DNA from: a bacterium
Lineage (GTDB): Bacteria > Bacteroidota > Bacteroidia > Bacteroidales > FEN-979
NCBI GenBank assembly: GCA_037131065.1
Contig: JBAXRT010000003.1
Location: forward strand, 1 to 52,927
Length of the DNA: 52,927 nucleotides
Direction of reading: 5' to 3'
The position numbers and the translations under genes were made by a program. The notes under the pieces were generated by a model, which saw nothing but the letters and a program-made list of their open reading frames with translations, did no database searches and was not told the origin of the DNA. Of this stretch, positions 1 to 52,927 are shown one piece after another (positions within the stretch are counted from its first letter, which is position 1; the number at the start of each line of letters is the position of its first letter).

Positions 1-96
1 GTCTCTTCAGGGTTCACGCTCAGCCTGGTAATCGGGATCAATTTTGGAACGGGCAATTCAAAGAAGCCACCCTCTGCGTCATATAAACATTTTTAA
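1..96 (+). CDS. 3' end of a gene running into the window (possibly an outer-membrane beta-barrel C-terminus)
   Basis: Frame 1 is open from base 1: VSSGFTLSLVIGINFGTGNSKKPPSASYKHF* (TAA 94-96), with an alternating beta-strand pattern. Confidence 0.45.
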   Translation, partial: VSSGFTLSLVIGINFGTGNSKKPPSASYKHF

Positions 97-133
97 CATC
101 AGGGTCCTTCATGACTAAAAATCAAAACAATTA

Positions 134-151
134 TTGTATCTTGCAACAGTT
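134..151. promoter_or_regulatory. Candidate MarR operator overlapping a TAnnTTGC -7 promoter element (copy 1)
   Basis: TTGTATCTTGCAACAGTT; 17/18 identical to 673-690; pseudo-palindromic TTGTA-N3-TGCAAC core. Confidence 0.6.
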
Positions 152-177
152 GTTTAATTTCAATCACTACGATAGTC

Positions 178-630
178 ATGAAAGAGATACCTGTCAGGGA
201 GTTCCGTAACATTTTGCGCCAGTTTGAAAGGGCGGTGGCAGCGCGGAACCAGTCGGCCTGCTGCTGCGGGGTTACCGTCACCCAATGTCACCTTCTGATG
301 GAACTAGATAAAGGAGACAACATCACCCTGAATGAGCTGGCCGATTGTGTCGGGCTGGATAAAAGTACTGTTAGCCGGACAGTGGAAACCCTTGTCAAAA
401 ACAGCCTGATCGACCGCACCATTCCGAAGAACAACCGAAGGACCACCCTGATCACCCTTACAAAAAAGGGGAAAGCGGTATGCAGGACGATCAATACCTC
501 GAATGACGCCTATTTCCGCAAAACCCTGGGGCAAGTACCTGTTGTTCACAGGGCGGGCTTTCTGGAAGGTTTTGAAACACTCACCCGTGCGATGGAATCT
601 CAAAACAAAGCAGGAAAGGTCAAAGTTTAA
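178..630 (+). CDS. MarR family transcriptional regulator with N-terminal Cys cluster
   Basis: wHTH LNELADCVGLDKSTVSRTVETL...NRRTTLITLTKKG; SACCCGVTVTQCH. Confidence 0.9.
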   Translation: MKEIPVREFRNILRQFERAVAARNQSACCCGVTVTQCHLLMELDKGDNITLNELADCVGLDKSTVSRTVETLVKNSLIDRTIPKNNRRTTLITLTKKGKAVCRTINTSNDAYFRKTLGQVPVVHRAGFLEGFETLTRAMESQNKAGKVKV

Positions 631-672
631 CAATAGTTTAACACGAAGAATTTTTATCCGAAGAAATAATGG

Positions 673-690
673 TTGTATATTGCAACAGTT
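673..690. promoter_or_regulatory. Candidate MarR operator/promoter (copy 2) upstream of the thioredoxin-like gene
   Basis: TTGTATATTGCAACAGTT, near-palindromic GTTGTATATTGCAAC; repeat of 134-151. Confidence 0.6.
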
Positions 691-717
691 ATTTTATACA
701 ACATTAATTGAACGAAT

Positions 718-1176
718 ATGAAACGTATTATATTTCTGGCACTGCTCACCCTCGGGATCTGCTCCTGGGGGAAAGCTGAAACGGTGAAATGGTACACCTG
801 GAATGAAGGTTACGAACTGGCAAAAAAAGAGAACAAGCCGATCCTAATCTTTATCCAGGCAAGCTGGTGCAACATGTGCAAGCGGCTGAACGACAAAACC
901 TTTAACAGTGAGGAGGTTTCCAGGGTCATTCTCAGCGATTACATCCCTGTCAAATATGACGTGGATGTTGACCTGAAGGTTGAAAAGGGATTTAATCTGG
1001 ATGGAAAGGATCTTTCGGGAAAGGAACTTCTGATTAAATTTATTCCCAGTCCGCAGCTCGGAGTGCCTCTCACCGTGGTCTGGACACCTGGCAGTGACAG
1101 GAAAGAAGATCTCCAGGGCCTGGCGGATCCTGAGGAGATGAAAGAGTTCCTTAATAAATACAGCAACAAGAAATAG
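718..1176 (+). CDS. Exported thioredoxin-family protein
   Basis: Signal peptide; KENKPILIFIQASWCNMCKRL (WCxxC); cis-Pro loop GVP. Confidence 0.88.
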   Translation: MKRIIFLALLTLGICSWGKAETVKWYTWNEGYELAKKENKPILIFIQASWCNMCKRLNDKTFNSEEVSRVILSDYIPVKYDVDVDLKVEKGFNLDGKDLSGKELLIKFIPSPQLGVPLTVVWTPGSDRKEDLQGLADPEEMKEFLNKYSNKK

Positions 1177-1177
1177 C

Positions 1178-2353
1178 ATGCTGCATTTTCTGCTGGCGGC
1201 TGCTTTTCCCGCATTGCTGCTTGCAACCTCCCCGGAGCCAGTCAGGCTTTCTTCCACATGGCCACCGGCTGGGCCACCAATCCTTTTTGAAATTAAAGGT
1301 CTGGGGAACGGGTATAGCTCCCCACTCATTGCCAGCGACAGGCTATATGTGACAGGGGAGACCGACAGCACCGGGTACCTCTTTTCCTTTGATCTGAAAG
1401 GAAAACTGATCTGGAAAATACCTTACGGAAAGGAGTGGACGATCCAGTTCCCCGGCCCCCGGTCGGATCCCTCCGTGGTTGACGACCTGATCTACCTCAC
1501 CACGGGACACGGCTATATCCTTTGTCTCGAGAGACAGACAGGAAAAAAGCGATGGTTGGTGAACATGGTAAACGATCTGGGAGGAGTCGTGCCCACCTTC
1601 GGCTACTCGATACCTGCCATCTTCGACGGGGATAAGCTCTTCTGTTCCCCGGGAGGCGAGAAAAACAACGTCGTTGCACTTGACCGCTTTACCGGCAAAC
1701 TGATCTGGAGTTCACCAGGAAAGGGGGAGACGGCCGGATACGGGACCCCGCTTTTGATTATCCTCCAGGACCGGAAGATCTTGGTGACATCCTCGGAATT
1801 CTTTATCTTGGGACTCGATGCATCAACCGGGCAGTTACTTTGGTCCTATGAGCTGGCATTCAAAGGGGAGGTCCCCTGCAATACACCCCTGTTTGACAGG
1901 AAAAACATCTATTGGATCGCCGGTCCGGGAAATGGGGCTGTCGCGGCAAAACTTTCCCCCGGCGGAGATGAAATCAGTGTGGCTTGGAAGAACCCACTCT
2001 TTGATACCTTTTTTGGTGATTTCATCCATATCGGTGACCACCTCTACGGATCGAGCGATGCGCTTCGTCAATACCTCTCAGTAAACCCGGCAGACGGGAC
2101 TATCTCTGATTCGCTCTCTTTCGGGATCGGATCAATCACCAGGGCAGGGGATATGATGATTGCTTACAACCAGCGGGGACAAGTCGGCCTGATCCGTCCT
2201 GAAGAAGGGAATATGACCCTGGTCAGTTCATACCGTGTGACCAAAGGGACAAAGGAACACTTCAGCCATCCCGTTTTTCATGAAGGTATTTTATTTATAC
2301 GCCACGGTGATGTTCTTTTGGCATTCAATCTTGTTGCCAATGAACAGAAGTGA
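1178..2353 (+). CDS. PQQ-like (BamB-type) beta-propeller repeat protein
   Basis: Signal peptide; repeated blades (SSPLIASDRLY, ALDRFTGKLIW, GLDASTGQLLW). Confidence 0.85.
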   Translation: MLHFLLAAAFPALLLATSPEPVRLSSTWPPAGPPILFEIKGLGNGYSSPLIASDRLYVTGETDSTGYLFSFDLKGKLIWKIPYGKEWTIQFPGPRSDPSVVDDLIYLTTGHGYILCLERQTGKKRWLVNMVNDLGGVVPTFGYSIPAIFDGDKLFCSPGGEKNNVVALDRFTGKLIWSSPGKGETAGYGTPLLIILQDRKILVTSSEFFILGLDASTGQLLWSYELAFKGEVPCNTPLFDRKNIYWIAGPGNGAVAAKLSPGGDEISVAWKNPLFDTFFGDFIHIGDHLYGSSDALRQYLSVNPADGTISDSLSFGIGSITRAGDMMIAYNQRGQVGLIRPEEGNMTLVSSYRVTKGTKEHFSHPVFHEGILFIRHGDVLLAFNLVANEQK

Positions 2354-2413
2354 AGAGGCCGTGATCATTCTTGAAAAGATGTTCAAAAAAAAACTTCCCA
2401 GGTAACAGGCTGC

Positions 2414-4762
2414 CTAGAACTCTACTTTATAACTCAACAGCGGTATGATCCCCAGCGATTTGACCGGTTCGATCGTTTTTGTGAAATCATTGTAAACATA
2501 CCCGACATCCGGTGTCTGGTTCAGCAGGTTCCTGACCTGGATTGCCCATATCCCGGAGAATTTTTTATGATTCGTCCGGTACGTGATCGTGAGATCGAGG
2601 TAGAAAAACGGTGGGAGTTGCGGATTATAGGCATTGGCTTCATCGAGGATCTCCCGGTGCTGTGAAACCGACTGCTCCAGGTCGATCGGCACGTAGTGCT
2701 CACCGCCCGTTATGCTTGCTTTCAGGTTTACCCCTAAAATGTTCTTCTTCCGGATCGTCCATTCCTTCCCGCCCAGCAGGTTGATCACAAAGTTCGAATT
2801 GAACCGCGTGCTCCGTTCAATCCCGTCGCCTCCTTTGTATACGGAAGAAAAGAGGGAGACGGTTGCCAGGTAATAATACTGTTTTGTCAGGAATTTTTCG
2901 AAGGTGATATCCACGCCGGCATTCCTGCCCGATCCAGTGTTGGCCAGCGGCTGGTTGTAATAACCGCCGGTGCTGTTGATGAGAGAGTAGAAACTTCCTG
3001 GTGTGACCGGCACATCATACAGCAGCTGGTAATAGGTTTCAAGCTTCAGGCGCATGTCGCTGCGGATAAGGAAATCGTAGCCGAGGACGATATGGTGTGC
3101 CCTGCTGAAGTTCAGCGAGCGGTTGGCCTGAGTGACCCCTCCGGTTTCTGCCGGGATCTCTGCAAGGTAAACGCCCACATCTTCAAGCTGGGAGTGGAGC
3201 CCGTAGCCAGCGCTCAGCGCATGTTTCGGGGCAAACTGCCAGCGAAGGGCAAGCCGCGGCTCGAGCGAATAGTGGCTGTTAAGCAGGAAAAACATGAAAT
3301 CGGCCCCGGCTGTGAAATAGAGATTGTTGGTGAAGTCAATGCGCGTCTCGGCAAAAGCCTGAATGAGTGAGGTGTTTCCGCTTCCCTTGTCAATCTGTCC
3401 GAATACCCCGGTAAGGGGATTTCTCTTTTTCATATCAAGGTCATAGAAAAGCCATGTATAGGTGAAACCACTCCTGATGGTATAACGGCTGCCGAACTTC
3501 TGGTTGTAACTGACCGAGGCGGTAAAACGGTAGTTGCGGTATTTGATACTATCCTCGGGATGCAGCAAATAACCAGAGGAGTAAAGACATTCATTCGCAA
3601 CAATGTCGTTATACGTGGCGGAGAGATAGGAGCGGAAGTAGGCCTGCCTGGTCACAAAGATCTGGTGGACCAGTGCGATGGCGCCCATCTTGTTGTTTAG
3701 CGTTGACTGTGAGCGGTCTTCCAGCGTTTTCCAGTTTAAGGAATCCTGTTCTGCCGGCGAATTAAGATGAGAAAGACCGCCGATACCCACAATGCTGAAA
3801 GTGCCTGCCTTTGGAGTGGGAAGATGGATCTTGAACGAAAGATCCTGGAATGAGGGGATCCGGTTCTTCATCCATGGATCGATGAACTGAAGAAGGTAAA
3901 GTATTGAATAGCGGTAGTTGAACAGGTATGACGATGTGTGTTTTTTACTGAAGGGTCCTTCAGCAGAAACATCAAGTCCCTGGAACCCCAGCTGGATGGC
4001 ATATTCATGCCGCTGGTTATTCCCGTTCCGGAAGCGCATGTCGAAGACCCCCGAGATCGCATTCCCGAACTGCGCGGGGAAAGCAGCCGTGTAAAAGTCG
4101 GAATTGGAAAGCACCTGGCCGCTGAAGATGGTAAACCCTCCGCCGGAGGTGCCGACAAAAGCGAAATGGTTCGGGTTGGGGATGTCCATACCCTCCACCC
4201 TCCAGAGTAAACCCTTCGGGCTGTTGCCGCGGATCATGATCTGGTTGGAGTTGACCCCCGGGTTGGCGACCACCCCGGCGAAGTTCGATACGGCACGCAT
4301 GGGATCATCAAGGGAACCGGCGTAGCGACGGGTCTCTTCCACGTTGAATGACCTGGAACTTACCATTGCCATGGGGTTGAGCGTCTTGTCCTTGGCAACA
4401 TCTCCCCTGATTTCTACTTCACCGGCATTGACAACCATCTCCTCCATCTCGATGGTAAGGACACTCTGCTTGCCGGAAGAGACAAGGATTTCAGGAAGGA
4501 ACACCGTCTTGTAACCCACAAAGCTAACCTTGATCGTTTGTCTCCCGACGCTGACCTTTTCAATTACAAATATCCCTTCGCGGTTGGTGGTTGCGCCGAG
4601 CAGGGGATCGCTGTTTATGACCACCACATTGGCTCCCTCGAGGCCGGACTTCGATTCGGCATCGACCACCTTGCCCCGGATGGACTGGGTTGGAGTCTGT
4701 GCATGGCTTACCAGCACCATTGCCAGAAAAGAGGAAAGAAATATGGTGCTTCTAAGCTTCAA
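2414..4762 (-). CDS. TonB-dependent receptor with N-terminal carboxypeptidase-regulatory-like domain
   Basis: Signal peptide; IRGKVVD..LEGANV..SFVGY; plug motifs IRGNSP and GVFDM; C-terminal YKVEF; TTG start. Confidence 0.9.
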   Translation of the reverse strand: MKLRSTIFLSSFLAMVLVSHAQTPTQSIRGKVVDAESKSGLEGANVVVINSDPLLGATTNREGIFVIEKVSVGRQTIKVSFVGYKTVFLPEILVSSGKQSVLTIEMEEMVVNAGEVEIRGDVAKDKTLNPMAMVSSRSFNVEETRRYAGSLDDPMRAVSNFAGVVANPGVNSNQIMIRGNSPKGLLWRVEGMDIPNPNHFAFVGTSGGGFTIFSGQVLSNSDFYTAAFPAQFGNAISGVFDMRFRNGNNQRHEYAIQLGFQGLDVSAEGPFSKKHTSSYLFNYRYSILYLLQFIDPWMKNRIPSFQDLSFKIHLPTPKAGTFSIVGIGGLSHLNSPAEQDSLNWKTLEDRSQSTLNNKMGAIALVHQIFVTRQAYFRSYLSATYNDIVANECLYSSGYLLHPEDSIKYRNYRFTASVSYNQKFGSRYTIRSGFTYTWLFYDLDMKKRNPLTGVFGQIDKGSGNTSLIQAFAETRIDFTNNLYFTAGADFMFFLLNSHYSLEPRLALRWQFAPKHALSAGYGLHSQLEDVGVYLAEIPAETGGVTQANRSLNFSRAHHIVLGYDFLIRSDMRLKLETYYQLLYDVPVTPGSFYSLINSTGGYYNQPLANTGSGRNAGVDITFEKFLTKQYYYLATVSLFSSVYKGGDGIERSTRFNSNFVINLLGGKEWTIRKKNILGVNLKASITGGEHYVPIDLEQSVSQHREILDEANAYNPQLPPFFYLDLTITYRTNHKKFSGIWAIQVRNLLNQTPDVGYVYNDFTKTIEPVKSLGIIPLLSYKVEF

Positions 4763-4779
4763 ATATCAGGGGTTAAACA

Positions 4780-6042
4780 TCAAAGCTTCACCAGGCTCCC
4801 GGTGGCCGAGTTGTACCATGCAACACGTTTCCACTCAAAGCCATTTGGAAGCAGGGGGCTGACGGCCCAGAAATCGTAATTACCCATGGCACGGTCCCCC
4901 GACTCGTTGAGCATCGTATTGCCGGAAGCGCCGAAGTAATGATCCGACTGGTCCGTGAAGTACTGCTTCATTTTCAGGATATCGTTGTTTCCTTCAAGAG
5001 CAAGAATGGTCCGCACTATTACCCACAGGGCATCATAGGCCGTGAGGGCATACACATCAGGCTGACGCCCGATGATGGCAGCGATCCTTGCCTTCAGGGG
5101 CTCCCAGATATACCGGGCGGATTCATCCAGGCCATAGAGTGGGCATGGCAACCCGTGAAGGGAGGCAAAGCGGGCTGCGGCCGAATCTGCGAAGAGTGAA
5201 CTGTTGAGGGCATAGGCCGAACCCCCGTACCAGCGTACTTTTAAAAGGTTTGCTTTTTCCCGTGCACCCTTCAGGATGGCAGTTCCTTCGGCAAAGGAGA
5301 GAAGGTAAACACCAACCTCCGACTGTCCATAAGCCTGGAGGGCTTCTCCAACGGCATCGTCAAGATCGGCAAGGATTACAGGAAGATTCATCTCGCTGAC
5401 ATTATATTTCACCGGAGAAGCAACACTGCCGCCCTGGGCGGTAAAGTCCTTGGATGTCGCGCCCAGCAGGTCATTTCCCCAAACATCATCGCGGATAACG
5501 GGGATAAGCCTTTTGATCTTGTTATCGCTAAGCATGGCCGTCATGGCTTCTCCCTGTATCTTGTCGGAGGAGACAAACCGGAAGATGTTATCGCCGGGAA
5601 TGGCAAGGGAGACGGCAACACTCGAAGGACTGATAACCAGCATTCCGTTCCGGTCGGCAAAGGGTTTGATGTGAGCAAGCTCGGCACTGCTGTATGGACC
5701 GATCACCCAACGGATCCCCTGTGAGAGGAAATTGCGCAGTTTTTCCAGGGCAATGGCAGTATCGGTCTTGGTATCTTCCACGATGAGGTTCAGTCCCGCA
5801 TTCATCCCGAGGGAGTTAAGCCAGGCCTGTATGTCGCTCTTTGCCAGCTGCAGGGATACCTGGGAGTTTTCTCCGGATGAGTAGCCTGATCCGGAGAGGG
5901 AAAGCAGTACTCCGACCCTGATCTCATTGCCCCGGAAGGGCTCATAGTTCACCTCTTTTGATTTGCTGCAGCCGGTGAGGATGATGAGAAACAGGAATAA
6001 TAACGGAATAACTCCTGCCGTTTTGAAACATGGCGTTTTCAT
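4780..6042 (-). CDS. Type I periplasmic-binding-protein (LivJ-like) lipoprotein
   Basis: Lipobox LTGC; IRVGVLLSLSG, VEDTKTD, VIGPYSS, NIFRF, AYDALW. Confidence 0.82.
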   Translation of the reverse strand: MKTPCFKTAGVIPLLFLFLIILTGCSKSKEVNYEPFRGNEIRVGVLLSLSGSGYSSGENSQVSLQLAKSDIQAWLNSLGMNAGLNLIVEDTKTDTAIALEKLRNFLSQGIRWVIGPYSSAELAHIKPFADRNGMLVISPSSVAVSLAIPGDNIFRFVSSDKIQGEAMTAMLSDNKIKRLIPVIRDDVWGNDLLGATSKDFTAQGGSVASPVKYNVSEMNLPVILADLDDAVGEALQAYGQSEVGVYLLSFAEGTAILKGAREKANLLKVRWYGGSAYALNSSLFADSAAARFASLHGLPCPLYGLDESARYIWEPLKARIAAIIGRQPDVYALTAYDALWVIVRTILALEGNNDILKMKQYFTDQSDHYFGASGNTMLNESGDRAMGNYDFWAVSPLLPNGFEWKRVAWYNSATGSLVKL

Positions 6043-6096
6043 CGGGAGTGAAGTTGGTTTTTACAAGGAATAAAGGTAGGAAAAATTCATTTGAGA

Positions 6097-7164
6097 TCAA
6101 TGGTTCCTGCCGTAAATCATGGTAAACAGTCCAAGGTTTTCATTCCCGAAACAGGTTGAGTCGCAGAGGCAACTGAAATCCTTCCCGAGCCCGTCGGTGA
6201 AGACCTGGTGCCACTGGGACCTGAGCATGTGATAATCTGTGCGTTTTCCCCGGGGTTCGGTGAAAAAGTAGATGGCTTCCGACATCAGGAACCGGTCGAT
6301 GCTCGAGATTGCGAGTTCCACCGTGGCATCGTGGGCGAAGATGAAATCCATCAGGGCTCCATACGACTGGTAAACGGAGAGCGCCAGTTCGGGAGAATGC
6401 AGATCAGGGGTATCGTTATCTGCATCCAGTTCAAAGAGGATAAAGAACCCGATATGATCATTTAGCTTTTTCAGATGGAGCAACTTGGTTTCGTAAGGCA
6501 TATGGTGATAGGACAACGAAGCCAGCGCAATGTCGTAATATCCGCTGATGTTCTCCGAGATGGCTTCGATCCTGGCCTGCGAGGTCCTTATCCTTGCTTC
6601 AGGGAAAAGCCTTGAAACATTCTCTTTTGCCAGTCGCAGCATCCCTTCCGAAGGGTCGATCAGAAGAATCTCCTCCACAGCCTTGACACTCCCGGCTTTC
6701 AAAAGGTCGGTGAGCAGGTCGGCCAGCACCATCCCGTGGCCGCAGCCGATATCCATGATCTTTAACGGTCTTGTGAACCGGGGAAGTGCATGGAGACAGT
6801 GGGTCCTGAAGTTTCTCCTTGAATCTACCAGGACAGGTGTCCCTGCAAAGTGAACGTAAGGAGCGGGATCCGCAAAAATAACTTCGGGGATGACGAGCCT
6901 GCCATTGTTCCGGCCAAGATAACTGGCGAGAAAAGCATTTGAAAACAAACCGCCTTGCTCACCGGCCATACCGGAAATGATCCATTCACGCCCGGCCTCG
7001 TTCATGTTCTTCGAAAGGAGAACGGTTCCGGTGTAATAGTGAAAAGCGGGGATCAGCCCCGGCCTGATATGGTCATTCACCGGAAATACTTTCCCGCCCG
7101 AACCGACTGATTTGCCTGCAAGGGATCTCCAGTCCTTACTTTCGGCGTTGCCAAGAAAAAGCAT
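6097..7164 (-). CDS. Class I SAM-dependent methyltransferase
   Basis: Motif I IMDIGCGHG, IDPSEGML, YDIALASLSYHH. Confidence 0.85.
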   Translation of the reverse strand: MLFLGNAESKDWRSLAGKSVGSGGKVFPVNDHIRPGLIPAFHYYTGTVLLSKNMNEAGREWIISGMAGEQGGLFSNAFLASYLGRNNGRLVIPEVIFADPAPYVHFAGTPVLVDSRRNFRTHCLHALPRFTRPLKIMDIGCGHGMVLADLLTDLLKAGSVKAVEEILLIDPSEGMLRLAKENVSRLFPEARIRTSQARIEAISENISGYYDIALASLSYHHMPYETKLLHLKKLNDHIGFFILFELDADNDTPDLHSPELALSVYQSYGALMDFIFAHDATVELAISSIDRFLMSEAIYFFTEPRGKRTDYHMLRSQWHQVFTDGLGKDFSCLCDSTCFGNENLGLFTMIYGRNH

Positions 7165-7174
7165 AGTTTTTTAA

Positions 7175-7182
7175 CAAATGTA
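7175..7182 (-). promoter_or_regulatory. Bacteroidetes -7 promoter element
   Basis: TACATTTG on the minus strand, 10 nt upstream of the 7164 ATG. Confidence 0.5.
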
Positions 7183-7289
7183 CAAAATGGTCCCGTTAAT
7201 ATCTGATCCGGTCGGGGAAAATTTCCTTTTTCCTTTTTCTTTTAAATTCTATGGCAGCAGCATGATCTGCCCTGATTTAAAATGGCCGG

Positions 7290-9395
7290 TCAATGTGCCG
7301 TGCAGATGACACTTTTCGGATTGGCCTGGTAGGCCCGCTGGATCTCCGTTCCCCCATCCAGCACCTTGGCTTCAGAGATATCGTCGCCCTGAACTTCGGT
7401 AATCTTGATCGACCCGATCTCTTTTGTCCTCTTGACTTTTCTCCCCTCGTACTCACGGAAGGTGATCTCATAAACAGTCAGTTTCATGTTCTTGTCCAGT
7501 CCCAGGGCTTTCCCTCCCAGGATCTCAAGCATCAAAGCCTCGCCATTCTTCTCCTCCAGGATGGCTGTCACCGGGAAGGTGAGCGGAAAGGACTCCTCGA
7601 TGAACTTCTCCACCGACCGCCTCATCCCCTGGATGGTCTTCAGCAGGGCGTTGTGGTCTGTATCATAAGACATATTGATATAACCGCCGATGGCACCATA
7701 GCTGTCGAACTCCTTAAGTTCACCGATCTCGCCGGTCTCCACATTGACAATCTTCAGGGTGAAGATCACATGCCCGGTAAATGCCGGGCTTCCTGTAATC
7801 GAAGTTGCCGCCTTCGTTGAGATATTCCTCACGTTGCCAAAGACAAGATATTGCACCCCGAGGGACTTGCCGACGTTGCGGTAGCTGTTGGCGCTGGCCG
7901 GATCTACGGGTGTATTGCCCAGGTTACTGTCGAGCAGGGTCCGCTGCAGCCGGTCAGGATCAAAAAGGGTAAACCTGCCCGAGGTAACAAATGCCTGGGA
8001 GACAACCTCCGAAATCTGGTTGATATATTCCGGGCTGTAATTGAAATCGGTATGGAAGGGTAACAGCCCGATGGTGGTCTTTGAATTCTGGGTGAATCCC
8101 TGAAATGAAAGAACCAGGAAAATAATGAGCATCTCAAATAAATTTCTCACAAATCTTGCATTTCCGAACGAGGAGGAGCCCCTCTCCGTGCAGTTTTCAA
8201 AATAGTTCCTTACAAGGCCAAGATTATCGGCTGAGATCCTGAATCCTTTTTTTCTACAAATGAAACTGTAAATCTCTGTTAGTTCATCAACGGAATAATT
8301 ACTGAAGAGAAAATTTCTGGTGAACCGGGAGGCCAGTCCCGGGCTCGAGCCAACCACCTCTTTCATCAGGTCGGTGTACCCTGCCAGGATCACGATAAGC
8401 TTGTCACGGTCATCTTCCATTCTTTTGAGAAGGGTGTCGATCGCCTCCTGCCCGAATCCGCCGCGGAGATCGGCGGCAAGGGAGTAAGCCTCATCGATGA
8501 AGAGAATCCCGTCCATGGCCGAGTCAATGGCCTTGTTGGTCTTAATGGCGGTCTGCCCGACATATTCCGCAACAAGCCCTGAGCGGTCGACCTCGACCAC
8601 ATGGCCACTTTTCAATAGACCCATGGCATGATAGATTCGGCCCAGGAGCCTGGCAACGGTGGTTTTTCCCGTACCCGGCGGACCGGTAAAAACGGAATGA
8701 AGAGAGAGAGGATTGGCTGAGAGCCCCTCTTTCTGTCTCTTCTGCTCAATCCTGATGTATTTCATCAGACCATCCACCACCTCCTTTACCTTCCGGAGGC
8801 CGGTAAGTTTCATCAGTTCACTCATGGCAAGCTCGAACTGTACCTCATCGGGCGCGGATGCATCTGACCCGCTCTTGTCCAATGATTCCTTCACTTTAAC
8901 CGATCTTGGTTTTTTCTTCGTCTCCCTGGGTTTCTTCGATGTCTGGTCGTTGTAATCCTCTTCCGTCATCGACATCACTGCTACCCACAATCCATTACCG
9001 GCGGTGAGACTCGATACCCAGTATCCTTCGTTCCGTTTTTCGGAGATATCCTGTTCTGGGAAAGCCGATCGGTAAGCCCATGACTGGTAAAGGATCGGAG
9101 ATCCTTTCGAAACCACCAGCAGCCACTTGCTTTCGCCATAGGCTATGGTGGTAATGATATACCCCTGTTTCCAGTAATCATCAATCGCCTTTTCAGGAAA
9201 ATCCTTTGAAAGCTCCCATTTCTGTTCAAGAGCCTGTTCCGATCTGGAGAGAACCACCACCCAGCGGTTGACGCCATAAGTGACGAAGGAGATATGGAAT
9301 CCTGATTTCACAGCCTTCTCCACATCGCGGTTAGGGAATTTACTCCCGCTCCTCCACTCCTGATCCGAAAACCCGGTGCCCTGCGACATGACCAA
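7290..9395 (-). CDS. Chimeric protein: W/YG-rich repeats (DUF7477-like) + SpoVK/CbxX-family AAA+ ATPase + CsgG/FlgT-like exported domain
   Basis: Repeats FP..I...W..GY.I..IAYG...W..V.S; LTGLRKVK, Walker A GPPGTGKT, Walker B LFIDEAY, LAGY, GLASRF, FGNARFVRN; then a signal-like MLIIFLVLSFQGFTQ and a CsgG/FlgT-like region (RFTLFD, LGVQYLVFG, LKIVNVETGEI). Confidence 0.75.
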   Translation of the reverse strand: MVMSQGTGFSDQEWRSGSKFPNRDVEKAVKSGFHISFVTYGVNRWVVVLSRSEQALEQKWELSKDFPEKAIDDYWKQGYIITTIAYGESKWLLVVSKGSPILYQSWAYRSAFPEQDISEKRNEGYWVSSLTAGNGLWVAVMSMTEEDYNDQTSKKPRETKKKPRSVKVKESLDKSGSDASAPDEVQFELAMSELMKLTGLRKVKEVVDGLMKYIRIEQKRQKEGLSANPLSLHSVFTGPPGTGKTTVARLLGRIYHAMGLLKSGHVVEVDRSGLVAEYVGQTAIKTNKAIDSAMDGILFIDEAYSLAADLRGGFGQEAIDTLLKRMEDDRDKLIVILAGYTDLMKEVVGSSPGLASRFTRNFLFSNYSVDELTEIYSFICRKKGFRISADNLGLVRNYFENCTERGSSSFGNARFVRNLFEMLIIFLVLSFQGFTQNSKTTIGLLPFHTDFNYSPEYINQISEVVSQAFVTSGRFTLFDPDRLQRTLLDSNLGNTPVDPASANSYRNVGKSLGVQYLVFGNVRNISTKAATSITGSPAFTGHVIFTLKIVNVETGEIGELKEFDSYGAIGGYINMSYDTDHNALLKTIQGMRRSVEKFIEESFPLTFPVTAILEEKNGEALMLEILGGKALGLDKNMKLTVYEITFREYEGRKVKRTKEIGSIKITEVQGDDISEAKVLDGGTEIQRAYQANPKSVICTAH

Positions 9396-9509
9396 TGCCC
9401 AGATTCCATCGCCATAGGCAAGACCTGTGATGAAATAATTCTCCTTTCACCCCTCCTCAACCGTATCGGCGGGGAATGTCCTGTATATTACGAATTCTTC
9501 TCTCTTCAT
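9396..9509 (-). pseudogene. In-frame 5' extension of the AAA chimera, interrupted by TGA at codon 21
   Basis: ATG 9509 reads MKREEFVIYRTFPADTVEEG*KENYFITGLAYGDGIWA in frame with 9395; the stop (9449-9447) sits where a downstream repeat has Trp (DDYWKQGY). Confidence 0.75.
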
Positions 9510-9517
9510 AATCTTTC

Positions 9518-11191
9518 TCAGGTCCTGACCCCGCCTCCGCAGTAAGGGCAGGTGCCATCCCTTCCGGGACTTGAGGTAAAAGTACGATAACAATGCGGGC
9601 ATTTATACTCACTGGATGATCCTGCAGCCGAAAGGAAGAAAAGAACCAGCATCACGATAGCAATGATAACCAGGAGTACCGACAGGTAGAATGTCACATG
9701 AATGGCCATGAAGATCAGCAACGTAAGGATCAACACCCTGATGATCGCCAGCCAGAGTCCGACCAGGACCACGCTCTCGATGATCATTACAAGGTACATC
9801 ACCATCATTGTCATGAACGAGATATAAAGGAACCAGTGGATCGGCCTGGTGAACCCCGAAGGGATCAGGCGGAAACCGGCATTCACATACCACTCCATTT
9901 CGTATCCGTCCCAGAACATGGCGATCACCATAACCAAAGCCAGAATGGCCCCGATCAGCAGTGGCCACCAGCGAAGCCGCTTCAGGGGAAAGACCCTCTT
10001 CAGGAAATTCGTACCGGATCCGCCGCCGGTTTTCGATCCTCCTTCGGCCAGCGGATCACGCCTGCCGATCCTGTTGATCAGCTCGTCGATTTTATCATAT
10101 TTTTTGATCAGAAAGTACAGGATGACCGCAAAAACAATGGCAATGATCCACGACCGAAGAAGAGTAAAATTAAAAATGCTTCTGAAGATGACCATGAACT
10201 GATGGGCAAAGTAGGAGCTCCCTTTCAGGTAAGCATCTTCATTGATCGAACTGATGGTGGCATAACCCTCTTTACCCCCCGTGCCTGTTACCAGGGCCGA
10301 TTTCTTTTCGATCCTGACAACCCGGAAAGTATCATCCTTCTGCAGGATGGAGGTCACATTGTAACTGCCTGCCGAATCGTGCAGCGAAAATTTGTCGGAG
10401 GCGACAATGTAGGTGGTGTTGGGCACCACCTTGCTGAGTGACTCCTTCTCCCTCTTCCCCCGGTAATCTTCCCGCTTTTCAATAGGATAGGATGAGGTGT
10501 CTTTCTCAATTGTATTTCCGTAAAGAACCGACAACTCTTTCAGATCCAGGATCCTGGAATAGACCCGTAATTCATCGATCAGGCCGTCGAACGGACCGAT
10601 GCGGATCTTATCCATGCCAGTTTGCATACCGGCAGCGCTGGCATAAACCTGGTCGTTGACGATCATCCGCATTGCCTGGTTGTCGCGGTCATATATAAGA
10701 GCAATGAAGGTCCACGAACCTGCAATCACCTCGGGACCATCCAGGCTCCCGTCCTTGCCACAGCAGGCGATCCACCGGTAAAAATCCCCGGAGCGGTTTG
10801 TAAACACTCCCCGGTAATTATCATTCTGGTTGTATTCGTTATCATAAAGTGTCAGGACCCATGATTTCTGGCTGATCTTATTCATCCTGATCCAGAAGGT
10901 CAGGGTGAGCTGTGGCAACTTATCGGGGTTGATATTGACAGGAAGATAGAGGCAGCTTTCTTTCCCCTTTTTGATGTCCAGGGTCAGGGAACAGGCCTTC
11001 CCCTGCTCCCCGAAACGGTTTTCCGCCGGCGTTACACTCTTGAGTTTACCAGGTTCGTACTTGCCCTCTGCCTCGCGGGCATTCCCGTCGAGGTTGAAAA
11101 GCCCTTCCAGTCCGCCGGCCGTTGCTGCCTGCTGGGCAGACAACGACAGCCGGAAGAGAAAAAAGAGCAGGATGACAAACGTTCTTCTCAT
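9518..11191 (-). CDS. Membrane protein: LamG/ConA-like domain + SH3-like segment + multiple TM helices + C-terminal Zn ribbon
   Basis: Signal peptide; FNLDGNA, LTLTFWIR, WTFIALIYD, FDGLIDELRVYSRIL; about 5 hydrophobic segments; CPHC..CPYC. Confidence 0.75.
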   Translation of the reverse strand: MRRTFVILLFFLFRLSLSAQQAATAGGLEGLFNLDGNAREAEGKYEPGKLKSVTPAENRFGEQGKACSLTLDIKKGKESCLYLPVNINPDKLPQLTLTFWIRMNKISQKSWVLTLYDNEYNQNDNYRGVFTNRSGDFYRWIACCGKDGSLDGPEVIAGSWTFIALIYDRDNQAMRMIVNDQVYASAAGMQTGMDKIRIGPFDGLIDELRVYSRILDLKELSVLYGNTIEKDTSSYPIEKREDYRGKREKESLSKVVPNTTYIVASDKFSLHDSAGSYNVTSILQKDDTFRVVRIEKKSALVTGTGGKEGYATISSINEDAYLKGSSYFAHQFMVIFRSIFNFTLLRSWIIAIVFAVILYFLIKKYDKIDELINRIGRRDPLAEGGSKTGGGSGTNFLKRVFPLKRLRWWPLLIGAILALVMVIAMFWDGYEMEWYVNAGFRLIPSGFTRPIHWFLYISFMTMMVMYLVMIIESVVLVGLWLAIIRVLILTLLIFMAIHVTFYLSVLLVIIAIVMLVLFFLSAAGSSSEYKCPHCYRTFTSSPGRDGTCPYCGGGVRT

Positions 11192-11197
11192 GGCATA

Positions 11198-12214
11198 TTA
11201 TACATAAACTACGTAGTTCCTGATGAAATTGAGACCGGCAAAGATGATGGTCATGAAGCCGAGTACAAGGATCATCATGAAGGTAAGGACCACCATTACA
11301 AAAAAGAGTGGATTCATCTCTTCACTTTTGGTCTTGCGCCCGTCACTCCACTTGGTGACCCAGGTCTCTGTAGCCGGGGTGGCAAGAAAGATCCCCAGGA
11401 TCGTTCCGATCAGCACATTGTGGATATTCTTTCCCCTGAACCAGCGGGCACGTTTATCCTGCAGGAAGGCCGGGGTCAGACTGGCCATATAATAAAGGAT
11501 GATACTGACCGGCATCCACCAGAAACCTTTCAGGAAATGCCAGAAACCCTCTGTTGAGGATTTCGTCATGAAATACATGATCAGGGTTGCCACAACGGCT
11601 ACGCCGATCAGTTTCCATGAACCGGCAAAGCTTCTCTTCTCCTGGAGATTGATCACATTACCCAACTCATTGAGCCGGTCAACAACCACCTGGTCCGTTG
11701 GCATGAGGGCTACCGCACTTGCATGGAGGTCCCTCGATTTCTTGATCTGGGCCATGGTAGTAGGGCTACGCATCTCCTCTTCTTCAGGGCCGGATACGAT
11801 CTTCCAGGAGTAAAAGGCATCTTCCAGGTAAGCGAACGCCTGCTTATTTTCCTCCTCCGAAGCCTCCTCCGATTTATTGGCCGCTTTTCTCATGCTTTTA
11901 AAAGCAGCCTGAGTGACAGCCTCGATCTTCTTTGTCTTGACCAGGGTGATGATCATCCATACGACCATATAGGTGAAGAAAGCCAGGATCAGGATCCCGA
12001 TGATCAATCCCTTCCAGTTGAAGGGCTTATCTTTTTTTTCTGATGATGTGGCATTTGAATCAGCAGGGGCGACCTCTGTGCCCGACTGCAATGCGGCACC
12101 TGCCGAGACCGTTGCGATCGCTTTGGCGGAGGTTCCCGCCTTGACACTTGCATTATTCAACCCGGAAAGGATGAAGAGTGAAATCAGGAGAACAGAAAGG
12201 ATTACTTTTTTCAT
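11198..12214 (-). CDS. Hypothetical multi-pass membrane protein
   Basis: 338 aa ORF with signal peptide and several TM segments; 6 nt from the next gene. Confidence 0.75.
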   Translation of the reverse strand: MKKVILSVLLISLFILSGLNNASVKAGTSAKAIATVSAGAALQSGTEVAPADSNATSSEKKDKPFNWKGLIIGILILAFFTYMVVWMIITLVKTKKIEAVTQAAFKSMRKAANKSEEASEEENKQAFAYLEDAFYSWKIVSGPEEEEMRSPTTMAQIKKSRDLHASAVALMPTDQVVVDRLNELGNVINLQEKRSFAGSWKLIGVAVVATLIMYFMTKSSTEGFWHFLKGFWWMPVSIILYYMASLTPAFLQDKRARWFRGKNIHNVLIGTILGIFLATPATETWVTKWSDGRKTKSEEMNPLFFVMVVLTFMMILVLGFMTIIFAGLNFIRNYVVYV

Positions 12215-12290
12215 AGTGATTGGTTTTTTTTTGGTTGTTTTTTTAACCGGCTTTTCGTACAGGATGATCGGCCGGAATTTTTTAGGTGAG

Positions 12291-12323
12291 CAAATATATC
12301 TGCAGGATCATGAAGGAAACAAA
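12291..12323 (-). promoter_or_regulatory. Bacteroidetes primary-sigma promoter TTTG-N21-TATATTTG
   Basis: Plus strand caaatata 12291-12298 and caaa 12320-12323. Confidence 0.65.
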
Positions 12324-12398
12324 CTTTACCGGGATGGATTTATAAATCCATTCAGATATTATTTTTTCTTGTGAAGGTATGTGTTTACATTTGAAACA

Positions 12399-13055
12399 AT
12401 GAAAAGAATAAACAGTTTTTCGTCTGCCCTGAAAGTGATCCTCCCAATGGTCGTCGCTGCACCTCTCCTGATCATGCTGGCTGGCTATCTCCTTTTCAGT
12501 TATAACAGCGGGCCGGACCTTAAAACCCTGGATTCGGTAACTCTGCAGGATGGCGACCTGGTGTTCCGGAGGGGAATAAGCATTGAAAGCTATGCAGTGG
12601 TGATGGCTGCCTCAGGCAATATATACTCCCACATCGGGTTGATTGTTATTGAAAAAGGGATCCCCTTTGTAATTCATGTCGAACCGGGAGAAATTTCGGG
12701 AAGGGACAAGCCCGTACAGAAAGAACCGCTTAATTCCTTCCTCGGACCCGGTAAGGCCAGCCACTTTGCTATTTATCGTTCACATCTTGACCCGAAAGAT
12801 CTCAAAAAAGTAATTTCCCGGGCCCGTGAATTCTACCTTCGTAAATGTCGTTTCGACAATGCTTATAACCTGCAGGACGACCAGTTCTTGTATTGCACCG
12901 AGCTCGTGCTGAAAGCATACAGCAAAGGGGATCAGCAGATAAGCAGGCTCCTGATGAACCTTGAAAACATCAACATCCTGGTATACAGCCATAAGCTTCT
13001 GATGCCAGGGGCATTTACCCAAAGCAATTTTTTTTATAGAATATGCAATCAGTAA
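12399..13055 (+). CDS. Permuted papain-like amidase (YiiX/YebB, NlpC/P60 superfamily)
   Basis: LQDGDLVFRRG, YSHIGL (His), YCTELV (Cys after His); N-terminal TM; ATG 12399 follows TACATTTG 12386-12393. Confidence 0.87.
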   Translation: MKRINSFSSALKVILPMVVAAPLLIMLAGYLLFSYNSGPDLKTLDSVTLQDGDLVFRRGISIESYAVVMAASGNIYSHIGLIVIEKGIPFVIHVEPGEISGRDKPVQKEPLNSFLGPGKASHFAIYRSHLDPKDLKKVISRAREFYLRKCRFDNAYNLQDDQFLYCTELVLKAYSKGDQQISRLLMNLENINILVYSHKLLMPGAFTQSNFFYRICNQ

Positions 13056-13081
13056 ATCATTAATCATCAAAAAAAATCATT

Positions 13082-13504
13082 ATGAAAAAGATCAGTTTAT
13101 GTTACCTGGCAGCAGGACTCCTGCTGGCAGCTCTTATCACCTCCTGCGGTGGAAGCGGCACCAGCATCATCAGTAAAACCCCTTCCGATGTGATTAAAGC
13201 CTCCATCGATGATCTCAACAACCAGAAATTTTCCAACTTTATTACCTACTATGTGAGGAAAGACAGTGTGGTTTTTACCAAACAGGACACCGCCAAGATG
13301 TCAGGTCTGTGCACCCTTGCCTACGAAGAGGCCAAAAAGAAACAGGGTATTAAAGAGGTCCAGATCATTGAAGAGAAGATCGCACCCGACGGAAATAGTG
13401 CCAATGTGAAATATAAAATAGTGTTCAAGGACGGGAGTGAAAACAATTCCGATGAAACACTCCGTAAGGTAAATGGCAACTGGCTTATCGTTATAGGTGG
13501 TTGA
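13082..13504 (+). CDS. DUF4878-like (NTF2-like) lipoprotein
   Basis: Lipobox ITSC; TPSDV, A.VKYKIVFKDGSE, LRKVNGNW. Confidence 0.8.
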   Translation: MKKISLCYLAAGLLLAALITSCGGSGTSIISKTPSDVIKASIDDLNNQKFSNFITYYVRKDSVVFTKQDTAKMSGLCTLAYEEAKKKQGIKEVQIIEEKIAPDGNSANVKYKIVFKDGSENNSDETLRKVNGNWLIVIGG

Positions 13505-13513
13505 TCTTCAGAA

Positions 13514-15439
13514 TTAAACCCTTGCCTTTCCCTTTTTTTCTCCAAAATCTGTCGGAGTAAGACCGGTGATACTTTTAAAGACCTGGTTGAAAGTGGATTT
13601 GGACCGAAACCCGGCATTCTTTGCAATACCCTCCATGGAGAAGTTTTTGAAATGATCGTCGAGGATCATTTTCTTAGCCTCTTCAATGCGGTATTTGTTA
13701 AGAAATGAAGAGAAATTGACATTGTAATGCTCATTAATGAGCCTTGAAAGATAGGATGTATTCGTCCCAAGCTTACGGGCGGTTTCAGCCAGGGTAAGGT
13801 TTTCATTCAGAAATATCTTGTCCCTGGAAAGGAGGCTTTCCAGTTGCTGTATAAGTTCTGTCTTGAATTCTTTTGCCGGGGGGGGATTACTGGTAAAGGG
13901 TTTTAATTCAGGCGGAAGAACCTTCTTCAGCGCTTTCAATTTGCGGTTATCCCCCTCTTTCTCAAGCGATATTTTTGCCTGAATAAAATCAAGGGTCTTC
14001 ACCTTTGGCTGAAGATGCCTGCGATAATAGATCCAGATGATGATCCCGGCTGTCAGGACAAGGACAATGATAACATGGATAAACCCGACTGCCCGGCTGG
14101 TCCTCTCCTCCTGCCTTTTCTTATCTGATCCAAGAGCAGAGATTTGTTCATCCTTTTTCCGGGTCTCATACTTTATCATCATGTTGACAACATCCTGGTG
14201 TGCCTTTTCGGTGAATATACTGTCTTTAATCTCGTTCCGTTTTTTCAGATAATTAAGCGCCTTTTCAATGTTCCCGCTGGCATTGTAGCATTCCGAAAGA
14301 AGATTATAGGCCTTCTCCCACTGGGCCCGGTAGTTGACGATCTTTGAATAGAAAAGACCTTTGTTCAGGAATTCGATGGCCAGGGGATATTTCTTCAACC
14401 TAGTATTGAGTTCTCCAAGCGAAAGATAGGTACAGGCCATTGGCAGAAAATCCTTGCTGCTGTCGCAGAAGGAGAGGGAACGAGAGTAATAGAATTGTGC
14501 TGAATCATATCTGTTCAGACCCATCCATGCATCACCAATGTTGGTAAGTATGAAACTGTGTCCCGAGCGGACTGTGATGGTGTCGAGCAGGCTGAGTGCA
14601 AGGGCCTTCCTGAAATAAACCATTGCTTTCTGATAATCCTTGTTTCCAAAATACATTTGCCCTAGGGCATTGTAGACATAACTCTCCCCCTTACTGAAAT
14701 TCGACATCCTGAAATATTCCAGGGCACGGTCATAATACCTCATCCCGTCCTCTTTTGTGGTCGATTGCATGTAGGTCCCGGCAAGATTGCAGGCCAGGTA
14801 ACCTGCATCGACCAGCTTCCCCTGCTCTTCCTTTATTTTCAATGCTTTCAGGAGGTAATAGGTCGACAAATCAATGATCCCTGCATCACTGTAAAGAATA
14901 CCGAGACTATAGCAGGTGCCGGCATAATGTCCATTGCTGGTCGAATCCAGGGATATTGATTTATTAAGGTATTCAAGGGCTTTTATCTTATCTCCCCTGA
15001 GGCGGTAGAGATCTCCAAGGTCGCCGTATCCTCTTGCCAGGAGCAGAGTTGAACCGATCAGCTTGCTGAGATCAAATCCGACCTGGTAACAATACAACGC
15101 CGAGTCGGATAATTCCCTGCACTGGAAATAAAAACCGAGTGAATAAAATGCCGAGGCCTCGGCCTCTTTATCACCCAGTTTCTGTGCCAGCCGGATGGTC
15201 TGTAATACATAGGGATGACCGGCAACAGGATAAAAACTGTAATATTCTGTATAGATTTTTTGAAGCGTTTTAAGCTTTACCCGCTCATCAGGTGATCGAA
15301 GCCCTGAAAACAACTTGACCGAATCAGGCCGTGCCGCATAGGAGCATGCAACCGGAAAAATGAAAAAAAGAATGAGAGTAAGTTGTGAAAGTAGCCTGAG
15401 CAGAAAAGAGTTCCCTGGGCAGAGGGTAGAGTAAAACAT
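13514..15439 (-). CDS. Membrane-spanning TPR-AraC transcriptional regulator
   Basis: TPR repeats, one TM, C-terminal AraC HTH (LSRLIN..FSSFLNKYRIEEAK..AGFRSKSTFNQVFK); start is ATG 15439 or TTG 15469. Confidence 0.88.
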   Translation of the reverse strand: MFYSTLCPGNSFLLRLLSQLTLILFFIFPVACSYAARPDSVKLFSGLRSPDERVKLKTLQKIYTEYYSFYPVAGHPYVLQTIRLAQKLGDKEAEASAFYSLGFYFQCRELSDSALYCYQVGFDLSKLIGSTLLLARGYGDLGDLYRLRGDKIKALEYLNKSISLDSTSNGHYAGTCYSLGILYSDAGIIDLSTYYLLKALKIKEEQGKLVDAGYLACNLAGTYMQSTTKEDGMRYYDRALEYFRMSNFSKGESYVYNALGQMYFGNKDYQKAMVYFRKALALSLLDTITVRSGHSFILTNIGDAWMGLNRYDSAQFYYSRSLSFCDSSKDFLPMACTYLSLGELNTRLKKYPLAIEFLNKGLFYSKIVNYRAQWEKAYNLLSECYNASGNIEKALNYLKKRNEIKDSIFTEKAHQDVVNMMIKYETRKKDEQISALGSDKKRQEERTSRAVGFIHVIIVLVLTAGIIIWIYYRRHLQPKVKTLDFIQAKISLEKEGDNRKLKALKKVLPPELKPFTSNPPPAKEFKTELIQQLESLLSRDKIFLNENLTLAETARKLGTNTSYLSRLINEHYNVNFSSFLNKYRIEEAKKMILDDHFKNFSMEGIAKNAGFRSKSTFNQVFKSITGLTPTDFGEKKGKARV

Positions 15440-15475
15440 CGAAAAAATCCTCAGAGTAAAAATAGTCAATTGCTA

Positions 15476-15483
15476 CAAATATA
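15476..15483 (-). promoter_or_regulatory. Bacteroidetes -7 promoter element
   Basis: TATATTTG on the minus strand; TTTG at 15502-15505 (18 nt spacer). Confidence 0.5.
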
Positions 15484-15784
15484 AAAAATTTCAGGAATCA
15501 TCAAATAAATGCCGCTTATGACGATGGTCTGCGAACTCCATTACCCACATAACAGTTTAGGTCAATGCTAAATTAATACAAGTGCGTCCCAGCAGTCTTT
15601 CTGTCTGGTTAGCGAGCAAACTATTTAATTCCTTGTGATCGAAGAATCTTCGTGGCTTATCCAGAGATTCTTCAATTTTATTATTTTGGTACATTTATGG
15701 CGGGACTGGTTGGGTCATAAATGATGATGCCCCGGTGCAGGTTTTTCCCGTTGAATGGCATCCAACCTTTAAAGCAAATTCCTT

Positions 15785-16360
15785 TTGAACGATCCGGTAT
15801 TCATCGAACAACTGAGACAGGGTAACAGGGAAGCCTTTAAAATCCTGGTGGAATCCTGCGGAGACCGGGTATTTAACACCGCGCTTGGAATCCTTCAGAA
15901 TGACGACGACGCCCGCGATATTTCCCAGGAGGTCTTCATCGGAATATTTCAGTCGGTGGGAGGGTTCAAGGGAGATTCAAGTCTGACAACATGGATCTAC
16001 CGCATCACTGTTCAGAAATCGCTAGAACATATCCGCACCCGCGCCCGGAAAAAACGGTCCGGGATCATCCTCAGCCTTTTCGGAAGAGAAAACCAGATTA
16101 CCGCCCCGGCCACCCCCTTCTTTCACCCCGGTGTTCTTCTTGAAAACAAAGAGCGGGCCGCGATCCTCTTTGAAGCCATCAGCAGGCTTCCCGAATCGCA
16201 ACGCGTGGCATTTACGCTCCATAAAGTGGAGATCCTCAGCCATGCCGAGATTGCAGAGGTGATGAATAGCACCCTGCCGGCGGTAGAGTCGTTGATCGTC
16301 CGGGCCAAACAAAAGCTTAGGGAGTCTTTATCGGATTACTATGAAAAAAATGAAAAATAA
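15785..16360 (+). CDS. ECF RNA polymerase sigma factor
   Basis: Region 2 DARDISQEVF..FKGDSSLTTWIYRI; region 4 LPESQRVAFTL..AEIAEVM..VESLIVRAKQKL; TTG start. Confidence 0.92.
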   Translation: MNDPVFIEQLRQGNREAFKILVESCGDRVFNTALGILQNDDDARDISQEVFIGIFQSVGGFKGDSSLTTWIYRITVQKSLEHIRTRARKKRSGIILSLFGRENQITAPATPFFHPGVLLENKERAAILFEAISRLPESQRVAFTLHKVEILSHAEIAEVMNSTLPAVESLIVRAKQKLRESLSDYYEKNEK

Positions 16361-16395
16361 CAAAGGATTTACCAGTGAATGACATCTTAATAGAC

Positions 16396-16692
16396 ATGGA
16401 AGCAAAGGAACAATGGATCAATGAGACGATGGAGAGCCTCAATGGCCTTAACAGGGCCAGGGCGGATCAATCACTTCTTCATGACCTGCTTGGTCGCATT
16501 GACCGTAATGAGAGGAAAACAGTTACATTACGTACCGGCACCCTTATGCGCATCGCTGCCGGTATCGTCATCCTGGTAGCCCTGAACATCATCTCCATCC
16601 TCTTTTATGATCACCTGAACAGCAGTGAGCAAACCAACAGGAAATTGGTCGCCACCGAATATTTTTCATACCTCGATACCATTAAATACTGA
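16396..16692 (+). CDS. Putative single-TM anti-sigma factor
   Basis: Small ORF directly after the ECF gene with TM RIAAGIVILVALNIISILF. Confidence 0.65.
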   Translation: MEAKEQWINETMESLNGLNRARADQSLLHDLLGRIDRNERKTVTLRTGTLMRIAAGIVILVALNIISILFYDHLNSSEQTNRKLVATEYFSYLDTIKY

Positions 16693-16696
16693 AAAG

Positions 16697-17221
16697 ATGA
16701 AAACCCGGAACCTGCTCATCGCCATCATTGTTCTCCTACTCTTGGTGAACATCGGCACGCTCACTTTCATCTGGATCAACCGGCCCGGACAGGAACGCGA
16801 ACGCACCGGCGCTTCGGAGTTCCTGGCCAGGGAACTCAGACTCAACCACAAACAGCAGCTCCTCCACAATGCTATGCTGCTCAACCACCGGAACGCAATG
16901 AAAAAACTCCAGGACAAAGATCAGAATCTGCACACCCGGTTCTTTGATCTCCTGAAAACAAATCCCTCCGACACCCTGCGCGGGAGGCAAATGGCCGATT
17001 CTATTGCCAAGCTCCGTGTTTTGATGGAGATCAGCACTTTCAGATATTTCGACCAGGTGAGGAGGATCCTTGACCAGCCACAACAGGAGAGATTCGACTC
17101 CATTTTCCAGGAATTGGTCCGGATGGTGCTGCCGGTGCCACCCCCTCCGCCACCACCGCCCCCTCCTCCTGCGGCTGACCTTCCTCCTCCACCTCCACCA
17201 CCGCCTGATGCGGGTAAATAA
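16697..17221 (+). CDS. Spy/CpxP-like periplasmic sensor with N-terminal TM and poly-Pro tail
   Basis: LVNIGTL TM; FLARELRL..Q, VRRILDQPQQERF; C-terminal Pro runs. Confidence 0.75.
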   Translation: MKTRNLLIAIIVLLLLVNIGTLTFIWINRPGQERERTGASEFLARELRLNHKQQLLHNAMLLNHRNAMKKLQDKDQNLHTRFFDLLKTNPSDTLRGRQMADSIAKLRVLMEISTFRYFDQVRRILDQPQQERFDSIFQELVRMVLPVPPPPPPPPPPPAADLPPPPPPPPDAGK

Positions 17222-17263
17222 TGACAGAAAAGACGTTTATGAATGTAATCAATCTTTAAATCA

Positions 17264-17818
17264 ATGTATATGAAAACAAATAACAGAAACCTGAAAATCA
17301 CCCTCTTGCTTGTTTTCCTTGGCCTTACCTCAACAGCCATCATTGCCCAGACCTCCGACAACAGCCCGAAAGTCTCTAAAACAACCGGCCTTCAAAGTCA
17401 GAACGATTTTGACCAGCCACCTCCTCCGCCACCACCACCTCCCGTTCCACCTGTTCCGGGTTGCGACCAGCCGGATATGCCACCCCTCTTTCCCGACATT
17501 CCCGGTCTGACCGAAGCCCAGATTGACCAGATGAAGAGATCCGGCCTGAAGAACATGGAGGCAATGACCCCACTTCGCAATCAGGTGCAAGAGAAAACGG
17601 CAAGGATCCGTACTATCCTTACAACCATGCCCTTTAACCAGAAAGAGGCCGACCAGGCAGCCGATGAGATTGGCAGGCTCAATGCCTCAATGCTTAAACA
17701 ATCGATCAGACATGACCAGGAGTTACGGGCCATCCTTACCCCAGATCAGCAGATCCTCTTTGATTCCCGCCCGAAACCCTTTTTGAACAGGGAAAAAATA
17801 GAACGACATCCCAGGTAA
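17264..17818 (+). CDS. Spy/CpxP family periplasmic protein with poly-Pro linker
   Basis: Signal peptide; LTxxQ motifs (GLTEAQ, ILTPDQ); PPPPPPPPPVPPVP. Confidence 0.8.
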   Translation: MYMKTNNRNLKITLLLVFLGLTSTAIIAQTSDNSPKVSKTTGLQSQNDFDQPPPPPPPPPVPPVPGCDQPDMPPLFPDIPGLTEAQIDQMKRSGLKNMEAMTPLRNQVQEKTARIRTILTTMPFNQKEADQAADEIGRLNASMLKQSIRHDQELRAILTPDQQILFDSRPKPFLNREKIERHPR

Positions 17819-17824
17819 GTTCTC

Positions 17825-18781
17825 ATGACTGTCATCTCGGGACCCCTTTTCACCATGAAACTAGCCCTCTCTATCCTGGGTATTGCCATCATCTGCACCA
17901 CCGCCCCAATCATGATCCACGGCCAGGTTAACCCGATGAGCATCTCCGGGGTGGATTCGCTGAAGATTCACCAGGTGACCGGCAGTCTCTTTTTAGGTTT
18001 CGACTTCACCAAGGATGCCACTGAATACCTTTATCTGTCGTTTTCCGGATCCGGGCTGTATGTCGATAGAAGGAATACCTATGGTGTTTCGTCCGTGGTA
18101 TACCTGAGGGGACTTCAGGAGCGCTCGACGAGCAACAGCGGATATGTCATCGCACAGGCCGACCTCTGGCGGCATAACTTTGAAGGGAAGATATGTAAGA
18201 CCAACAGGATTCATGCGGAACCTTTCGCCATGCTCCAGTTTGATGAAAACCGGGGAATCAATGCACGCTGGCAGTTGGGGGCCTATGCCGTGCCTGCAAT
18301 CTTTTCGAAATCAAACGTCCACATTTCGGCCGGGGTTGGCATGTTGTGGCAGTTCGACCGGTACGACCTGCTACCACCCGACTACGTGGATTACTGGGAC
18401 AAGGAAGAGATGGAAAGGATCTACAAAGCCATCCATGAGCTCGACCCCGACACAACCTGGTTTATGAAACGAAACGGACCCAGGGTCGCACTCTTCCTGA
18501 GCCTTATCAGTTCACTGGGTAAGCTGGTTGACTGGAATATTTACGTCTCCCTGCAACAACCCTTTACCTCTGTTTTTAAAGGAACCCCACTTTATGATGT
18601 CTCTGCCGATTACCAGAAACCGTATCCCTGCATCACCATCGAATCCACCATTAAGTTCAAAATCCTGAAGTGGCTCTCGATCAATCTGAGGTACTACATG
18701 CAGCACGACCGGAACCAACTTACCTATTACCTGCCTTTTTACACTTATTCGATCACGACCGGGGTCAACTTCGGGCTATGA
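17825..18781 (+). CDS. Hypothetical outer-membrane beta-barrel protein (DUF481-like)
   Basis: Signal-like N-terminus, amphipathic strands, QFDENRGINARWQLG, C-terminal GVNFGL. Confidence 0.6.
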   Translation: MTVISGPLFTMKLALSILGIAIICTTAPIMIHGQVNPMSISGVDSLKIHQVTGSLFLGFDFTKDATEYLYLSFSGSGLYVDRRNTYGVSSVVYLRGLQERSTSNSGYVIAQADLWRHNFEGKICKTNRIHAEPFAMLQFDENRGINARWQLGAYAVPAIFSKSNVHISAGVGMLWQFDRYDLLPPDYVDYWDKEEMERIYKAIHELDPDTTWFMKRNGPRVALFLSLISSLGKLVDWNIYVSLQQPFTSVFKGTPLYDVSADYQKPYPCITIESTIKFKILKWLSINLRYYMQHDRNQLTYYLPFYTYSITTGVNFGL

Positions 18782-20683
18782 TTTTTGCCTTTTCTTGAAA
18801 TAATATCTCCAGTCAAAGGCCAGCCTGAGTCCTACATGCCAGATTAATTCAACATCCGGGAGTTCTGATTCAGGCGGGTAGATCAGGGTCCTTTTCCCGG
18901 GTATGTCGAAGCCGGCATTGAGCTGAAGCACCAGGTGGGCACTCTGTCCGGCGGTATAGGTGGTGAAGGGGCGGTATTCCAGGATCGGAAAATCGAACTG
19001 GGTCGAATACATCGTTATCAGGACCTGTTCGTCAGGATCTCCTTTGGTATCGGGAAGCAGGTAAGAATCGGCTCCACGGCCTGTGCCGTATAAGCAGATC
19101 CCGATCTCCCTGCCAAGGATGAACTGAAATCTCCCGATAGGGGTGACCATCCCATACTGCCAGGGGAGCAGGCCTCCATTTCCGGCAGCCACCACCATCT
19201 TATTGAATGCCTTTGGCGAAAAAAGGTAAACAAAAGGTCCGGCAAAGAGAAGGTCTCCCGGGATCAGACAGAAAGGAAGACGCAGCCTGAAATAAAACGC
19301 ATCGCGACTGGGCACCGCGGAGAAGATTGCCCCGAATTGTTTCAGAGCCGGTTCGTTTTGTATTTTAATGGTGGAGGCACCGTCCTGTCGCCAGCCGATG
19401 TCGATAAAAGCAAGTCCGTCACCGGATTCATTCAAGACCCCCTCCAACCCAAGCCCGATCCGGAGACCCAATTCCAGTCCGGGAATAAAACCGGCGGTGT
19501 TTTGAGATGTGCTGAACCCCCCGCTCAGAAAATCAAACCTTGCAGCTGGAGATACGCCAATGAACGGGCCGATCTCTGAACGGAATCTGGGAAGTTCCCC
19601 TAGTCCGTTGGCAAGGCCCGGTACAGGTGTAGTGATCAGGACGGGAACAAACAGCATACAGATCACCGAATCCACTTTTCGGTTAGGCATCTTGGTCGCT
19701 TTTGCCACATTAAAAGTATCGGCCGTCAGCAAACCGGCCTGGTCATTGAAAAGAGGAACAGAAGGTGAATGAATGGCGGCATCCAGGAGCTCACGCAGGC
19801 TGAGGTAGATCGTTGCGGATGCCCGTTCGGCATCTGTCGGTCTCATGTAGGCGTCTCCCATCAGGACAAGTCTTTCACCGTTCCAGGTTGTTACTTCCAG
19901 GCCCTTTTCATCATAATAGTCATGGGTCCCTTTTCGCTGGGAAGCATCTCCCCAAACCCCCGCCACATGGCCGGAGGCAAAACAGTCTTCGAGGAAATGG
20001 ATGGAGAAGGCTTCGTCAGCCAAGGCAGCAAGGGCAATGGCAGACCGCTGTTCGGCGGTCAGCCCGGGATCATTAAGCGTCGTGATTTTTAACAAGGCGC
20101 TTGTGTGGTACCACATATAGGTTCCCACCGGGTTGGGTTCACAGCCCTGTTTGAAGCAAGTGTCAAAATACTCAATGGCTGAGGTGTTCACATCCGGACG
20201 TGCCAGCATAAAATGGCCGTTGTTTGCCCCGGCCCTGGAGACATATTCCGGATCGGCACGCAAAAGGCGAAGATCCGACTCGCGTAACCTGTTGACTCTT
20301 TCGCTCCGGTTTGTCGAATTTGTAATCCCGTCCTTCAGACGGGCAGCAATGTTTGCAACATCCATGATCCATTCCGTCTGGAGGATGTTGTAAAGCATGT
20401 TCTCGGCGGAGGTGGAGTGATCCCCGCCTATGGCAGTCCATGCTCCGTAATCGAGATATTTTGGATCCAGTCCCTGTGAAAAATCGGCCACCCTGGGATC
20501 GAGCCTTGATTCATTTCCTATGATGGCAAGGGCCCACAATCGGTCAAGGGTTGCCCTGTGGTAGGAATCCAGCCTCTGGATCGCAAGGTTCATAATGTCG
20601 CGGTGCTCCGGGTAAATCCATGCACCGGCTGTAACTGCGAGGAAAATGGCAAAGAAACCTGTGAGGAATATTTTTTTAATCAT
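18776..20683 (-). CDS. Secreted Zn-dependent phospholipase C/P1-nuclease-like protein with probable beta-rich C-terminal domain
   Basis: Signal peptide, then mature N-terminus W-IYPEH; GDH, NNGHF, HFLEDCFASGH, THD; C-terminus LRLAFDWRYYF. Confidence 0.6.
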   Translation of the reverse strand: MIKKIFLTGFFAIFLAVTAGAWIYPEHRDIMNLAIQRLDSYHRATLDRLWALAIIGNESRLDPRVADFSQGLDPKYLDYGAWTAIGGDHSTSAENMLYNILQTEWIMDVANIAARLKDGITNSTNRSERVNRLRESDLRLLRADPEYVSRAGANNGHFMLARPDVNTSAIEYFDTCFKQGCEPNPVGTYMWYHTSALLKITTLNDPGLTAEQRSAIALAALADEAFSIHFLEDCFASGHVAGVWGDASQRKGTHDYYDEKGLEVTTWNGERLVLMGDAYMRPTDAERASATIYLSLRELLDAAIHSPSVPLFNDQAGLLTADTFNVAKATKMPNRKVDSVICMLFVPVLITTPVPGLANGLGELPRFRSEIGPFIGVSPAARFDFLSGGFSTSQNTAGFIPGLELGLRIGLGLEGVLNESGDGLAFIDIGWRQDGASTIKIQNEPALKQFGAIFSAVPSRDAFYFRLRLPFCLIPGDLLFAGPFVYLFSPKAFNKMVVAAGNGGLLPWQYGMVTPIGRFQFILGREIGICLYGTGRGADSYLLPDTKGDPDEQVLITMYSTQFDFPILEYRPFTTYTAGQSAHLVLQLNAGFDIPGKRTLIYPPESELPDVELIWHVGLRLAFDWRYYFKKRQKS

Positions 20684-20763
20684 CAGCGGACCTGTTTATC
20701 ACGATAAAAATAATCCTTTTCCCTGATTAAAAGGGATGAGTCCGGAGATTATCTTCAACCAGG

Positions 20764-21243
20764 CTAAATGGCCCCGATCACTACGACCCAGTTTTTGCCA
20801 TATTTCCTGGCACATTTAGGACAGGTGGTATACCACAGGTAGATCTTCCCGGTCTCAAAGCCTCTCTTACCGGCATCGCTTTTAAAATCAGCGGTCCATT
20901 TGCCGGTATCTTTGAAAGGACCTTCATAGCACTTTGAAAAATAGTTTCCCGACAGGGTAAGATTCTCCGCATCCGGCACCTCCTTGTTCACAGCCAGGTA
21001 CAGATCCATTTTCCAGCCCGAAAGGTGGTCCGACAGGCACAGCGAGTCGGTCACGACAGCTCCGGCCTTAGCTGCCTTTGAATTCAGCCGGCGCATTACC
21101 CTGCCGAAGTTGAGCGGCATGTAAAAAGCAGTGCATACACTGTCGCGGATGAATTTTTTGTTTTCCCACTCGAAAACCTTGTCGTCCCACGGTGCAGGCT
21201 CGAATTTCGGACAACATTCCTGGTCTTTTGTTTCATTGCTCAT
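20764..21243 (-). CDS. GyrI-like small-molecule-binding 'hydrolase' family protein
   Basis: ECCPKFEP..WD, YEGPFKD, WYTTCPKCARKYGKN. Confidence 0.75.
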   Translation of the reverse strand: MSNETKDQECCPKFEPAPWDDKVFEWENKKFIRDSVCTAFYMPLNFGRVMRRLNSKAAKAGAVVTDSLCLSDHLSGWKMDLYLAVNKEVPDAENLTLSGNYFSKCYEGPFKDTGKWTADFKSDAGKRGFETGKIYLWYTTCPKCARKYGKNWVVVIGAI

Positions 21244-21360
21244 GATCGGTTCTTTTAAATGATGATGGTTTTTATCACTGAGGGTGAGATCATTCTGAAG
21301 GGAATAACAAATTTAATCAAATTTATTCTGAAGGGAAAGATCAATTTTTTAAAATTATCG

Positions 21361-21394
21361 TATATTTGGACTCGAAAACGAAAAATGTCCAAAT
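21361..21394 (+). promoter_or_regulatory. -7 promoter overlapped by an inverted repeat (candidate TetR auto-operator)
   Basis: TATATTTG 21361-21368; ATTTGGAC(21364-71)-N15-GTCCAAAT(21387-94). Confidence 0.6.
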
Positions 21395-21995
21395 GGCTAA
21401 AAATGAAATCAACAAAGAGGATCTGATACGGGTTGAGATCCTTGCAGCTGCCAGGAGTCTGTTTCAGCGGTTCGGACTCGTCAAGACTACCATGGAGGAC
21501 ATCGCCAAATCGATGAACAAGGGGAAAAGCACTCTTTATTACTATTACAAGAACAAGGATGAGATCTTTGAAGCAGTGGTCTCGAACGAGATCCGCGACG
21601 TCTTCCGCGAAATACGGTTGGCCGTGGAAAATGCGAAGACAGCCGAAGAGAAGCTGCGCATCTATTTTTTAACTGCTATTCGGTCCATCCAGAAAAGGAT
21701 CCTTCTTTACCAGATCATGAAAGGTGAAATAGGGGAAAACCTGAAGACCATCGTGAACCTGAAATATAAGATGGACAACAGCGAGGTCCAGTTCATCCGG
21801 GAGATACTTGCCTTCGGGCTAGAGAAAAAAGAGTGGGTGGCTGAGATCGAACCCGACCTCGACCTGATCGCCTATTCAATTGTCTCTGCCCTTCGAGGCA
21901 TTACCCTCGACCTGGTTGTGGAAGAGAAATTTCCTCACTGGGATGAGAGGATCGTGGTCCTCAGCGAGGTCTTTCTCAGGGGATTGAAACGGTAA
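21393..21995 (+). CDS. TetR/AcrR family transcriptional regulator
   Basis: ILAAARSLF..G..KTTMEDIAK..KSTLYYYYKNKDEI. Confidence 0.92.
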   Translation: MAKNEINKEDLIRVEILAAARSLFQRFGLVKTTMEDIAKSMNKGKSTLYYYYKNKDEIFEAVVSNEIRDVFREIRLAVENAKTAEEKLRIYFLTAIRSIQKRILLYQIMKGEIGENLKTIVNLKYKMDNSEVQFIREILAFGLEKKEWVAEIEPDLDLIAYSIVSALRGITLDLVVEEKFPHWDERIVVLSEVFLRGLKR

Positions 21996-22079
21996 TTTTT
22001 TTAATCATAATTCGACTAAAATACGATAAACGTTTTATGGTTCTTTAAATCAAAAATAGATCATTTAATTGCCTCTGAT

Positions 22080-23129
22080 ATGATAAGAAATGCACTTTAC
22101 TTGACGCTGACACTCTTTGCGATCTCAGCGTTCACAGGTTGTACCGGCAGAAGTGGTTCAGCTATCGGCGACCAGCCGGTGAGGGTAAGGATTGCCGTTA
22201 TTACCCCTGTTGCCGAATCATCCAAATATTATATCGGAACCATTGAGGCCTCACTCTCTGTCCCGCTCAGTTTCATGACCACCGGGATGGTGGAACAGGT
22301 GCTCGTTGCCGAGGGTAGCAAGGTAAAAAAAGGTCAAAAGCTGGCCATCCTCAGTGACGATAATTACAGGCAGACCTACCAGATGGCAATGGCTAAGGAG
22401 AATCAGGCGGAAGATGCCTACCGCCGCCTCTCCGAACTATACCAGAAGGGGAGCCTTCCTGAGATCAGGTATGTCGAGGTTCAGACGGGACTCGAACAGG
22501 CAAAGGCCGCCACACAAGTAGCCAGGAAAAACCTCGCTGACTGCGAACTCTTCGCACCTGCCGACGGGATCATCGGAAAACGTTCACTGGAAGCCGGGGA
22601 GAATGCCGTTCCACTAAAAACGGTCATGACCCTGGTCGACATCCGCCGGGTGAATGTGAAGATCTCCGTCCCCGAAAAGGAGATCGGTCATACAACGATC
22701 GGGCAGGAGGCAACGATCCAGCTCCCCGCCCTCGATGATGAAATATTCCGCGGAAAGGTCTCTGAACGTGGCGTCGTGGCCAACCCCGTCTCCCATACCT
22801 ATGATGTGAGGATAATGGTCGAAAATCCTGCTGAAAAGCTCATGCCGGGTATGATCGGGCGCGTTTACCTCGGAAAATCCGACCCCACGGCCATGATCGT
22901 CATCCCGCTGAATACAGTACTTGAAGATGAAAAGAGTGGAAAATATGTCTACCTGGCCGACCAGGCCTCGGGCAAAGCGATTAAACGGCCCGTCACTACA
23001 GGACCGGTACGCGATTTCGGCGTTGTCATCACCCGGGGGCTGAGTGCCGGCGACCACCTGATCATTGAAGGGTACCAGCAATTGAATGAAAATGTGAATA
23101 TTAAAATAGTCGGCAGCAATGAAAACTAA
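22080..23129 (+). CDS. RND efflux periplasmic adaptor (MFP) lipoprotein
   Basis: Lipobox FTGC; LSFMTTGMVEQVLVAEG, LFAPADGII, LMPGM, GLSAGD. Confidence 0.92.
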   Translation: MIRNALYLTLTLFAISAFTGCTGRSGSAIGDQPVRVRIAVITPVAESSKYYIGTIEASLSVPLSFMTTGMVEQVLVAEGSKVKKGQKLAILSDDNYRQTYQMAMAKENQAEDAYRRLSELYQKGSLPEIRYVEVQTGLEQAKAATQVARKNLADCELFAPADGIIGKRSLEAGENAVPLKTVMTLVDIRRVNVKISVPEKEIGHTTIGQEATIQLPALDDEIFRGKVSERGVVANPVSHTYDVRIMVENPAEKLMPGMIGRVYLGKSDPTAMIVIPLNTVLEDEKSGKYVYLADQASGKAIKRPVTTGPVRDFGVVITRGLSAGDHLIIEGYQQLNENVNIKIVGSNEN

Positions 23130-26100
23130 ATACGGCATCGTGGAGGCTGCCATGCGTCACTGGCAGATTGTGCTACTCATCATCCTCCTGCTCATAACTT
23201 TCGGGATCTATGCCCTCTGGCAGATGCCGCGGCAGGAATTTCCTGTGGTCACCATCCGGCAGGGACTTGTCATCGGACTTTACCCCGGGGCAACCGCCTC
23301 CCAGGTGGAGGAACAACTTACCAGCAAGGTGGAAAAATACCTCTTTGGCTTCAAAGAGGTGAAAAAAAGGAAGACCTACTCCGTTTCGAAAGAGGGATTC
23401 ATGATCATCTTTGTTGAGCTGACCGACGATGTGAAGAATGCGGATGAATTCTGGTCGAAGCTTAACCACGGACTCTCCCTGCAGAGGACCCAACTCCCTT
23501 CGGGGGTCCTTGCGCTCTTTTCCGACAGCGACTTCGGCGATACATCAGCGCTGCTCATCTCCCTCGAGTCTGACCAGGCAAGCTACCGGGAACTCGAAGC
23601 CTGGCTCGACAAGCTTGAGGCGAAACTAAGAACACTGGAACCGGTCTCGAAGATCAGGCATTACGGGCTTCAGAAGGAACAGATCACCATCTACCTCGAA
23701 CCGGAAAAGCTCACCAGTCTAGGCATCAACTCAACAGCCCTGCTGGCCAACCTCTTTACCCAGGGGCTTACTACCTCAAGCGGGACCATCCGGAACCACA
23801 AGATGGAGATACCGGTCCACATCTCCGAGTCCTACCCCGGAGAGAATGAGATCGCCGAACAGATCATATACTCCGACCCTGCCGGGAACATTGTGAGGCT
23901 TAAGGATGTTGCCCGCATCGTGAGGGAGTATCCCGAACCCGGCAGCTACATCCGGAACAATGGTAAAAAATGCCTCCTGGTCTCCCTGGAGATGCAGGAA
24001 GGGAACAATATTGTACAGTTCGGGAATGAGGTGAACAATATCCTAACCGCTTTTCAGAAAGAATTGCCCCAGGGGTACGCCATCAGTCGCATCGCCGACC
24101 AGCCCGGGGTAGTCAGCGACTCTGTGACCACCTTCCTCAGGGAGCTGATCTTCGCCATCGCAGCAGTGATTCTTGTCACTATGCTCCTCCTTCCCTTCCG
24201 TGCCGCCTCGGTTGCGGCAACCTCCATTCCCGTCACGATCTTCATCTCGGTGGGATTCATGTACCTCGGCGGCATAGAACTGAATACTGTCACACTGGCA
24301 GCGCTGATCGTGGTGCTCGGGATGATCGTGGATAACTCGGTGGTGATCGTCGACAGCTACATGGAAAAGCTCGACCATGGCCTCTCCCGATGGGACTCCT
24401 CCATCGCCAGCGCAAAAGGTTTCTTCAAGGCGATATTTTCTGCGACCCTCGCCATCAGCATTACCTTCTTCCCCTTTCTCTTTACCCTAAAGGGGACCTT
24501 TCGCGATTTCGTGGAGTTCTTTCCCTGGACGGTCACCCTTACCCTCGGGATCTCCCTGCTGGTGGCCATGCTCGTAATTCCATTTCTCCAGTATTTCTTC
24601 ATCAGGAAAGGTTTTCTGCGGGAACCTTCGGAAAAAAAGCGAAGGAGAACTATGCTCGAACTCATCCAGAGAACCTACGAAATCCTGCTGGGGTGGGCAT
24701 TCCGCCATCCACCCCTGACCATCGGAATCGCCCTTCTCTCGATCATTGCGGGAATTGTTCTCTTCACTCAGATCCCACAGCGACTGATGCCCATTGCTGA
24801 GCGCGACCAGTTTGCCGTGGAGATCTACCTGCCTCAGGGAAGCGCCCTGGAACAGACCGCCCTTGTGTGCGACAGCCTTGAACAGATCCTGAAACGCGAT
24901 CCTCTGGTTCTCTCGGTCACCTCTTTCGTCGGGACCAGCTCACCCAGGTTCCATACGACCTATGCCCCCAACCTCCCGGCAAAGAATTACGGACAGTTCA
25001 TTGTCAATACGGCCTCGAACAAAGCCACCGAGGCGCTTCTCAATAAATATTCGGGGGAATATGCCCACTATTTTCCAAACGCCTATGTGAAATTCAAGCA
25101 ACTTGACTACCAGCCCGTAGCAGCCCCGGTCGAGGTCCGGCTCTCCGGTAATGACCTCGGCGCCCTGCAGAGATCGGCAGGAGACCTCTCAAACAGGCTC
25201 AGGGAGATTAAGGGGATCAGCCATGTACGTACCAATTTTGAAGAGATGCTCCCGGGGATCTTCGTCGACCTGGATGCCACCGAAGCCAACCGACTCGGCA
25301 TCAACCGCACAACCGTTGCCGCCAACCTTGCCATGCACCTCGACGGTCTACCGGTGACCACCCTGTGGGAGCGGGATCATCCCATTCCCGTGCTTGTTAA
25401 GACTGAAAAAAGCGATCCCGTCACTGTTGCAGGGATTGAGAACGATTACATCCATTCGGTCATACCTGGAATATCGGTACCGCTGCGGCAGATCGCCCAT
25501 GTGGAACCCGAATGGAACCAGGGACAGATCGTCCGCAGGAATGGCATCCGTACCATCACGGTGATGGCAGATGTGGCCATGGATGTTCGGGTAAATGACC
25601 TCTTCCCGGAAGTGAAAAAGATTACCGAAAAGATGGTAATTCCCGAAGGGGTCAGCATCTCCTTTGGGGGTGCCAGGGAATCCGATGCCGAAACCCTCCC
25701 TCAGATCATCACCGGTTTTATCATGAGCATTATCATCATCTTCATGATCCTCCTTTTCCATTTCCGGAAGATCAGTCTCGCCCTGCTGGTCCTGGGCTCC
25801 TCAAGCCTGACCCTGCTTGGCGCCACGATCGGAGGACTTATCCTGGGGGTTGATTTCGGCCTTACTTCGATCCTTGGTATCGTGAGCGTTATAGGGATCC
25901 TGGTCAGGAACGGGATCATCATGATGGATTATGCCGAGGAGTTGCGTTTCTCCCGCGGGCTGACCGTGAAAGAGGCTGCCATCGAGGCGGGAAAGCGCAG
26001 GATGCGCCCGATTTTCCTTACCTCTGCAGCCGCATCCGTCGGGGTAATCCCCATGATCATTAGCCGGAGCGCCCTCTGGACGCCGATGGGTACAGTCATC

Positions 26101-27570
26101 TGCTTTGGTACCATCCTTTCGATGGTGCTGCTCGTCTTCATCCTGCCCGTGGCCTACTGGCTGATCTTCCGCGGGACCGACAAAAAAGCAGGCAAAGAGC
26201 CTGTACGGGATGATGTAAAACCAGCTGCAGTTGCGATCCTGGCAGGAATATTGCTCCTGCTGGCCACCCCGTCCCTGAAGGCGCAGAAGAGTTATTCACT
26301 TGCCGATTGCAAGAAGATTGCCATGGAGAACAATACGCAGGTGAAGAATGCCGGGCTTGAGGTAGAGGCTTCAAAACAGACCAAGATGATGGCCTTTACC
26401 CGTTTCTTCCCCAAGATCGAGGCGGCAGGCCTCGCATTCCAGGCAAAGGATCCGCTCTTTCAGTTTAACATCAAAGGTGGGAACCTGCCAGTTTACAAAG
26501 GCGACCTTGCCAGCCTGATCACCACCAACCAGTATGCTTACTTCCCCGATGTTACCATGTCGTACTTCGGCAAAGGGACCCTCGGCATGATCTCCGCCGT
26601 GCAGCCTCTCTTCGCAGGTGGCCGGATCATCACCGGAAATGCGCTGGCTACGCTGGGCATCAGCGTCAGCAACAGCCGCGAGATCCTTTCAAGGAACGAT
26701 GTTCTGCTCAAAACCGAACAGGACTACTGGCAGGTGATCATGCTGCATGAAAAGCTCAAAGCCCAGCTCCTCGGCGAAAAACTGCTCGATACCCTTTACA
26801 GGCAGGCCAGCGATGCCTGGCATTCAGGACTCATCAACCGCAACGATGTGATGAAGGTCATGCTCAAGCAGGGCGACCTCAAGGTGAGCAGGCTGCAGCT
26901 GGAGAATGGCATCAAGATGGCCACCATGGCCCTCTGTCAGACGATGGGCATGGATTTCGACACCACCCTCGTGCTCTCCGATAGCCTCACGATCCTCCTC
27001 CCCCCCTCTGCTGTGTGGGTCGACCCGGCAGGAGCCCTCCAGAACCGTGAAGAGTACCGCCTCCTGCAGAAAAGTGTCGAAGCCGAAGAGTTGCAGAGCC
27101 GAATGAAGCTCGGCGAGTACCTGCCGGAAGTAGGCGTGGGGATCGGATCCTACTATACCAACATGATGGGCGACCAGCTCGGGAATACCGTCGCTTTCGC
27201 CACGGCAAAGATCCCCATCTCGGGATGGTGGGAGGCCTCCCATAGTATCAAGGAGCGGAGAATCAGGGAGGAGATAGCGGAGAACTCAAGCAAAAACACC
27301 GCTTCACGACTGATACTCCAGATCCGCCAGTACTGGTTCGACCTCACAGAGGCTTACAAGCAGATCGAAGTGATCAGTGAATCGCTCGGCCAGGCCGGGG
27401 AGAACCTCCGGATCAACAGCGACAACTTCAACGCCGGCACGGTAAACATCTCCGACATGCTCGAAGCACAGGTCCTGATGCAGCAAACCAGGAACCGCTT
27501 TGCCGAAGTGCTGTCGGACTACCACATTGCACTAACAAAGTATAAACAGGCGACCGGACGGTATGAATAA
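23119..27570 (+). CDS. RND efflux permease (AcrB/MdtB-like) fused to a TolC-family outer-membrane factor
   Basis: YPGATA..VE, GMIVDNSVV, LVRNGII, RMRPIFLTS; after about aa 1055 an OEP domain (YSLADC..AMENN, QPLFAGG, YLPEVG, DMLEAQ). Confidence 0.9.
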   Translation: MKTKYGIVEAAMRHWQIVLLIILLLITFGIYALWQMPRQEFPVVTIRQGLVIGLYPGATASQVEEQLTSKVEKYLFGFKEVKKRKTYSVSKEGFMIIFVELTDDVKNADEFWSKLNHGLSLQRTQLPSGVLALFSDSDFGDTSALLISLESDQASYRELEAWLDKLEAKLRTLEPVSKIRHYGLQKEQITIYLEPEKLTSLGINSTALLANLFTQGLTTSSGTIRNHKMEIPVHISESYPGENEIAEQIIYSDPAGNIVRLKDVARIVREYPEPGSYIRNNGKKCLLVSLEMQEGNNIVQFGNEVNNILTAFQKELPQGYAISRIADQPGVVSDSVTTFLRELIFAIAAVILVTMLLLPFRAASVAATSIPVTIFISVGFMYLGGIELNTVTLAALIVVLGMIVDNSVVIVDSYMEKLDHGLSRWDSSIASAKGFFKAIFSATLAISITFFPFLFTLKGTFRDFVEFFPWTVTLTLGISLLVAMLVIPFLQYFFIRKGFLREPSEKKRRRTMLELIQRTYEILLGWAFRHPPLTIGIALLSIIAGIVLFTQIPQRLMPIAERDQFAVEIYLPQGSALEQTALVCDSLEQILKRDPLVLSVTSFVGTSSPRFHTTYAPNLPAKNYGQFIVNTASNKATEALLNKYSGEYAHYFPNAYVKFKQLDYQPVAAPVEVRLSGNDLGALQRSAGDLSNRLREIKGISHVRTNFEEMLPGIFVDLDATEANRLGINRTTVAANLAMHLDGLPVTTLWERDHPIPVLVKTEKSDPVTVAGIENDYIHSVIPGISVPLRQIAHVEPEWNQGQIVRRNGIRTITVMADVAMDVRVNDLFPEVKKITEKMVIPEGVSISFGGARESDAETLPQIITGFIMSIIIIFMILLFHFRKISLALLVLGSSSLTLLGATIGGLILGVDFGLTSILGIVSVIGILVRNGIIMMDYAEELRFSRGLTVKEAAIEAGKRRMRPIFLTSAAASVGVIPMIISRSALWTPMGTVICFGTILSMVLLVFILPVAYWLIFRGTDKKAGKEPVRDDVKPAAVAILAGILLLLATPSLKAQKSYSLADCKKIAMENNTQVKNAGLEVEASKQTKMMAFTRFFPKIEAAGLAFQAKDPLFQFNIKGGNLPVYKGDLASLITTNQYAYFPDVTMSYFGKGTLGMISAVQPLFAGGRIITGNALATLGISVSNSREILSRNDVLLKTEQDYWQVIMLHEKLKAQLLGEKLLDTLYRQASDAWHSGLINRNDVMKVMLKQGDLKVSRLQLENGIKMATMALCQTMGMDFDTTLVLSDSLTILLPPSAVWVDPAGALQNREEYRLLQKSVEAEELQSRMKLGEYLPEVGVGIGSYYTNMMGDQLGNTVAFATAKIPISGWWEASHSIKERRIREEIAENSSKNTASRLILQIRQYWFDLTEAYKQIEVISESLGQAGENLRINSDNFNAGTVNISDMLEAQVLMQQTRNRFAEVLSDYHIALTKYKQATGRYE

Positions 27571-27614
27571 CGTGTGATGATGTAACTTTTTGATTGAATG
27601 GGAGTCTAATTGGT

Positions 27615-27622
27615 TAAATTTG
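27615..27622 (+). promoter_or_regulatory. Bacteroidetes -7 promoter element
   Basis: TAAATTTG upstream of 27690. Confidence 0.45.
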
Positions 27623-27689
27623 AGTTAAAAGACAATTCCTTTAACTCGTTTGACGTTTACCAGGAAAATTTCCACGCTATCGAAGGAGC

Positions 27690-30600
27690 ATGATACTCCG
27701 GAAAAAAAGCCTTCTCCCCTTCCTGCTGCTCCTTACTTTCACAGGGTTTAGCCAGCAATACTTTTTTTCCGACTACTCCATCGAAAAAGGATTATCGCAA
27801 AGCGTGGTCAATGCACTGCTGCAGGACTCCGAAGGCTATATCTGGGTGGGAACCCAGAACGGACTGAACAAGTTCAACGGTTATTCTTTCAGGGTATATG
27901 CCTCCGACCCGGAAGATACCACCTCCATCTCCACCAACTGGATCTATTCGATCGATGAGGATAAATATGGGGATCTCTGGATTGGGACCAAGAGCGGGCT
28001 CAACCGGTACATCCGGAAAGAGAACAAATTCGAGAGGATCACCGACAAAGCCACCAGCTCACTGAATATTTCCGGATTTGTGTATGACGCCATCGTTGCA
28101 CGCGACGGCAAGATCATTATCAACATGCCCCCGGTCCTGGCCATCTATGACCCGGTAAAAAAGGAATTTTCACACCATTACGCAAAGATCGAGTATGACG
28201 GTTCCATCAAGGACAATAAAATCCCGTTGCTGGAAGATTCCCGGGGCATCATCTGGATCGGATCAACCCGAGGCCTCTCATGCTTCGACCGGGCAAAGAG
28301 GGAATTCACCTACTTCCTGCCTGATCCCGCTAAAAATGGCTCTATCGGCGACCGTAACATCACCGCGCTTTGCGAGGATAGGAGAGATAACCTCTGGGTT
28401 GGAACCACTGCCGGTCTCTATCTCTACGACAGGAAGGACGGCACCTTCATAAAGTTTGCACATGATCCGGGTAATAAGTTCTCCCTCCGAAACAACTTCA
28501 TCCGCGCCATCGCTGAAGACCGCTTCGGGAATCTATGGATTGGCACCGAAGAGGGAGGACTCACCAGGATGAGGCCATACAACGGCGGCCAACCGGTTTT
28601 CGAGGTATTTACAAACGAAAATTCGGGACTCAGCCACAACATCGTCCTTTCCCTCACCATTGATCACTCCGATAATTTGTGGATCGGTACCCTTAAGGGA
28701 ATGAACAAGACCGACCTGAAGAAACAGAAGTTCCAGCTTTACCGGAAAGGCCCATTCCCTTATTCGGTCGACCTCCTGGGCAATGTCGTCGCCTCCCTCT
28801 ACAAGGATGACAAGGGGATTATATGGATCGGGAACTGGGGCCAAGGGCTCAACATGTTCGACCGCAAGACCTGGAAGGTCCGGCATTTTTCGTCCCGGCA
28901 TACCGGGAATGATTATATCCCCAACGATTATGTCCATGTCATCTTTGAAGATGCCGACAACAGGGTCTGGATCGGGACCCGCGACGGTATCCTGATCTGG
29001 GACCCGACCAGGAACCGCTTTATCCCCTTCGGGAGCTATTTTACCGATAAGAGGCTGCATGATTTTACAGGAGTACGGATCAACATGATCATCCAGGACC
29101 GAAGTCGGAACTACTGGATCGGAACAGCCAACGGACTTTACAAGATCAACCTTGTAACCGCTGCCTCCGAACATTTCACCAAAGAGGCTGAACCCGGCAA
29201 CCGGATCGCCTCCAACCTGGTTTACTGCCTCCTGGAGGATCGCACAGGGCTGGTCTGGATTGCCACGGGTGAAGGACTTGATGTGTATAATCCCAGGAAC
29301 AGGGATTTGCAACATTACAGGAAAAATTCCTCTTCCACCAACTCACTTTGCGATAATTTTGTGGTCTCCCTGGGCGAGGATCACGAAGGGAACATCTGGA
29401 TCGGAACTACTTCCTACGTCAATAAATTCGTTAAAAAGGATTCCACATTCACTTACTACTCCCAGAAGAACGGACTGCCCGACAACCAGGTGTTCGAGAT
29501 CCTCGAAGATGACAAACGCAACCTGTGGTTTGCAACCGGCCACGGGCTCTGCCGTTTCGACAGCGCCTCCGGCACCTTCCGTACCTACTCCATCGAAGAG
29601 GGACTGCAGAGTCTCGAGTTCAACCTAAGGGCACGGTGCAAGGGGATCGACGGGGAGATCTTTTTCGGCGGGATGAATGGCTTCAACTCCTTCTACTCCG
29701 ACTCGCTCACCGACAATCCCTTCGTCCCGAAAGTGGTCTTTTCGGCATTTTCCAAGACAAACAACAAAGGGGTTACTACCCAGCTCGACGTGGACACCGT
29801 GAAGGAGGTGAACCTTCGTTATGTCGACCAATCCTTCACCATCGAGTTTGCAGCACTGGAATATACCAACCCTGAAAAGAACAGGTATGCATACAGGATG
29901 ACCGGGATTTCCGATGAATGGATCGACATCGGGAACCGGCGGTTCGTCCCCTTTTCCAACCTCCCGCCGGGAGAGTACACCTTCAACGTTAGATGTTCCA
30001 ACAACGACGGGATATGGAACGAAGAGGGGAGGAGCCTGAAGATCATCATAAGTCCTCCGTGGTGGAGAAGCCGCATCGCCTATATCGCTTACTTTGTGAT
30101 GATCATCCTGGCCGTGTTCCTCTATATCCGGCGGAGAGAGAGGAAACTGGTGCGGGAGAGGGATCACCTCGAACAGAAGGTTCAGGAGCGTACCGACCAG
30201 ATCGAAAAGCAAAACCGGGAGCTCAAGGAGCTCAACGCCACAAAGGACAAATTCTTCTCCATCATTGCCCACGACCTGCGGAATCCATTCAACACCATCC
30301 TGGGGTTGTCGGACCTGCTGCTGTCGAATTTTAAAAACTACGAACAGGAGAAAATCAGGAAATCGGTGAGCGACATACGGGATGCCACGCGCCATACCCA
30401 CGACCTGCTCGAGAACCTGCTCATCTGGGCCCGGACACAGACAGGTACCCTCGATTTTAAGCCTGTGGAGCTGAACCTGGGAGAAAGGATCGCCGAAGCC
30501 ATAGACCTTCTCAAAGGCCAGGCCGACAAAAAGAATATCACCCTTCAGGCATCCGTTTTGGTCGACTGCGGGGTTACGGGCGACAAAAACATGATCGACA

Positions 30601-30923
30601 CGGTCCTGCGCAACCTGGTGACCAACGCGATCAAATTCACTCCCAAGAACGGTGAAGTGATCGTTTCGATGGCACAGGTGGGAACCGAATGTGAGATTTC
30701 TGTGAAGGACAACGGCATCGGTATAGCCCCGGAAAACACTAAGAAACTCTTCAAGATCCACGGTAAATACTCTCGAAAAGGGACCGACCAGGAGCGTGGC
30801 TCAGGGCTGGGACTCATTCTCTGCCGGGAGTTTGTTGAAAAGCATGGCGGAAAGATATGGGTTGAGAGCACCCCCGGAGTGGGGAGTACCTTCAAATTCA
30901 CCCTGCCGGCCGGCAGGAAATAG
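27690..30923 (+). CDS. Sensor histidine kinase with two-component-regulator propeller and Y_Y_Y domains (no receiver)
   Basis: Many D..G.IWIGT..GL repeats; LPPGEYTF; TM; IIAHDLRNPF; NLVTNAIKFT, DNGIG, GSGLGL. Confidence 0.92.
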   Translation: MILRKKSLLPFLLLLTFTGFSQQYFFSDYSIEKGLSQSVVNALLQDSEGYIWVGTQNGLNKFNGYSFRVYASDPEDTTSISTNWIYSIDEDKYGDLWIGTKSGLNRYIRKENKFERITDKATSSLNISGFVYDAIVARDGKIIINMPPVLAIYDPVKKEFSHHYAKIEYDGSIKDNKIPLLEDSRGIIWIGSTRGLSCFDRAKREFTYFLPDPAKNGSIGDRNITALCEDRRDNLWVGTTAGLYLYDRKDGTFIKFAHDPGNKFSLRNNFIRAIAEDRFGNLWIGTEEGGLTRMRPYNGGQPVFEVFTNENSGLSHNIVLSLTIDHSDNLWIGTLKGMNKTDLKKQKFQLYRKGPFPYSVDLLGNVVASLYKDDKGIIWIGNWGQGLNMFDRKTWKVRHFSSRHTGNDYIPNDYVHVIFEDADNRVWIGTRDGILIWDPTRNRFIPFGSYFTDKRLHDFTGVRINMIIQDRSRNYWIGTANGLYKINLVTAASEHFTKEAEPGNRIASNLVYCLLEDRTGLVWIATGEGLDVYNPRNRDLQHYRKNSSSTNSLCDNFVVSLGEDHEGNIWIGTTSYVNKFVKKDSTFTYYSQKNGLPDNQVFEILEDDKRNLWFATGHGLCRFDSASGTFRTYSIEEGLQSLEFNLRARCKGIDGEIFFGGMNGFNSFYSDSLTDNPFVPKVVFSAFSKTNNKGVTTQLDVDTVKEVNLRYVDQSFTIEFAALEYTNPEKNRYAYRMTGISDEWIDIGNRRFVPFSNLPPGEYTFNVRCSNNDGIWNEEGRSLKIIISPPWWRSRIAYIAYFVMIILAVFLYIRRRERKLVRERDHLEQKVQERTDQIEKQNRELKELNATKDKFFSIIAHDLRNPFNTILGLSDLLLSNFKNYEQEKIRKSVSDIRDATRHTHDLLENLLIWARTQTGTLDFKPVELNLGERIAEAIDLLKGQADKKNITLQASVLVDCGVTGDKNMIDTVLRNLVTNAIKFTPKNGEVIVSMAQVGTECEISVKDNGIGIAPENTKKLFKIHGKYSRKGTDQERGSGLGLILCREFVEKHGGKIWVESTPGVGSTFKFTLPAGRK

Positions 30924-30925
30924 TA

Positions 30926-31468
30926 TCAGGAAGGGAGGGTCAACCCCAGCTCCGTTCGGCACTTCAGGCAAAGATTACGGCTTTTCTGGTCAATATCCTC
31001 CACGTAGGTGCTCGACCGCATCACGCAGGTGGGTGCATGACAATGGATCAGCCCGAACATATGACCCAGCTCATGATTCACCTCCTTCGTGAACCGCTCC
31101 AGCAGAGTATCCCCGCCGCCGCCGATCCCGTAACGTTCACTGCTGAGCCTGTAAACCGAGGCGATTCCGGTGCGACCTCCCAGGTATGCCTGCCCGAAAA
31201 TATAGGTCAGGATGGGAATAAAGAGATCGACGCTGAAGAGGCCCAGCGTCTTTGAGGATTCAGGCTGGGTAAGGGTATCAACCACCTTCAGCAGCTCATT
31301 GCCGTTGTACTGCCTGCGCCCCGGATCGTAATATTCACTCAGATCGAGATGAGTCTCCTGAATGGCGATGGCGGCAAGGAATTCGGATCTTACCGCCTCG
31401 GCGGTCTTCTCCAGGAACTCCCGCTCAAAATGCCCAAAAGGGATTAATGTGATTTGCTGCTGATCCAA
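30926..31468 (-). CDS. Archaemetzincin-family Zn metalloprotease (peptidase M54)
   Basis: HELGHMFGLIHC, Met-turn CVM, D.KS..LCLKC; RRQY; TTG start abutting the regulator stop. Confidence 0.9.
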   Translation of the reverse strand: MDQQQITLIPFGHFEREFLEKTAEAVRSEFLAAIAIQETHLDLSEYYDPGRRQYNGNELLKVVDTLTQPESSKTLGLFSVDLFIPILTYIFGQAYLGGRTGIASVYRLSSERYGIGGGGDTLLERFTKEVNHELGHMFGLIHCHAPTCVMRSSTYVEDIDQKSRNLCLKCRTELGLTLPS

Positions 31469-32812
31469 TTAACCGGCGGGTTGTTTCAAATCATATTTCC
31501 TGATCTTGTTGTAAAGCGTTACCCTGTCAACCTTCAGGGCCTTGGCCGTTCGGGTGATGTTCCAGCTGTATTTGTTAAGGATCTGCAGGATGAAGGCCTT
31601 CTCGAATTCATCCAGGCTCTCCACCGAGCTGTCGATCATCTCCTTGCCGAAGGGCAGGTCCCTGAGGTAGATCCTCTTGCCGTTCCCAACGACAATAGCC
31701 CGTTCAATCATATTCTCCAACTCACGGATGTTCCCCGGAAAAGTGTACTCCTCGAGCCGCTGCATGGCCGGCGGATCGATGGTGATAAGGGGCTTGTTCA
31801 TCGAGATGCAGTATTTGTTGATGAAATAATCAACCAGCAGCGGGATATCCTCTACCCTGTCGCGCAGTGGGGGAACATTGATGTTTACCACGTTGAGACG
31901 GTAGTAGAGATCTTCGCGGAAGGTACCCTGCTCCACCATGCTCTTCAGGTCGCGGTTCGTGGCACAGATCACCCTGAAGTCGGAGCAGATCTCCTTGTTG
32001 CCTCCCACACGCACAAAGCTTTTCGTCTCAAGAACGCGCAACAGCTCGATCTGCATCTTGGGTGAGATGGTTGCGATCTCATCAAGGAAGATCGTCCCGC
32101 TGTCGGCCATCTCGAACCTCCCTTTCCGGTTGAACATCGCCCCTGTAAAGGCTCCCTTCTCATGGCCGAAGAGTTCGCTCTCAAGCAGGCTCTCAGTGAG
32201 TGCCCCACAATGGACGCTGACCAGAGGATAAAACTTCCGCGGGGAGTTGGCATGGATGGCCCGCGCCACCAGCTCCTTTCCGGTGCCGCTCTCGCCAGTG
32301 ATGATCACCGAGGAGTTCGACTGCGCCACACTCTCGATCTCGTGAAGCACTTTTTTCATTGCTTCACTTTTGCCGATCAGGTCTTCCACATTTTCGAGAG
32401 AGACCACCCTGCTCTTCAGGCTCTCATTTTCTTCTGCAAGGGCGATCTGCTTCGAGGCATTGCGGATCAGGTGCGACAGGTCGTCGGGGTCAAAAGGCTT
32501 GGTGACATAATCGAAAGCACCGTCCTTCAGTGCCATCACGGCCGTGCTGACGGTGGCGAAAGCCGTCATGACGATCACGATCGAATCCTTTTTCAGCGCT
32601 TTGATCCTGCGCAGCATCTCCAGCCCGTCCATGCCAGGCATCTTGATATCGGCCAGGATGATGTCATAATCGTCCGACTCGAGGATCAACAGAGCCTTCT
32701 TCGCATTCTCGGCGCATTCAACCCGGTAACCGTCCTCCTGGAACCAGTTGGTCAGAGAATCCCTTACCGACTCCTCATCATCGACGATTAAAATTGAAAT
32801 CTGTTTTGCCAT
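31469..32812 (-). CDS. Sigma-54-dependent (NtrC/AtoC-family) response regulator
   Basis: Receiver VDDE/LADIKMP; GESGTGKE; ESELFGHEKGAFTGA; FREDLYYRLNV; Fis-type HTH. Confidence 0.95.
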   Translation of the reverse strand: MAKQISILIVDDEESVRDSLTNWFQEDGYRVECAENAKKALLILESDDYDIILADIKMPGMDGLEMLRRIKALKKDSIVIVMTAFATVSTAVMALKDGAFDYVTKPFDPDDLSHLIRNASKQIALAEENESLKSRVVSLENVEDLIGKSEAMKKVLHEIESVAQSNSSVIITGESGTGKELVARAIHANSPRKFYPLVSVHCGALTESLLESELFGHEKGAFTGAMFNRKGRFEMADSGTIFLDEIATISPKMQIELLRVLETKSFVRVGGNKEICSDFRVICATNRDLKSMVEQGTFREDLYYRLNVVNINVPPLRDRVEDIPLLVDYFINKYCISMNKPLITIDPPAMQRLEEYTFPGNIRELENMIERAIVVGNGKRIYLRDLPFGKEMIDSSVESLDEFEKAFILQILNKYSWNITRTAKALKVDRVTLYNKIRKYDLKQPAG

Positions 32813-32822
32813 TATAATCAGT

Positions 32823-34496
32823 TTAAGATTTGATCAGGGGAAATGTGAATGACATGGTCGTTCCGTGGCCCGGCTCCGATTTTACATTGATCTTGCCATT
32901 ATGGCTCTGCACGATGCCGTGAACGATTGCGAGCCCGAGCCCTATGCCGCTGGCATCCTGCTTGGTCGAGAAGAAGGGCTCGAAAATATGGGGAAGGTCC
33001 TCGGCCGAGATGCCGATCCCGTTGTCGGTGATCTCCACGCGGATGGTCTCATCCCCGGGGTTCATCGTGCGGATCGTGATCTCGCCGTTCTCGAGGATCG
33101 CCTCTTTGGAATTCACCAGCACAGCCACAAAGGCCTGCTTGATCTGGTTCGGACTGCAGTAGATCTGGTCCGACTTTGCAGTAAAATCGGAATAGAACAT
33201 GATGTTCGAGATCTTGATCGGGTGGGTCATCAGGTCAAAGGTCTCCTGCAAGATCTCATGGAGATGCCTCGGTTCAAAATCGTTCTGGTCCTTTCGTGAG
33301 AAATCGAGTAGCCCCTTGACGATATCTCCGCACCGTTTGGTCTCGTTCTCGATCATCGTCAGGTTCTTCAGGATCGTCTCTCGCTTGGCATCCGTCAGGT
33401 CGGGATTGCTTAGCTGCTTGTGGATCAGCTTCGTGTAGACCAGGATCCCCGAGAGCGGGTTGTTGATCTCGTGGGCCACCGAGGAGGAGAGCTTGCCCAG
33501 CGAGGCGAGCCGCTCGATATGGATGAGCTCGTTTTGCGCAGCGCTCAGCTCTTCCGACTTCTTCTGGACCTTGTACTCCAGCTGTTGCGACCAGTTCTCC
33601 AGCTCGCTGGTGGCCGCCTGCAGGTTGTCGAGCATGTCGTTAAAAGCGAGAGAGACTACCCGCATGTCGTCGAGCTGGTTGGGTTTGATATCAACACGTG
33701 TGCTCTTGTCACCGCTGGCCACCGCAACACTTGCTTTAAGCAGCGCATTCAGGGGGTTCTTGATCTCTTTGCGGGTGAAGAGGATCAGGAATGAGACCAG
33801 CAGCAGGGTGGCTAAGGTAGCCAGCAAATAGAACTCCATAGAGGATTTTTCCACCGCATTGTCGAGGTCCCTTAGCGGCAACTTGATCACCAGTGATCCC
33901 AGCACCCGGTCAGTTGGTTGGTGTGCGTGGCAGGAGGCTTCGTAACAGGCTTTCTGGTTGAGGATCGGAGATTTGATCAGCAGGTGCCGGTGGTCGTTGT
34001 CGTTCTTGTTCATCTTGCATTCGCTCTTGATGCTGATGATCTTGTAAGTCTTTTCCGTGGCAGGGAACATCGTCTTCAGGTTGTCGTGGCAACCCTTGCA
34101 GTCGGAGCTGGCATGGTTTCCGGCTCCATCGGGTGCAAAGGAAGAGTAGACCAGGTTGTCCTGGCTGTCGTACATGTTCACGTCCTCAATCCCCGGCATT
34201 TTGTGGATGATGTCGAGCGTGCTTTGCAGAGCACTCTTGTTGTTCTCGACCATTGAGTGGTAAAGCGCGCTCTCGACAAGCGACCCTACGTTGGTACCGC
34301 TCTGACGGATCACGGTGTTCATATACTCTTCATAAACCGACCGGAAGATGACGCCGAACGAAACGAAAAGGATCAGTGAGGAGAAGGTGATGATCAGAAC
34401 CACCCGCCCGTAGATAGAGGAGCGGAACTTGATATAGTTTCTCAGGAAGGTCTTGCCGAGCGGGTTTTTGTTCCTGTTTTTTCCAAAGAGAGTCAT
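32823..34496 (-). CDS. NtrB-type sensor histidine kinase with periplasmic CxxCH/CX4CH motifs and HAMP domain
   Basis: Two TMs; CKGCH and CYEASCH; VAHEINNPL; DNGIG, FEPFFSTK, GLGL; ATG 34496. Confidence 0.9.
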   Translation of the reverse strand: MTLFGKNRNKNPLGKTFLRNYIKFRSSIYGRVVLIITFSSLILFVSFGVIFRSVYEEYMNTVIRQSGTNVGSLVESALYHSMVENNKSALQSTLDIIHKMPGIEDVNMYDSQDNLVYSSFAPDGAGNHASSDCKGCHDNLKTMFPATEKTYKIISIKSECKMNKNDNDHRHLLIKSPILNQKACYEASCHAHQPTDRVLGSLVIKLPLRDLDNAVEKSSMEFYLLATLATLLLVSFLILFTRKEIKNPLNALLKASVAVASGDKSTRVDIKPNQLDDMRVVSLAFNDMLDNLQAATSELENWSQQLEYKVQKKSEELSAAQNELIHIERLASLGKLSSSVAHEINNPLSGILVYTKLIHKQLSNPDLTDAKRETILKNLTMIENETKRCGDIVKGLLDFSRKDQNDFEPRHLHEILQETFDLMTHPIKISNIMFYSDFTAKSDQIYCSPNQIKQAFVAVLVNSKEAILENGEITIRTMNPGDETIRVEITDNGIGISAEDLPHIFEPFFSTKQDASGIGLGLAIVHGIVQSHNGKINVKSEPGHGTTMSFTFPLIKS

Positions 34497-34634
34497 GGCT
34501 TTCTTTATTAGATTGAGATGAGAGAGTGCGATCCGGCGGAATTTACAGCAATATAAAAAAAACTGGTGAGGTGACACCAGTTTTGTGTAATCTTTTTCTT
34601 CCGGAGCCTTTGTTAATGGCTTCGGCAGGACCCT

Positions 34635-35363
34635 TTACGCCGGCATCTCCTTCGGGGTCAGGAAGTCTTTCTGGAAATCCTGCCATAACTCGTTGGGTAA
34701 TTCCGAAAGGGAGTTGTCGCGCAGTTCGCCTCCGTCCTGCAGGACAACAGCTGAGGTCTCCGGTGAGAACTTCCCGATCTCCTTTGCCAGGAAATCTTTA
34801 TACCGGATCAGCTCCATGTTCAGCCACTGGGTGGCATCCTCGGCCAGGTAATAACTCTGTGTCTCCGCCTTCCAGTGCGAGGGTTTGATCTTGCAGACCC
34901 ACCCCTTTCCATAAGGATCCATGTTCACAAGCCCCGGTTCGCTTCCAAGCGCCAGGTTGATGTCGGTGACCCGACCCGAGATGGGTGAATAGATCTTAAG
35001 ATGTTTTCCCCCCTGGTCTATCTCTGCAAGGAGTTCCCCTTTGCGGATCATGTCACCATTTTGTCTGATGGTATTGAACTTCACCTGGCCGGTGATGTGC
35101 ATCAGCAGGTCGCTGAGACCTACCCTGGCATTTCCCGACCGTTCGAGATGTGTCCAGGTGTGGTTGGCGCTGAAGAGCAATCCCTGCGGGATCTTCAGGA
35201 TGTTCGCCGTCAGTGTGCCCAGCACCTTTTCAAGGTGCCTGGTCTTCTTCACCTGCCTGTTGAGAATCACCCAGAAGGGGATAAGCAGCAGGAGGAAAGC
35301 GATGATAAAGAGGTATTCCATCCCCTTTGTTTCAAAAATGTTCAAATAACTGTACCCGTCCAT
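34635..35363 (-). CDS. Membrane-anchored glycine-cleavage-H-like protein
   Basis: N-terminal TM; HTWT, ARVGL, IYSPISG, DPYGKGW; extra LQDGG C-terminal extension. Confidence 0.85.
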   Translation of the reverse strand: MDGYSYLNIFETKGMEYLFIIAFLLLLIPFWVILNRQVKKTRHLEKVLGTLTANILKIPQGLLFSANHTWTHLERSGNARVGLSDLLMHITGQVKFNTIRQNGDMIRKGELLAEIDQGGKHLKIYSPISGRVTDINLALGSEPGLVNMDPYGKGWVCKIKPSHWKAETQSYYLAEDATQWLNMELIRYKDFLAKEIGKFSPETSAVVLQDGGELRDNSLSELPNELWQDFQKDFLTPKEMPA

Positions 35364-35414
35364 GGCTTTATGATTTACGATTTACAAATTTCCTTTTTCC
35401 AATTACTATTTTTC

Positions 35415-35446
35415 TAATGACTTAATGCCCTAATGACTTAATGACT
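35415..35446. repeat. Octamer tandem repeat (TAATGACT-like x4)
   Basis: taatgact taatgccc taatgact taatgact spanning the NrfD-gene stop. Confidence 0.7.
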
Positions 35447-36673
35447 AACATCCTTCTTCGCCCACTCCGGCGAATCCCTGAGTACGGGCATCCGGTTGAT
35501 GACCCAGCGGAAGATCCAGATCTCGGTAAAGATCACAGCCAGCGTCACGACGATCTCCATCCAGGAGGGAACATAACGGATTGGCATGTCCCACCTGAAA
35601 CCGATCACGGTCACATTGAGCCTGTTCAGGATGATCCCCAGCATGGTCAGGACGGAAGCGAATCTTACCAGGAACACGTTGTTCCTCCGGTAGCTGTAAA
35701 AGAAGAGGATCATCGGAAGCAGAACGAATCCGAACATCTCAAGCATGTACCAGTATCCCATGGATGTGTTCAGGTAGATCCAGTTCTTCCCATGGATAAA
35801 GACCAGCATCTGCAGGAAGAAATAAGCGAACATCGCTCCGGCACACATTTTTGATAGCCCGAGGATGATCCCGTTCTGCGAATGGTGGTTCTTTCCGCTC
35901 AGCTGGTTTGCAAAGACCTTATGGGTGATCGACCCTTCGAAGATCACCATCGAAAGCCCGGCAAAAATGCTTGAGACAAAGAACATAATGGGGATGAAAT
36001 CAGAATACCACAATGGGTGGATCTTGTCTTTGGCCATCATGTAAAGCGCCCCGAGTCCCGACTGGTGCAGGATAGAAAGGGTGATCCCGAAGATGACCGC
36101 TGCGAGCGTCATCCCCGAGAGGATCTTGTGGATGCGCCTTGCCCCGAGCCATTCGGCAATCGCCGGCGAGAATTCGATCAGCTGCGCGATCATGTATAGA
36201 AGGAAATGCCAGGCCACGAGGAAGAGCACCGAGTTGTACCCAAAGTTGTTCCCGATGATGGGATTGATCACGTTCCACGGGCGGCCAAGGTCAAGCAGCA
36301 GCGCCCCGGCGTAAAAGACATAGGCCAGGAAGCCGTTGAGAACCGTCACACGAACGATCGAATGGTATTTTTTTACATTCAGGATGTAGACGATGAAGCA
36401 GAGCACATAGGCACCCCCGGCGAAGGCAACACCGGTGACGACGTCGAACCCGATCCATAACCCCCAGGGGATGTCCTGCGAAAGGTTGGTGATGGCCCCG
36501 AGCCCTTTCCAGAACCGGATCACGATCAGCGCGAGTCCGAGCAGGATAATGGGAACGGAGATAATGTTGAATGGGGTAAAGATCTTCCCCTTCGGCTTAA
36601 GCTCACTCAGGAAGAATTTCCAGGTAGATTTGCCGCTATTCTCGATGGTTACAGGCATGGTCTCATTCATCAT
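35438..36673 (-). CDS. NrfD/PsrC-family membrane subunit (HybB/HmcC-like)
   Basis: PWGLWIGFDV..GVAFAGG, LDLGRPW, LHQSGLG, HPLWYS, NRLNV, YVPSWME. Confidence 0.9.
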   Translation of the reverse strand: MMNETMPVTIENSGKSTWKFFLSELKPKGKIFTPFNIISVPIILLGLALIVIRFWKGLGAITNLSQDIPWGLWIGFDVVTGVAFAGGAYVLCFIVYILNVKKYHSIVRVTVLNGFLAYVFYAGALLLDLGRPWNVINPIIGNNFGYNSVLFLVAWHFLLYMIAQLIEFSPAIAEWLGARRIHKILSGMTLAAVIFGITLSILHQSGLGALYMMAKDKIHPLWYSDFIPIMFFVSSIFAGLSMVIFEGSITHKVFANQLSGKNHHSQNGIILGLSKMCAGAMFAYFFLQMLVFIHGKNWIYLNTSMGYWYMLEMFGFVLLPMILFFYSYRRNNVFLVRFASVLTMLGIILNRLNVTVIGFRWDMPIRYVPSWMEIVVTLAVIFTEIWIFRWVINRMPVLRDSPEWAKKDVSH

Positions 36674-37529
36674 CTTGATCCTCCCTGGTTTCGTTTTTCT
36701 TGGTTGCTTGCTGGATACCCAGTAAAAGGGCTGGTACCAGGACGAAGATCGAAGGGACGCTGTAGAGGAAGCCCTTCGATAACGCCGGGTAGGAAGATTT
36801 CTGGAGGTTGGTCTTTAAACCGAGCTCACCGAAAGGCACTGGCGAAAGCATCATCCATCCCGTTCCGCCGGCATCATGTTCGCCGTAGATCTGGTCGTGG
36901 TAAAGTTCAGGTTTCTCATAGATCCTTCTCCTGGCCTCGCGGATCAGTTCACGCCGCTTTCCATACATCAGCGCCTCGTTCGGGCAGTTCTGTACACAGG
37001 CGGGTGCTTCACCGATCTTGAGTTTTTCGTAACACATCGAGCACTTTTGGATCTTTGGATTGGCACTGTGGTATTCGAATTTTGGGATGTCGAACGGACA
37101 GGATACCATGCAATAGCGGCATCCCATGCATTTTTCGCCACGCCAGATCACCGGGCCCACTTTGGTCTTGTGCATGGCCTGGGTAAGACAGGCTGCGGCA
37201 CAGGCCGGTTCGTTACAATGCATGCATTGTGTCTTCATGAAGACGGTGCCCTTGGTGGTCTTGAATTCGTTCACGACCGTATTGCGGGTATCGCTGGTCC
37301 GTCGTGGACCCTTGATATCTTTTGCCGGCTCGGGCAGGGGCAGCCCGTTGGCGTCGGCGCAGTCATACTCGCAGCCCCGGCAGCCTTTGCAACGGGCGGC
37401 ATCATAGAGAACCCCGCGGAACTCTATGGCCGTTTCACCGGAAGGAGCCGCCTGCATCTCGTTCCCGATGGCAAGCGTTGCTCCCGTCGCCGCAACTACC
37501 TTGAAAAAATTTCTTCGATTGATTCCCAT
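36663..37529 (-). CDS. Tat-exported 4Fe-4S dicluster protein (HybA/HmcB/NrfC-like)
   Basis: NRRNFFK twin-Arg signal; CKGCRGCEYDC, CMHCNEPACAAAC, CMGCRYCMVSCP, CSMC..PACVQNCP; C-terminal TM. Confidence 0.92.
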   Translation of the reverse strand: MGINRRNFFKVVAATGATLAIGNEMQAAPSGETAIEFRGVLYDAARCKGCRGCEYDCADANGLPLPEPAKDIKGPRRTSDTRNTVVNEFKTTKGTVFMKTQCMHCNEPACAAACLTQAMHKTKVGPVIWRGEKCMGCRYCMVSCPFDIPKFEYHSANPKIQKCSMCYEKLKIGEAPACVQNCPNEALMYGKRRELIREARRRIYEKPELYHDQIYGEHDAGGTGWMMLSPVPFGELGLKTNLQKSSYPALSKGFLYSVPSIFVLVPALLLGIQQATKKNETREDQDDE

Positions 37530-37570
37530 AATGGTAGCATTAGTTTTTGGTTGATGAAGGTTGATGATGA

Positions 37571-39265
37571 TTAGTTTGCTGTGTCAATAAATCTCGTCTG
37601 GAATTCCTCCCATACCTCCGGTCCCATGTCGGCCAGGATGTGGTCCTTCATAGCGCCACCGTCCTGCAGCACTACGCTGGCGTACCCTGGAGTATTGCCC
37701 CTCAGCGTGATGGCGAGAAAATCCTTCAGGCGGGTGAACTCCTGGTTCAGCCAGGCCTTGTACTTGTCGGCCATGTTCATGAACTGGATCTCACGGAGCC
37801 AGTTCGACGGCTCAATGCGGTAGATCCAACCGTCGGCATAGGGTGAAGTGTTGAGGGCGGAAGAGTTTGCTGAAAGGGCACCGTTCGATTCCATGATTGT
37901 TCCCGTGATCGGGGAGTAGATGTTCAGCTGCTTTCCCTTCTGGATGATCGAGAGCACTATATCGCCCTTACGGACCTTTTCACCGGGATTCTTCATCTCG
38001 ATACGTGTGATCGGGCCGGTGATGTGCTGCAGGAAGTCGTCGATGCCTATCTTAACCTTCCCGTTCTCCTCCATGAAGGCCCAGGTATGACTCTTGTCGA
38101 AAAAGAGTCCTTTCGGGATTACCATCGAGTTCTCGTCGAAGATACCGTTGGCTTCAGCACTTCCCGGTTGCATGGAAGCCCTGTGGCCGCGTACGCGGCG
38201 CAGGACGAGGTCAACGATGATGCTCAGCACAAGGATCCCTGAAAAGATAAGGATCAGCAGCGTGGAGATGGGGATCCCGGCAAATTCACTGCCGCCGGCG
38301 ACTACCGCTGGACTCAGCCTGTTGACGGCCATCTGGCGCTCATTGTAGCCAAGATCGGAATATCCGAATGCTCCCAGGAAACGCTGCCCGTCGGTGAGGA
38401 GCCAGTTCATGAAAGCCACCTCAACCTCGCCCGAAGGTTCACTCGGGGCGACGGTGAAGATGTCACTGCTCAGGGCCTTCGGGAATTTTCCGATCCATAC
38501 CCCGCGGGTGAAGCTCTCGGGAGTGGCATAAATATCTTCCATATAATCAAGCCTGCCGTTTGCGTTCTTGTCGAGCGGCAATATTTTGATGTTTCCGGTA
38601 AATTTCCTGCCAGAGGGGTCAACAACACATGAAAGATTGCAGAATCCGATGGCATTGGGATCAGCCTGGATGGCTGCGATCATGTCGCGTTCGTTCATCG
38701 TCTTCAACCCGGCGATCTTCTCCTGGGCAACACCGGTGAACCTTGAAATACCATTTGAAACCAGCCCGTCGTCCGACATATAAAGATGGAGAGGGGAATC
38801 GTGGCGGCCCCCAAGGAGTGTTGTCCAGTTTTGGTTTGCCGGATCCTCCAGCAGCCTTTTCAGCGCATCGGAGGAGACCCCCTGCTTCATGATCTCGGCC
38901 AGGTAGGGATTTTCCTGGTTGATAACCGGCACCACAACGTCGCGGCCAACGACAAGCCTCCAGATCTGGTCATCCTTCACCGTGGAGTAATATCCGGCTG
39001 AGATAATGCTGATGTTTTTTTCGGACCGAAGGATCTTTTCGGGATTATTGTCGGTAATGTCGCTAACCTTGACCGTTGCCTGCGGGTTTACCCTTGAGAA
39101 CTCGGCTGCCCACCGGGAGGAGAGGTCAAACAGGTCGGGAGAGGTGTAAACGACGATGGAACCCGAGAGAGTGGATTGAACTTTCAGCCGGGTATCATCT
39201 GCGCGTAAAGAATTGCCGCTGAGAATGATGAACAGGCCGATTAAGATTGTGATACTGGTTTTCAT
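37571..39265 (-). CDS. PstS-like periplasmic binding domain + TM + cytoplasmic GcvH-like domain fusion
   Basis: Signal peptide from ATG 39265; WAAEF...P, VGRDVVVPVIN, DPNAIGF, FMNWLLTDGQ; TM; HTWA..KIGIDDF, IYSPITG, SPYADGW, LQDGG. Confidence 0.82.
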   Translation of the reverse strand: MKTSITILIGLFIILSGNSLRADDTRLKVQSTLSGSIVVYTSPDLFDLSSRWAAEFSRVNPQATVKVSDITDNNPEKILRSEKNISIISAGYYSTVKDDQIWRLVVGRDVVVPVINQENPYLAEIMKQGVSSDALKRLLEDPANQNWTTLLGGRHDSPLHLYMSDDGLVSNGISRFTGVAQEKIAGLKTMNERDMIAAIQADPNAIGFCNLSCVVDPSGRKFTGNIKILPLDKNANGRLDYMEDIYATPESFTRGVWIGKFPKALSSDIFTVAPSEPSGEVEVAFMNWLLTDGQRFLGAFGYSDLGYNERQMAVNRLSPAVVAGGSEFAGIPISTLLILIFSGILVLSIIVDLVLRRVRGHRASMQPGSAEANGIFDENSMVIPKGLFFDKSHTWAFMEENGKVKIGIDDFLQHITGPITRIEMKNPGEKVRKGDIVLSIIQKGKQLNIYSPITGTIMESNGALSANSSALNTSPYADGWIYRIEPSNWLREIQFMNMADKYKAWLNQEFTRLKDFLAITLRGNTPGYASVVLQDGGAMKDHILADMGPEVWEEFQTRFIDTAN

Positions 39266-39347
39266 AGCTTCATTTTTTATCATTATAGTATATTGGGAAT
39301 CATTTGATGGAGATTTTCGTTCTGTTGATTTCTGCAACACTTTCTAT

Positions 39348-39364
39348 TACAATAAAGGTGCCAA
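39348..39364 (-). promoter_or_regulatory. Candidate sigma-54 -24/-12 promoter
   Basis: Minus strand TTGGCACCTTTATTGTA; correct GG-N10-G spacing, with GT instead of GC at -12. Confidence 0.7.
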
Positions 39365-39510
39365 ACTCGAAATCCTATTGTAATAAACTAAATAACAAAT
39401 ATATACCAACATATATGGTTTTTGTGAAAAATTACATAATATGATTAAAAATTCAACACAAAATTTTGAAATATGAATTAAATGATTATAAATCAGTATA
39501 TTTAACATTG

Positions 39511-39548
39511 GTGTATAAAAAATCAACAAGTGTTGAAAATATATACAC
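39511..39548. promoter_or_regulatory. Candidate enhancer (UAS): two TGT-N11-ACA boxes in dyad arrangement
   Basis: GTGTATAAAAAATCAACA-AG-TGTTGAAAATATATACAC, about 150-185 bp upstream of the -24 box. Confidence 0.55.
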
Positions 39549-39632
39549 AATATCTATTGTATTCTGTTTTGCCTTTTGTGTTAAAGAATGTTAAAAACAC
39601 GCTAACTTTATTCCCTTAAATTCCATTTTGAA

Positions 39633-42524
39633 ATGAAAAAAATTCTTAAGATCTCTGCCATCACCTTCGGGGTGATTCTCTTCCTTCTGCTTGCGCTCCT
39701 CCTCACACCATTGCTATTTAAAGATAAAGTAGCCGAAGTCCTTAAGAACACCGCAAACAAATCGCTGCGAACCGAAGTGAATTTCTCCGGGATGGAGCTC
39801 TCATTCTTCCGCCACTTTCCCAACCTTACCGTCACACTCTCTGACCTAACCTTGAAGGCCTCCGCACCATTTACCGGTGATACGCTCATTGCAGCCCGCG
39901 ACATCTCTTTCGGGATTAATCTTAAAAGTCTCATAAAAGGCCCCATCGAGATCACACGTGTATATATAAACAAGGGAAAGATCATTCTGCAGTATAACGA
40001 AAAGGGAGCCTCCTCCTTCGACATCTTCCCGCCCTCTTCCTCCGATACCGCAAGCACAGACACTACAACCGGCATTGCGAAGTTCCAGGTCGAGAGTATC
40101 GCCTTCATCAAGACCGACTTCATCTATTCCGACCCCTCAATCCCACTCAAGGTGGTTGCCCATGGCATCAACTACCATGGCAAGAGCCTTCTTACCAACG
40201 ACATCCTCCGGCTCACCTCCCGGGTGCAGATCGATTCGCTCGACTGCATTTATAACCGTGTAGCCTTCATCAGGTCGAAACCGGTGCGAGCAAACCTCTC
40301 CACCCGCATCAACCTCAACTCATTCGAGATGAAGTTCGACAAGAACGATTTCTATATCAGGGATGTCCCCTTCGAATTCCGCGGGGAGTTCTCCTTCCGC
40401 AAAAAGGGGTACGACCTCTTTCTCTCCCTTTTCTCCATGCTGGGCGAGGAATACATCAGCGGCTCGGTAAGGCTCATCAGCGAGGAGAACCTCTGGCTCT
40501 TCGTCAAGACGGACATCAACCTCAACCTGGAACCCTGGAGCAAAGCCCTGGGCGTAAGCGACGTGGAACTCCGGGGACTCTTTTCGATGAAACTTAATGC
40601 CGAAGGGGAGTTCCGCACAGGGCAGAACCCTGACAGCCGCGAGCCCGACACCATCCCATTATCCATTCCCAATTTCACCCTCAACTCGAAACTGGTTAAC
40701 GGGTACTTCCATTATAAAAAGCTGCCCGAAGCCCTCACCGGGATCTCCTTTGTCCTCGACCTTTCAACAACGGGGAATGATTACAACAACCTGAAGATCC
40801 AACTTGAGGACCTGAAAGCCGGTTTCATGAAGAACAAGATTGAAGGCTTCTTTCGTCTCGACGGATTCAGGGATCTGCCAATCGAAGCCAATCTCTTTAC
40901 CACGGTGAACCTGGAAGAGCTGCGCCGGGTGATCCCCCTCGACAGCATCGATCTGAAAGGCATGCTCGAGCTGAACCTGTTTGCAAAGGGAAAGTATGCC
41001 CCAGAGAAGAAACTTTTCCCCGAAACACGGCTTTCCCTGAACATGACCGGAGGATCCATCCTCACGAAATATTATTCCCGTCCGGTGGAGAAGATCGAAG
41101 TATCGGCCACCGTCACCAACAACACAGGGAAGGTCGACGATACCAAGGTATCCATCGCAAAGGCTGGTTTCTCTTTTGAAAACAACCCTTTTGAGCTTAG
41201 AGGGGAGATCGCCAACCCGGAGAATCTCCGTTACGACCTGACCTCGAAAGGATCAATCGACCTGGCCCGGATCTACAAGCTCTTTGCCATGACCGGCATG
41301 GACCTGAAGGGTTACATTGGCACCGACCTTGCCCTGAAGGGTCGCCAGAGCGATGCATTGGCCGGGCGCATCGAAAAGCTCCACAACATGGGGAAGCTGG
41401 TACTCCGCGATATCGACTTTACTTCGGAATTCCTGCCAAAGCCACTGGTCCTCAAGTCGGGGATCTTCCGCTTCGAGAACGACAAAATCTGGTTCGAGAA
41501 GTTCAAAGCCCGCTACGGCGCCTCCGACATCACCCTCGACGGCTACCTCTCCAACATCGTGAACTATCTTCTTGCGAAGGAGCAGCCACTGAAGGGCAGC
41601 CTCACCTTTAAATCCGACTACCTCCTCGTGGATGAGTTCGAATCCCCGGCAGGGGCAGGAACAACGGTTGTTTCCGAAGAAACTGCGGGACCTTCAGGCG
41701 TCATCGTGATCCCGAAAGAGCTGGAAGTGGCCCTCAATGCCAAAATGAAGCGAGTCAGTTTCCGGAAACTGGAGCTGAAGGATCTCGCTGCCAGGGTGGA
41801 GGTAAAGAAAGGAATGCTCCTCCTCAAGGATATGAACTTTGAAGCGGCCGGGTGCAAAGTGGGCATGGAAGCCACCTATACAAGTATCACACCAGTGAAA
41901 GCCTTTTTCGACTTTACCGTCAAGGCGCAGGATTTCGATGTGAAACGGGCGTACAACGAGGTGGAGCTCTTCCGTAAGCTCTCCACAGTCGCTGGGAAAT
42001 GTGAAGGAATTATCTCTCTGGACTATGCCCTCAAAGGACAGATTGGTCCCGGGATGGGCCCGATCTATCCCTCGCTGGAGGGTGGGGGCGTGGTCACACT
42101 GAAAAAGGTGAAAGTGATGGGATACAAGATGCTTAACGCCATGGGCAGCAACCTTGGCAAGGAGAAGATAAAAAATCCCGAACTCACGAAAGTCGAACTA
42201 AAGACCACGATAAAGAACAATATCATAACCCTTGAAAAGGTGAAGATCAAAATGTCGGGTTTCCGCCTGAGGATCGCCGGGGAGACTAGCTTTGACGGTG
42301 GTCTCAACTTCAAAGCCCGGCTGGGGCTCCCGCCGCTTGGGATCATCGGCATCCCGATGCGCATTCTCGGAACCCAGGAGAACCCGAAGTTCAAATATGG
42401 CCACGGGAACCAGGATGAAGATCTCGACGAGAGCGTCTATACCGATGAGATCCCGCAGGAGATGATGGATAAGATCAAAAATGCGAAGGAGGAGGATCTC
42501 AAGGAAGATCCGGACCAGCAGTAG
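39633..42524 (+). CDS. AsmA family protein
   Basis: N-terminal TM, LSFFRHFPNLTVTLSD, long beta-rich body, AsmA-type C-terminus (IAGETSFDG, ILGTQENP). Confidence 0.85.
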   Translation: MKKILKISAITFGVILFLLLALLLTPLLFKDKVAEVLKNTANKSLRTEVNFSGMELSFFRHFPNLTVTLSDLTLKASAPFTGDTLIAARDISFGINLKSLIKGPIEITRVYINKGKIILQYNEKGASSFDIFPPSSSDTASTDTTTGIAKFQVESIAFIKTDFIYSDPSIPLKVVAHGINYHGKSLLTNDILRLTSRVQIDSLDCIYNRVAFIRSKPVRANLSTRINLNSFEMKFDKNDFYIRDVPFEFRGEFSFRKKGYDLFLSLFSMLGEEYISGSVRLISEENLWLFVKTDINLNLEPWSKALGVSDVELRGLFSMKLNAEGEFRTGQNPDSREPDTIPLSIPNFTLNSKLVNGYFHYKKLPEALTGISFVLDLSTTGNDYNNLKIQLEDLKAGFMKNKIEGFFRLDGFRDLPIEANLFTTVNLEELRRVIPLDSIDLKGMLELNLFAKGKYAPEKKLFPETRLSLNMTGGSILTKYYSRPVEKIEVSATVTNNTGKVDDTKVSIAKAGFSFENNPFELRGEIANPENLRYDLTSKGSIDLARIYKLFAMTGMDLKGYIGTDLALKGRQSDALAGRIEKLHNMGKLVLRDIDFTSEFLPKPLVLKSGIFRFENDKIWFEKFKARYGASDITLDGYLSNIVNYLLAKEQPLKGSLTFKSDYLLVDEFESPAGAGTTVVSEETAGPSGVIVIPKELEVALNAKMKRVSFRKLELKDLAARVEVKKGMLLLKDMNFEAAGCKVGMEATYTSITPVKAFFDFTVKAQDFDVKRAYNEVELFRKLSTVAGKCEGIISLDYALKGQIGPGMGPIYPSLEGGGVVTLKKVKVMGYKMLNAMGSNLGKEKIKNPELTKVELKTTIKNNIITLEKVKIKMSGFRLRIAGETSFDGGLNFKARLGLPPLGIIGIPMRILGTQENPKFKYGHGNQDEDLDESVYTDEIPQEMMDKIKNAKEEDLKEDPDQQ

Positions 42525-42530
42525 GCCTGG

Positions 42531-43079
42531 TTATAAGTATTTGTTGAACGAGCAGATCTGCTCCGTCGGTTTGCGAATCTTCTGCCGGATGTCGCTTTTG
42601 GCGGGATAACCCAGCGAAATGATCAGTTCAGCCCGCTTCTTTTTCGGGATCCCCAGCAGTTCTTTTACCTTAGGTTCGTCGAACCATCCCATGATGCAGG
42701 TGCCGAGACCCTCTTCGGTGGCCTGGAGGCAGAAATGTTCGGCCGCGATCCCCACATCCATCAGGGTATAGGGCTTGTCCTTGAGCACCGTTCCCAGCTT
42801 CGAGGTAAGGTTGGGCTCTTCGCGCACCAGCACGACCAGCACCGGCACCTGGCTGGTGAATTTGTTGAAGCCAAGCAACTTTGAGGTGGCCGCCTCAGCG
42901 ACTTTGTTTTTCAGTTCCGGGTCGGTCACCACCACGATCTTCCATGGCTGGGCGTTGCACGCCGACGGGGCCAGGCGCAGCGCCTCGATGCACCGGTCGA
43001 TCTTCTCCGCCTCCACAGGCCGGGTGGGGTCATACGCACGGGTGCTTTGTCGTTTTGATATTAGTTCAAGAAAAGTCAT
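42531..43079 (-). CDS. Nitroreductase family protein
   Basis: KRQSTRAY, LAPSACNAQPW, DVGIA, GLGTCIMG, LGYP. Confidence 0.93.
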   Translation of the reverse strand: MTFLELISKRQSTRAYDPTRPVEAEKIDRCIEALRLAPSACNAQPWKIVVVTDPELKNKVAEAATSKLLGFNKFTSQVPVLVVLVREEPNLTSKLGTVLKDKPYTLMDVGIAAEHFCLQATEEGLGTCIMGWFDEPKVKELLGIPKKKRAELIISLGYPAKSDIRQKIRKPTEQICSFNKYL

Positions 43080-43095
43080 AGAGCAAAATTAAAGT

Positions 43096-43130
43096 AAATC
43101 TGAAATCTGAAATCCGAAATCTGAAATCAG
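43096..43130. repeat. Heptamer tandem repeat (AAATCTG-like x5)
   Basis: aaatctg aaatctg aaatccg aaatctg aaatcag, between divergent -7 boxes (43084-43091 minus, 43145-43152 plus). Confidence 0.8.
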
Positions 43131-43388
43131 AAAGTTAATTTTTTTATATTTGATCCTTCATCACACCTAACCCAACTGTATATATTCCATCCATTCACTT
43201 CATCCCCCATCTCCCATCCCCTATCACGAATGACAAATGACCAATAACCAACATCCAATGACCAAGCCCCTGGTACCAGCCACTTTTTACCCATCATCGT
43301 TACCGGGGAATGAACTGTCCGGTCAAAGATTTACTGCAATAGTCGAAAACTCATATGAAAGTAGTTTATCCAAGCTTAACATCCTGAT

Positions 43389-44507
43389 ATGAAAACATTT
43401 TTGATATTTCTCATGTTTATCGCAGGATTAAACCCGACACTCCGGGCACAGCAGAAGAATCCTCAGGGCGACACGGTTAAAACCAGCAAAACAGGAATAT
43501 TGGTCGTAACGACAACCGTTGATCTGCAGGAAAACAGGGAGAAACCAGGGAACATCACAGGATCCGCAGATAAACAGGTGGCTGCATTGATTTTTCCCAT
43601 GGTTGATTCGATCGCCTCCCTGCGTCCGAAGCGAACCTCAAATCTTGTAGTGGTGGGCGATTACATTGTTTTAAGGATAGATAACAGGAACAGGTTTGAA
43701 GCCTTGCGCGATTCGCTGAAACGATCCAACCCGAAGGACTCAGTCAATGTGGTGATTCTTTATATCGACGGTAAACCCATCCCGGAAATCAGGGCAAACG
43801 AAAATCCGCAGTCGGGTGAATTTGTTTTTTACCTCGACAGGGATTCAAAAACGCTGCGCTCCTTCAATCCCTATTTCCCTTCGATGTTTTCGACCTGCAA
43901 CTTTAAATTCTCCCTTGGATTCAGGAATGGTCCGGTATTGCCGAACCGGGAGGGTTACCGGGGGACGACCGTCAGGATTTTGAGTGTCAGCGCCCTGGTT
44001 TCGGCCATCCTGCTGGTGGTGATCATCCTCGGGATCGTCGTCTTCCTGTCGCACAAAACCGACCTCATCCGCATCGGCGATAATAAAAGTCAGTTCAGCC
44101 TCGGACTCACGCAACTGATCTTCTGGACAGTGATCATCGCTTCATCCTATTTTTATCTATGGATCCTGAACAAAGAACCGGTCAGCATGGCGGATGGCAC
44201 TCTGATACTGCTTGGGATCAGTATTGCGACAACGACCGGATCAAAGCTTGTCGATTTCCGGCGTAAAACTCCCGTTCCCGTTCAGGTACCTTCGCGCGGA
44301 TTCTGGACCGACATTGCCTCGGATTCGCTGGGTTTTAGCGTACACAGGTGTCAAATGATCCTGTGGACGATCATTCTTTCGATCGTCTTCATCCAGAACG
44401 TGATCGTTCAACAGAAGATCCCCGACCTTGACCCGACCCTGCTTGCCCTGATGGGCATAAGTTCAGCCGGGTTCGTCGGACTAAAAACCATGGAAAATAA
44501 AGAATAA
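43389..44507 (+). CDS. Hypothetical membrane protein with an internally duplicated TM module
   Basis: Signal peptide; SLGLTQLIFWT..LILLGIS repeated as SVHRCQMILWT..LLALMGIS. Confidence 0.75.
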   Translation: MKTFLIFLMFIAGLNPTLRAQQKNPQGDTVKTSKTGILVVTTTVDLQENREKPGNITGSADKQVAALIFPMVDSIASLRPKRTSNLVVVGDYIVLRIDNRNRFEALRDSLKRSNPKDSVNVVILYIDGKPIPEIRANENPQSGEFVFYLDRDSKTLRSFNPYFPSMFSTCNFKFSLGFRNGPVLPNREGYRGTTVRILSVSALVSAILLVVIILGIVVFLSHKTDLIRIGDNKSQFSLGLTQLIFWTVIIASSYFYLWILNKEPVSMADGTLILLGISIATTTGSKLVDFRRKTPVPVQVPSRGFWTDIASDSLGFSVHRCQMILWTIILSIVFIQNVIVQQKIPDLDPTLLALMGISSAGFVGLKTMENKE

Positions 44508-44522
44508 TTGTTGAAAGGCGAA

Positions 44523-45284
44523 ATGAAACAGTGGTACCAACAACTCTTCGAAAACTACGCCCATAAATACGACAGCGAAAGCTTTATCAGAGGCACCATC
44601 GGCGAGTGTGATTTTATTGAAAAGGAGATCGGTTTTAATAAAAATGTCCGGATCCTTGATATCGGGTGCGGTACCGGGCGTCATGACATCGAACTTGCAA
44701 AGCGCGGATATCAGGTGACCGGGGCGGATCTGTCGGAAGGGATGCTGGCGCGGGCAAGGGAAAAAGCTGCAGAGGCCGGAGTGTCTATCGATTTCCGGAT
44801 GGGGGATGCGAGATGCCTTGACTTTAAAAACGAATTTGACCTTGTGATCATGCTCTGTGAGGGAGGCTTCCCGTTGATGGAGACCGACGAGATGAATTTC
44901 AATATTCTGAAAAGCGCCTCCAATGCCTTAAAGGAGAAAGGAAAGCTGATTTTCACCACGCTGAACGGACTCTTCCCGCTTTATCATTCGGTAAAGGATT
45001 TTCTGGAATCCGCGGCTAAAGAGGACCAGGCGACATACCATGAGAACCACTTCGACCTGATGACCTTCCGTGACACCAGCATTACAAAACTTACCGACGA
45101 CAGCGGAAATGAACTGGAGCTTGCGACCAGCGAGCGCTACTATGTACCGAGCGAGATCACCTGGCTGCTGAAGTCGCTCGGCTTTGCAACGGTTGATATT
45201 TACGGTGCAAAACTAGGCGCCTTCAGCCGGAATGACAAACTCACCACCGATGATTTTGAGATGCTGGTAATCGCTGAAAAATGA
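44523..45284 (+). CDS. Class I SAM-dependent methyltransferase
   Basis: ILDIGCGTGRH, GADLSEGML, GDAR, FDLVIML. Confidence 0.9.
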   Translation: MKQWYQQLFENYAHKYDSESFIRGTIGECDFIEKEIGFNKNVRILDIGCGTGRHDIELAKRGYQVTGADLSEGMLARAREKAAEAGVSIDFRMGDARCLDFKNEFDLVIMLCEGGFPLMETDEMNFNILKSASNALKEKGKLIFTTLNGLFPLYHSVKDFLESAAKEDQATYHENHFDLMTFRDTSITKLTDDSGNELELATSERYYVPSEITWLLKSLGFATVDIYGAKLGAFSRNDKLTTDDFEMLVIAEK

Positions 45285-45348
45285 ACGTGAAATATTTTCC
45301 GACATGTTACAAGGATTCTTCGATCCGGAAAATTTTTAAGTACCTGAC

Positions 45349-46656
45349 TCAAATCTCTACCACTTCTCCATTTTTAACCAGCCTGACATTCACATCGGGA
45401 AAAATTTTCTGATAAGCCGCCCCATTGAAAGTGTGAATTGGAACCAGGCTTTTAGGGCGAATGGCATCAACCATCCGCTTAAGGGTCTCTTCATCGGCAT
45501 GACCGCTTGTATGGAGATTGTGTATGGACAATCCACGGCTTGCAAGATAATCGACGAAAACCCGGGTTTTATCCTCTTGCAGATATCCTTCCCACATAGA
45601 GTAGATGAACCGGCCTCCTTCAATATTCTTCAGATAATGGATATCCTTTTGCATCGAGGGGCGGACAATCATTACGATCTTTTCTGGATTTGAACGGATC
45701 TCGTTTTTGGTTATTTTATATTTCGAGAACCGGTATAATAGCATAGGTTTTCCTTGTCCGAGGATCATTTTTGCAAGCCGGAATGGAAAGAACACACGGA
45801 TTTCCGGAAAGGTGCTTGATGGAAAGGGTAGGCTGTTGAAAATGGAAAGTTCCTTCAAAACATTGGCGATGTAAAAATCGACAGCAAGGATTTTTTGTGC
45901 TCTCTTGCAGGCTTTGTAAACAGAGACAATTCTGTCGATGTTCTGTCCGGAGGTGTAGATAAATGTAATTCCTTTATTCTCGCGAAAATGGTTTTCAAAC
46001 TCCGATTCAATCTCTTCTTCTGATTTGAATTTCCCGGTTGGTCTTCCAATCGTTGTTCCTTCCATCAGAAGGTAGTCGATATTTTGCTCAATATGATGAG
46101 TGAACCAGTCAAAAACCTTCGCTTTGCGCCCATGATGTCGGAAATCACCACTGTAGAACAGTGTTCTTCCATTTGATTTTACGAGGAAGGCGTAAGCATC
46201 AAAGGCAGAATGATCCATCAGGTAGGGAGTGAACTCAAGATCACCTATCATGAAGGGTTCTCCTGACTTGAAATGGTGGAAATGATTAATGTTCCAACTG
46301 CCATGTGAAAAGGTCCCTGTCAGATCGATCAATTTATGAGTTGCTGCGCCAAGGTAAAACTTGCAATCCCGGTGTATGAACCCGGCCAGACCGAAGTGGT
46401 CCTGATGAGCATGAGAAAGAACCACCCCAAACTCCTTTTCTCCTTTTGCGATGAATAATCCAGGGATATCAGGTAAAACGCCAGTGGCAATCAATTGTTC
46501 CTTCGACAGATTTGAAATTGATGAAGAGTCGAATTTTGATTTATCAGGATTTACCAGAGGCATCCCGATATCAAGAACAACATGACCGGTTTCGGTCCAG
46601 ATTTCAATGCACGTACCGCCAATTTCGTTTGCGCCCCGATGTATTTTAAAATGCAT
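45349..46656 (-). CDS. MBL-fold beta-CASP (RNase J-like) metallo-hydrolase
   Basis: GANEIGG, SHAHQDH, DHS, YSGDFR, MEGT, HTSGHA, PIHT. Confidence 0.88.
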   Translation of the reverse strand: MHFKIHRGANEIGGTCIEIWTETGHVVLDIGMPLVNPDKSKFDSSSISNLSKEQLIATGVLPDIPGLFIAKGEKEFGVVLSHAHQDHFGLAGFIHRDCKFYLGAATHKLIDLTGTFSHGSWNINHFHHFKSGEPFMIGDLEFTPYLMDHSAFDAYAFLVKSNGRTLFYSGDFRHHGRKAKVFDWFTHHIEQNIDYLLMEGTTIGRPTGKFKSEEEIESEFENHFRENKGITFIYTSGQNIDRIVSVYKACKRAQKILAVDFYIANVLKELSIFNSLPFPSSTFPEIRVFFPFRLAKMILGQGKPMLLYRFSKYKITKNEIRSNPEKIVMIVRPSMQKDIHYLKNIEGGRFIYSMWEGYLQEDKTRVFVDYLASRGLSIHNLHTSGHADEETLKRMVDAIRPKSLVPIHTFNGAAYQKIFPDVNVRLVKNGEVVEI

Positions 46657-46664
46657 GGTTTAGA

Positions 46665-47909
46665 TTAAAGCAGCTCCGGGGTTAAAGTCTTGAGCCGATG
46701 ATTATATAAACCATACCCGAGAAAGCTGGACGTTATAACTTTTATATCGAATTCCGGATAATACGTCTTGATATCCAGTAGTACTTTTTTTAAAACTCTG
46801 CTTTCAGGATCATGGTTGGCGATCAGGAATAGCATCTCAATCATTTCATCGAATTCATCAATGGGATTAGAATTGCCGCTGGGCCCAAATTTAATCAGAC
46901 CTAATGCACGTTTCTGTTTAAACAAATCAACCATCTCCCTTTTAAAAGCAGAAACTTTGCCTGGATTGCTAGAAAAATCTATAAAGTCTTTTACATGCTT
47001 GACCATTCCGGCGCTTCCTTTAAAGGCGCCATCTCCAAACTTCATCTCCATGACCACCAACCGTGGCTTGAATTTTTTCGTTTGTTTCCTGGAGACTGCA
47101 TTTGAAGGCCACTCTAACGCCACCAGGTCAAATCTGGCTCCCTGATGATTATCGTATTCATAATCAATAATGAAGTAATCGGTTCCATTCGCAATTCCTG
47201 AGTAATTATTGTCACGAACTACCAGTTGTGCAAATTCCCGCTCTTCCTTTGGAGAATCTGCAAAGTAAAAATCCATGGCTTGTTTGGCAAATGGAAAAAA
47301 ATTATCCCAATCCTGTACCAATAAAGATCCCTGGATTTGTTCCATTTTAGAAGGGGGGCTAGTTCCCTTGTAATTTTCATCAAACCAAAAAGTATATTTG
47401 CCGGGTGCCTTTTCTCTTATCCTTAATATATTACCTCCACGGTAATAAATATTCACGTAATTGTCACGAATGTTGAATTCAAGGGTGTGATCTGATTTTA
47501 CCCATTCAAGAATTTTTTTCAGGCTGCCCCCTTTGAAATCTTCGACAAATGAATCAGAAAGTTTTCGTGCCATTAAGATCTCATCAAACCAGTAATTTAA
47601 TTTGTCCAATTCTTGTTCTGTCAATAGATCACGGTTGACCGACAGCAGAAAATCGTACACAAATGGTCTGTAATCCGAATGGATAAAAACCGGATGATAA
47701 TGGAACCACGTTGGTTGTGAAATGAACTCCTTCCAGTATGCAGTAAAAGAATCATAAGGGACCTCTCCCTTTTTCACGATTTCATTGTCATCCTCATCGA
47801 TCATCAGTGAGTTAAACCGTAAAACGAATCGTTCTTTGCCCTTTTCAACATTCCTGAAAAGATGAGCGCCAAAGCCTTCCACTCCCCAGTGAAAAATAAG
47901 TTCTTCCAT
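46665..47909 (-). CDS. Hypothetical protein with C-terminal PD-(D/E)xK-like nuclease domain
   Basis: EREFAQ, IIDYEY, RFDLVAL, VVMEMK; IRDNYVNIYYRGG; starts at ATG 47909 or GTG 47948. Confidence 0.6.
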   Translation of the reverse strand: MEELIFHWGVEGFGAHLFRNVEKGKERFVLRFNSLMIDEDDNEIVKKGEVPYDSFTAYWKEFISQPTWFHYHPVFIHSDYRPFVYDFLLSVNRDLLTEQELDKLNYWFDEILMARKLSDSFVEDFKGGSLKKILEWVKSDHTLEFNIRDNYVNIYYRGGNILRIREKAPGKYTFWFDENYKGTSPPSKMEQIQGSLLVQDWDNFFPFAKQAMDFYFADSPKEEREFAQLVVRDNNYSGIANGTDYFIIDYEYDNHQGARFDLVALEWPSNAVSRKQTKKFKPRLVVMEMKFGDGAFKGSAGMVKHVKDFIDFSSNPGKVSAFKREMVDLFKQKRALGLIKFGPSGNSNPIDEFDEMIEMLFLIANHDPESRVLKKVLLDIKTYYPEFDIKVITSSFLGYGLYNHRLKTLTPELL

Positions 47910-47972
47910 AGATTTATCTAAGGTTTTTTTAGCAATTCTTCCTCTCACAAATATTCCCGAAGAGTATGAGAA

Positions 47973-48800
47973 TTACACCGGTTTCACTCCATGCCTTTCG
48001 GCATATTCCCTGATAACGTCAACTTCAGAAACGTCAACATAATCAAAGTCACGACTGGAACGAATGTGATCCCAGATTTCATGCTGTTTCGAAAACTTTT
48101 CAATTTCGGGCTCTGCAGACACAAGGAAACTCTTTGCATCGGGTATTACCTTTATTAGCTCCTTTAAATCGTAATAATTGGTTTTAATATGGTTGAAACT
48201 CCGCTCCATATCAATAAACTGGGCGAAAACGATGTTTTCATTTTTTCCGTAAAGATCAATGGTAACGGGAATTACAATGGACGGAAATTCAGTTGGAGTG
48301 ACTTCACGTTTCTCTGTATAATATTTCGAAACCAGTGGAATAAATGTTTCTTTGACCCGTGATACATTCCGCTGTTGTAAATTTCCAATTACCGGTGTTT
48401 TTACCAGATCGACAAATTTTTCGAAAAGCTGATTAAAATTCTCCTGAATAACCGCCATATCTATTCTTACCGGTTTACTGAAAGAGAGCACATTGCGGTT
48501 ATAAACACTCAGATACTCGATATAAGGTTCATTGATCACAACATTCTTCTGATCCTGCAGCCAGGGAATTATTTCCAGATCATTTACATCAACCCTGTTG
48601 ATGACGTTTTCAATCGACCTGAGGTATTTTTTGATAAAATGATGTTGCGCTTCGCCAACCAGTGATTTGATCACACCAAGTTTATTGAGCGAATAATCAA
48701 AAAGCGATTTTTCTCCATCCGACATGATTAATCCTAATGCAATCTGCTCTCCTGATTCGGGCCTTATGGGTGCAGATAATATGCTGAAAAATGTTTTCAT
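47973..48800 (-). CDS. DUF3037-like partner of HipA-like kinase
   Basis: N-terminus FSIL...RPESGEQIALGL, FSKP..I, F..LFEKFV; ATGA overlap with the kinase stop. Confidence 0.6.
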   Translation of the reverse strand: MKTFFSILSAPIRPESGEQIALGLIMSDGEKSLFDYSLNKLGVIKSLVGEAQHHFIKKYLRSIENVINRVDVNDLEIIPWLQDQKNVVINEPYIEYLSVYNRNVLSFSKPVRIDMAVIQENFNQLFEKFVDLVKTPVIGNLQQRNVSRVKETFIPLVSKYYTEKREVTPTEFPSIVIPVTIDLYGKNENIVFAQFIDMERSFNHIKTNYYDLKELIKVIPDAKSFLVSAEPEIEKFSKQHEIWDHIRSSRDFDYVDVSEVDVIREYAERHGVKPV

Positions 48801-49648
48801 AGACTACGGTTTAACGAATATTGAATGAATTGGTTAAAAGATTCCAGGCATTGCTTTTGCCACGATTCTGAGAAATAGAATTCCAGCCTGGATTTGGTAA
48901 AGGCGCTATCTATGCGCCACTCAGGAGGAGTATACTGAAGGATGGGACCAAGGTTTTCATAACAAGTACGAAGATACGATTTAAATTCTTCTTCAATCGT
49001 TAAACGATATTCCTTCAAAATTTGTTGCAAAGTTCGTGAAAAAATGCCATTCATGAAAGGTGCAGACAGGATGCTGTCATTTTCATTGATCTGATAAGGA
49101 TCCCTATCCAGATTATTCCCGTTGAAAAGCTGTACATGGTCGATCGGAATTAAACGGTTGGTTTCGAAATTATATAGTAGATTGAAATTATCGAAATTCC
49201 GGTCATCGTTCGAGAGCCATATGTCGAAAAGTCCGATTTTAAGATAGTCAGCCACTATCAACTCGATTGTGTTCTTACGTGAAGGCCATCCAAGGAAAAA
49301 TTTGTCGACTTCCTTCAGTTTATGATCATACCGTGACCCAAAACAAGGGATGTTGAAGCAATGATGGGGCAGAGGGATCTTTTCAAAATGATGTTTCTGA
49401 ATATTTACAAAGGCAAAATCAGGAACATTTAGTTCCCAGAGTTGAAAAAACCGAGCTGCCAGGTACTCATTAAATAATCCTGTCGCCGGACCAATACCGT
49501 TGAAATATTTGCACACATAATCATTCCCGTCATTGCAATAAACTTTTACCGGATGGCTACCTCGTGTATTAAAACAATCCTCCGGAATGATTTCCTTTAT
49601 GCTGGTTAAATTTCCGGGTAAATTTTTCACAATGTTTGTTTTTCTCAT
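48797..49648 (-). CDS. HipA-like (HipA_2-type) Ser/Thr kinase
   Basis: GSHP loop, YVCK, NEYLA, FGS, FDIWLSNDDR..NFNLL, IDH. Confidence 0.85.
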   Translation of the reverse strand: MRKTNIVKNLPGNLTSIKEIIPEDCFNTRGSHPVKVYCNDGNDYVCKYFNGIGPATGLFNEYLAARFFQLWELNVPDFAFVNIQKHHFEKIPLPHHCFNIPCFGSRYDHKLKEVDKFFLGWPSRKNTIELIVADYLKIGLFDIWLSNDDRNFDNFNLLYNFETNRLIPIDHVQLFNGNNLDRDPYQINENDSILSAPFMNGIFSRTLQQILKEYRLTIEEEFKSYLRTCYENLGPILQYTPPEWRIDSAFTKSRLEFYFSESWQKQCLESFNQFIQYSLNRSL

Positions 49649-49734
49649 GATCAGGGTTGACTTAATTGGTCACATCCCATGCCATAAAAACACCCAATTG
49701 CAATCACATACATTTCAACAATTGTATAAGGTGT

Positions 49735-50493
49735 TTATTTGTACAACCTTTCTTCTATAAGTTTTAGATTTTTATTTACGTAAAACATATCAGGCTCATG
49801 CTTGATTGCTCGTGCTCGGATTTCAAAATTAGGAGTCTCAATTTTTGTAGCGTCAAATAGAATTAAACCTATTCCAAATTGTCTGCATAAGGCATCCAGT
49901 CGTGCAATGTCCTCAATTGGTGAGTTCTTTGGAACAACAATATATGATTTGTGCGAAAATATTTTATAAGCACAAGCTTGTCCAAATGCTGTAATTAGAC
50001 CAATAGAATCGGTTTTTATTTCAGCTGAAATTATTTCTGTGGGAAATGGTATTATGTCACTTCGCTTGGATTCTCTGACACCAATTACATCCGGGGTTCC
50101 CCATTTATCTTTAAAAAGATTCCCGCCAAGAGGCATAGCTTTAGTACATTCCTCAAGTTCGTTCACTAGCCAATCAGCAAAAGGTTTATAATATGGATCT
50201 TCTTTAATTGACTCCTTTTCAGCTTTTTTATTCTTTTTTTGAATCTGGGGATCGTCGATTTGAGAATTGAGGATAGTTTTGAATTTTATCAATCTAAATA
50301 TTCCTCTATCAGCCTTATAAACCAAATCAGGAAAAGTTGCATCCAAATCCCAAATTGAGCCACTGATAGTGTTTTTGTTAAAATCCGGATTACGATCCCG
50401 TATTGCGGTTTGTAACTCGGAGTATCTCATTCCGATTGAATTTTCTGATAATAATTCAAGAGCAATTTTTCTAATCTGTGAAGTTTTTGACAT
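49735..50493 (-). CDS. N-terminal HTH + PD-(D/E)xK restriction-endonuclease-like protein
   Basis: GMRYSEL..NKNTISG; WGTPDVIG, SAEIK, AFGQACAY, GIGL. Confidence 0.7.
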   Translation of the reverse strand: MSKTSQIRKIALELLSENSIGMRYSELQTAIRDRNPDFNKNTISGSIWDLDATFPDLVYKADRGIFRLIKFKTILNSQIDDPQIQKKNKKAEKESIKEDPYYKPFADWLVNELEECTKAMPLGGNLFKDKWGTPDVIGVRESKRSDIIPFPTEIISAEIKTDSIGLITAFGQACAYKIFSHKSYIVVPKNSPIEDIARLDALCRQFGIGLILFDATKIETPNFEIRARAIKHEPDMFYVNKNLKLIEERLYK

Positions 50494-50557
50494 GTGGGTC
50501 GAATGTTAAAAAATAGGGATTAACTCAATTTTTAAAATTCAAACTACTAATCTAGCA

Positions 50558-51124
50558 CTAACCGCAACCAAAATTTCTTTTCTTTAACAGTTTATTGACT
50601 TCGTCCTTGTTAAAATATTCAGGGTCAAATGGCTCACCAATCCATTCGACAATTCCCTGATATTTCTTATGTTTCGGATTTTTCAGAATTGTCAACAGGT
50701 CTGGATAAGCCCATGGCCCGCCGCAATCCTCGGGAGGACAATTCATTTTTCCGGCGATGCATGTAGGACCGGTCACCGGGCTATCATCCGTTATAATTTT
50801 TTCCAGGATGATGTCGTGCTCCCAACCATCACCAAAATCGTACTCATAAACAATCTTCTCTTTCTCATTCTCCAGTAAATCCGAAATTCGCATATCTTTA
50901 TAATCGACGTTTCTCATCTCCTCCCAGAAATCATCCTCCTCTATTCTATGAGTATAAAATGTCTCATCCCTGATGAACTGATGCAAATGTGAATTTGTCC
51001 ATCCCATCGAAGTCTGGATTATCTTATGAAAATCCGACAGGAGCATATCAGACGGGATCAAAAGTCGTCTCCAGATTTTCGGAGTAACTTTTTTTAAGAC
51101 AATTTGAACCTGGTAAGTTATCAT
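50558..51124 (-). CDS. Plasmid pRiA4b ORF-3 family protein
   Basis: IWRRLLIP, HKIIQTSMGWTNSHLHQF, YEYDFGDGWEH, CPPEDCGG. Confidence 0.92.
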   Translation of the reverse strand: MITYQVQIVLKKVTPKIWRRLLIPSDMLLSDFHKIIQTSMGWTNSHLHQFIRDETFYTHRIEEDDFWEEMRNVDYKDMRISDLLENEKEKIVYEYDFGDGWEHDIILEKIITDDSPVTGPTCIAGKMNCPPEDCGGPWAYPDLLTILKNPKHKKYQGIVEWIGEPFDPEYFNKDEVNKLLKKRNFGCG

Positions 51125-51129
51125 AGTGC

Positions 51130-51729
51130 TTATATTTTTTTCTGACTTTTTAACCCCTTCATTTTTTTATATTCTGATGGGGTCAAGCCAAATGTGGCTT
51201 TTGAAATTTCAGCCGTAAGAATTGCATATTCTATCTGTTGTTTAACCCCTCTGTTTTTCCATTCCTCTGTCAGTTCCTCACGAATGGCTATACTACGCAT
51301 CCGCTTTTCAATCCAATCATCGGGGTAACCTTTAAGCTTGTATAATTCCCGTGTCCGTTGAGTCGCCAATTCTGGATTTTCAATTTCATCCAACCTGTCT
51401 GATCCCACCCGGGCTAACCATTGCTTAAAGGGTTCAGCCTTAGGTGATGGTATTGATTGGATAATTCGTAAAAGACCTTTGGCATCTGCACAGTCTGTTA
51501 AATATTTTTTTCCGTCTGATGAAATCATTTTCAGTTGTACGATAATTTCGTACAACTGAGAAAACCCTTCTGAATTGAGTTTCCGTTTCAGGTCACTCCA
51601 ATATCTTCTCGGATTATTACTTTCCGTTAAAATTTCGATTACATCAATTACAGCAAAATACCATTTCTGGAGTGTCTCGTTCCATTCAGTTCGTATTTGC
51701 TTACTTTCAAAAAGTTTTATATTACTCAT
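51130..51729 (-). pseudogene. BRO-N domain protein, probably C-terminally truncated
   Basis: IKLFESKQIR, WYFAVIDVI, YWSDLK, IQSIPSPKAEPFKQWLA; ends GLKSQKKI* where family members I recall continue NLRDHM. Confidence 0.6.
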
Positions 51730-51826
51730 AGGTTAAAAAATCATTGTTGCTTTTCTCTGCACTCTAGGCAATGACAAAATTCGTCATACAAAATTCGTTG
51801 TTCAATTTTCGAATTTCATTTTCCTT

Positions 51827-52050
51827 TCATTCCCACACCATCTTCACCCTCTCCCTGATCTTCCCCTCAAACACCTCAATCAACTCCTTGTTTACCTTCA
51901 GCCAAGAGCGTCAACCTGTGATCGGGTAATTCTGGTATTATTTTCCAGAACAATGTTTGCATTGCCGTTTTCATCATCGAAAAACCGCCAACCGGAAATT
52001 TCGAGTAGTTTGTTGATCTTGATCCGGGCACTGGCTTCTTTGGAAGGCAT
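51827..52050 (-). pseudogene. Deletion scar of a type I restriction-modification locus (HsdR N-terminus joined to an HsdS/HsdM-S C-terminus)
   Basis: 52050-51898 MPSKEASARIKINKLLEISGWRFFDDENGNANIVLENNTRITRSQVDALG*; in another frame 51901-51827 LKVNKELIEVFEGKIRERVKMVWE*. Confidence 0.7.
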
Positions 52051-52160
52051 CTGCAAGTTGATGAAAGACAGGGATTAAAATTAGATAAAAAATGTCAACC
52101 GGCAATATCTGTGTTAGCTCCTTTTTACATAATTCTTTCTTCCATTCGTCATTCTCTAAC

Positions 52161-52188
52161 TGCCTTCTGCTTTCTGCCCTCTGCTTTC
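52161..52188. repeat. Heptamer tandem repeat (TGCYYTC x4)
   Basis: tgccttc tgctttc tgccctc tgctttc. Confidence 0.7.
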
Positions 52189-52213
52189 TCTTCCGCCCGC
52201 GTCACGCGTCACG

Positions 52214-52927
52214 TCATCTCTCCGTCCTGAACTTCATCCCCTCTTTTTTGCAGATCTTTTTCAGGACCTGGCGGCCCGTGAACAACCCAGAAGGAAGTCC
52301 TCCCCCTGGCGAGGTCCAGTGACCGGTCATATAGAAATGATCCAGGCCGGGCAGGGTCATCAGGTTCCGCTGCTTCATCGCCTTGCGGTCCATGAGCCAC
52401 CCTTCATATGAACCCCTCCAGTTTCCGGTATATCGTACAAAGGTATGTGGTGTCGCCAGGTCGGTCTCTTCGACCTGCTCCTTCAGCCCGGGATACAGCT
52501 GGTCAAGCTTGTTCAGCAGGATTTCCGTAATCTGCTTTTTTTCCTGCTTATATGCCTCACTGTGGTAGGGTATTTTAGTCCAGTAGTCCCAGTTTGCACT
52601 GACCATCACCGTCATGACCGACTTCCCCGGAGGAGCCATGGAGGGATCCATCGAATTGACACGGACAAAAAGATTGTTCACCTTCTCGCCTGCAATTTCA
52701 ATAGGTTCCTTAAGGACATAGTTCCGGTTGGCCGGTTCACCTGAATAATCGGCATTAAGCCCGAGGGAAAGATAGACCAGGGGAGGGAAGAGGATCAGAT
52801 CGCGGTAGGCCTCTTCAATGTCTTTGCTCAGGTATTTCCCGCCGAGCCAGTCATAGATGGCCGTGCGGCCGTCGGCTGCAGAGATGATGTAATCGGCGGT
52901 GCGTGTGGTGCCATCGGCCAGTGTTAT
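52214..52927 (-). CDS. Phytoene-dehydrogenase-like FAD oxidoreductase, 3' part (runs off the window)
   Basis: Frame open to 52927: ADYIISAAD, DPSMAPPGKS, ATPHTFVRYTGN..GSYEG, YMTGHWTSPGGGLP. Confidence 0.88.
   Translation of the reverse strand: MTLADGTTRTADYIISAADGRTAIYDWLGGKYLSKDIEEAYRDLILFPPLVYLSLGLNADYSGEPANRNYVLKEPIEIAGEKVNNLFVRVNSMDPSMAPPGKSVMTVMVSANWDYWTKIPYHSEAYKQEKKQITEILLNKLDQLYPGLKEQVEETDLATPHTFVRYTGNWRGSYEGWLMDRKAMKQRNLMTLPGLDHFYMTGHWTSPGGGLPSGLFTGRQVLKKICKKEGMKFRTER

Follow-up and report, generated by a model that had tools for sequence, protein, structure and literature searches.

We propose, with about even confidence, that the gene set described here encodes a periplasmic redox sensor that induces a menaquinol:periplasmic-cytochrome module, with GcvH-like proteins acting as the regulatory subunits of that module. 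Its seven open reading frames (g1–g7) are co-oriented on the minus strand at positions 30926-39340 of the window, by which we mean the whole 52,927-nucleotide stretch of DNA that was analysed, from a genome of 3.07 Mb. All seven genes, and the domains assigned to them, were confirmed. The set is real, widely conserved and hitherto undescribed: 58 of 80 related Bacteroidia loci carry the seven genes collinearly and contig ends cut 18 more, so the association goes beyond chance, and a literature search found no paper that describes the set. The genes flanking the cassette are not conserved among the related Bacteroidia loci. The cassette recurs in Ignavibacteria with its gene order unchanged but lacking the PBP domain of g1, and with 21–44% identity for every protein except the regulator (55–58%); in the 80 Bacteroidia loci, the regulator g6 is 75–88% identical. 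The first-pass annotation of this DNA had suggested that related loci may exist in other anaerobes and knew of no characterised function; we find the set conserved together, and found no published description of it. Of its wider interpretation, we retain the promoter, the haem motifs and the protease, and depart from it in regard to an anion signal, a single operon and a non-respiratory role.

In the proposed mechanism, g5–g7 would constitute the control unit (B), consisting of a membrane kinase with two c-haems, a sigma-54 response regulator and a dedicated archaemetzincin. The kinase would read the redox state of the periplasm, that is, of its cytochromes and ultimately of the quinone pool, and would phosphorylate g6. 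The TGT-N11-ACA sites would be bound by g6 in two pairs, one about 190/170 nt and the other about 100/70 nt ahead of the -24 element, and this would open the sigma-54 promoter for g1–g4. This output unit (A) would be a minimal module of the Hmc/Nhc/Qrc type, in which a Tat-exported four-cluster Fe-S protein sits on an NrfD-type subunit that handles quinone and protons; g2 and g3 would pass electrons between menaquinol and multihaem cytochromes of the periplasm, whose genes lie elsewhere in the genome. The GcvH-fold proteins would serve as cytoplasm-facing regulatory or adaptor subunits linking the module to the kinase, and one of them would, in this lineage, also bear a periplasmic input domain of the PBP type. 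Within this scheme, we infer the sensed signal, the direction of electron flow, the contacts of the GcvH-like proteins and the target of the protease.

The seven genes probably form two transcription units, g1–g4 and g5–g7. Between g4 and g5 lies a terminator-like hairpin (AAAACTGGTG-(loop)-CACCAGTTTT, followed by a T-run; 34550..34584, minus strand), and 50 of the 74 related g4-g5 gaps hold a comparable hairpin and T-run, with differing stem sequences. Controls gave 0.53 of 74 in shuffles, 1 of 49 in g6-g7 gaps and 4 of 65 in the stretch after g7. Because this conserved element separates g4 from g5, we do not favour the one autoregulated seven-gene operon that had been suggested. The split also occurs in nature, as one genome (G089) carries the GcvH-FeS-NrfD-GcvH genes on one contig and the kinase, regulator and protease genes on a separate contig. 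The g5 reading frame extends to a GTG at 34577 (32823-34577), which we doubt as a start because it falls inside the hairpin; the true start is likely the ATG at 34496.

Upstream of g1 is a sigma-54-type -24/-12 promoter element (TGGCACCTTTATTGT; 39349..39363, minus strand), and rpoN is present in the genome. Nine of the ten positions of this element are kept in 39 of the 64 upstream regions of g1 relatives, eight in 24 and seven in 1, and in most Ignavibacteria loci a sigma-54-type element likewise precedes the first of the GcvH-like genes. The reading frame of g1 extends to a GTG at 39340 (37571-39340); since this codon abuts the promoter, the start is likely to be the ATG at 39265 (MKTSITIL, a predicted signal peptide) or that at 39283. 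Distal enhancer (UAS) site 1 (GTGTATATATTTTCAACAC; 39530..39548, minus strand) is a TGT-N11-ACA dyad that precedes the -24 element by about 183 nt, and is directly abutted by distal site 2 (TTGTTGATTTTTTATACAC; 39511..39529, minus strand); the dyad reported at first pass corresponds to this pair, 39511-39548. A weaker proximal site (GTGTTGAATTTTTAATCAT; 39441..39459, minus strand) has TCA instead of ACA in one arm. When a profile built from 176 sites in 61 other loci was scanned against the whole genome, sites 1 and 2 ranked first and second (24.2 and 22.9 bits); the proximal site scores 15.7 bits and occupies the ~-100 position shared by 45 sites of related loci. The strict motif matches twice in 3.07 Mb, at the two distal sites (39530 and 39511). 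Across 62 upstream regions, TGT-N11-ACA occurs 178 times, compared with 5.6 ± 2.3 in shuffles, and the sites take four fixed positions; alternative spacings yield 5–64 occurrences. Only three sites are recognisable in the window, the ~-70 site being degenerate, which counts against our proposal. As the distal sites are the two best profile matches genome-wide, the circuit appears dedicated to its own locus. Based on position and conservation, we assign the sites to g6 as its predicted binding sites.

The sensor kinase g5 (32823..34496, minus strand) comprises TM1, a periplasmic PAS/PDC-like domain, TM2, HAMP, HisKA and HATPase_c. Its periplasmic part contains CKGCH and CYEASCH, that is, a CXXCH and a CX4CH motif. 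No variation is seen at either haem-c motif, at a nearby His or at a Met across 43 sequences, 11 of them at 21–24% identity, which substantiates the earlier description of a haem-motif kinase; cytochrome c maturation genes are present in the genome. In Foldseek searches, the AlphaFold2 model of g5 (pLDDT 78) has matches to the extracellular domain of WalK (E about 1e-4) and to 3b42, the Geobacter haem-c sensor GSU0935 (E 3e-4). The Geobacter c-haem PAS sensors GSU0582 and GSU0935 (PDB 3b47 and 3b42) have a PAS/PDC-like periplasmic domain with a c-haem motif, and g5 is predicted to be alike, but it carries two motifs and bears the domain on a kinase instead of a chemoreceptor. The likeness is structural, with modest TM-scores (0.42–0.48 on target) and a Foldseek E of 1e-2 against 3b47, and no match to GSU0582 or GSU0935 was found for the g5 sensor domain at the sequence level.

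Its presumed partner g6 (31469..32812, minus strand) is a sigma-54-dependent response regulator with a receiver, an AAA+ domain (Sigma54_activat) containing GAFTGA, and HTH_8. By description, the nearest regulatory counterpart is the Geobacter sigma-54 regulator BccR; at low potential it acts on a sigma-54 promoter to induce cbcBA, which encodes a quinone oxidoreductase of the inner membrane (bioRxiv 10.1101/2021.04.15.440034). GSU0599, numbered near BccR (GSU0598), is described as a two-component protein in which the CX2-4CH motif occurs twice (PMC8396549). The output in that case is a cytochrome bc pair and not an FeS/NrfD pair, and the passages on BccR and GSU0599 report neither a GcvH-like protein nor an archaemetzincin.

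The presumed first target of the promoter is the unit containing the iron-sulfur and NrfD subunits. Of the HmcB/HybA/NrfC type, g2 (36663..37529, minus strand) is a 4x[4Fe-4S] protein exported by the Tat route and anchored by a C-terminal helix. Its best NCBIfam match is HmcB (318 bits), followed by HybA (225 bits), neither reaching its equivalog cut-off, and its Tat signal scores 19.3 bits (TIGR01409, cut-off 16.7). All 16 Cys residues are conserved at 100%, and the RR-x-F motif is found in 70 of 71 aligned sequences. Protein g3 (35438..36673, minus strand) is an HmcC/HybB-like membrane subunit of the NrfD family, predicted to interact with quinone (NrfD, 51.3 bits in Pfam; HmcC, 403 bits in NCBIfam, under cut-off). 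Identity is seen at 17 of 25 functional HybB residues in a list excerpted from PMC8076601, including D58, R89, Y99, E148 and H184, and the shared residues include those whose mutation is described there as lowering hydrogen oxidation. Because the cysteines, the twin-arginine motif and most of the HybB quinone/proton-path residues are conserved, the pair looks fully functional.

The two-protein architecture equals that of HybA-HybB in E. coli hydrogenase-2, with Tat signal and tail anchor on the Fe-S protein, but g3 is only 28% identical to HybB, the scores are sub-cut-off and there are no hydrogenase subunits nearby. The Hmc, Nhc and Qrc complexes of sulfate reducers (HmcB/HmcC, NhcB/NhcC and QrcC/QrcD) likewise combine a periplasmic four-cluster Fe-S protein with an NrfD-type subunit. 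Here, however, g2 and g3 fall under the Hmc equivalog cut-offs of 420 and 550, neither a cytochrome c subunit nor HmcDEF is present, and the host is a member of the Bacteroidota and not a sulfate reducer. Moreover, GcvH-like proteins flank the present module, which is linked with a haem kinase, a protease and a sigma-54 regulator. Also similar by description is Mros1571-1572 of Melioribacter roseus, from the Ignavibacteria, a lineage in which the cassette occurs: this orphan NrfCD pair, an Fe-S protein and an NrfD subunit without a catalytic subunit, has been interpreted as reducing periplasmic multihaem cytochromes with quinol (PMC3534657), in a passage that makes no mention of flanking GcvH-like genes, kinase, regulator or protease. 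In favour of our proposal, the genome that carries g1–g7 encodes many multihaem cytochromes (with 20, 15, 14, 11, 7 CXXCH motifs and more). Against it, the locus itself lacks a gene for a periplasmic partner cytochrome, and an ORF with at least three CXXCH motifs lies within 10 kb in only 5 of 55 related loci of at least 15 kb.

Variants of the cassette also bear on its function. Paralogous Ignavibacteria cassettes keep the g5-type kinase and the GcvH-like pair and replace the bare FeS-NrfD pair, either with a Qrc-like module (multihaem c, molybdopterin-like, FeS and NrfD proteins, the protease also being kept) or with an Nhc-like module (FeS, NrfD and multihaem c). That the pair looks functional, is the target of the promoter and is swapped for these larger modules leads us to regard it as a regulated electron-transfer module, contrary to the earlier view of a circuit serving signalling rather than ordinary respiration. 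Weighing against this, the paralogous Qrc-like cassettes have no clear sigma-54 promoter within the scanned stretch.

It is also conceivable, though we consider it unlikely, that the whole cassette is a sensor. The FeS/NrfD pair would then equilibrate the kinase haems with the menaquinone pool, replacing the Hmc/Nhc cytochrome subunit; the GcvH-like proteins would couple the pair to the kinase, and the output would be the protease or a target elsewhere. The locus indeed has no cytochrome c besides the haem domain of the kinase, the FeS protein and the kinase sensor both face the periplasm, and the protease is strictly linked to the gene set. The enhancer motif points to this locus alone, so that no further regulon member is visible; if the regulator targets only its own locus, unit A may be purely sensing. 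Yet separation of the promoter's first target from the kinase by a terminator is the layout of a regulated output, and the multihaem cytochromes within the Qrc- and Nhc-like modules would be needless for a sensor accessory. Furthermore, two Ignavibacteria genomes (G073, 99% complete, and G261, 100%) keep both GcvH-like genes, kinase, regulator and protease, and have no NrfD homologue genome-wide at E <= 1e-10. The kinase is thus independent of NrfD, the NrfCD module is dispensable for the role of the remaining genes, and the GcvH-like proteins must do more than serve the pair as structural subunits.

For these proteins we favour the regulatory role outlined above. By hydrophobic stretches and the positive-inside rule, g1 (37571..39265, minus strand) consists of a signal peptide, a periplasmic PstS-fold PBP domain, one TM helix and a cytoplasmic GcvH-like domain. 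Protein g4 (34635..35363, minus strand) has a short conserved N-terminus, one TM helix, a cytoplasmic GcvH-like domain and the same C-terminal extension as g1. The GCV_H scores are 82.1 bits for g1 and 84.6 bits for g4 (Pfam). The 60-residue extension (LQDGG...W..FQ..F) is family-specific and matches nothing else. Both are apparently cofactor-less GcvH-fold proteins and probably not lipoyl carriers: the canonical lipoyl-lysine position is Gly in 139 of 151 family representatives. They share their fold with GcvH, GcvH-L and LbpA, but differ in this Gly, in being membrane-anchored or receiver-fused, and in the extension. Weak Pfam matches to RnfC_N and NQRA_N also relate them to the N-terminal domains of RnfC and NqrA, which carry no cofactor and face the cytoplasm in membrane redox complexes. 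In one relative (G149), both GcvH-like domains are fused to receiver domains and adjoin a two-haem kinase of the g5 type, which makes the fold a phosphorelay output.

A swinging-arm role, with a Lys bearing lipoate or another acyl/thiol cofactor to link the NrfD module to cytoplasmic dithiol/sulfur chemistry (compare LbpA-sHdr and DsrC-DsrMKJOP), strikes us as improbable. The fold is very close to that of the T. thermophilus and E. coli H-proteins (TM-score 0.90 on target, rmsd 1.3–1.7 Å), 144 of 151 representatives retain a Lys, and the genome has two BPL/LplA/LipB-family genes. However, this Lys lies one residue after the canonical position, where it opens the next strand of the model, and is Arg or absent in the receiver-fused and Qrc-cassette relatives. 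Both g1 and g4 score far under the GcvH equivalog cut-offs (NCBIfam), and none of the variants seen includes a cytoplasmic redox partner (HdrD/DsrK-like).

We find it hardly credible that g1, through its PstS-like domain, detects phosphate or another external anion and that the system tunes transcription to nutrient supply, with the redox parts secondary, since the domain, for all its profile matches to solved phosphate-binding proteins (4pqj, E 6.9e-9; 4h1x, 1e-7) and to PBP_like_2 (27.1 bits for the domain alone, 24.8 for the whole protein; Pfam cut-off 27), is missing from 15 of 15 Ignavibacteria and 3 or 4 of 80 Bacteroidia loci that keep all else, and has its ligand motifs replaced. In the aligned segments, the PstS stretch 'GSDT' becomes 'sSPDl' and 'AGSST' a non-conserved stretch; no alignment is obtained across the middle of the domain. 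We take these two stretches to be the phosphate ligands of PstS, and by this alignment the domain has a PstS fold that lacks them in the aligned parts, at odds with the extracellular anion initially invoked.

The last gene of the control unit, g7 (30926..31468, minus strand), encodes a cytoplasmic zinc protease of the archaemetzincin family with an intact HELGHMFGLIHC-X4-CVM...CLKC signature (NF033823, 152.9 bits against an NCBIfam cut-off of 145). The extended archaemetzincin signature, HEXXHXXGXXHCX4CXM...CXXC as quoted from PMC3427221, is common in full to g7, AmzA of Methanopyrus, AMZ-tk and human AMZ1/2; g7 differs in being bacterial, in its two-component locus and in a spacer of 16 residues, not 17, before CXXC. 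Protease copy number follows cassette copy number, which marks g7 as a true component, as the first-pass annotation had assumed. We know of no physiological substrate for the archaemetzincin family, and the genomic linkage of g7 suggests a specific partner.

Positions 30926-39340 are filled by seven open reading frames of the same direction, all on the minus strand, and Pfam and NCBIfam bear out the domain composition that the first-pass annotation had read from the DNA. The first gene, g1, encodes a PBP_like_2 domain, a transmembrane helix and a GCV_H domain, and g4 encodes a second transmembrane helix with GCV_H. Between them lie g2, for a four-cluster Fe-S protein with a Tat signal (HmcB is its top match and HybA its second, both below the equivalog cut-offs), and g3, for an HmcC/HybB-like member of the NrfD family. 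They are followed by g5, a kinase with HAMP, HisKA and HATPase_c domains; g6, a regulator with receiver, sigma-54 AAA+ and HTH_8 domains; and g7, an archaemetzincin that scores above the NCBIfam cut-off. Two annotated starts are doubtful. The GTG of g1 at 39340 lies directly against the promoter element at 39349-39363, and translation more probably begins at ATG 39265, the head of a signal peptide, or at ATG 39283; because the GTG of g5 at 34577 falls inside a hairpin, ATG 34496 is the more likely start of that gene. The source is a 3.07 Mb metagenome-assembled genome of 93.9% completeness, of which the window is contig C3, and the best-matching DNA sequencing run for the locus is labeled as a freshwater metagenome.

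The explanation that is best supported as a whole, and for which we regard the case as evenly balanced, is a quinone module that is induced by a sensor kinase and carries regulatory subunits of the GcvH fold. We propose that a periplasmic two-haem sensor kinase and a sigma-54 regulator would induce a minimal menaquinol:periplasmic-cytochrome module by way of an enhancer and promoter dedicated to this purpose. Both GcvH-fold proteins would act as regulatory or adaptor subunits that face the cytoplasm, and the protease would be a dedicated partner of the system.

A neighborhood check supports treating the seven genes as one set. Based on a scan of one genome per species, in which 251 genomes encode a relative of g4, the best 80 loci were retained and searched with all seven proteins. 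The full set is present in identical order and strand in 58 of these best 80 loci, and in 18 more the collinear set is interrupted by a contig end; in four (L060, L064, L075 and L082) the first gene lacks its PBP domain or is damaged. These counts rule out a chance juxtaposition of the seven genes. The closest relatives come from records named Bacteroidales, Prolixibacteraceae, Lentimicrobiaceae and similar. The genes that flank the set in the window, for an AsmA-like protein and a Reg_prop/Y_Y_Y kinase, are not conserved beside it in the 80 related loci. This flanking histidine kinase (27690-30923, plus strand) lacks the receiver and AraC parts that hybrid two-component systems of Bacteroidota usually contain and is convergent with g7, their stop codons lying 3 nt apart.

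The distribution of the cassette is patchy: it occurs in 5 of 61 genomes of a one-per-family sample of the order, in 2 of 401 genomes of a class sample and in 16 of 401 of a phylum sample, where non-self matches share 30-37% identity and 10 of 17 fall in one family. The named relatives of the distant copies in the phylum sample are Ignavibacteria. Among 15 distant loci that were fetched, eight encode a transmembrane GcvH-like protein without PBP domain, the Fe-S protein, NrfD, a second GcvH-like protein, kinase, regulator and protease. Two more are complete save for a second GcvH-like protein, which tblastn does not detect, two are interrupted by contig ends, and three are mechanistically informative variants. 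A profile search of 1.84 billion representatives returned 410 clusters (50% identity) at E ≤ 1e-30, with short and PBP-fused types both present.

The control region proposed upstream of g1 is conserved along with the genes. The candidate sigma-54 -24/-12 element at 39349-39363 on the minus strand (TGGCACCTTTATTGT) reads TGGCAC-N5-TTGT and agrees with 9 of 10 specified positions; it fits the sigma-54 pattern of a -24 GG and a -12 (T)GC one helical turn apart at a conserved position, with TTGT as its own -12 element and TTGA or TTGG as that of most relatives. Upstream of g1 in 64 regions from relatives, the best match covers 9 of 10 positions in 39, 8 of 10 in 24 and 7 of 10 in one, mostly 40-130 nt ahead of the g1 start; by our own random-sequence arithmetic, a 9/10 match is expected in about 1% of such regions. 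Further upstream, a TGT-N11-ACA dyad occurs 178 times in 62 regions, compared with 5.6 ± 2.3 occurrences (maximum 12) in shuffles, and alternative arm spacings give 5-64 occurrences in the same 62 regions. No region is without a dyad, and 57 have two or more. They concentrate at four distances from the -24 element, approximately 190, 170, 100 and 70 nt on its upstream side, which is the layout of two pairs of predicted enhancer-binding-protein sites.

When a profile built from 176 sites of 61 other loci was scanned against the whole 3.07 Mb genome, the two best matches were those at 39530 (24.2 bits) and 39511 (22.9 bits), with a third site in the window at 39441 (15.7 bits). The strict motif matches twice in 3.07 Mb, both times at this locus, and rpoN is present; the locus is therefore the only visible target of such sites in the genome, and we infer that g6 is their natural binder. 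Clusters of three loose TGT-N11-ACA sites are absent from the genome, and the window holds only two exact sites. A lone match of 19.1 bits on another contig (C75, position 4323) is the best outside the cassette's own upstream region.

The promoter and enhancer reading of the first-pass annotation thus stands, in that element and sites recur in relatives and the best genome-wide matches are here; the single operon that it had assumed fares less well. Specifically, the gap between g4 and g5 contains a hairpin with a 10-bp stem followed by a T-run (34550-34584), and 50 of 74 related gaps contain a comparable hairpin and T-run with differing stem sequences. The same search finds 0.53 per 74 gaps in shuffles (maximum 2), 1 in 49 g6-g7 gaps and 4 in 65 regions after g7. 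Because this conserved, terminator-like structure sits between g4 and g5, the seven genes most likely form two units, a sigma-54-driven g1-g4 and a g5-g7 that needs its own promoter or read-through. The TATATTG right after the hairpin resembles what we take to be the Bacteroidota -7 element. An Rfam scan of 30500-39800 gave no family at gathering score. The sequencing-run search listed no RNA run for the locus, and two metatranscriptome runs of the same study are nearly free of locus words.

In many anaerobes, NrfD-type modules form the link between the quinone pool and the redox chemistry of the periplasm, and to our knowledge their regulation is largely unknown. The 16 cluster cysteines of g2 do not vary among 71 sequences (100% conservation), 70 of which have RR-x-F, and the Tat signal scores 19.3 bits (TIGR01409, cut-off 16.7); with these cysteines and the twin-arginine signal, g2 is predicted to be a periplasmic 4x[4Fe-4S] protein of NrfC/HybA type. 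The g3 protein scores 51.3 bits for NrfD (PF03916, cut-off 25.8), is 28% identical to E. coli HybB and shares 17 of the 25 residues listed for it in an NrfD review, D58, R89, Y99, E148 and H184 among them. Of 79 sequences, 73-79 retain the equivalents of D58, D109, S129, R89, Y99, E148 and H184, and g3 is thus predicted to possess both the quinone-site Asp and Ser and the proton path. According to an excerpt of that review, replacement of D58, R89, Y99, E148 or H184 of HybB impairs hydrogenase-2 (PMC8076601). The pair falls below the equivalog cut-offs for HmcB (318 vs 420), HmcC (403 vs 550), HybA (225.3 vs 263) and HybB (242.4 vs 450). Because the cluster cysteines, the twin-arginine motif and the 17 of 25 HybB residues are kept, g2 and g3 look like a working quinone- and proton-handling module and no relic.

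What this module would deliver its electrons to bears on the main rival, which we consider unlikely, namely that the Fe-S/NrfD pair only feeds the potential of the quinone pool to the haems of the kinase. The pair comes without a catalytic or cytochrome subunit of its own, and a multihaem cytochrome lies within 10 kb of the cassette in only 5 of 55 long related loci. Consistent with a module that passes electrons on, multihaem cytochromes with 20, 15, 14, 11, 7 and fewer CXXCH motifs are encoded elsewhere in the genome, and an orphan NrfCD pair is read as a quinol:periplasmic multihaem cytochrome reductase in an excerpt of the Melioribacter genome paper (PMC3534657). A cluster of multihaem cytochrome c frames occupies 419-16769 of contig C34 (20, 14, 11, 5, 5 and 4 CXXCH motifs), with others on C43 (18670-19857, 15 motifs), C16 (4958-9882, 7 and 5), C1 (6) and C10 (5); each of these is a candidate partner for the module in the periplasm, and they hint at extracellular electron transfer.

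Induction of the module, as we prefer to read the locus, would assign the sensing to g5. Its C160-x2-C163-H164, C187, C211-x4-C216-H217 and H219 are 100% conserved in 74 relatives. An alignment of 43 sequences, 11 of which are Ignavibacteria copies with 21-24% identity, shows no variation in either haem-c motif, in the additional His or in a Met. In the AlphaFold2 model (pLDDT 78), the sensor has a long helix before a five-stranded PAS/PDC-like domain. With its CXXCH motif and the periplasmic PAS-like fold of this model, g5 would belong with the Geobacter c-haem sensors GSU0935 (3b42, Foldseek E 3e-4) and GSU0582 (3b47, E 1e-2), and the WalK extracellular domain fits the model at least as well, being the top match (integrative WalK-YycH model, E 2.4e-6; WalK extracellular-domain crystal structures, E ~1e-4). 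By sequence, the sensor domain has no significant match in Pfam (best Cytochrome_P460, E 0.12) and only non-significant cytochrome c3 matches in the PDB (E 2.1 and 4.2). The genome contains cytochrome c maturation genes (PF01578, two matches), and haem attachment to g5 is predicted from the motifs and these genes.

The g6 regulator has the composition of the NtrC type (PF00072, 113.8 bits; PF00158, 236.9 bits; PF02954, 43.3 bits), and its sequence includes the GAFTGA motif. A parallel to this pairing has been published for Geobacter. According to excerpts of two papers (PMC8396549, PMC3831638), the two-component protein GSU0599 has two CX2-4CH motifs; it is numbered next to GSU0598, the sigma-54 regulator BccR. 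As far as an excerpt of the source goes, BccR induces the quinone oxidoreductase cbcBA at low potential, and GSU0597 and GSU3489, considered here as GcvH-like candidates, are called hypothetical (bioRxiv 10.1101/2021.04.15.440034). The likeness is limited to regulatory logic: the outputs there are a cytochrome b and a multihaem cytochrome c, whereas neither is found among the seven genes here.

The GcvH-like proteins are the less expected part of the set. The AlphaFold2 model of g4 (pLDDT 83.8) has the GcvH fold and superimposes on the H-proteins 1onl and 3ab9 with E ~2e-12, a TM-score of 0.90 on the target and an rmsd of 1.3-1.7 Å. Such a fold would suit a cofactor carrier. However, where 1onl (T. 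thermophilus GcvH) and the GcvH of this genome (EAVKT) have the lipoyl Lys, Gly119 is aligned in g4 and likewise a Gly in g1; in both, a Lys comes one residue past the canonical position, and in the g4 model this Lys begins the strand that follows the turn. Of 151 family representatives, 139 have Gly at the canonical position and 144 have Lys immediately after that position, and the displaced Lys is Arg or absent in receiver-fused and Qrc-cassette relatives. Neither g1 nor g4 has the lipoyl-lysine motif E-x-V-K-x at the hairpin tip, and both fall short of the GcvH equivalog cut-offs (TIGR00527, 71.4 and 74.6 vs 115.85; NF002270, ~84 vs 117); the canonical GcvH is encoded on contig C14 (GCV_H, 143.8 bits). 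Because the canonical Lys is replaced by Gly and the displaced Lys is not kept in variant relatives, a swinging-arm carrier role for g1 and g4 is very improbable.

Both g1 and g4 end in a 60-residue extension, LQDGG ... W..FQ..F, which is almost invariant and for which g4 returns no Pfam family, no Foldseek match beyond the GcvH part and no protein-atlas match beyond its own family. Hydrophobic stretches and the positive-inside rule suggest a cytoplasmic location for the GcvH-like domains and a periplasmic one for the PBP domain of g1.

The PBP domain had suggested an extracellular anion as input. It scores at the border in Pfam (27.1 vs 27), and its PstS homology and fold are borne out by a profile that finds the phosphate-binding proteins 4pqj (E 6.9e-9), 4omb (8.2e-9) and 4h1x (1e-7). 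In the aligned parts the phosphate-ligating Ser/Thr motifs of PstS are lacking: GSDTL of 4pqj stands opposite sSPDl and AGSST opposite a non-conserved stretch (we take GSDT and AGSST to be the phosphate ligands), while the central part is unaligned. With these stretches replaced and the domain absent from the Ignavibacteria form of the first gene, anion sensing by the system can be given hardly any credence. Another ligand, or contact with the sensor domain of the kinase, is possible.

Variants of the cassette show which parts travel together. The sigma-54 promoter, both GcvH-like genes, kinase, regulator and protease are all kept in G073 (99% complete) and G261 (100%), two genomes without an NrfD homologue at the locus or in the whole genome at E ≤ 1e-10. 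Divergent from the set in G073 and adjoining it (L089, 11040-14616, plus strand) are a 680-aa fusion of cytochrome c7/c3 to a cytochrome b561-type membrane domain and, after it, a NapC/NirT-type multihaem cytochrome, a quinol:cytochrome module of another kind at the site expected for FeS-NrfD; no convincing sigma-54 promoter precedes the cytochrome gene beside this cassette. In G089 the order GcvH-FeS-NrfD-GcvH is on one contig and kinase-regulator-protease on a second. Three genomes (G189, G245 and G365) have a second, paralogous, Qrc-like cassette with genes for a GcvH-like protein, a multihaem cytochrome c, a molybdopterin-oxidoreductase-like protein, FeS, NrfD and a GcvH-like protein, as read by Pfam in G189, from the same ORF order by size in G245 and from the membrane genes only in G365. 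Its neighbors, arranged kinase-protease-regulator, are a kinase that has the same pair of haem motifs, an archaemetzincin and a sigma-54 regulator, and no convincing sigma-54 promoter precedes these cassettes. Their first GcvH-like protein (L112, 13445-14386, minus; L111, 12336-13301, minus; L113, 4179-5141, plus) is without a transmembrane helix and has a duplicated Cys-rich N-terminal motif, RCPFL.E..V.YC, which belongs to no Pfam family and could be a metal or cluster site.

G149 encodes FeS and NrfD with a multihaem cytochrome c and a two-haem kinase of the same type, followed by two receiver-GcvH-like fusion proteins; the sigma-54 regulator and the protease are both absent from this variant. 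The receivers have the usual acidic pocket, and one of the two fusions also has the C-terminal extension; the GcvH-like domain can thus, as predicted from this architecture, be a direct phosphorelay output. The protein atlas holds one cluster of 101 receiver-GCV_H proteins. Profile-search representatives of 320-505 aa, considered as further receiver fusions, proved to contain GCV_H only. The kinase of the G149 variant (L115, 6270-8138, plus strand) has a zinc-ribbon-like insert in its ATPase region (Zn_Ribbon_1, E 1.4e-4).

Taken together, these variants indicate that the GcvH-like pair and the two-haem kinase are constant and the quinone module exchangeable. A bolder possibility, which we find doubtful but worth stating, is that the GcvH fold has been recruited as a signaling output or adaptor domain. 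The cofactor-less pair (membrane-tethered here, receiver-fused elsewhere), the two-haem kinase and a dedicated archaemetzincin would then form a portable control kit on bare FeS-NrfD, Nhc-like and Qrc-like modules, tuning them both post-translationally, from the cytoplasm, and by way of sigma-54 transcription. If so, an archaemetzincin would have its first physiological substrates in the GcvH-like proteins or the regulator.

The g7 protein scores 152.9 bits for NF033823 (cut-off 145) and contains the signature HELGHMFGLIHCHAPTCVM...CLKC, whose spacer is 16 residues rather than the 17 of the archaemetzincin signature HEXXHXXGXXHCX4CXMX17CXXC as excerpted from PMC3427221. The signature residues (H, E, H, G, H and four C) show no substitution in 46 sequences, and by signature and score g7 is a predicted protease of peptidase family M54. 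Archaemetzincin copies go with cassette copies in number: three two-cassette genomes have two and two one-cassette genomes have one; G365 has an extra weak match (28.9 bits) in a 913-aa frame. In the order sample of 61 genomes, the cassette is present in 5 and any M54 peptidase in 7; all 5 cassette genomes have the peptidase, and the 2 peptidase-only genomes have lower-scoring matches in longer reading frames. Because related genomes are not independent, this co-occurrence is a description and not a test. Complex prediction of the cytoplasmic parts of g4 and g1 with the protease, run without controls, scored 0.28, short of the 0.32 mark.

Among the parts, NrfD module, c-haem PAS kinase and sigma-54 regulator are of already known kinds, and the regulatory logic has the published Geobacter parallel; what seems new is this combination, with two unexplained components, the GcvH-like domains and the archaemetzincin. 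We know of no role assigned anywhere to H-protein-fold domains that lack the lipoyl lysine, also as response-regulator outputs, or to an archaemetzincin that tracks a cassette. In agreement with the first-pass annotation, which knew of no characterized function, the openly accessible literature, main texts only, yielded no description of the cassette combination, of lysine-less membrane or receiver-fused GcvH-like proteins or of a cassette-bound archaemetzincin, and the set is not described in the excerpted NrfD review (PMC8076601). The cassette is a defined case, compact and testable: redox sensing in the periplasm would be haem-based, the candidate enhancer and promoter are mapped, and the quinone module is minimal. 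It could explain how Bacteroidota and Ignavibacteria rich in multihaem cytochromes switch electron routes, and it provides a first genetic handle on the physiological substrate of archaemetzincins, a family conserved up to humans.

Two further features of the window lie outside the set. On the plus strand, a membrane-fusion protein gene (22080-23129) precedes a single 1483-aa frame (23119-27570) that contains a full AcrB-type RND pump (ACR_tran, 532 bits, residues 12-1016) and, at its C-terminus, an outer-membrane-factor domain (OEP, 153 bits, residues 1306-1480); this apparent fusion of a pump to its outer-membrane channel would be unusual, if it is not due to a missed stop or a frameshift. 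The stretch 46001-52000 has a G+C content of 0.37-0.41, compared with about 0.50 across the remaining window, and may be a foreign or differently expressed segment.
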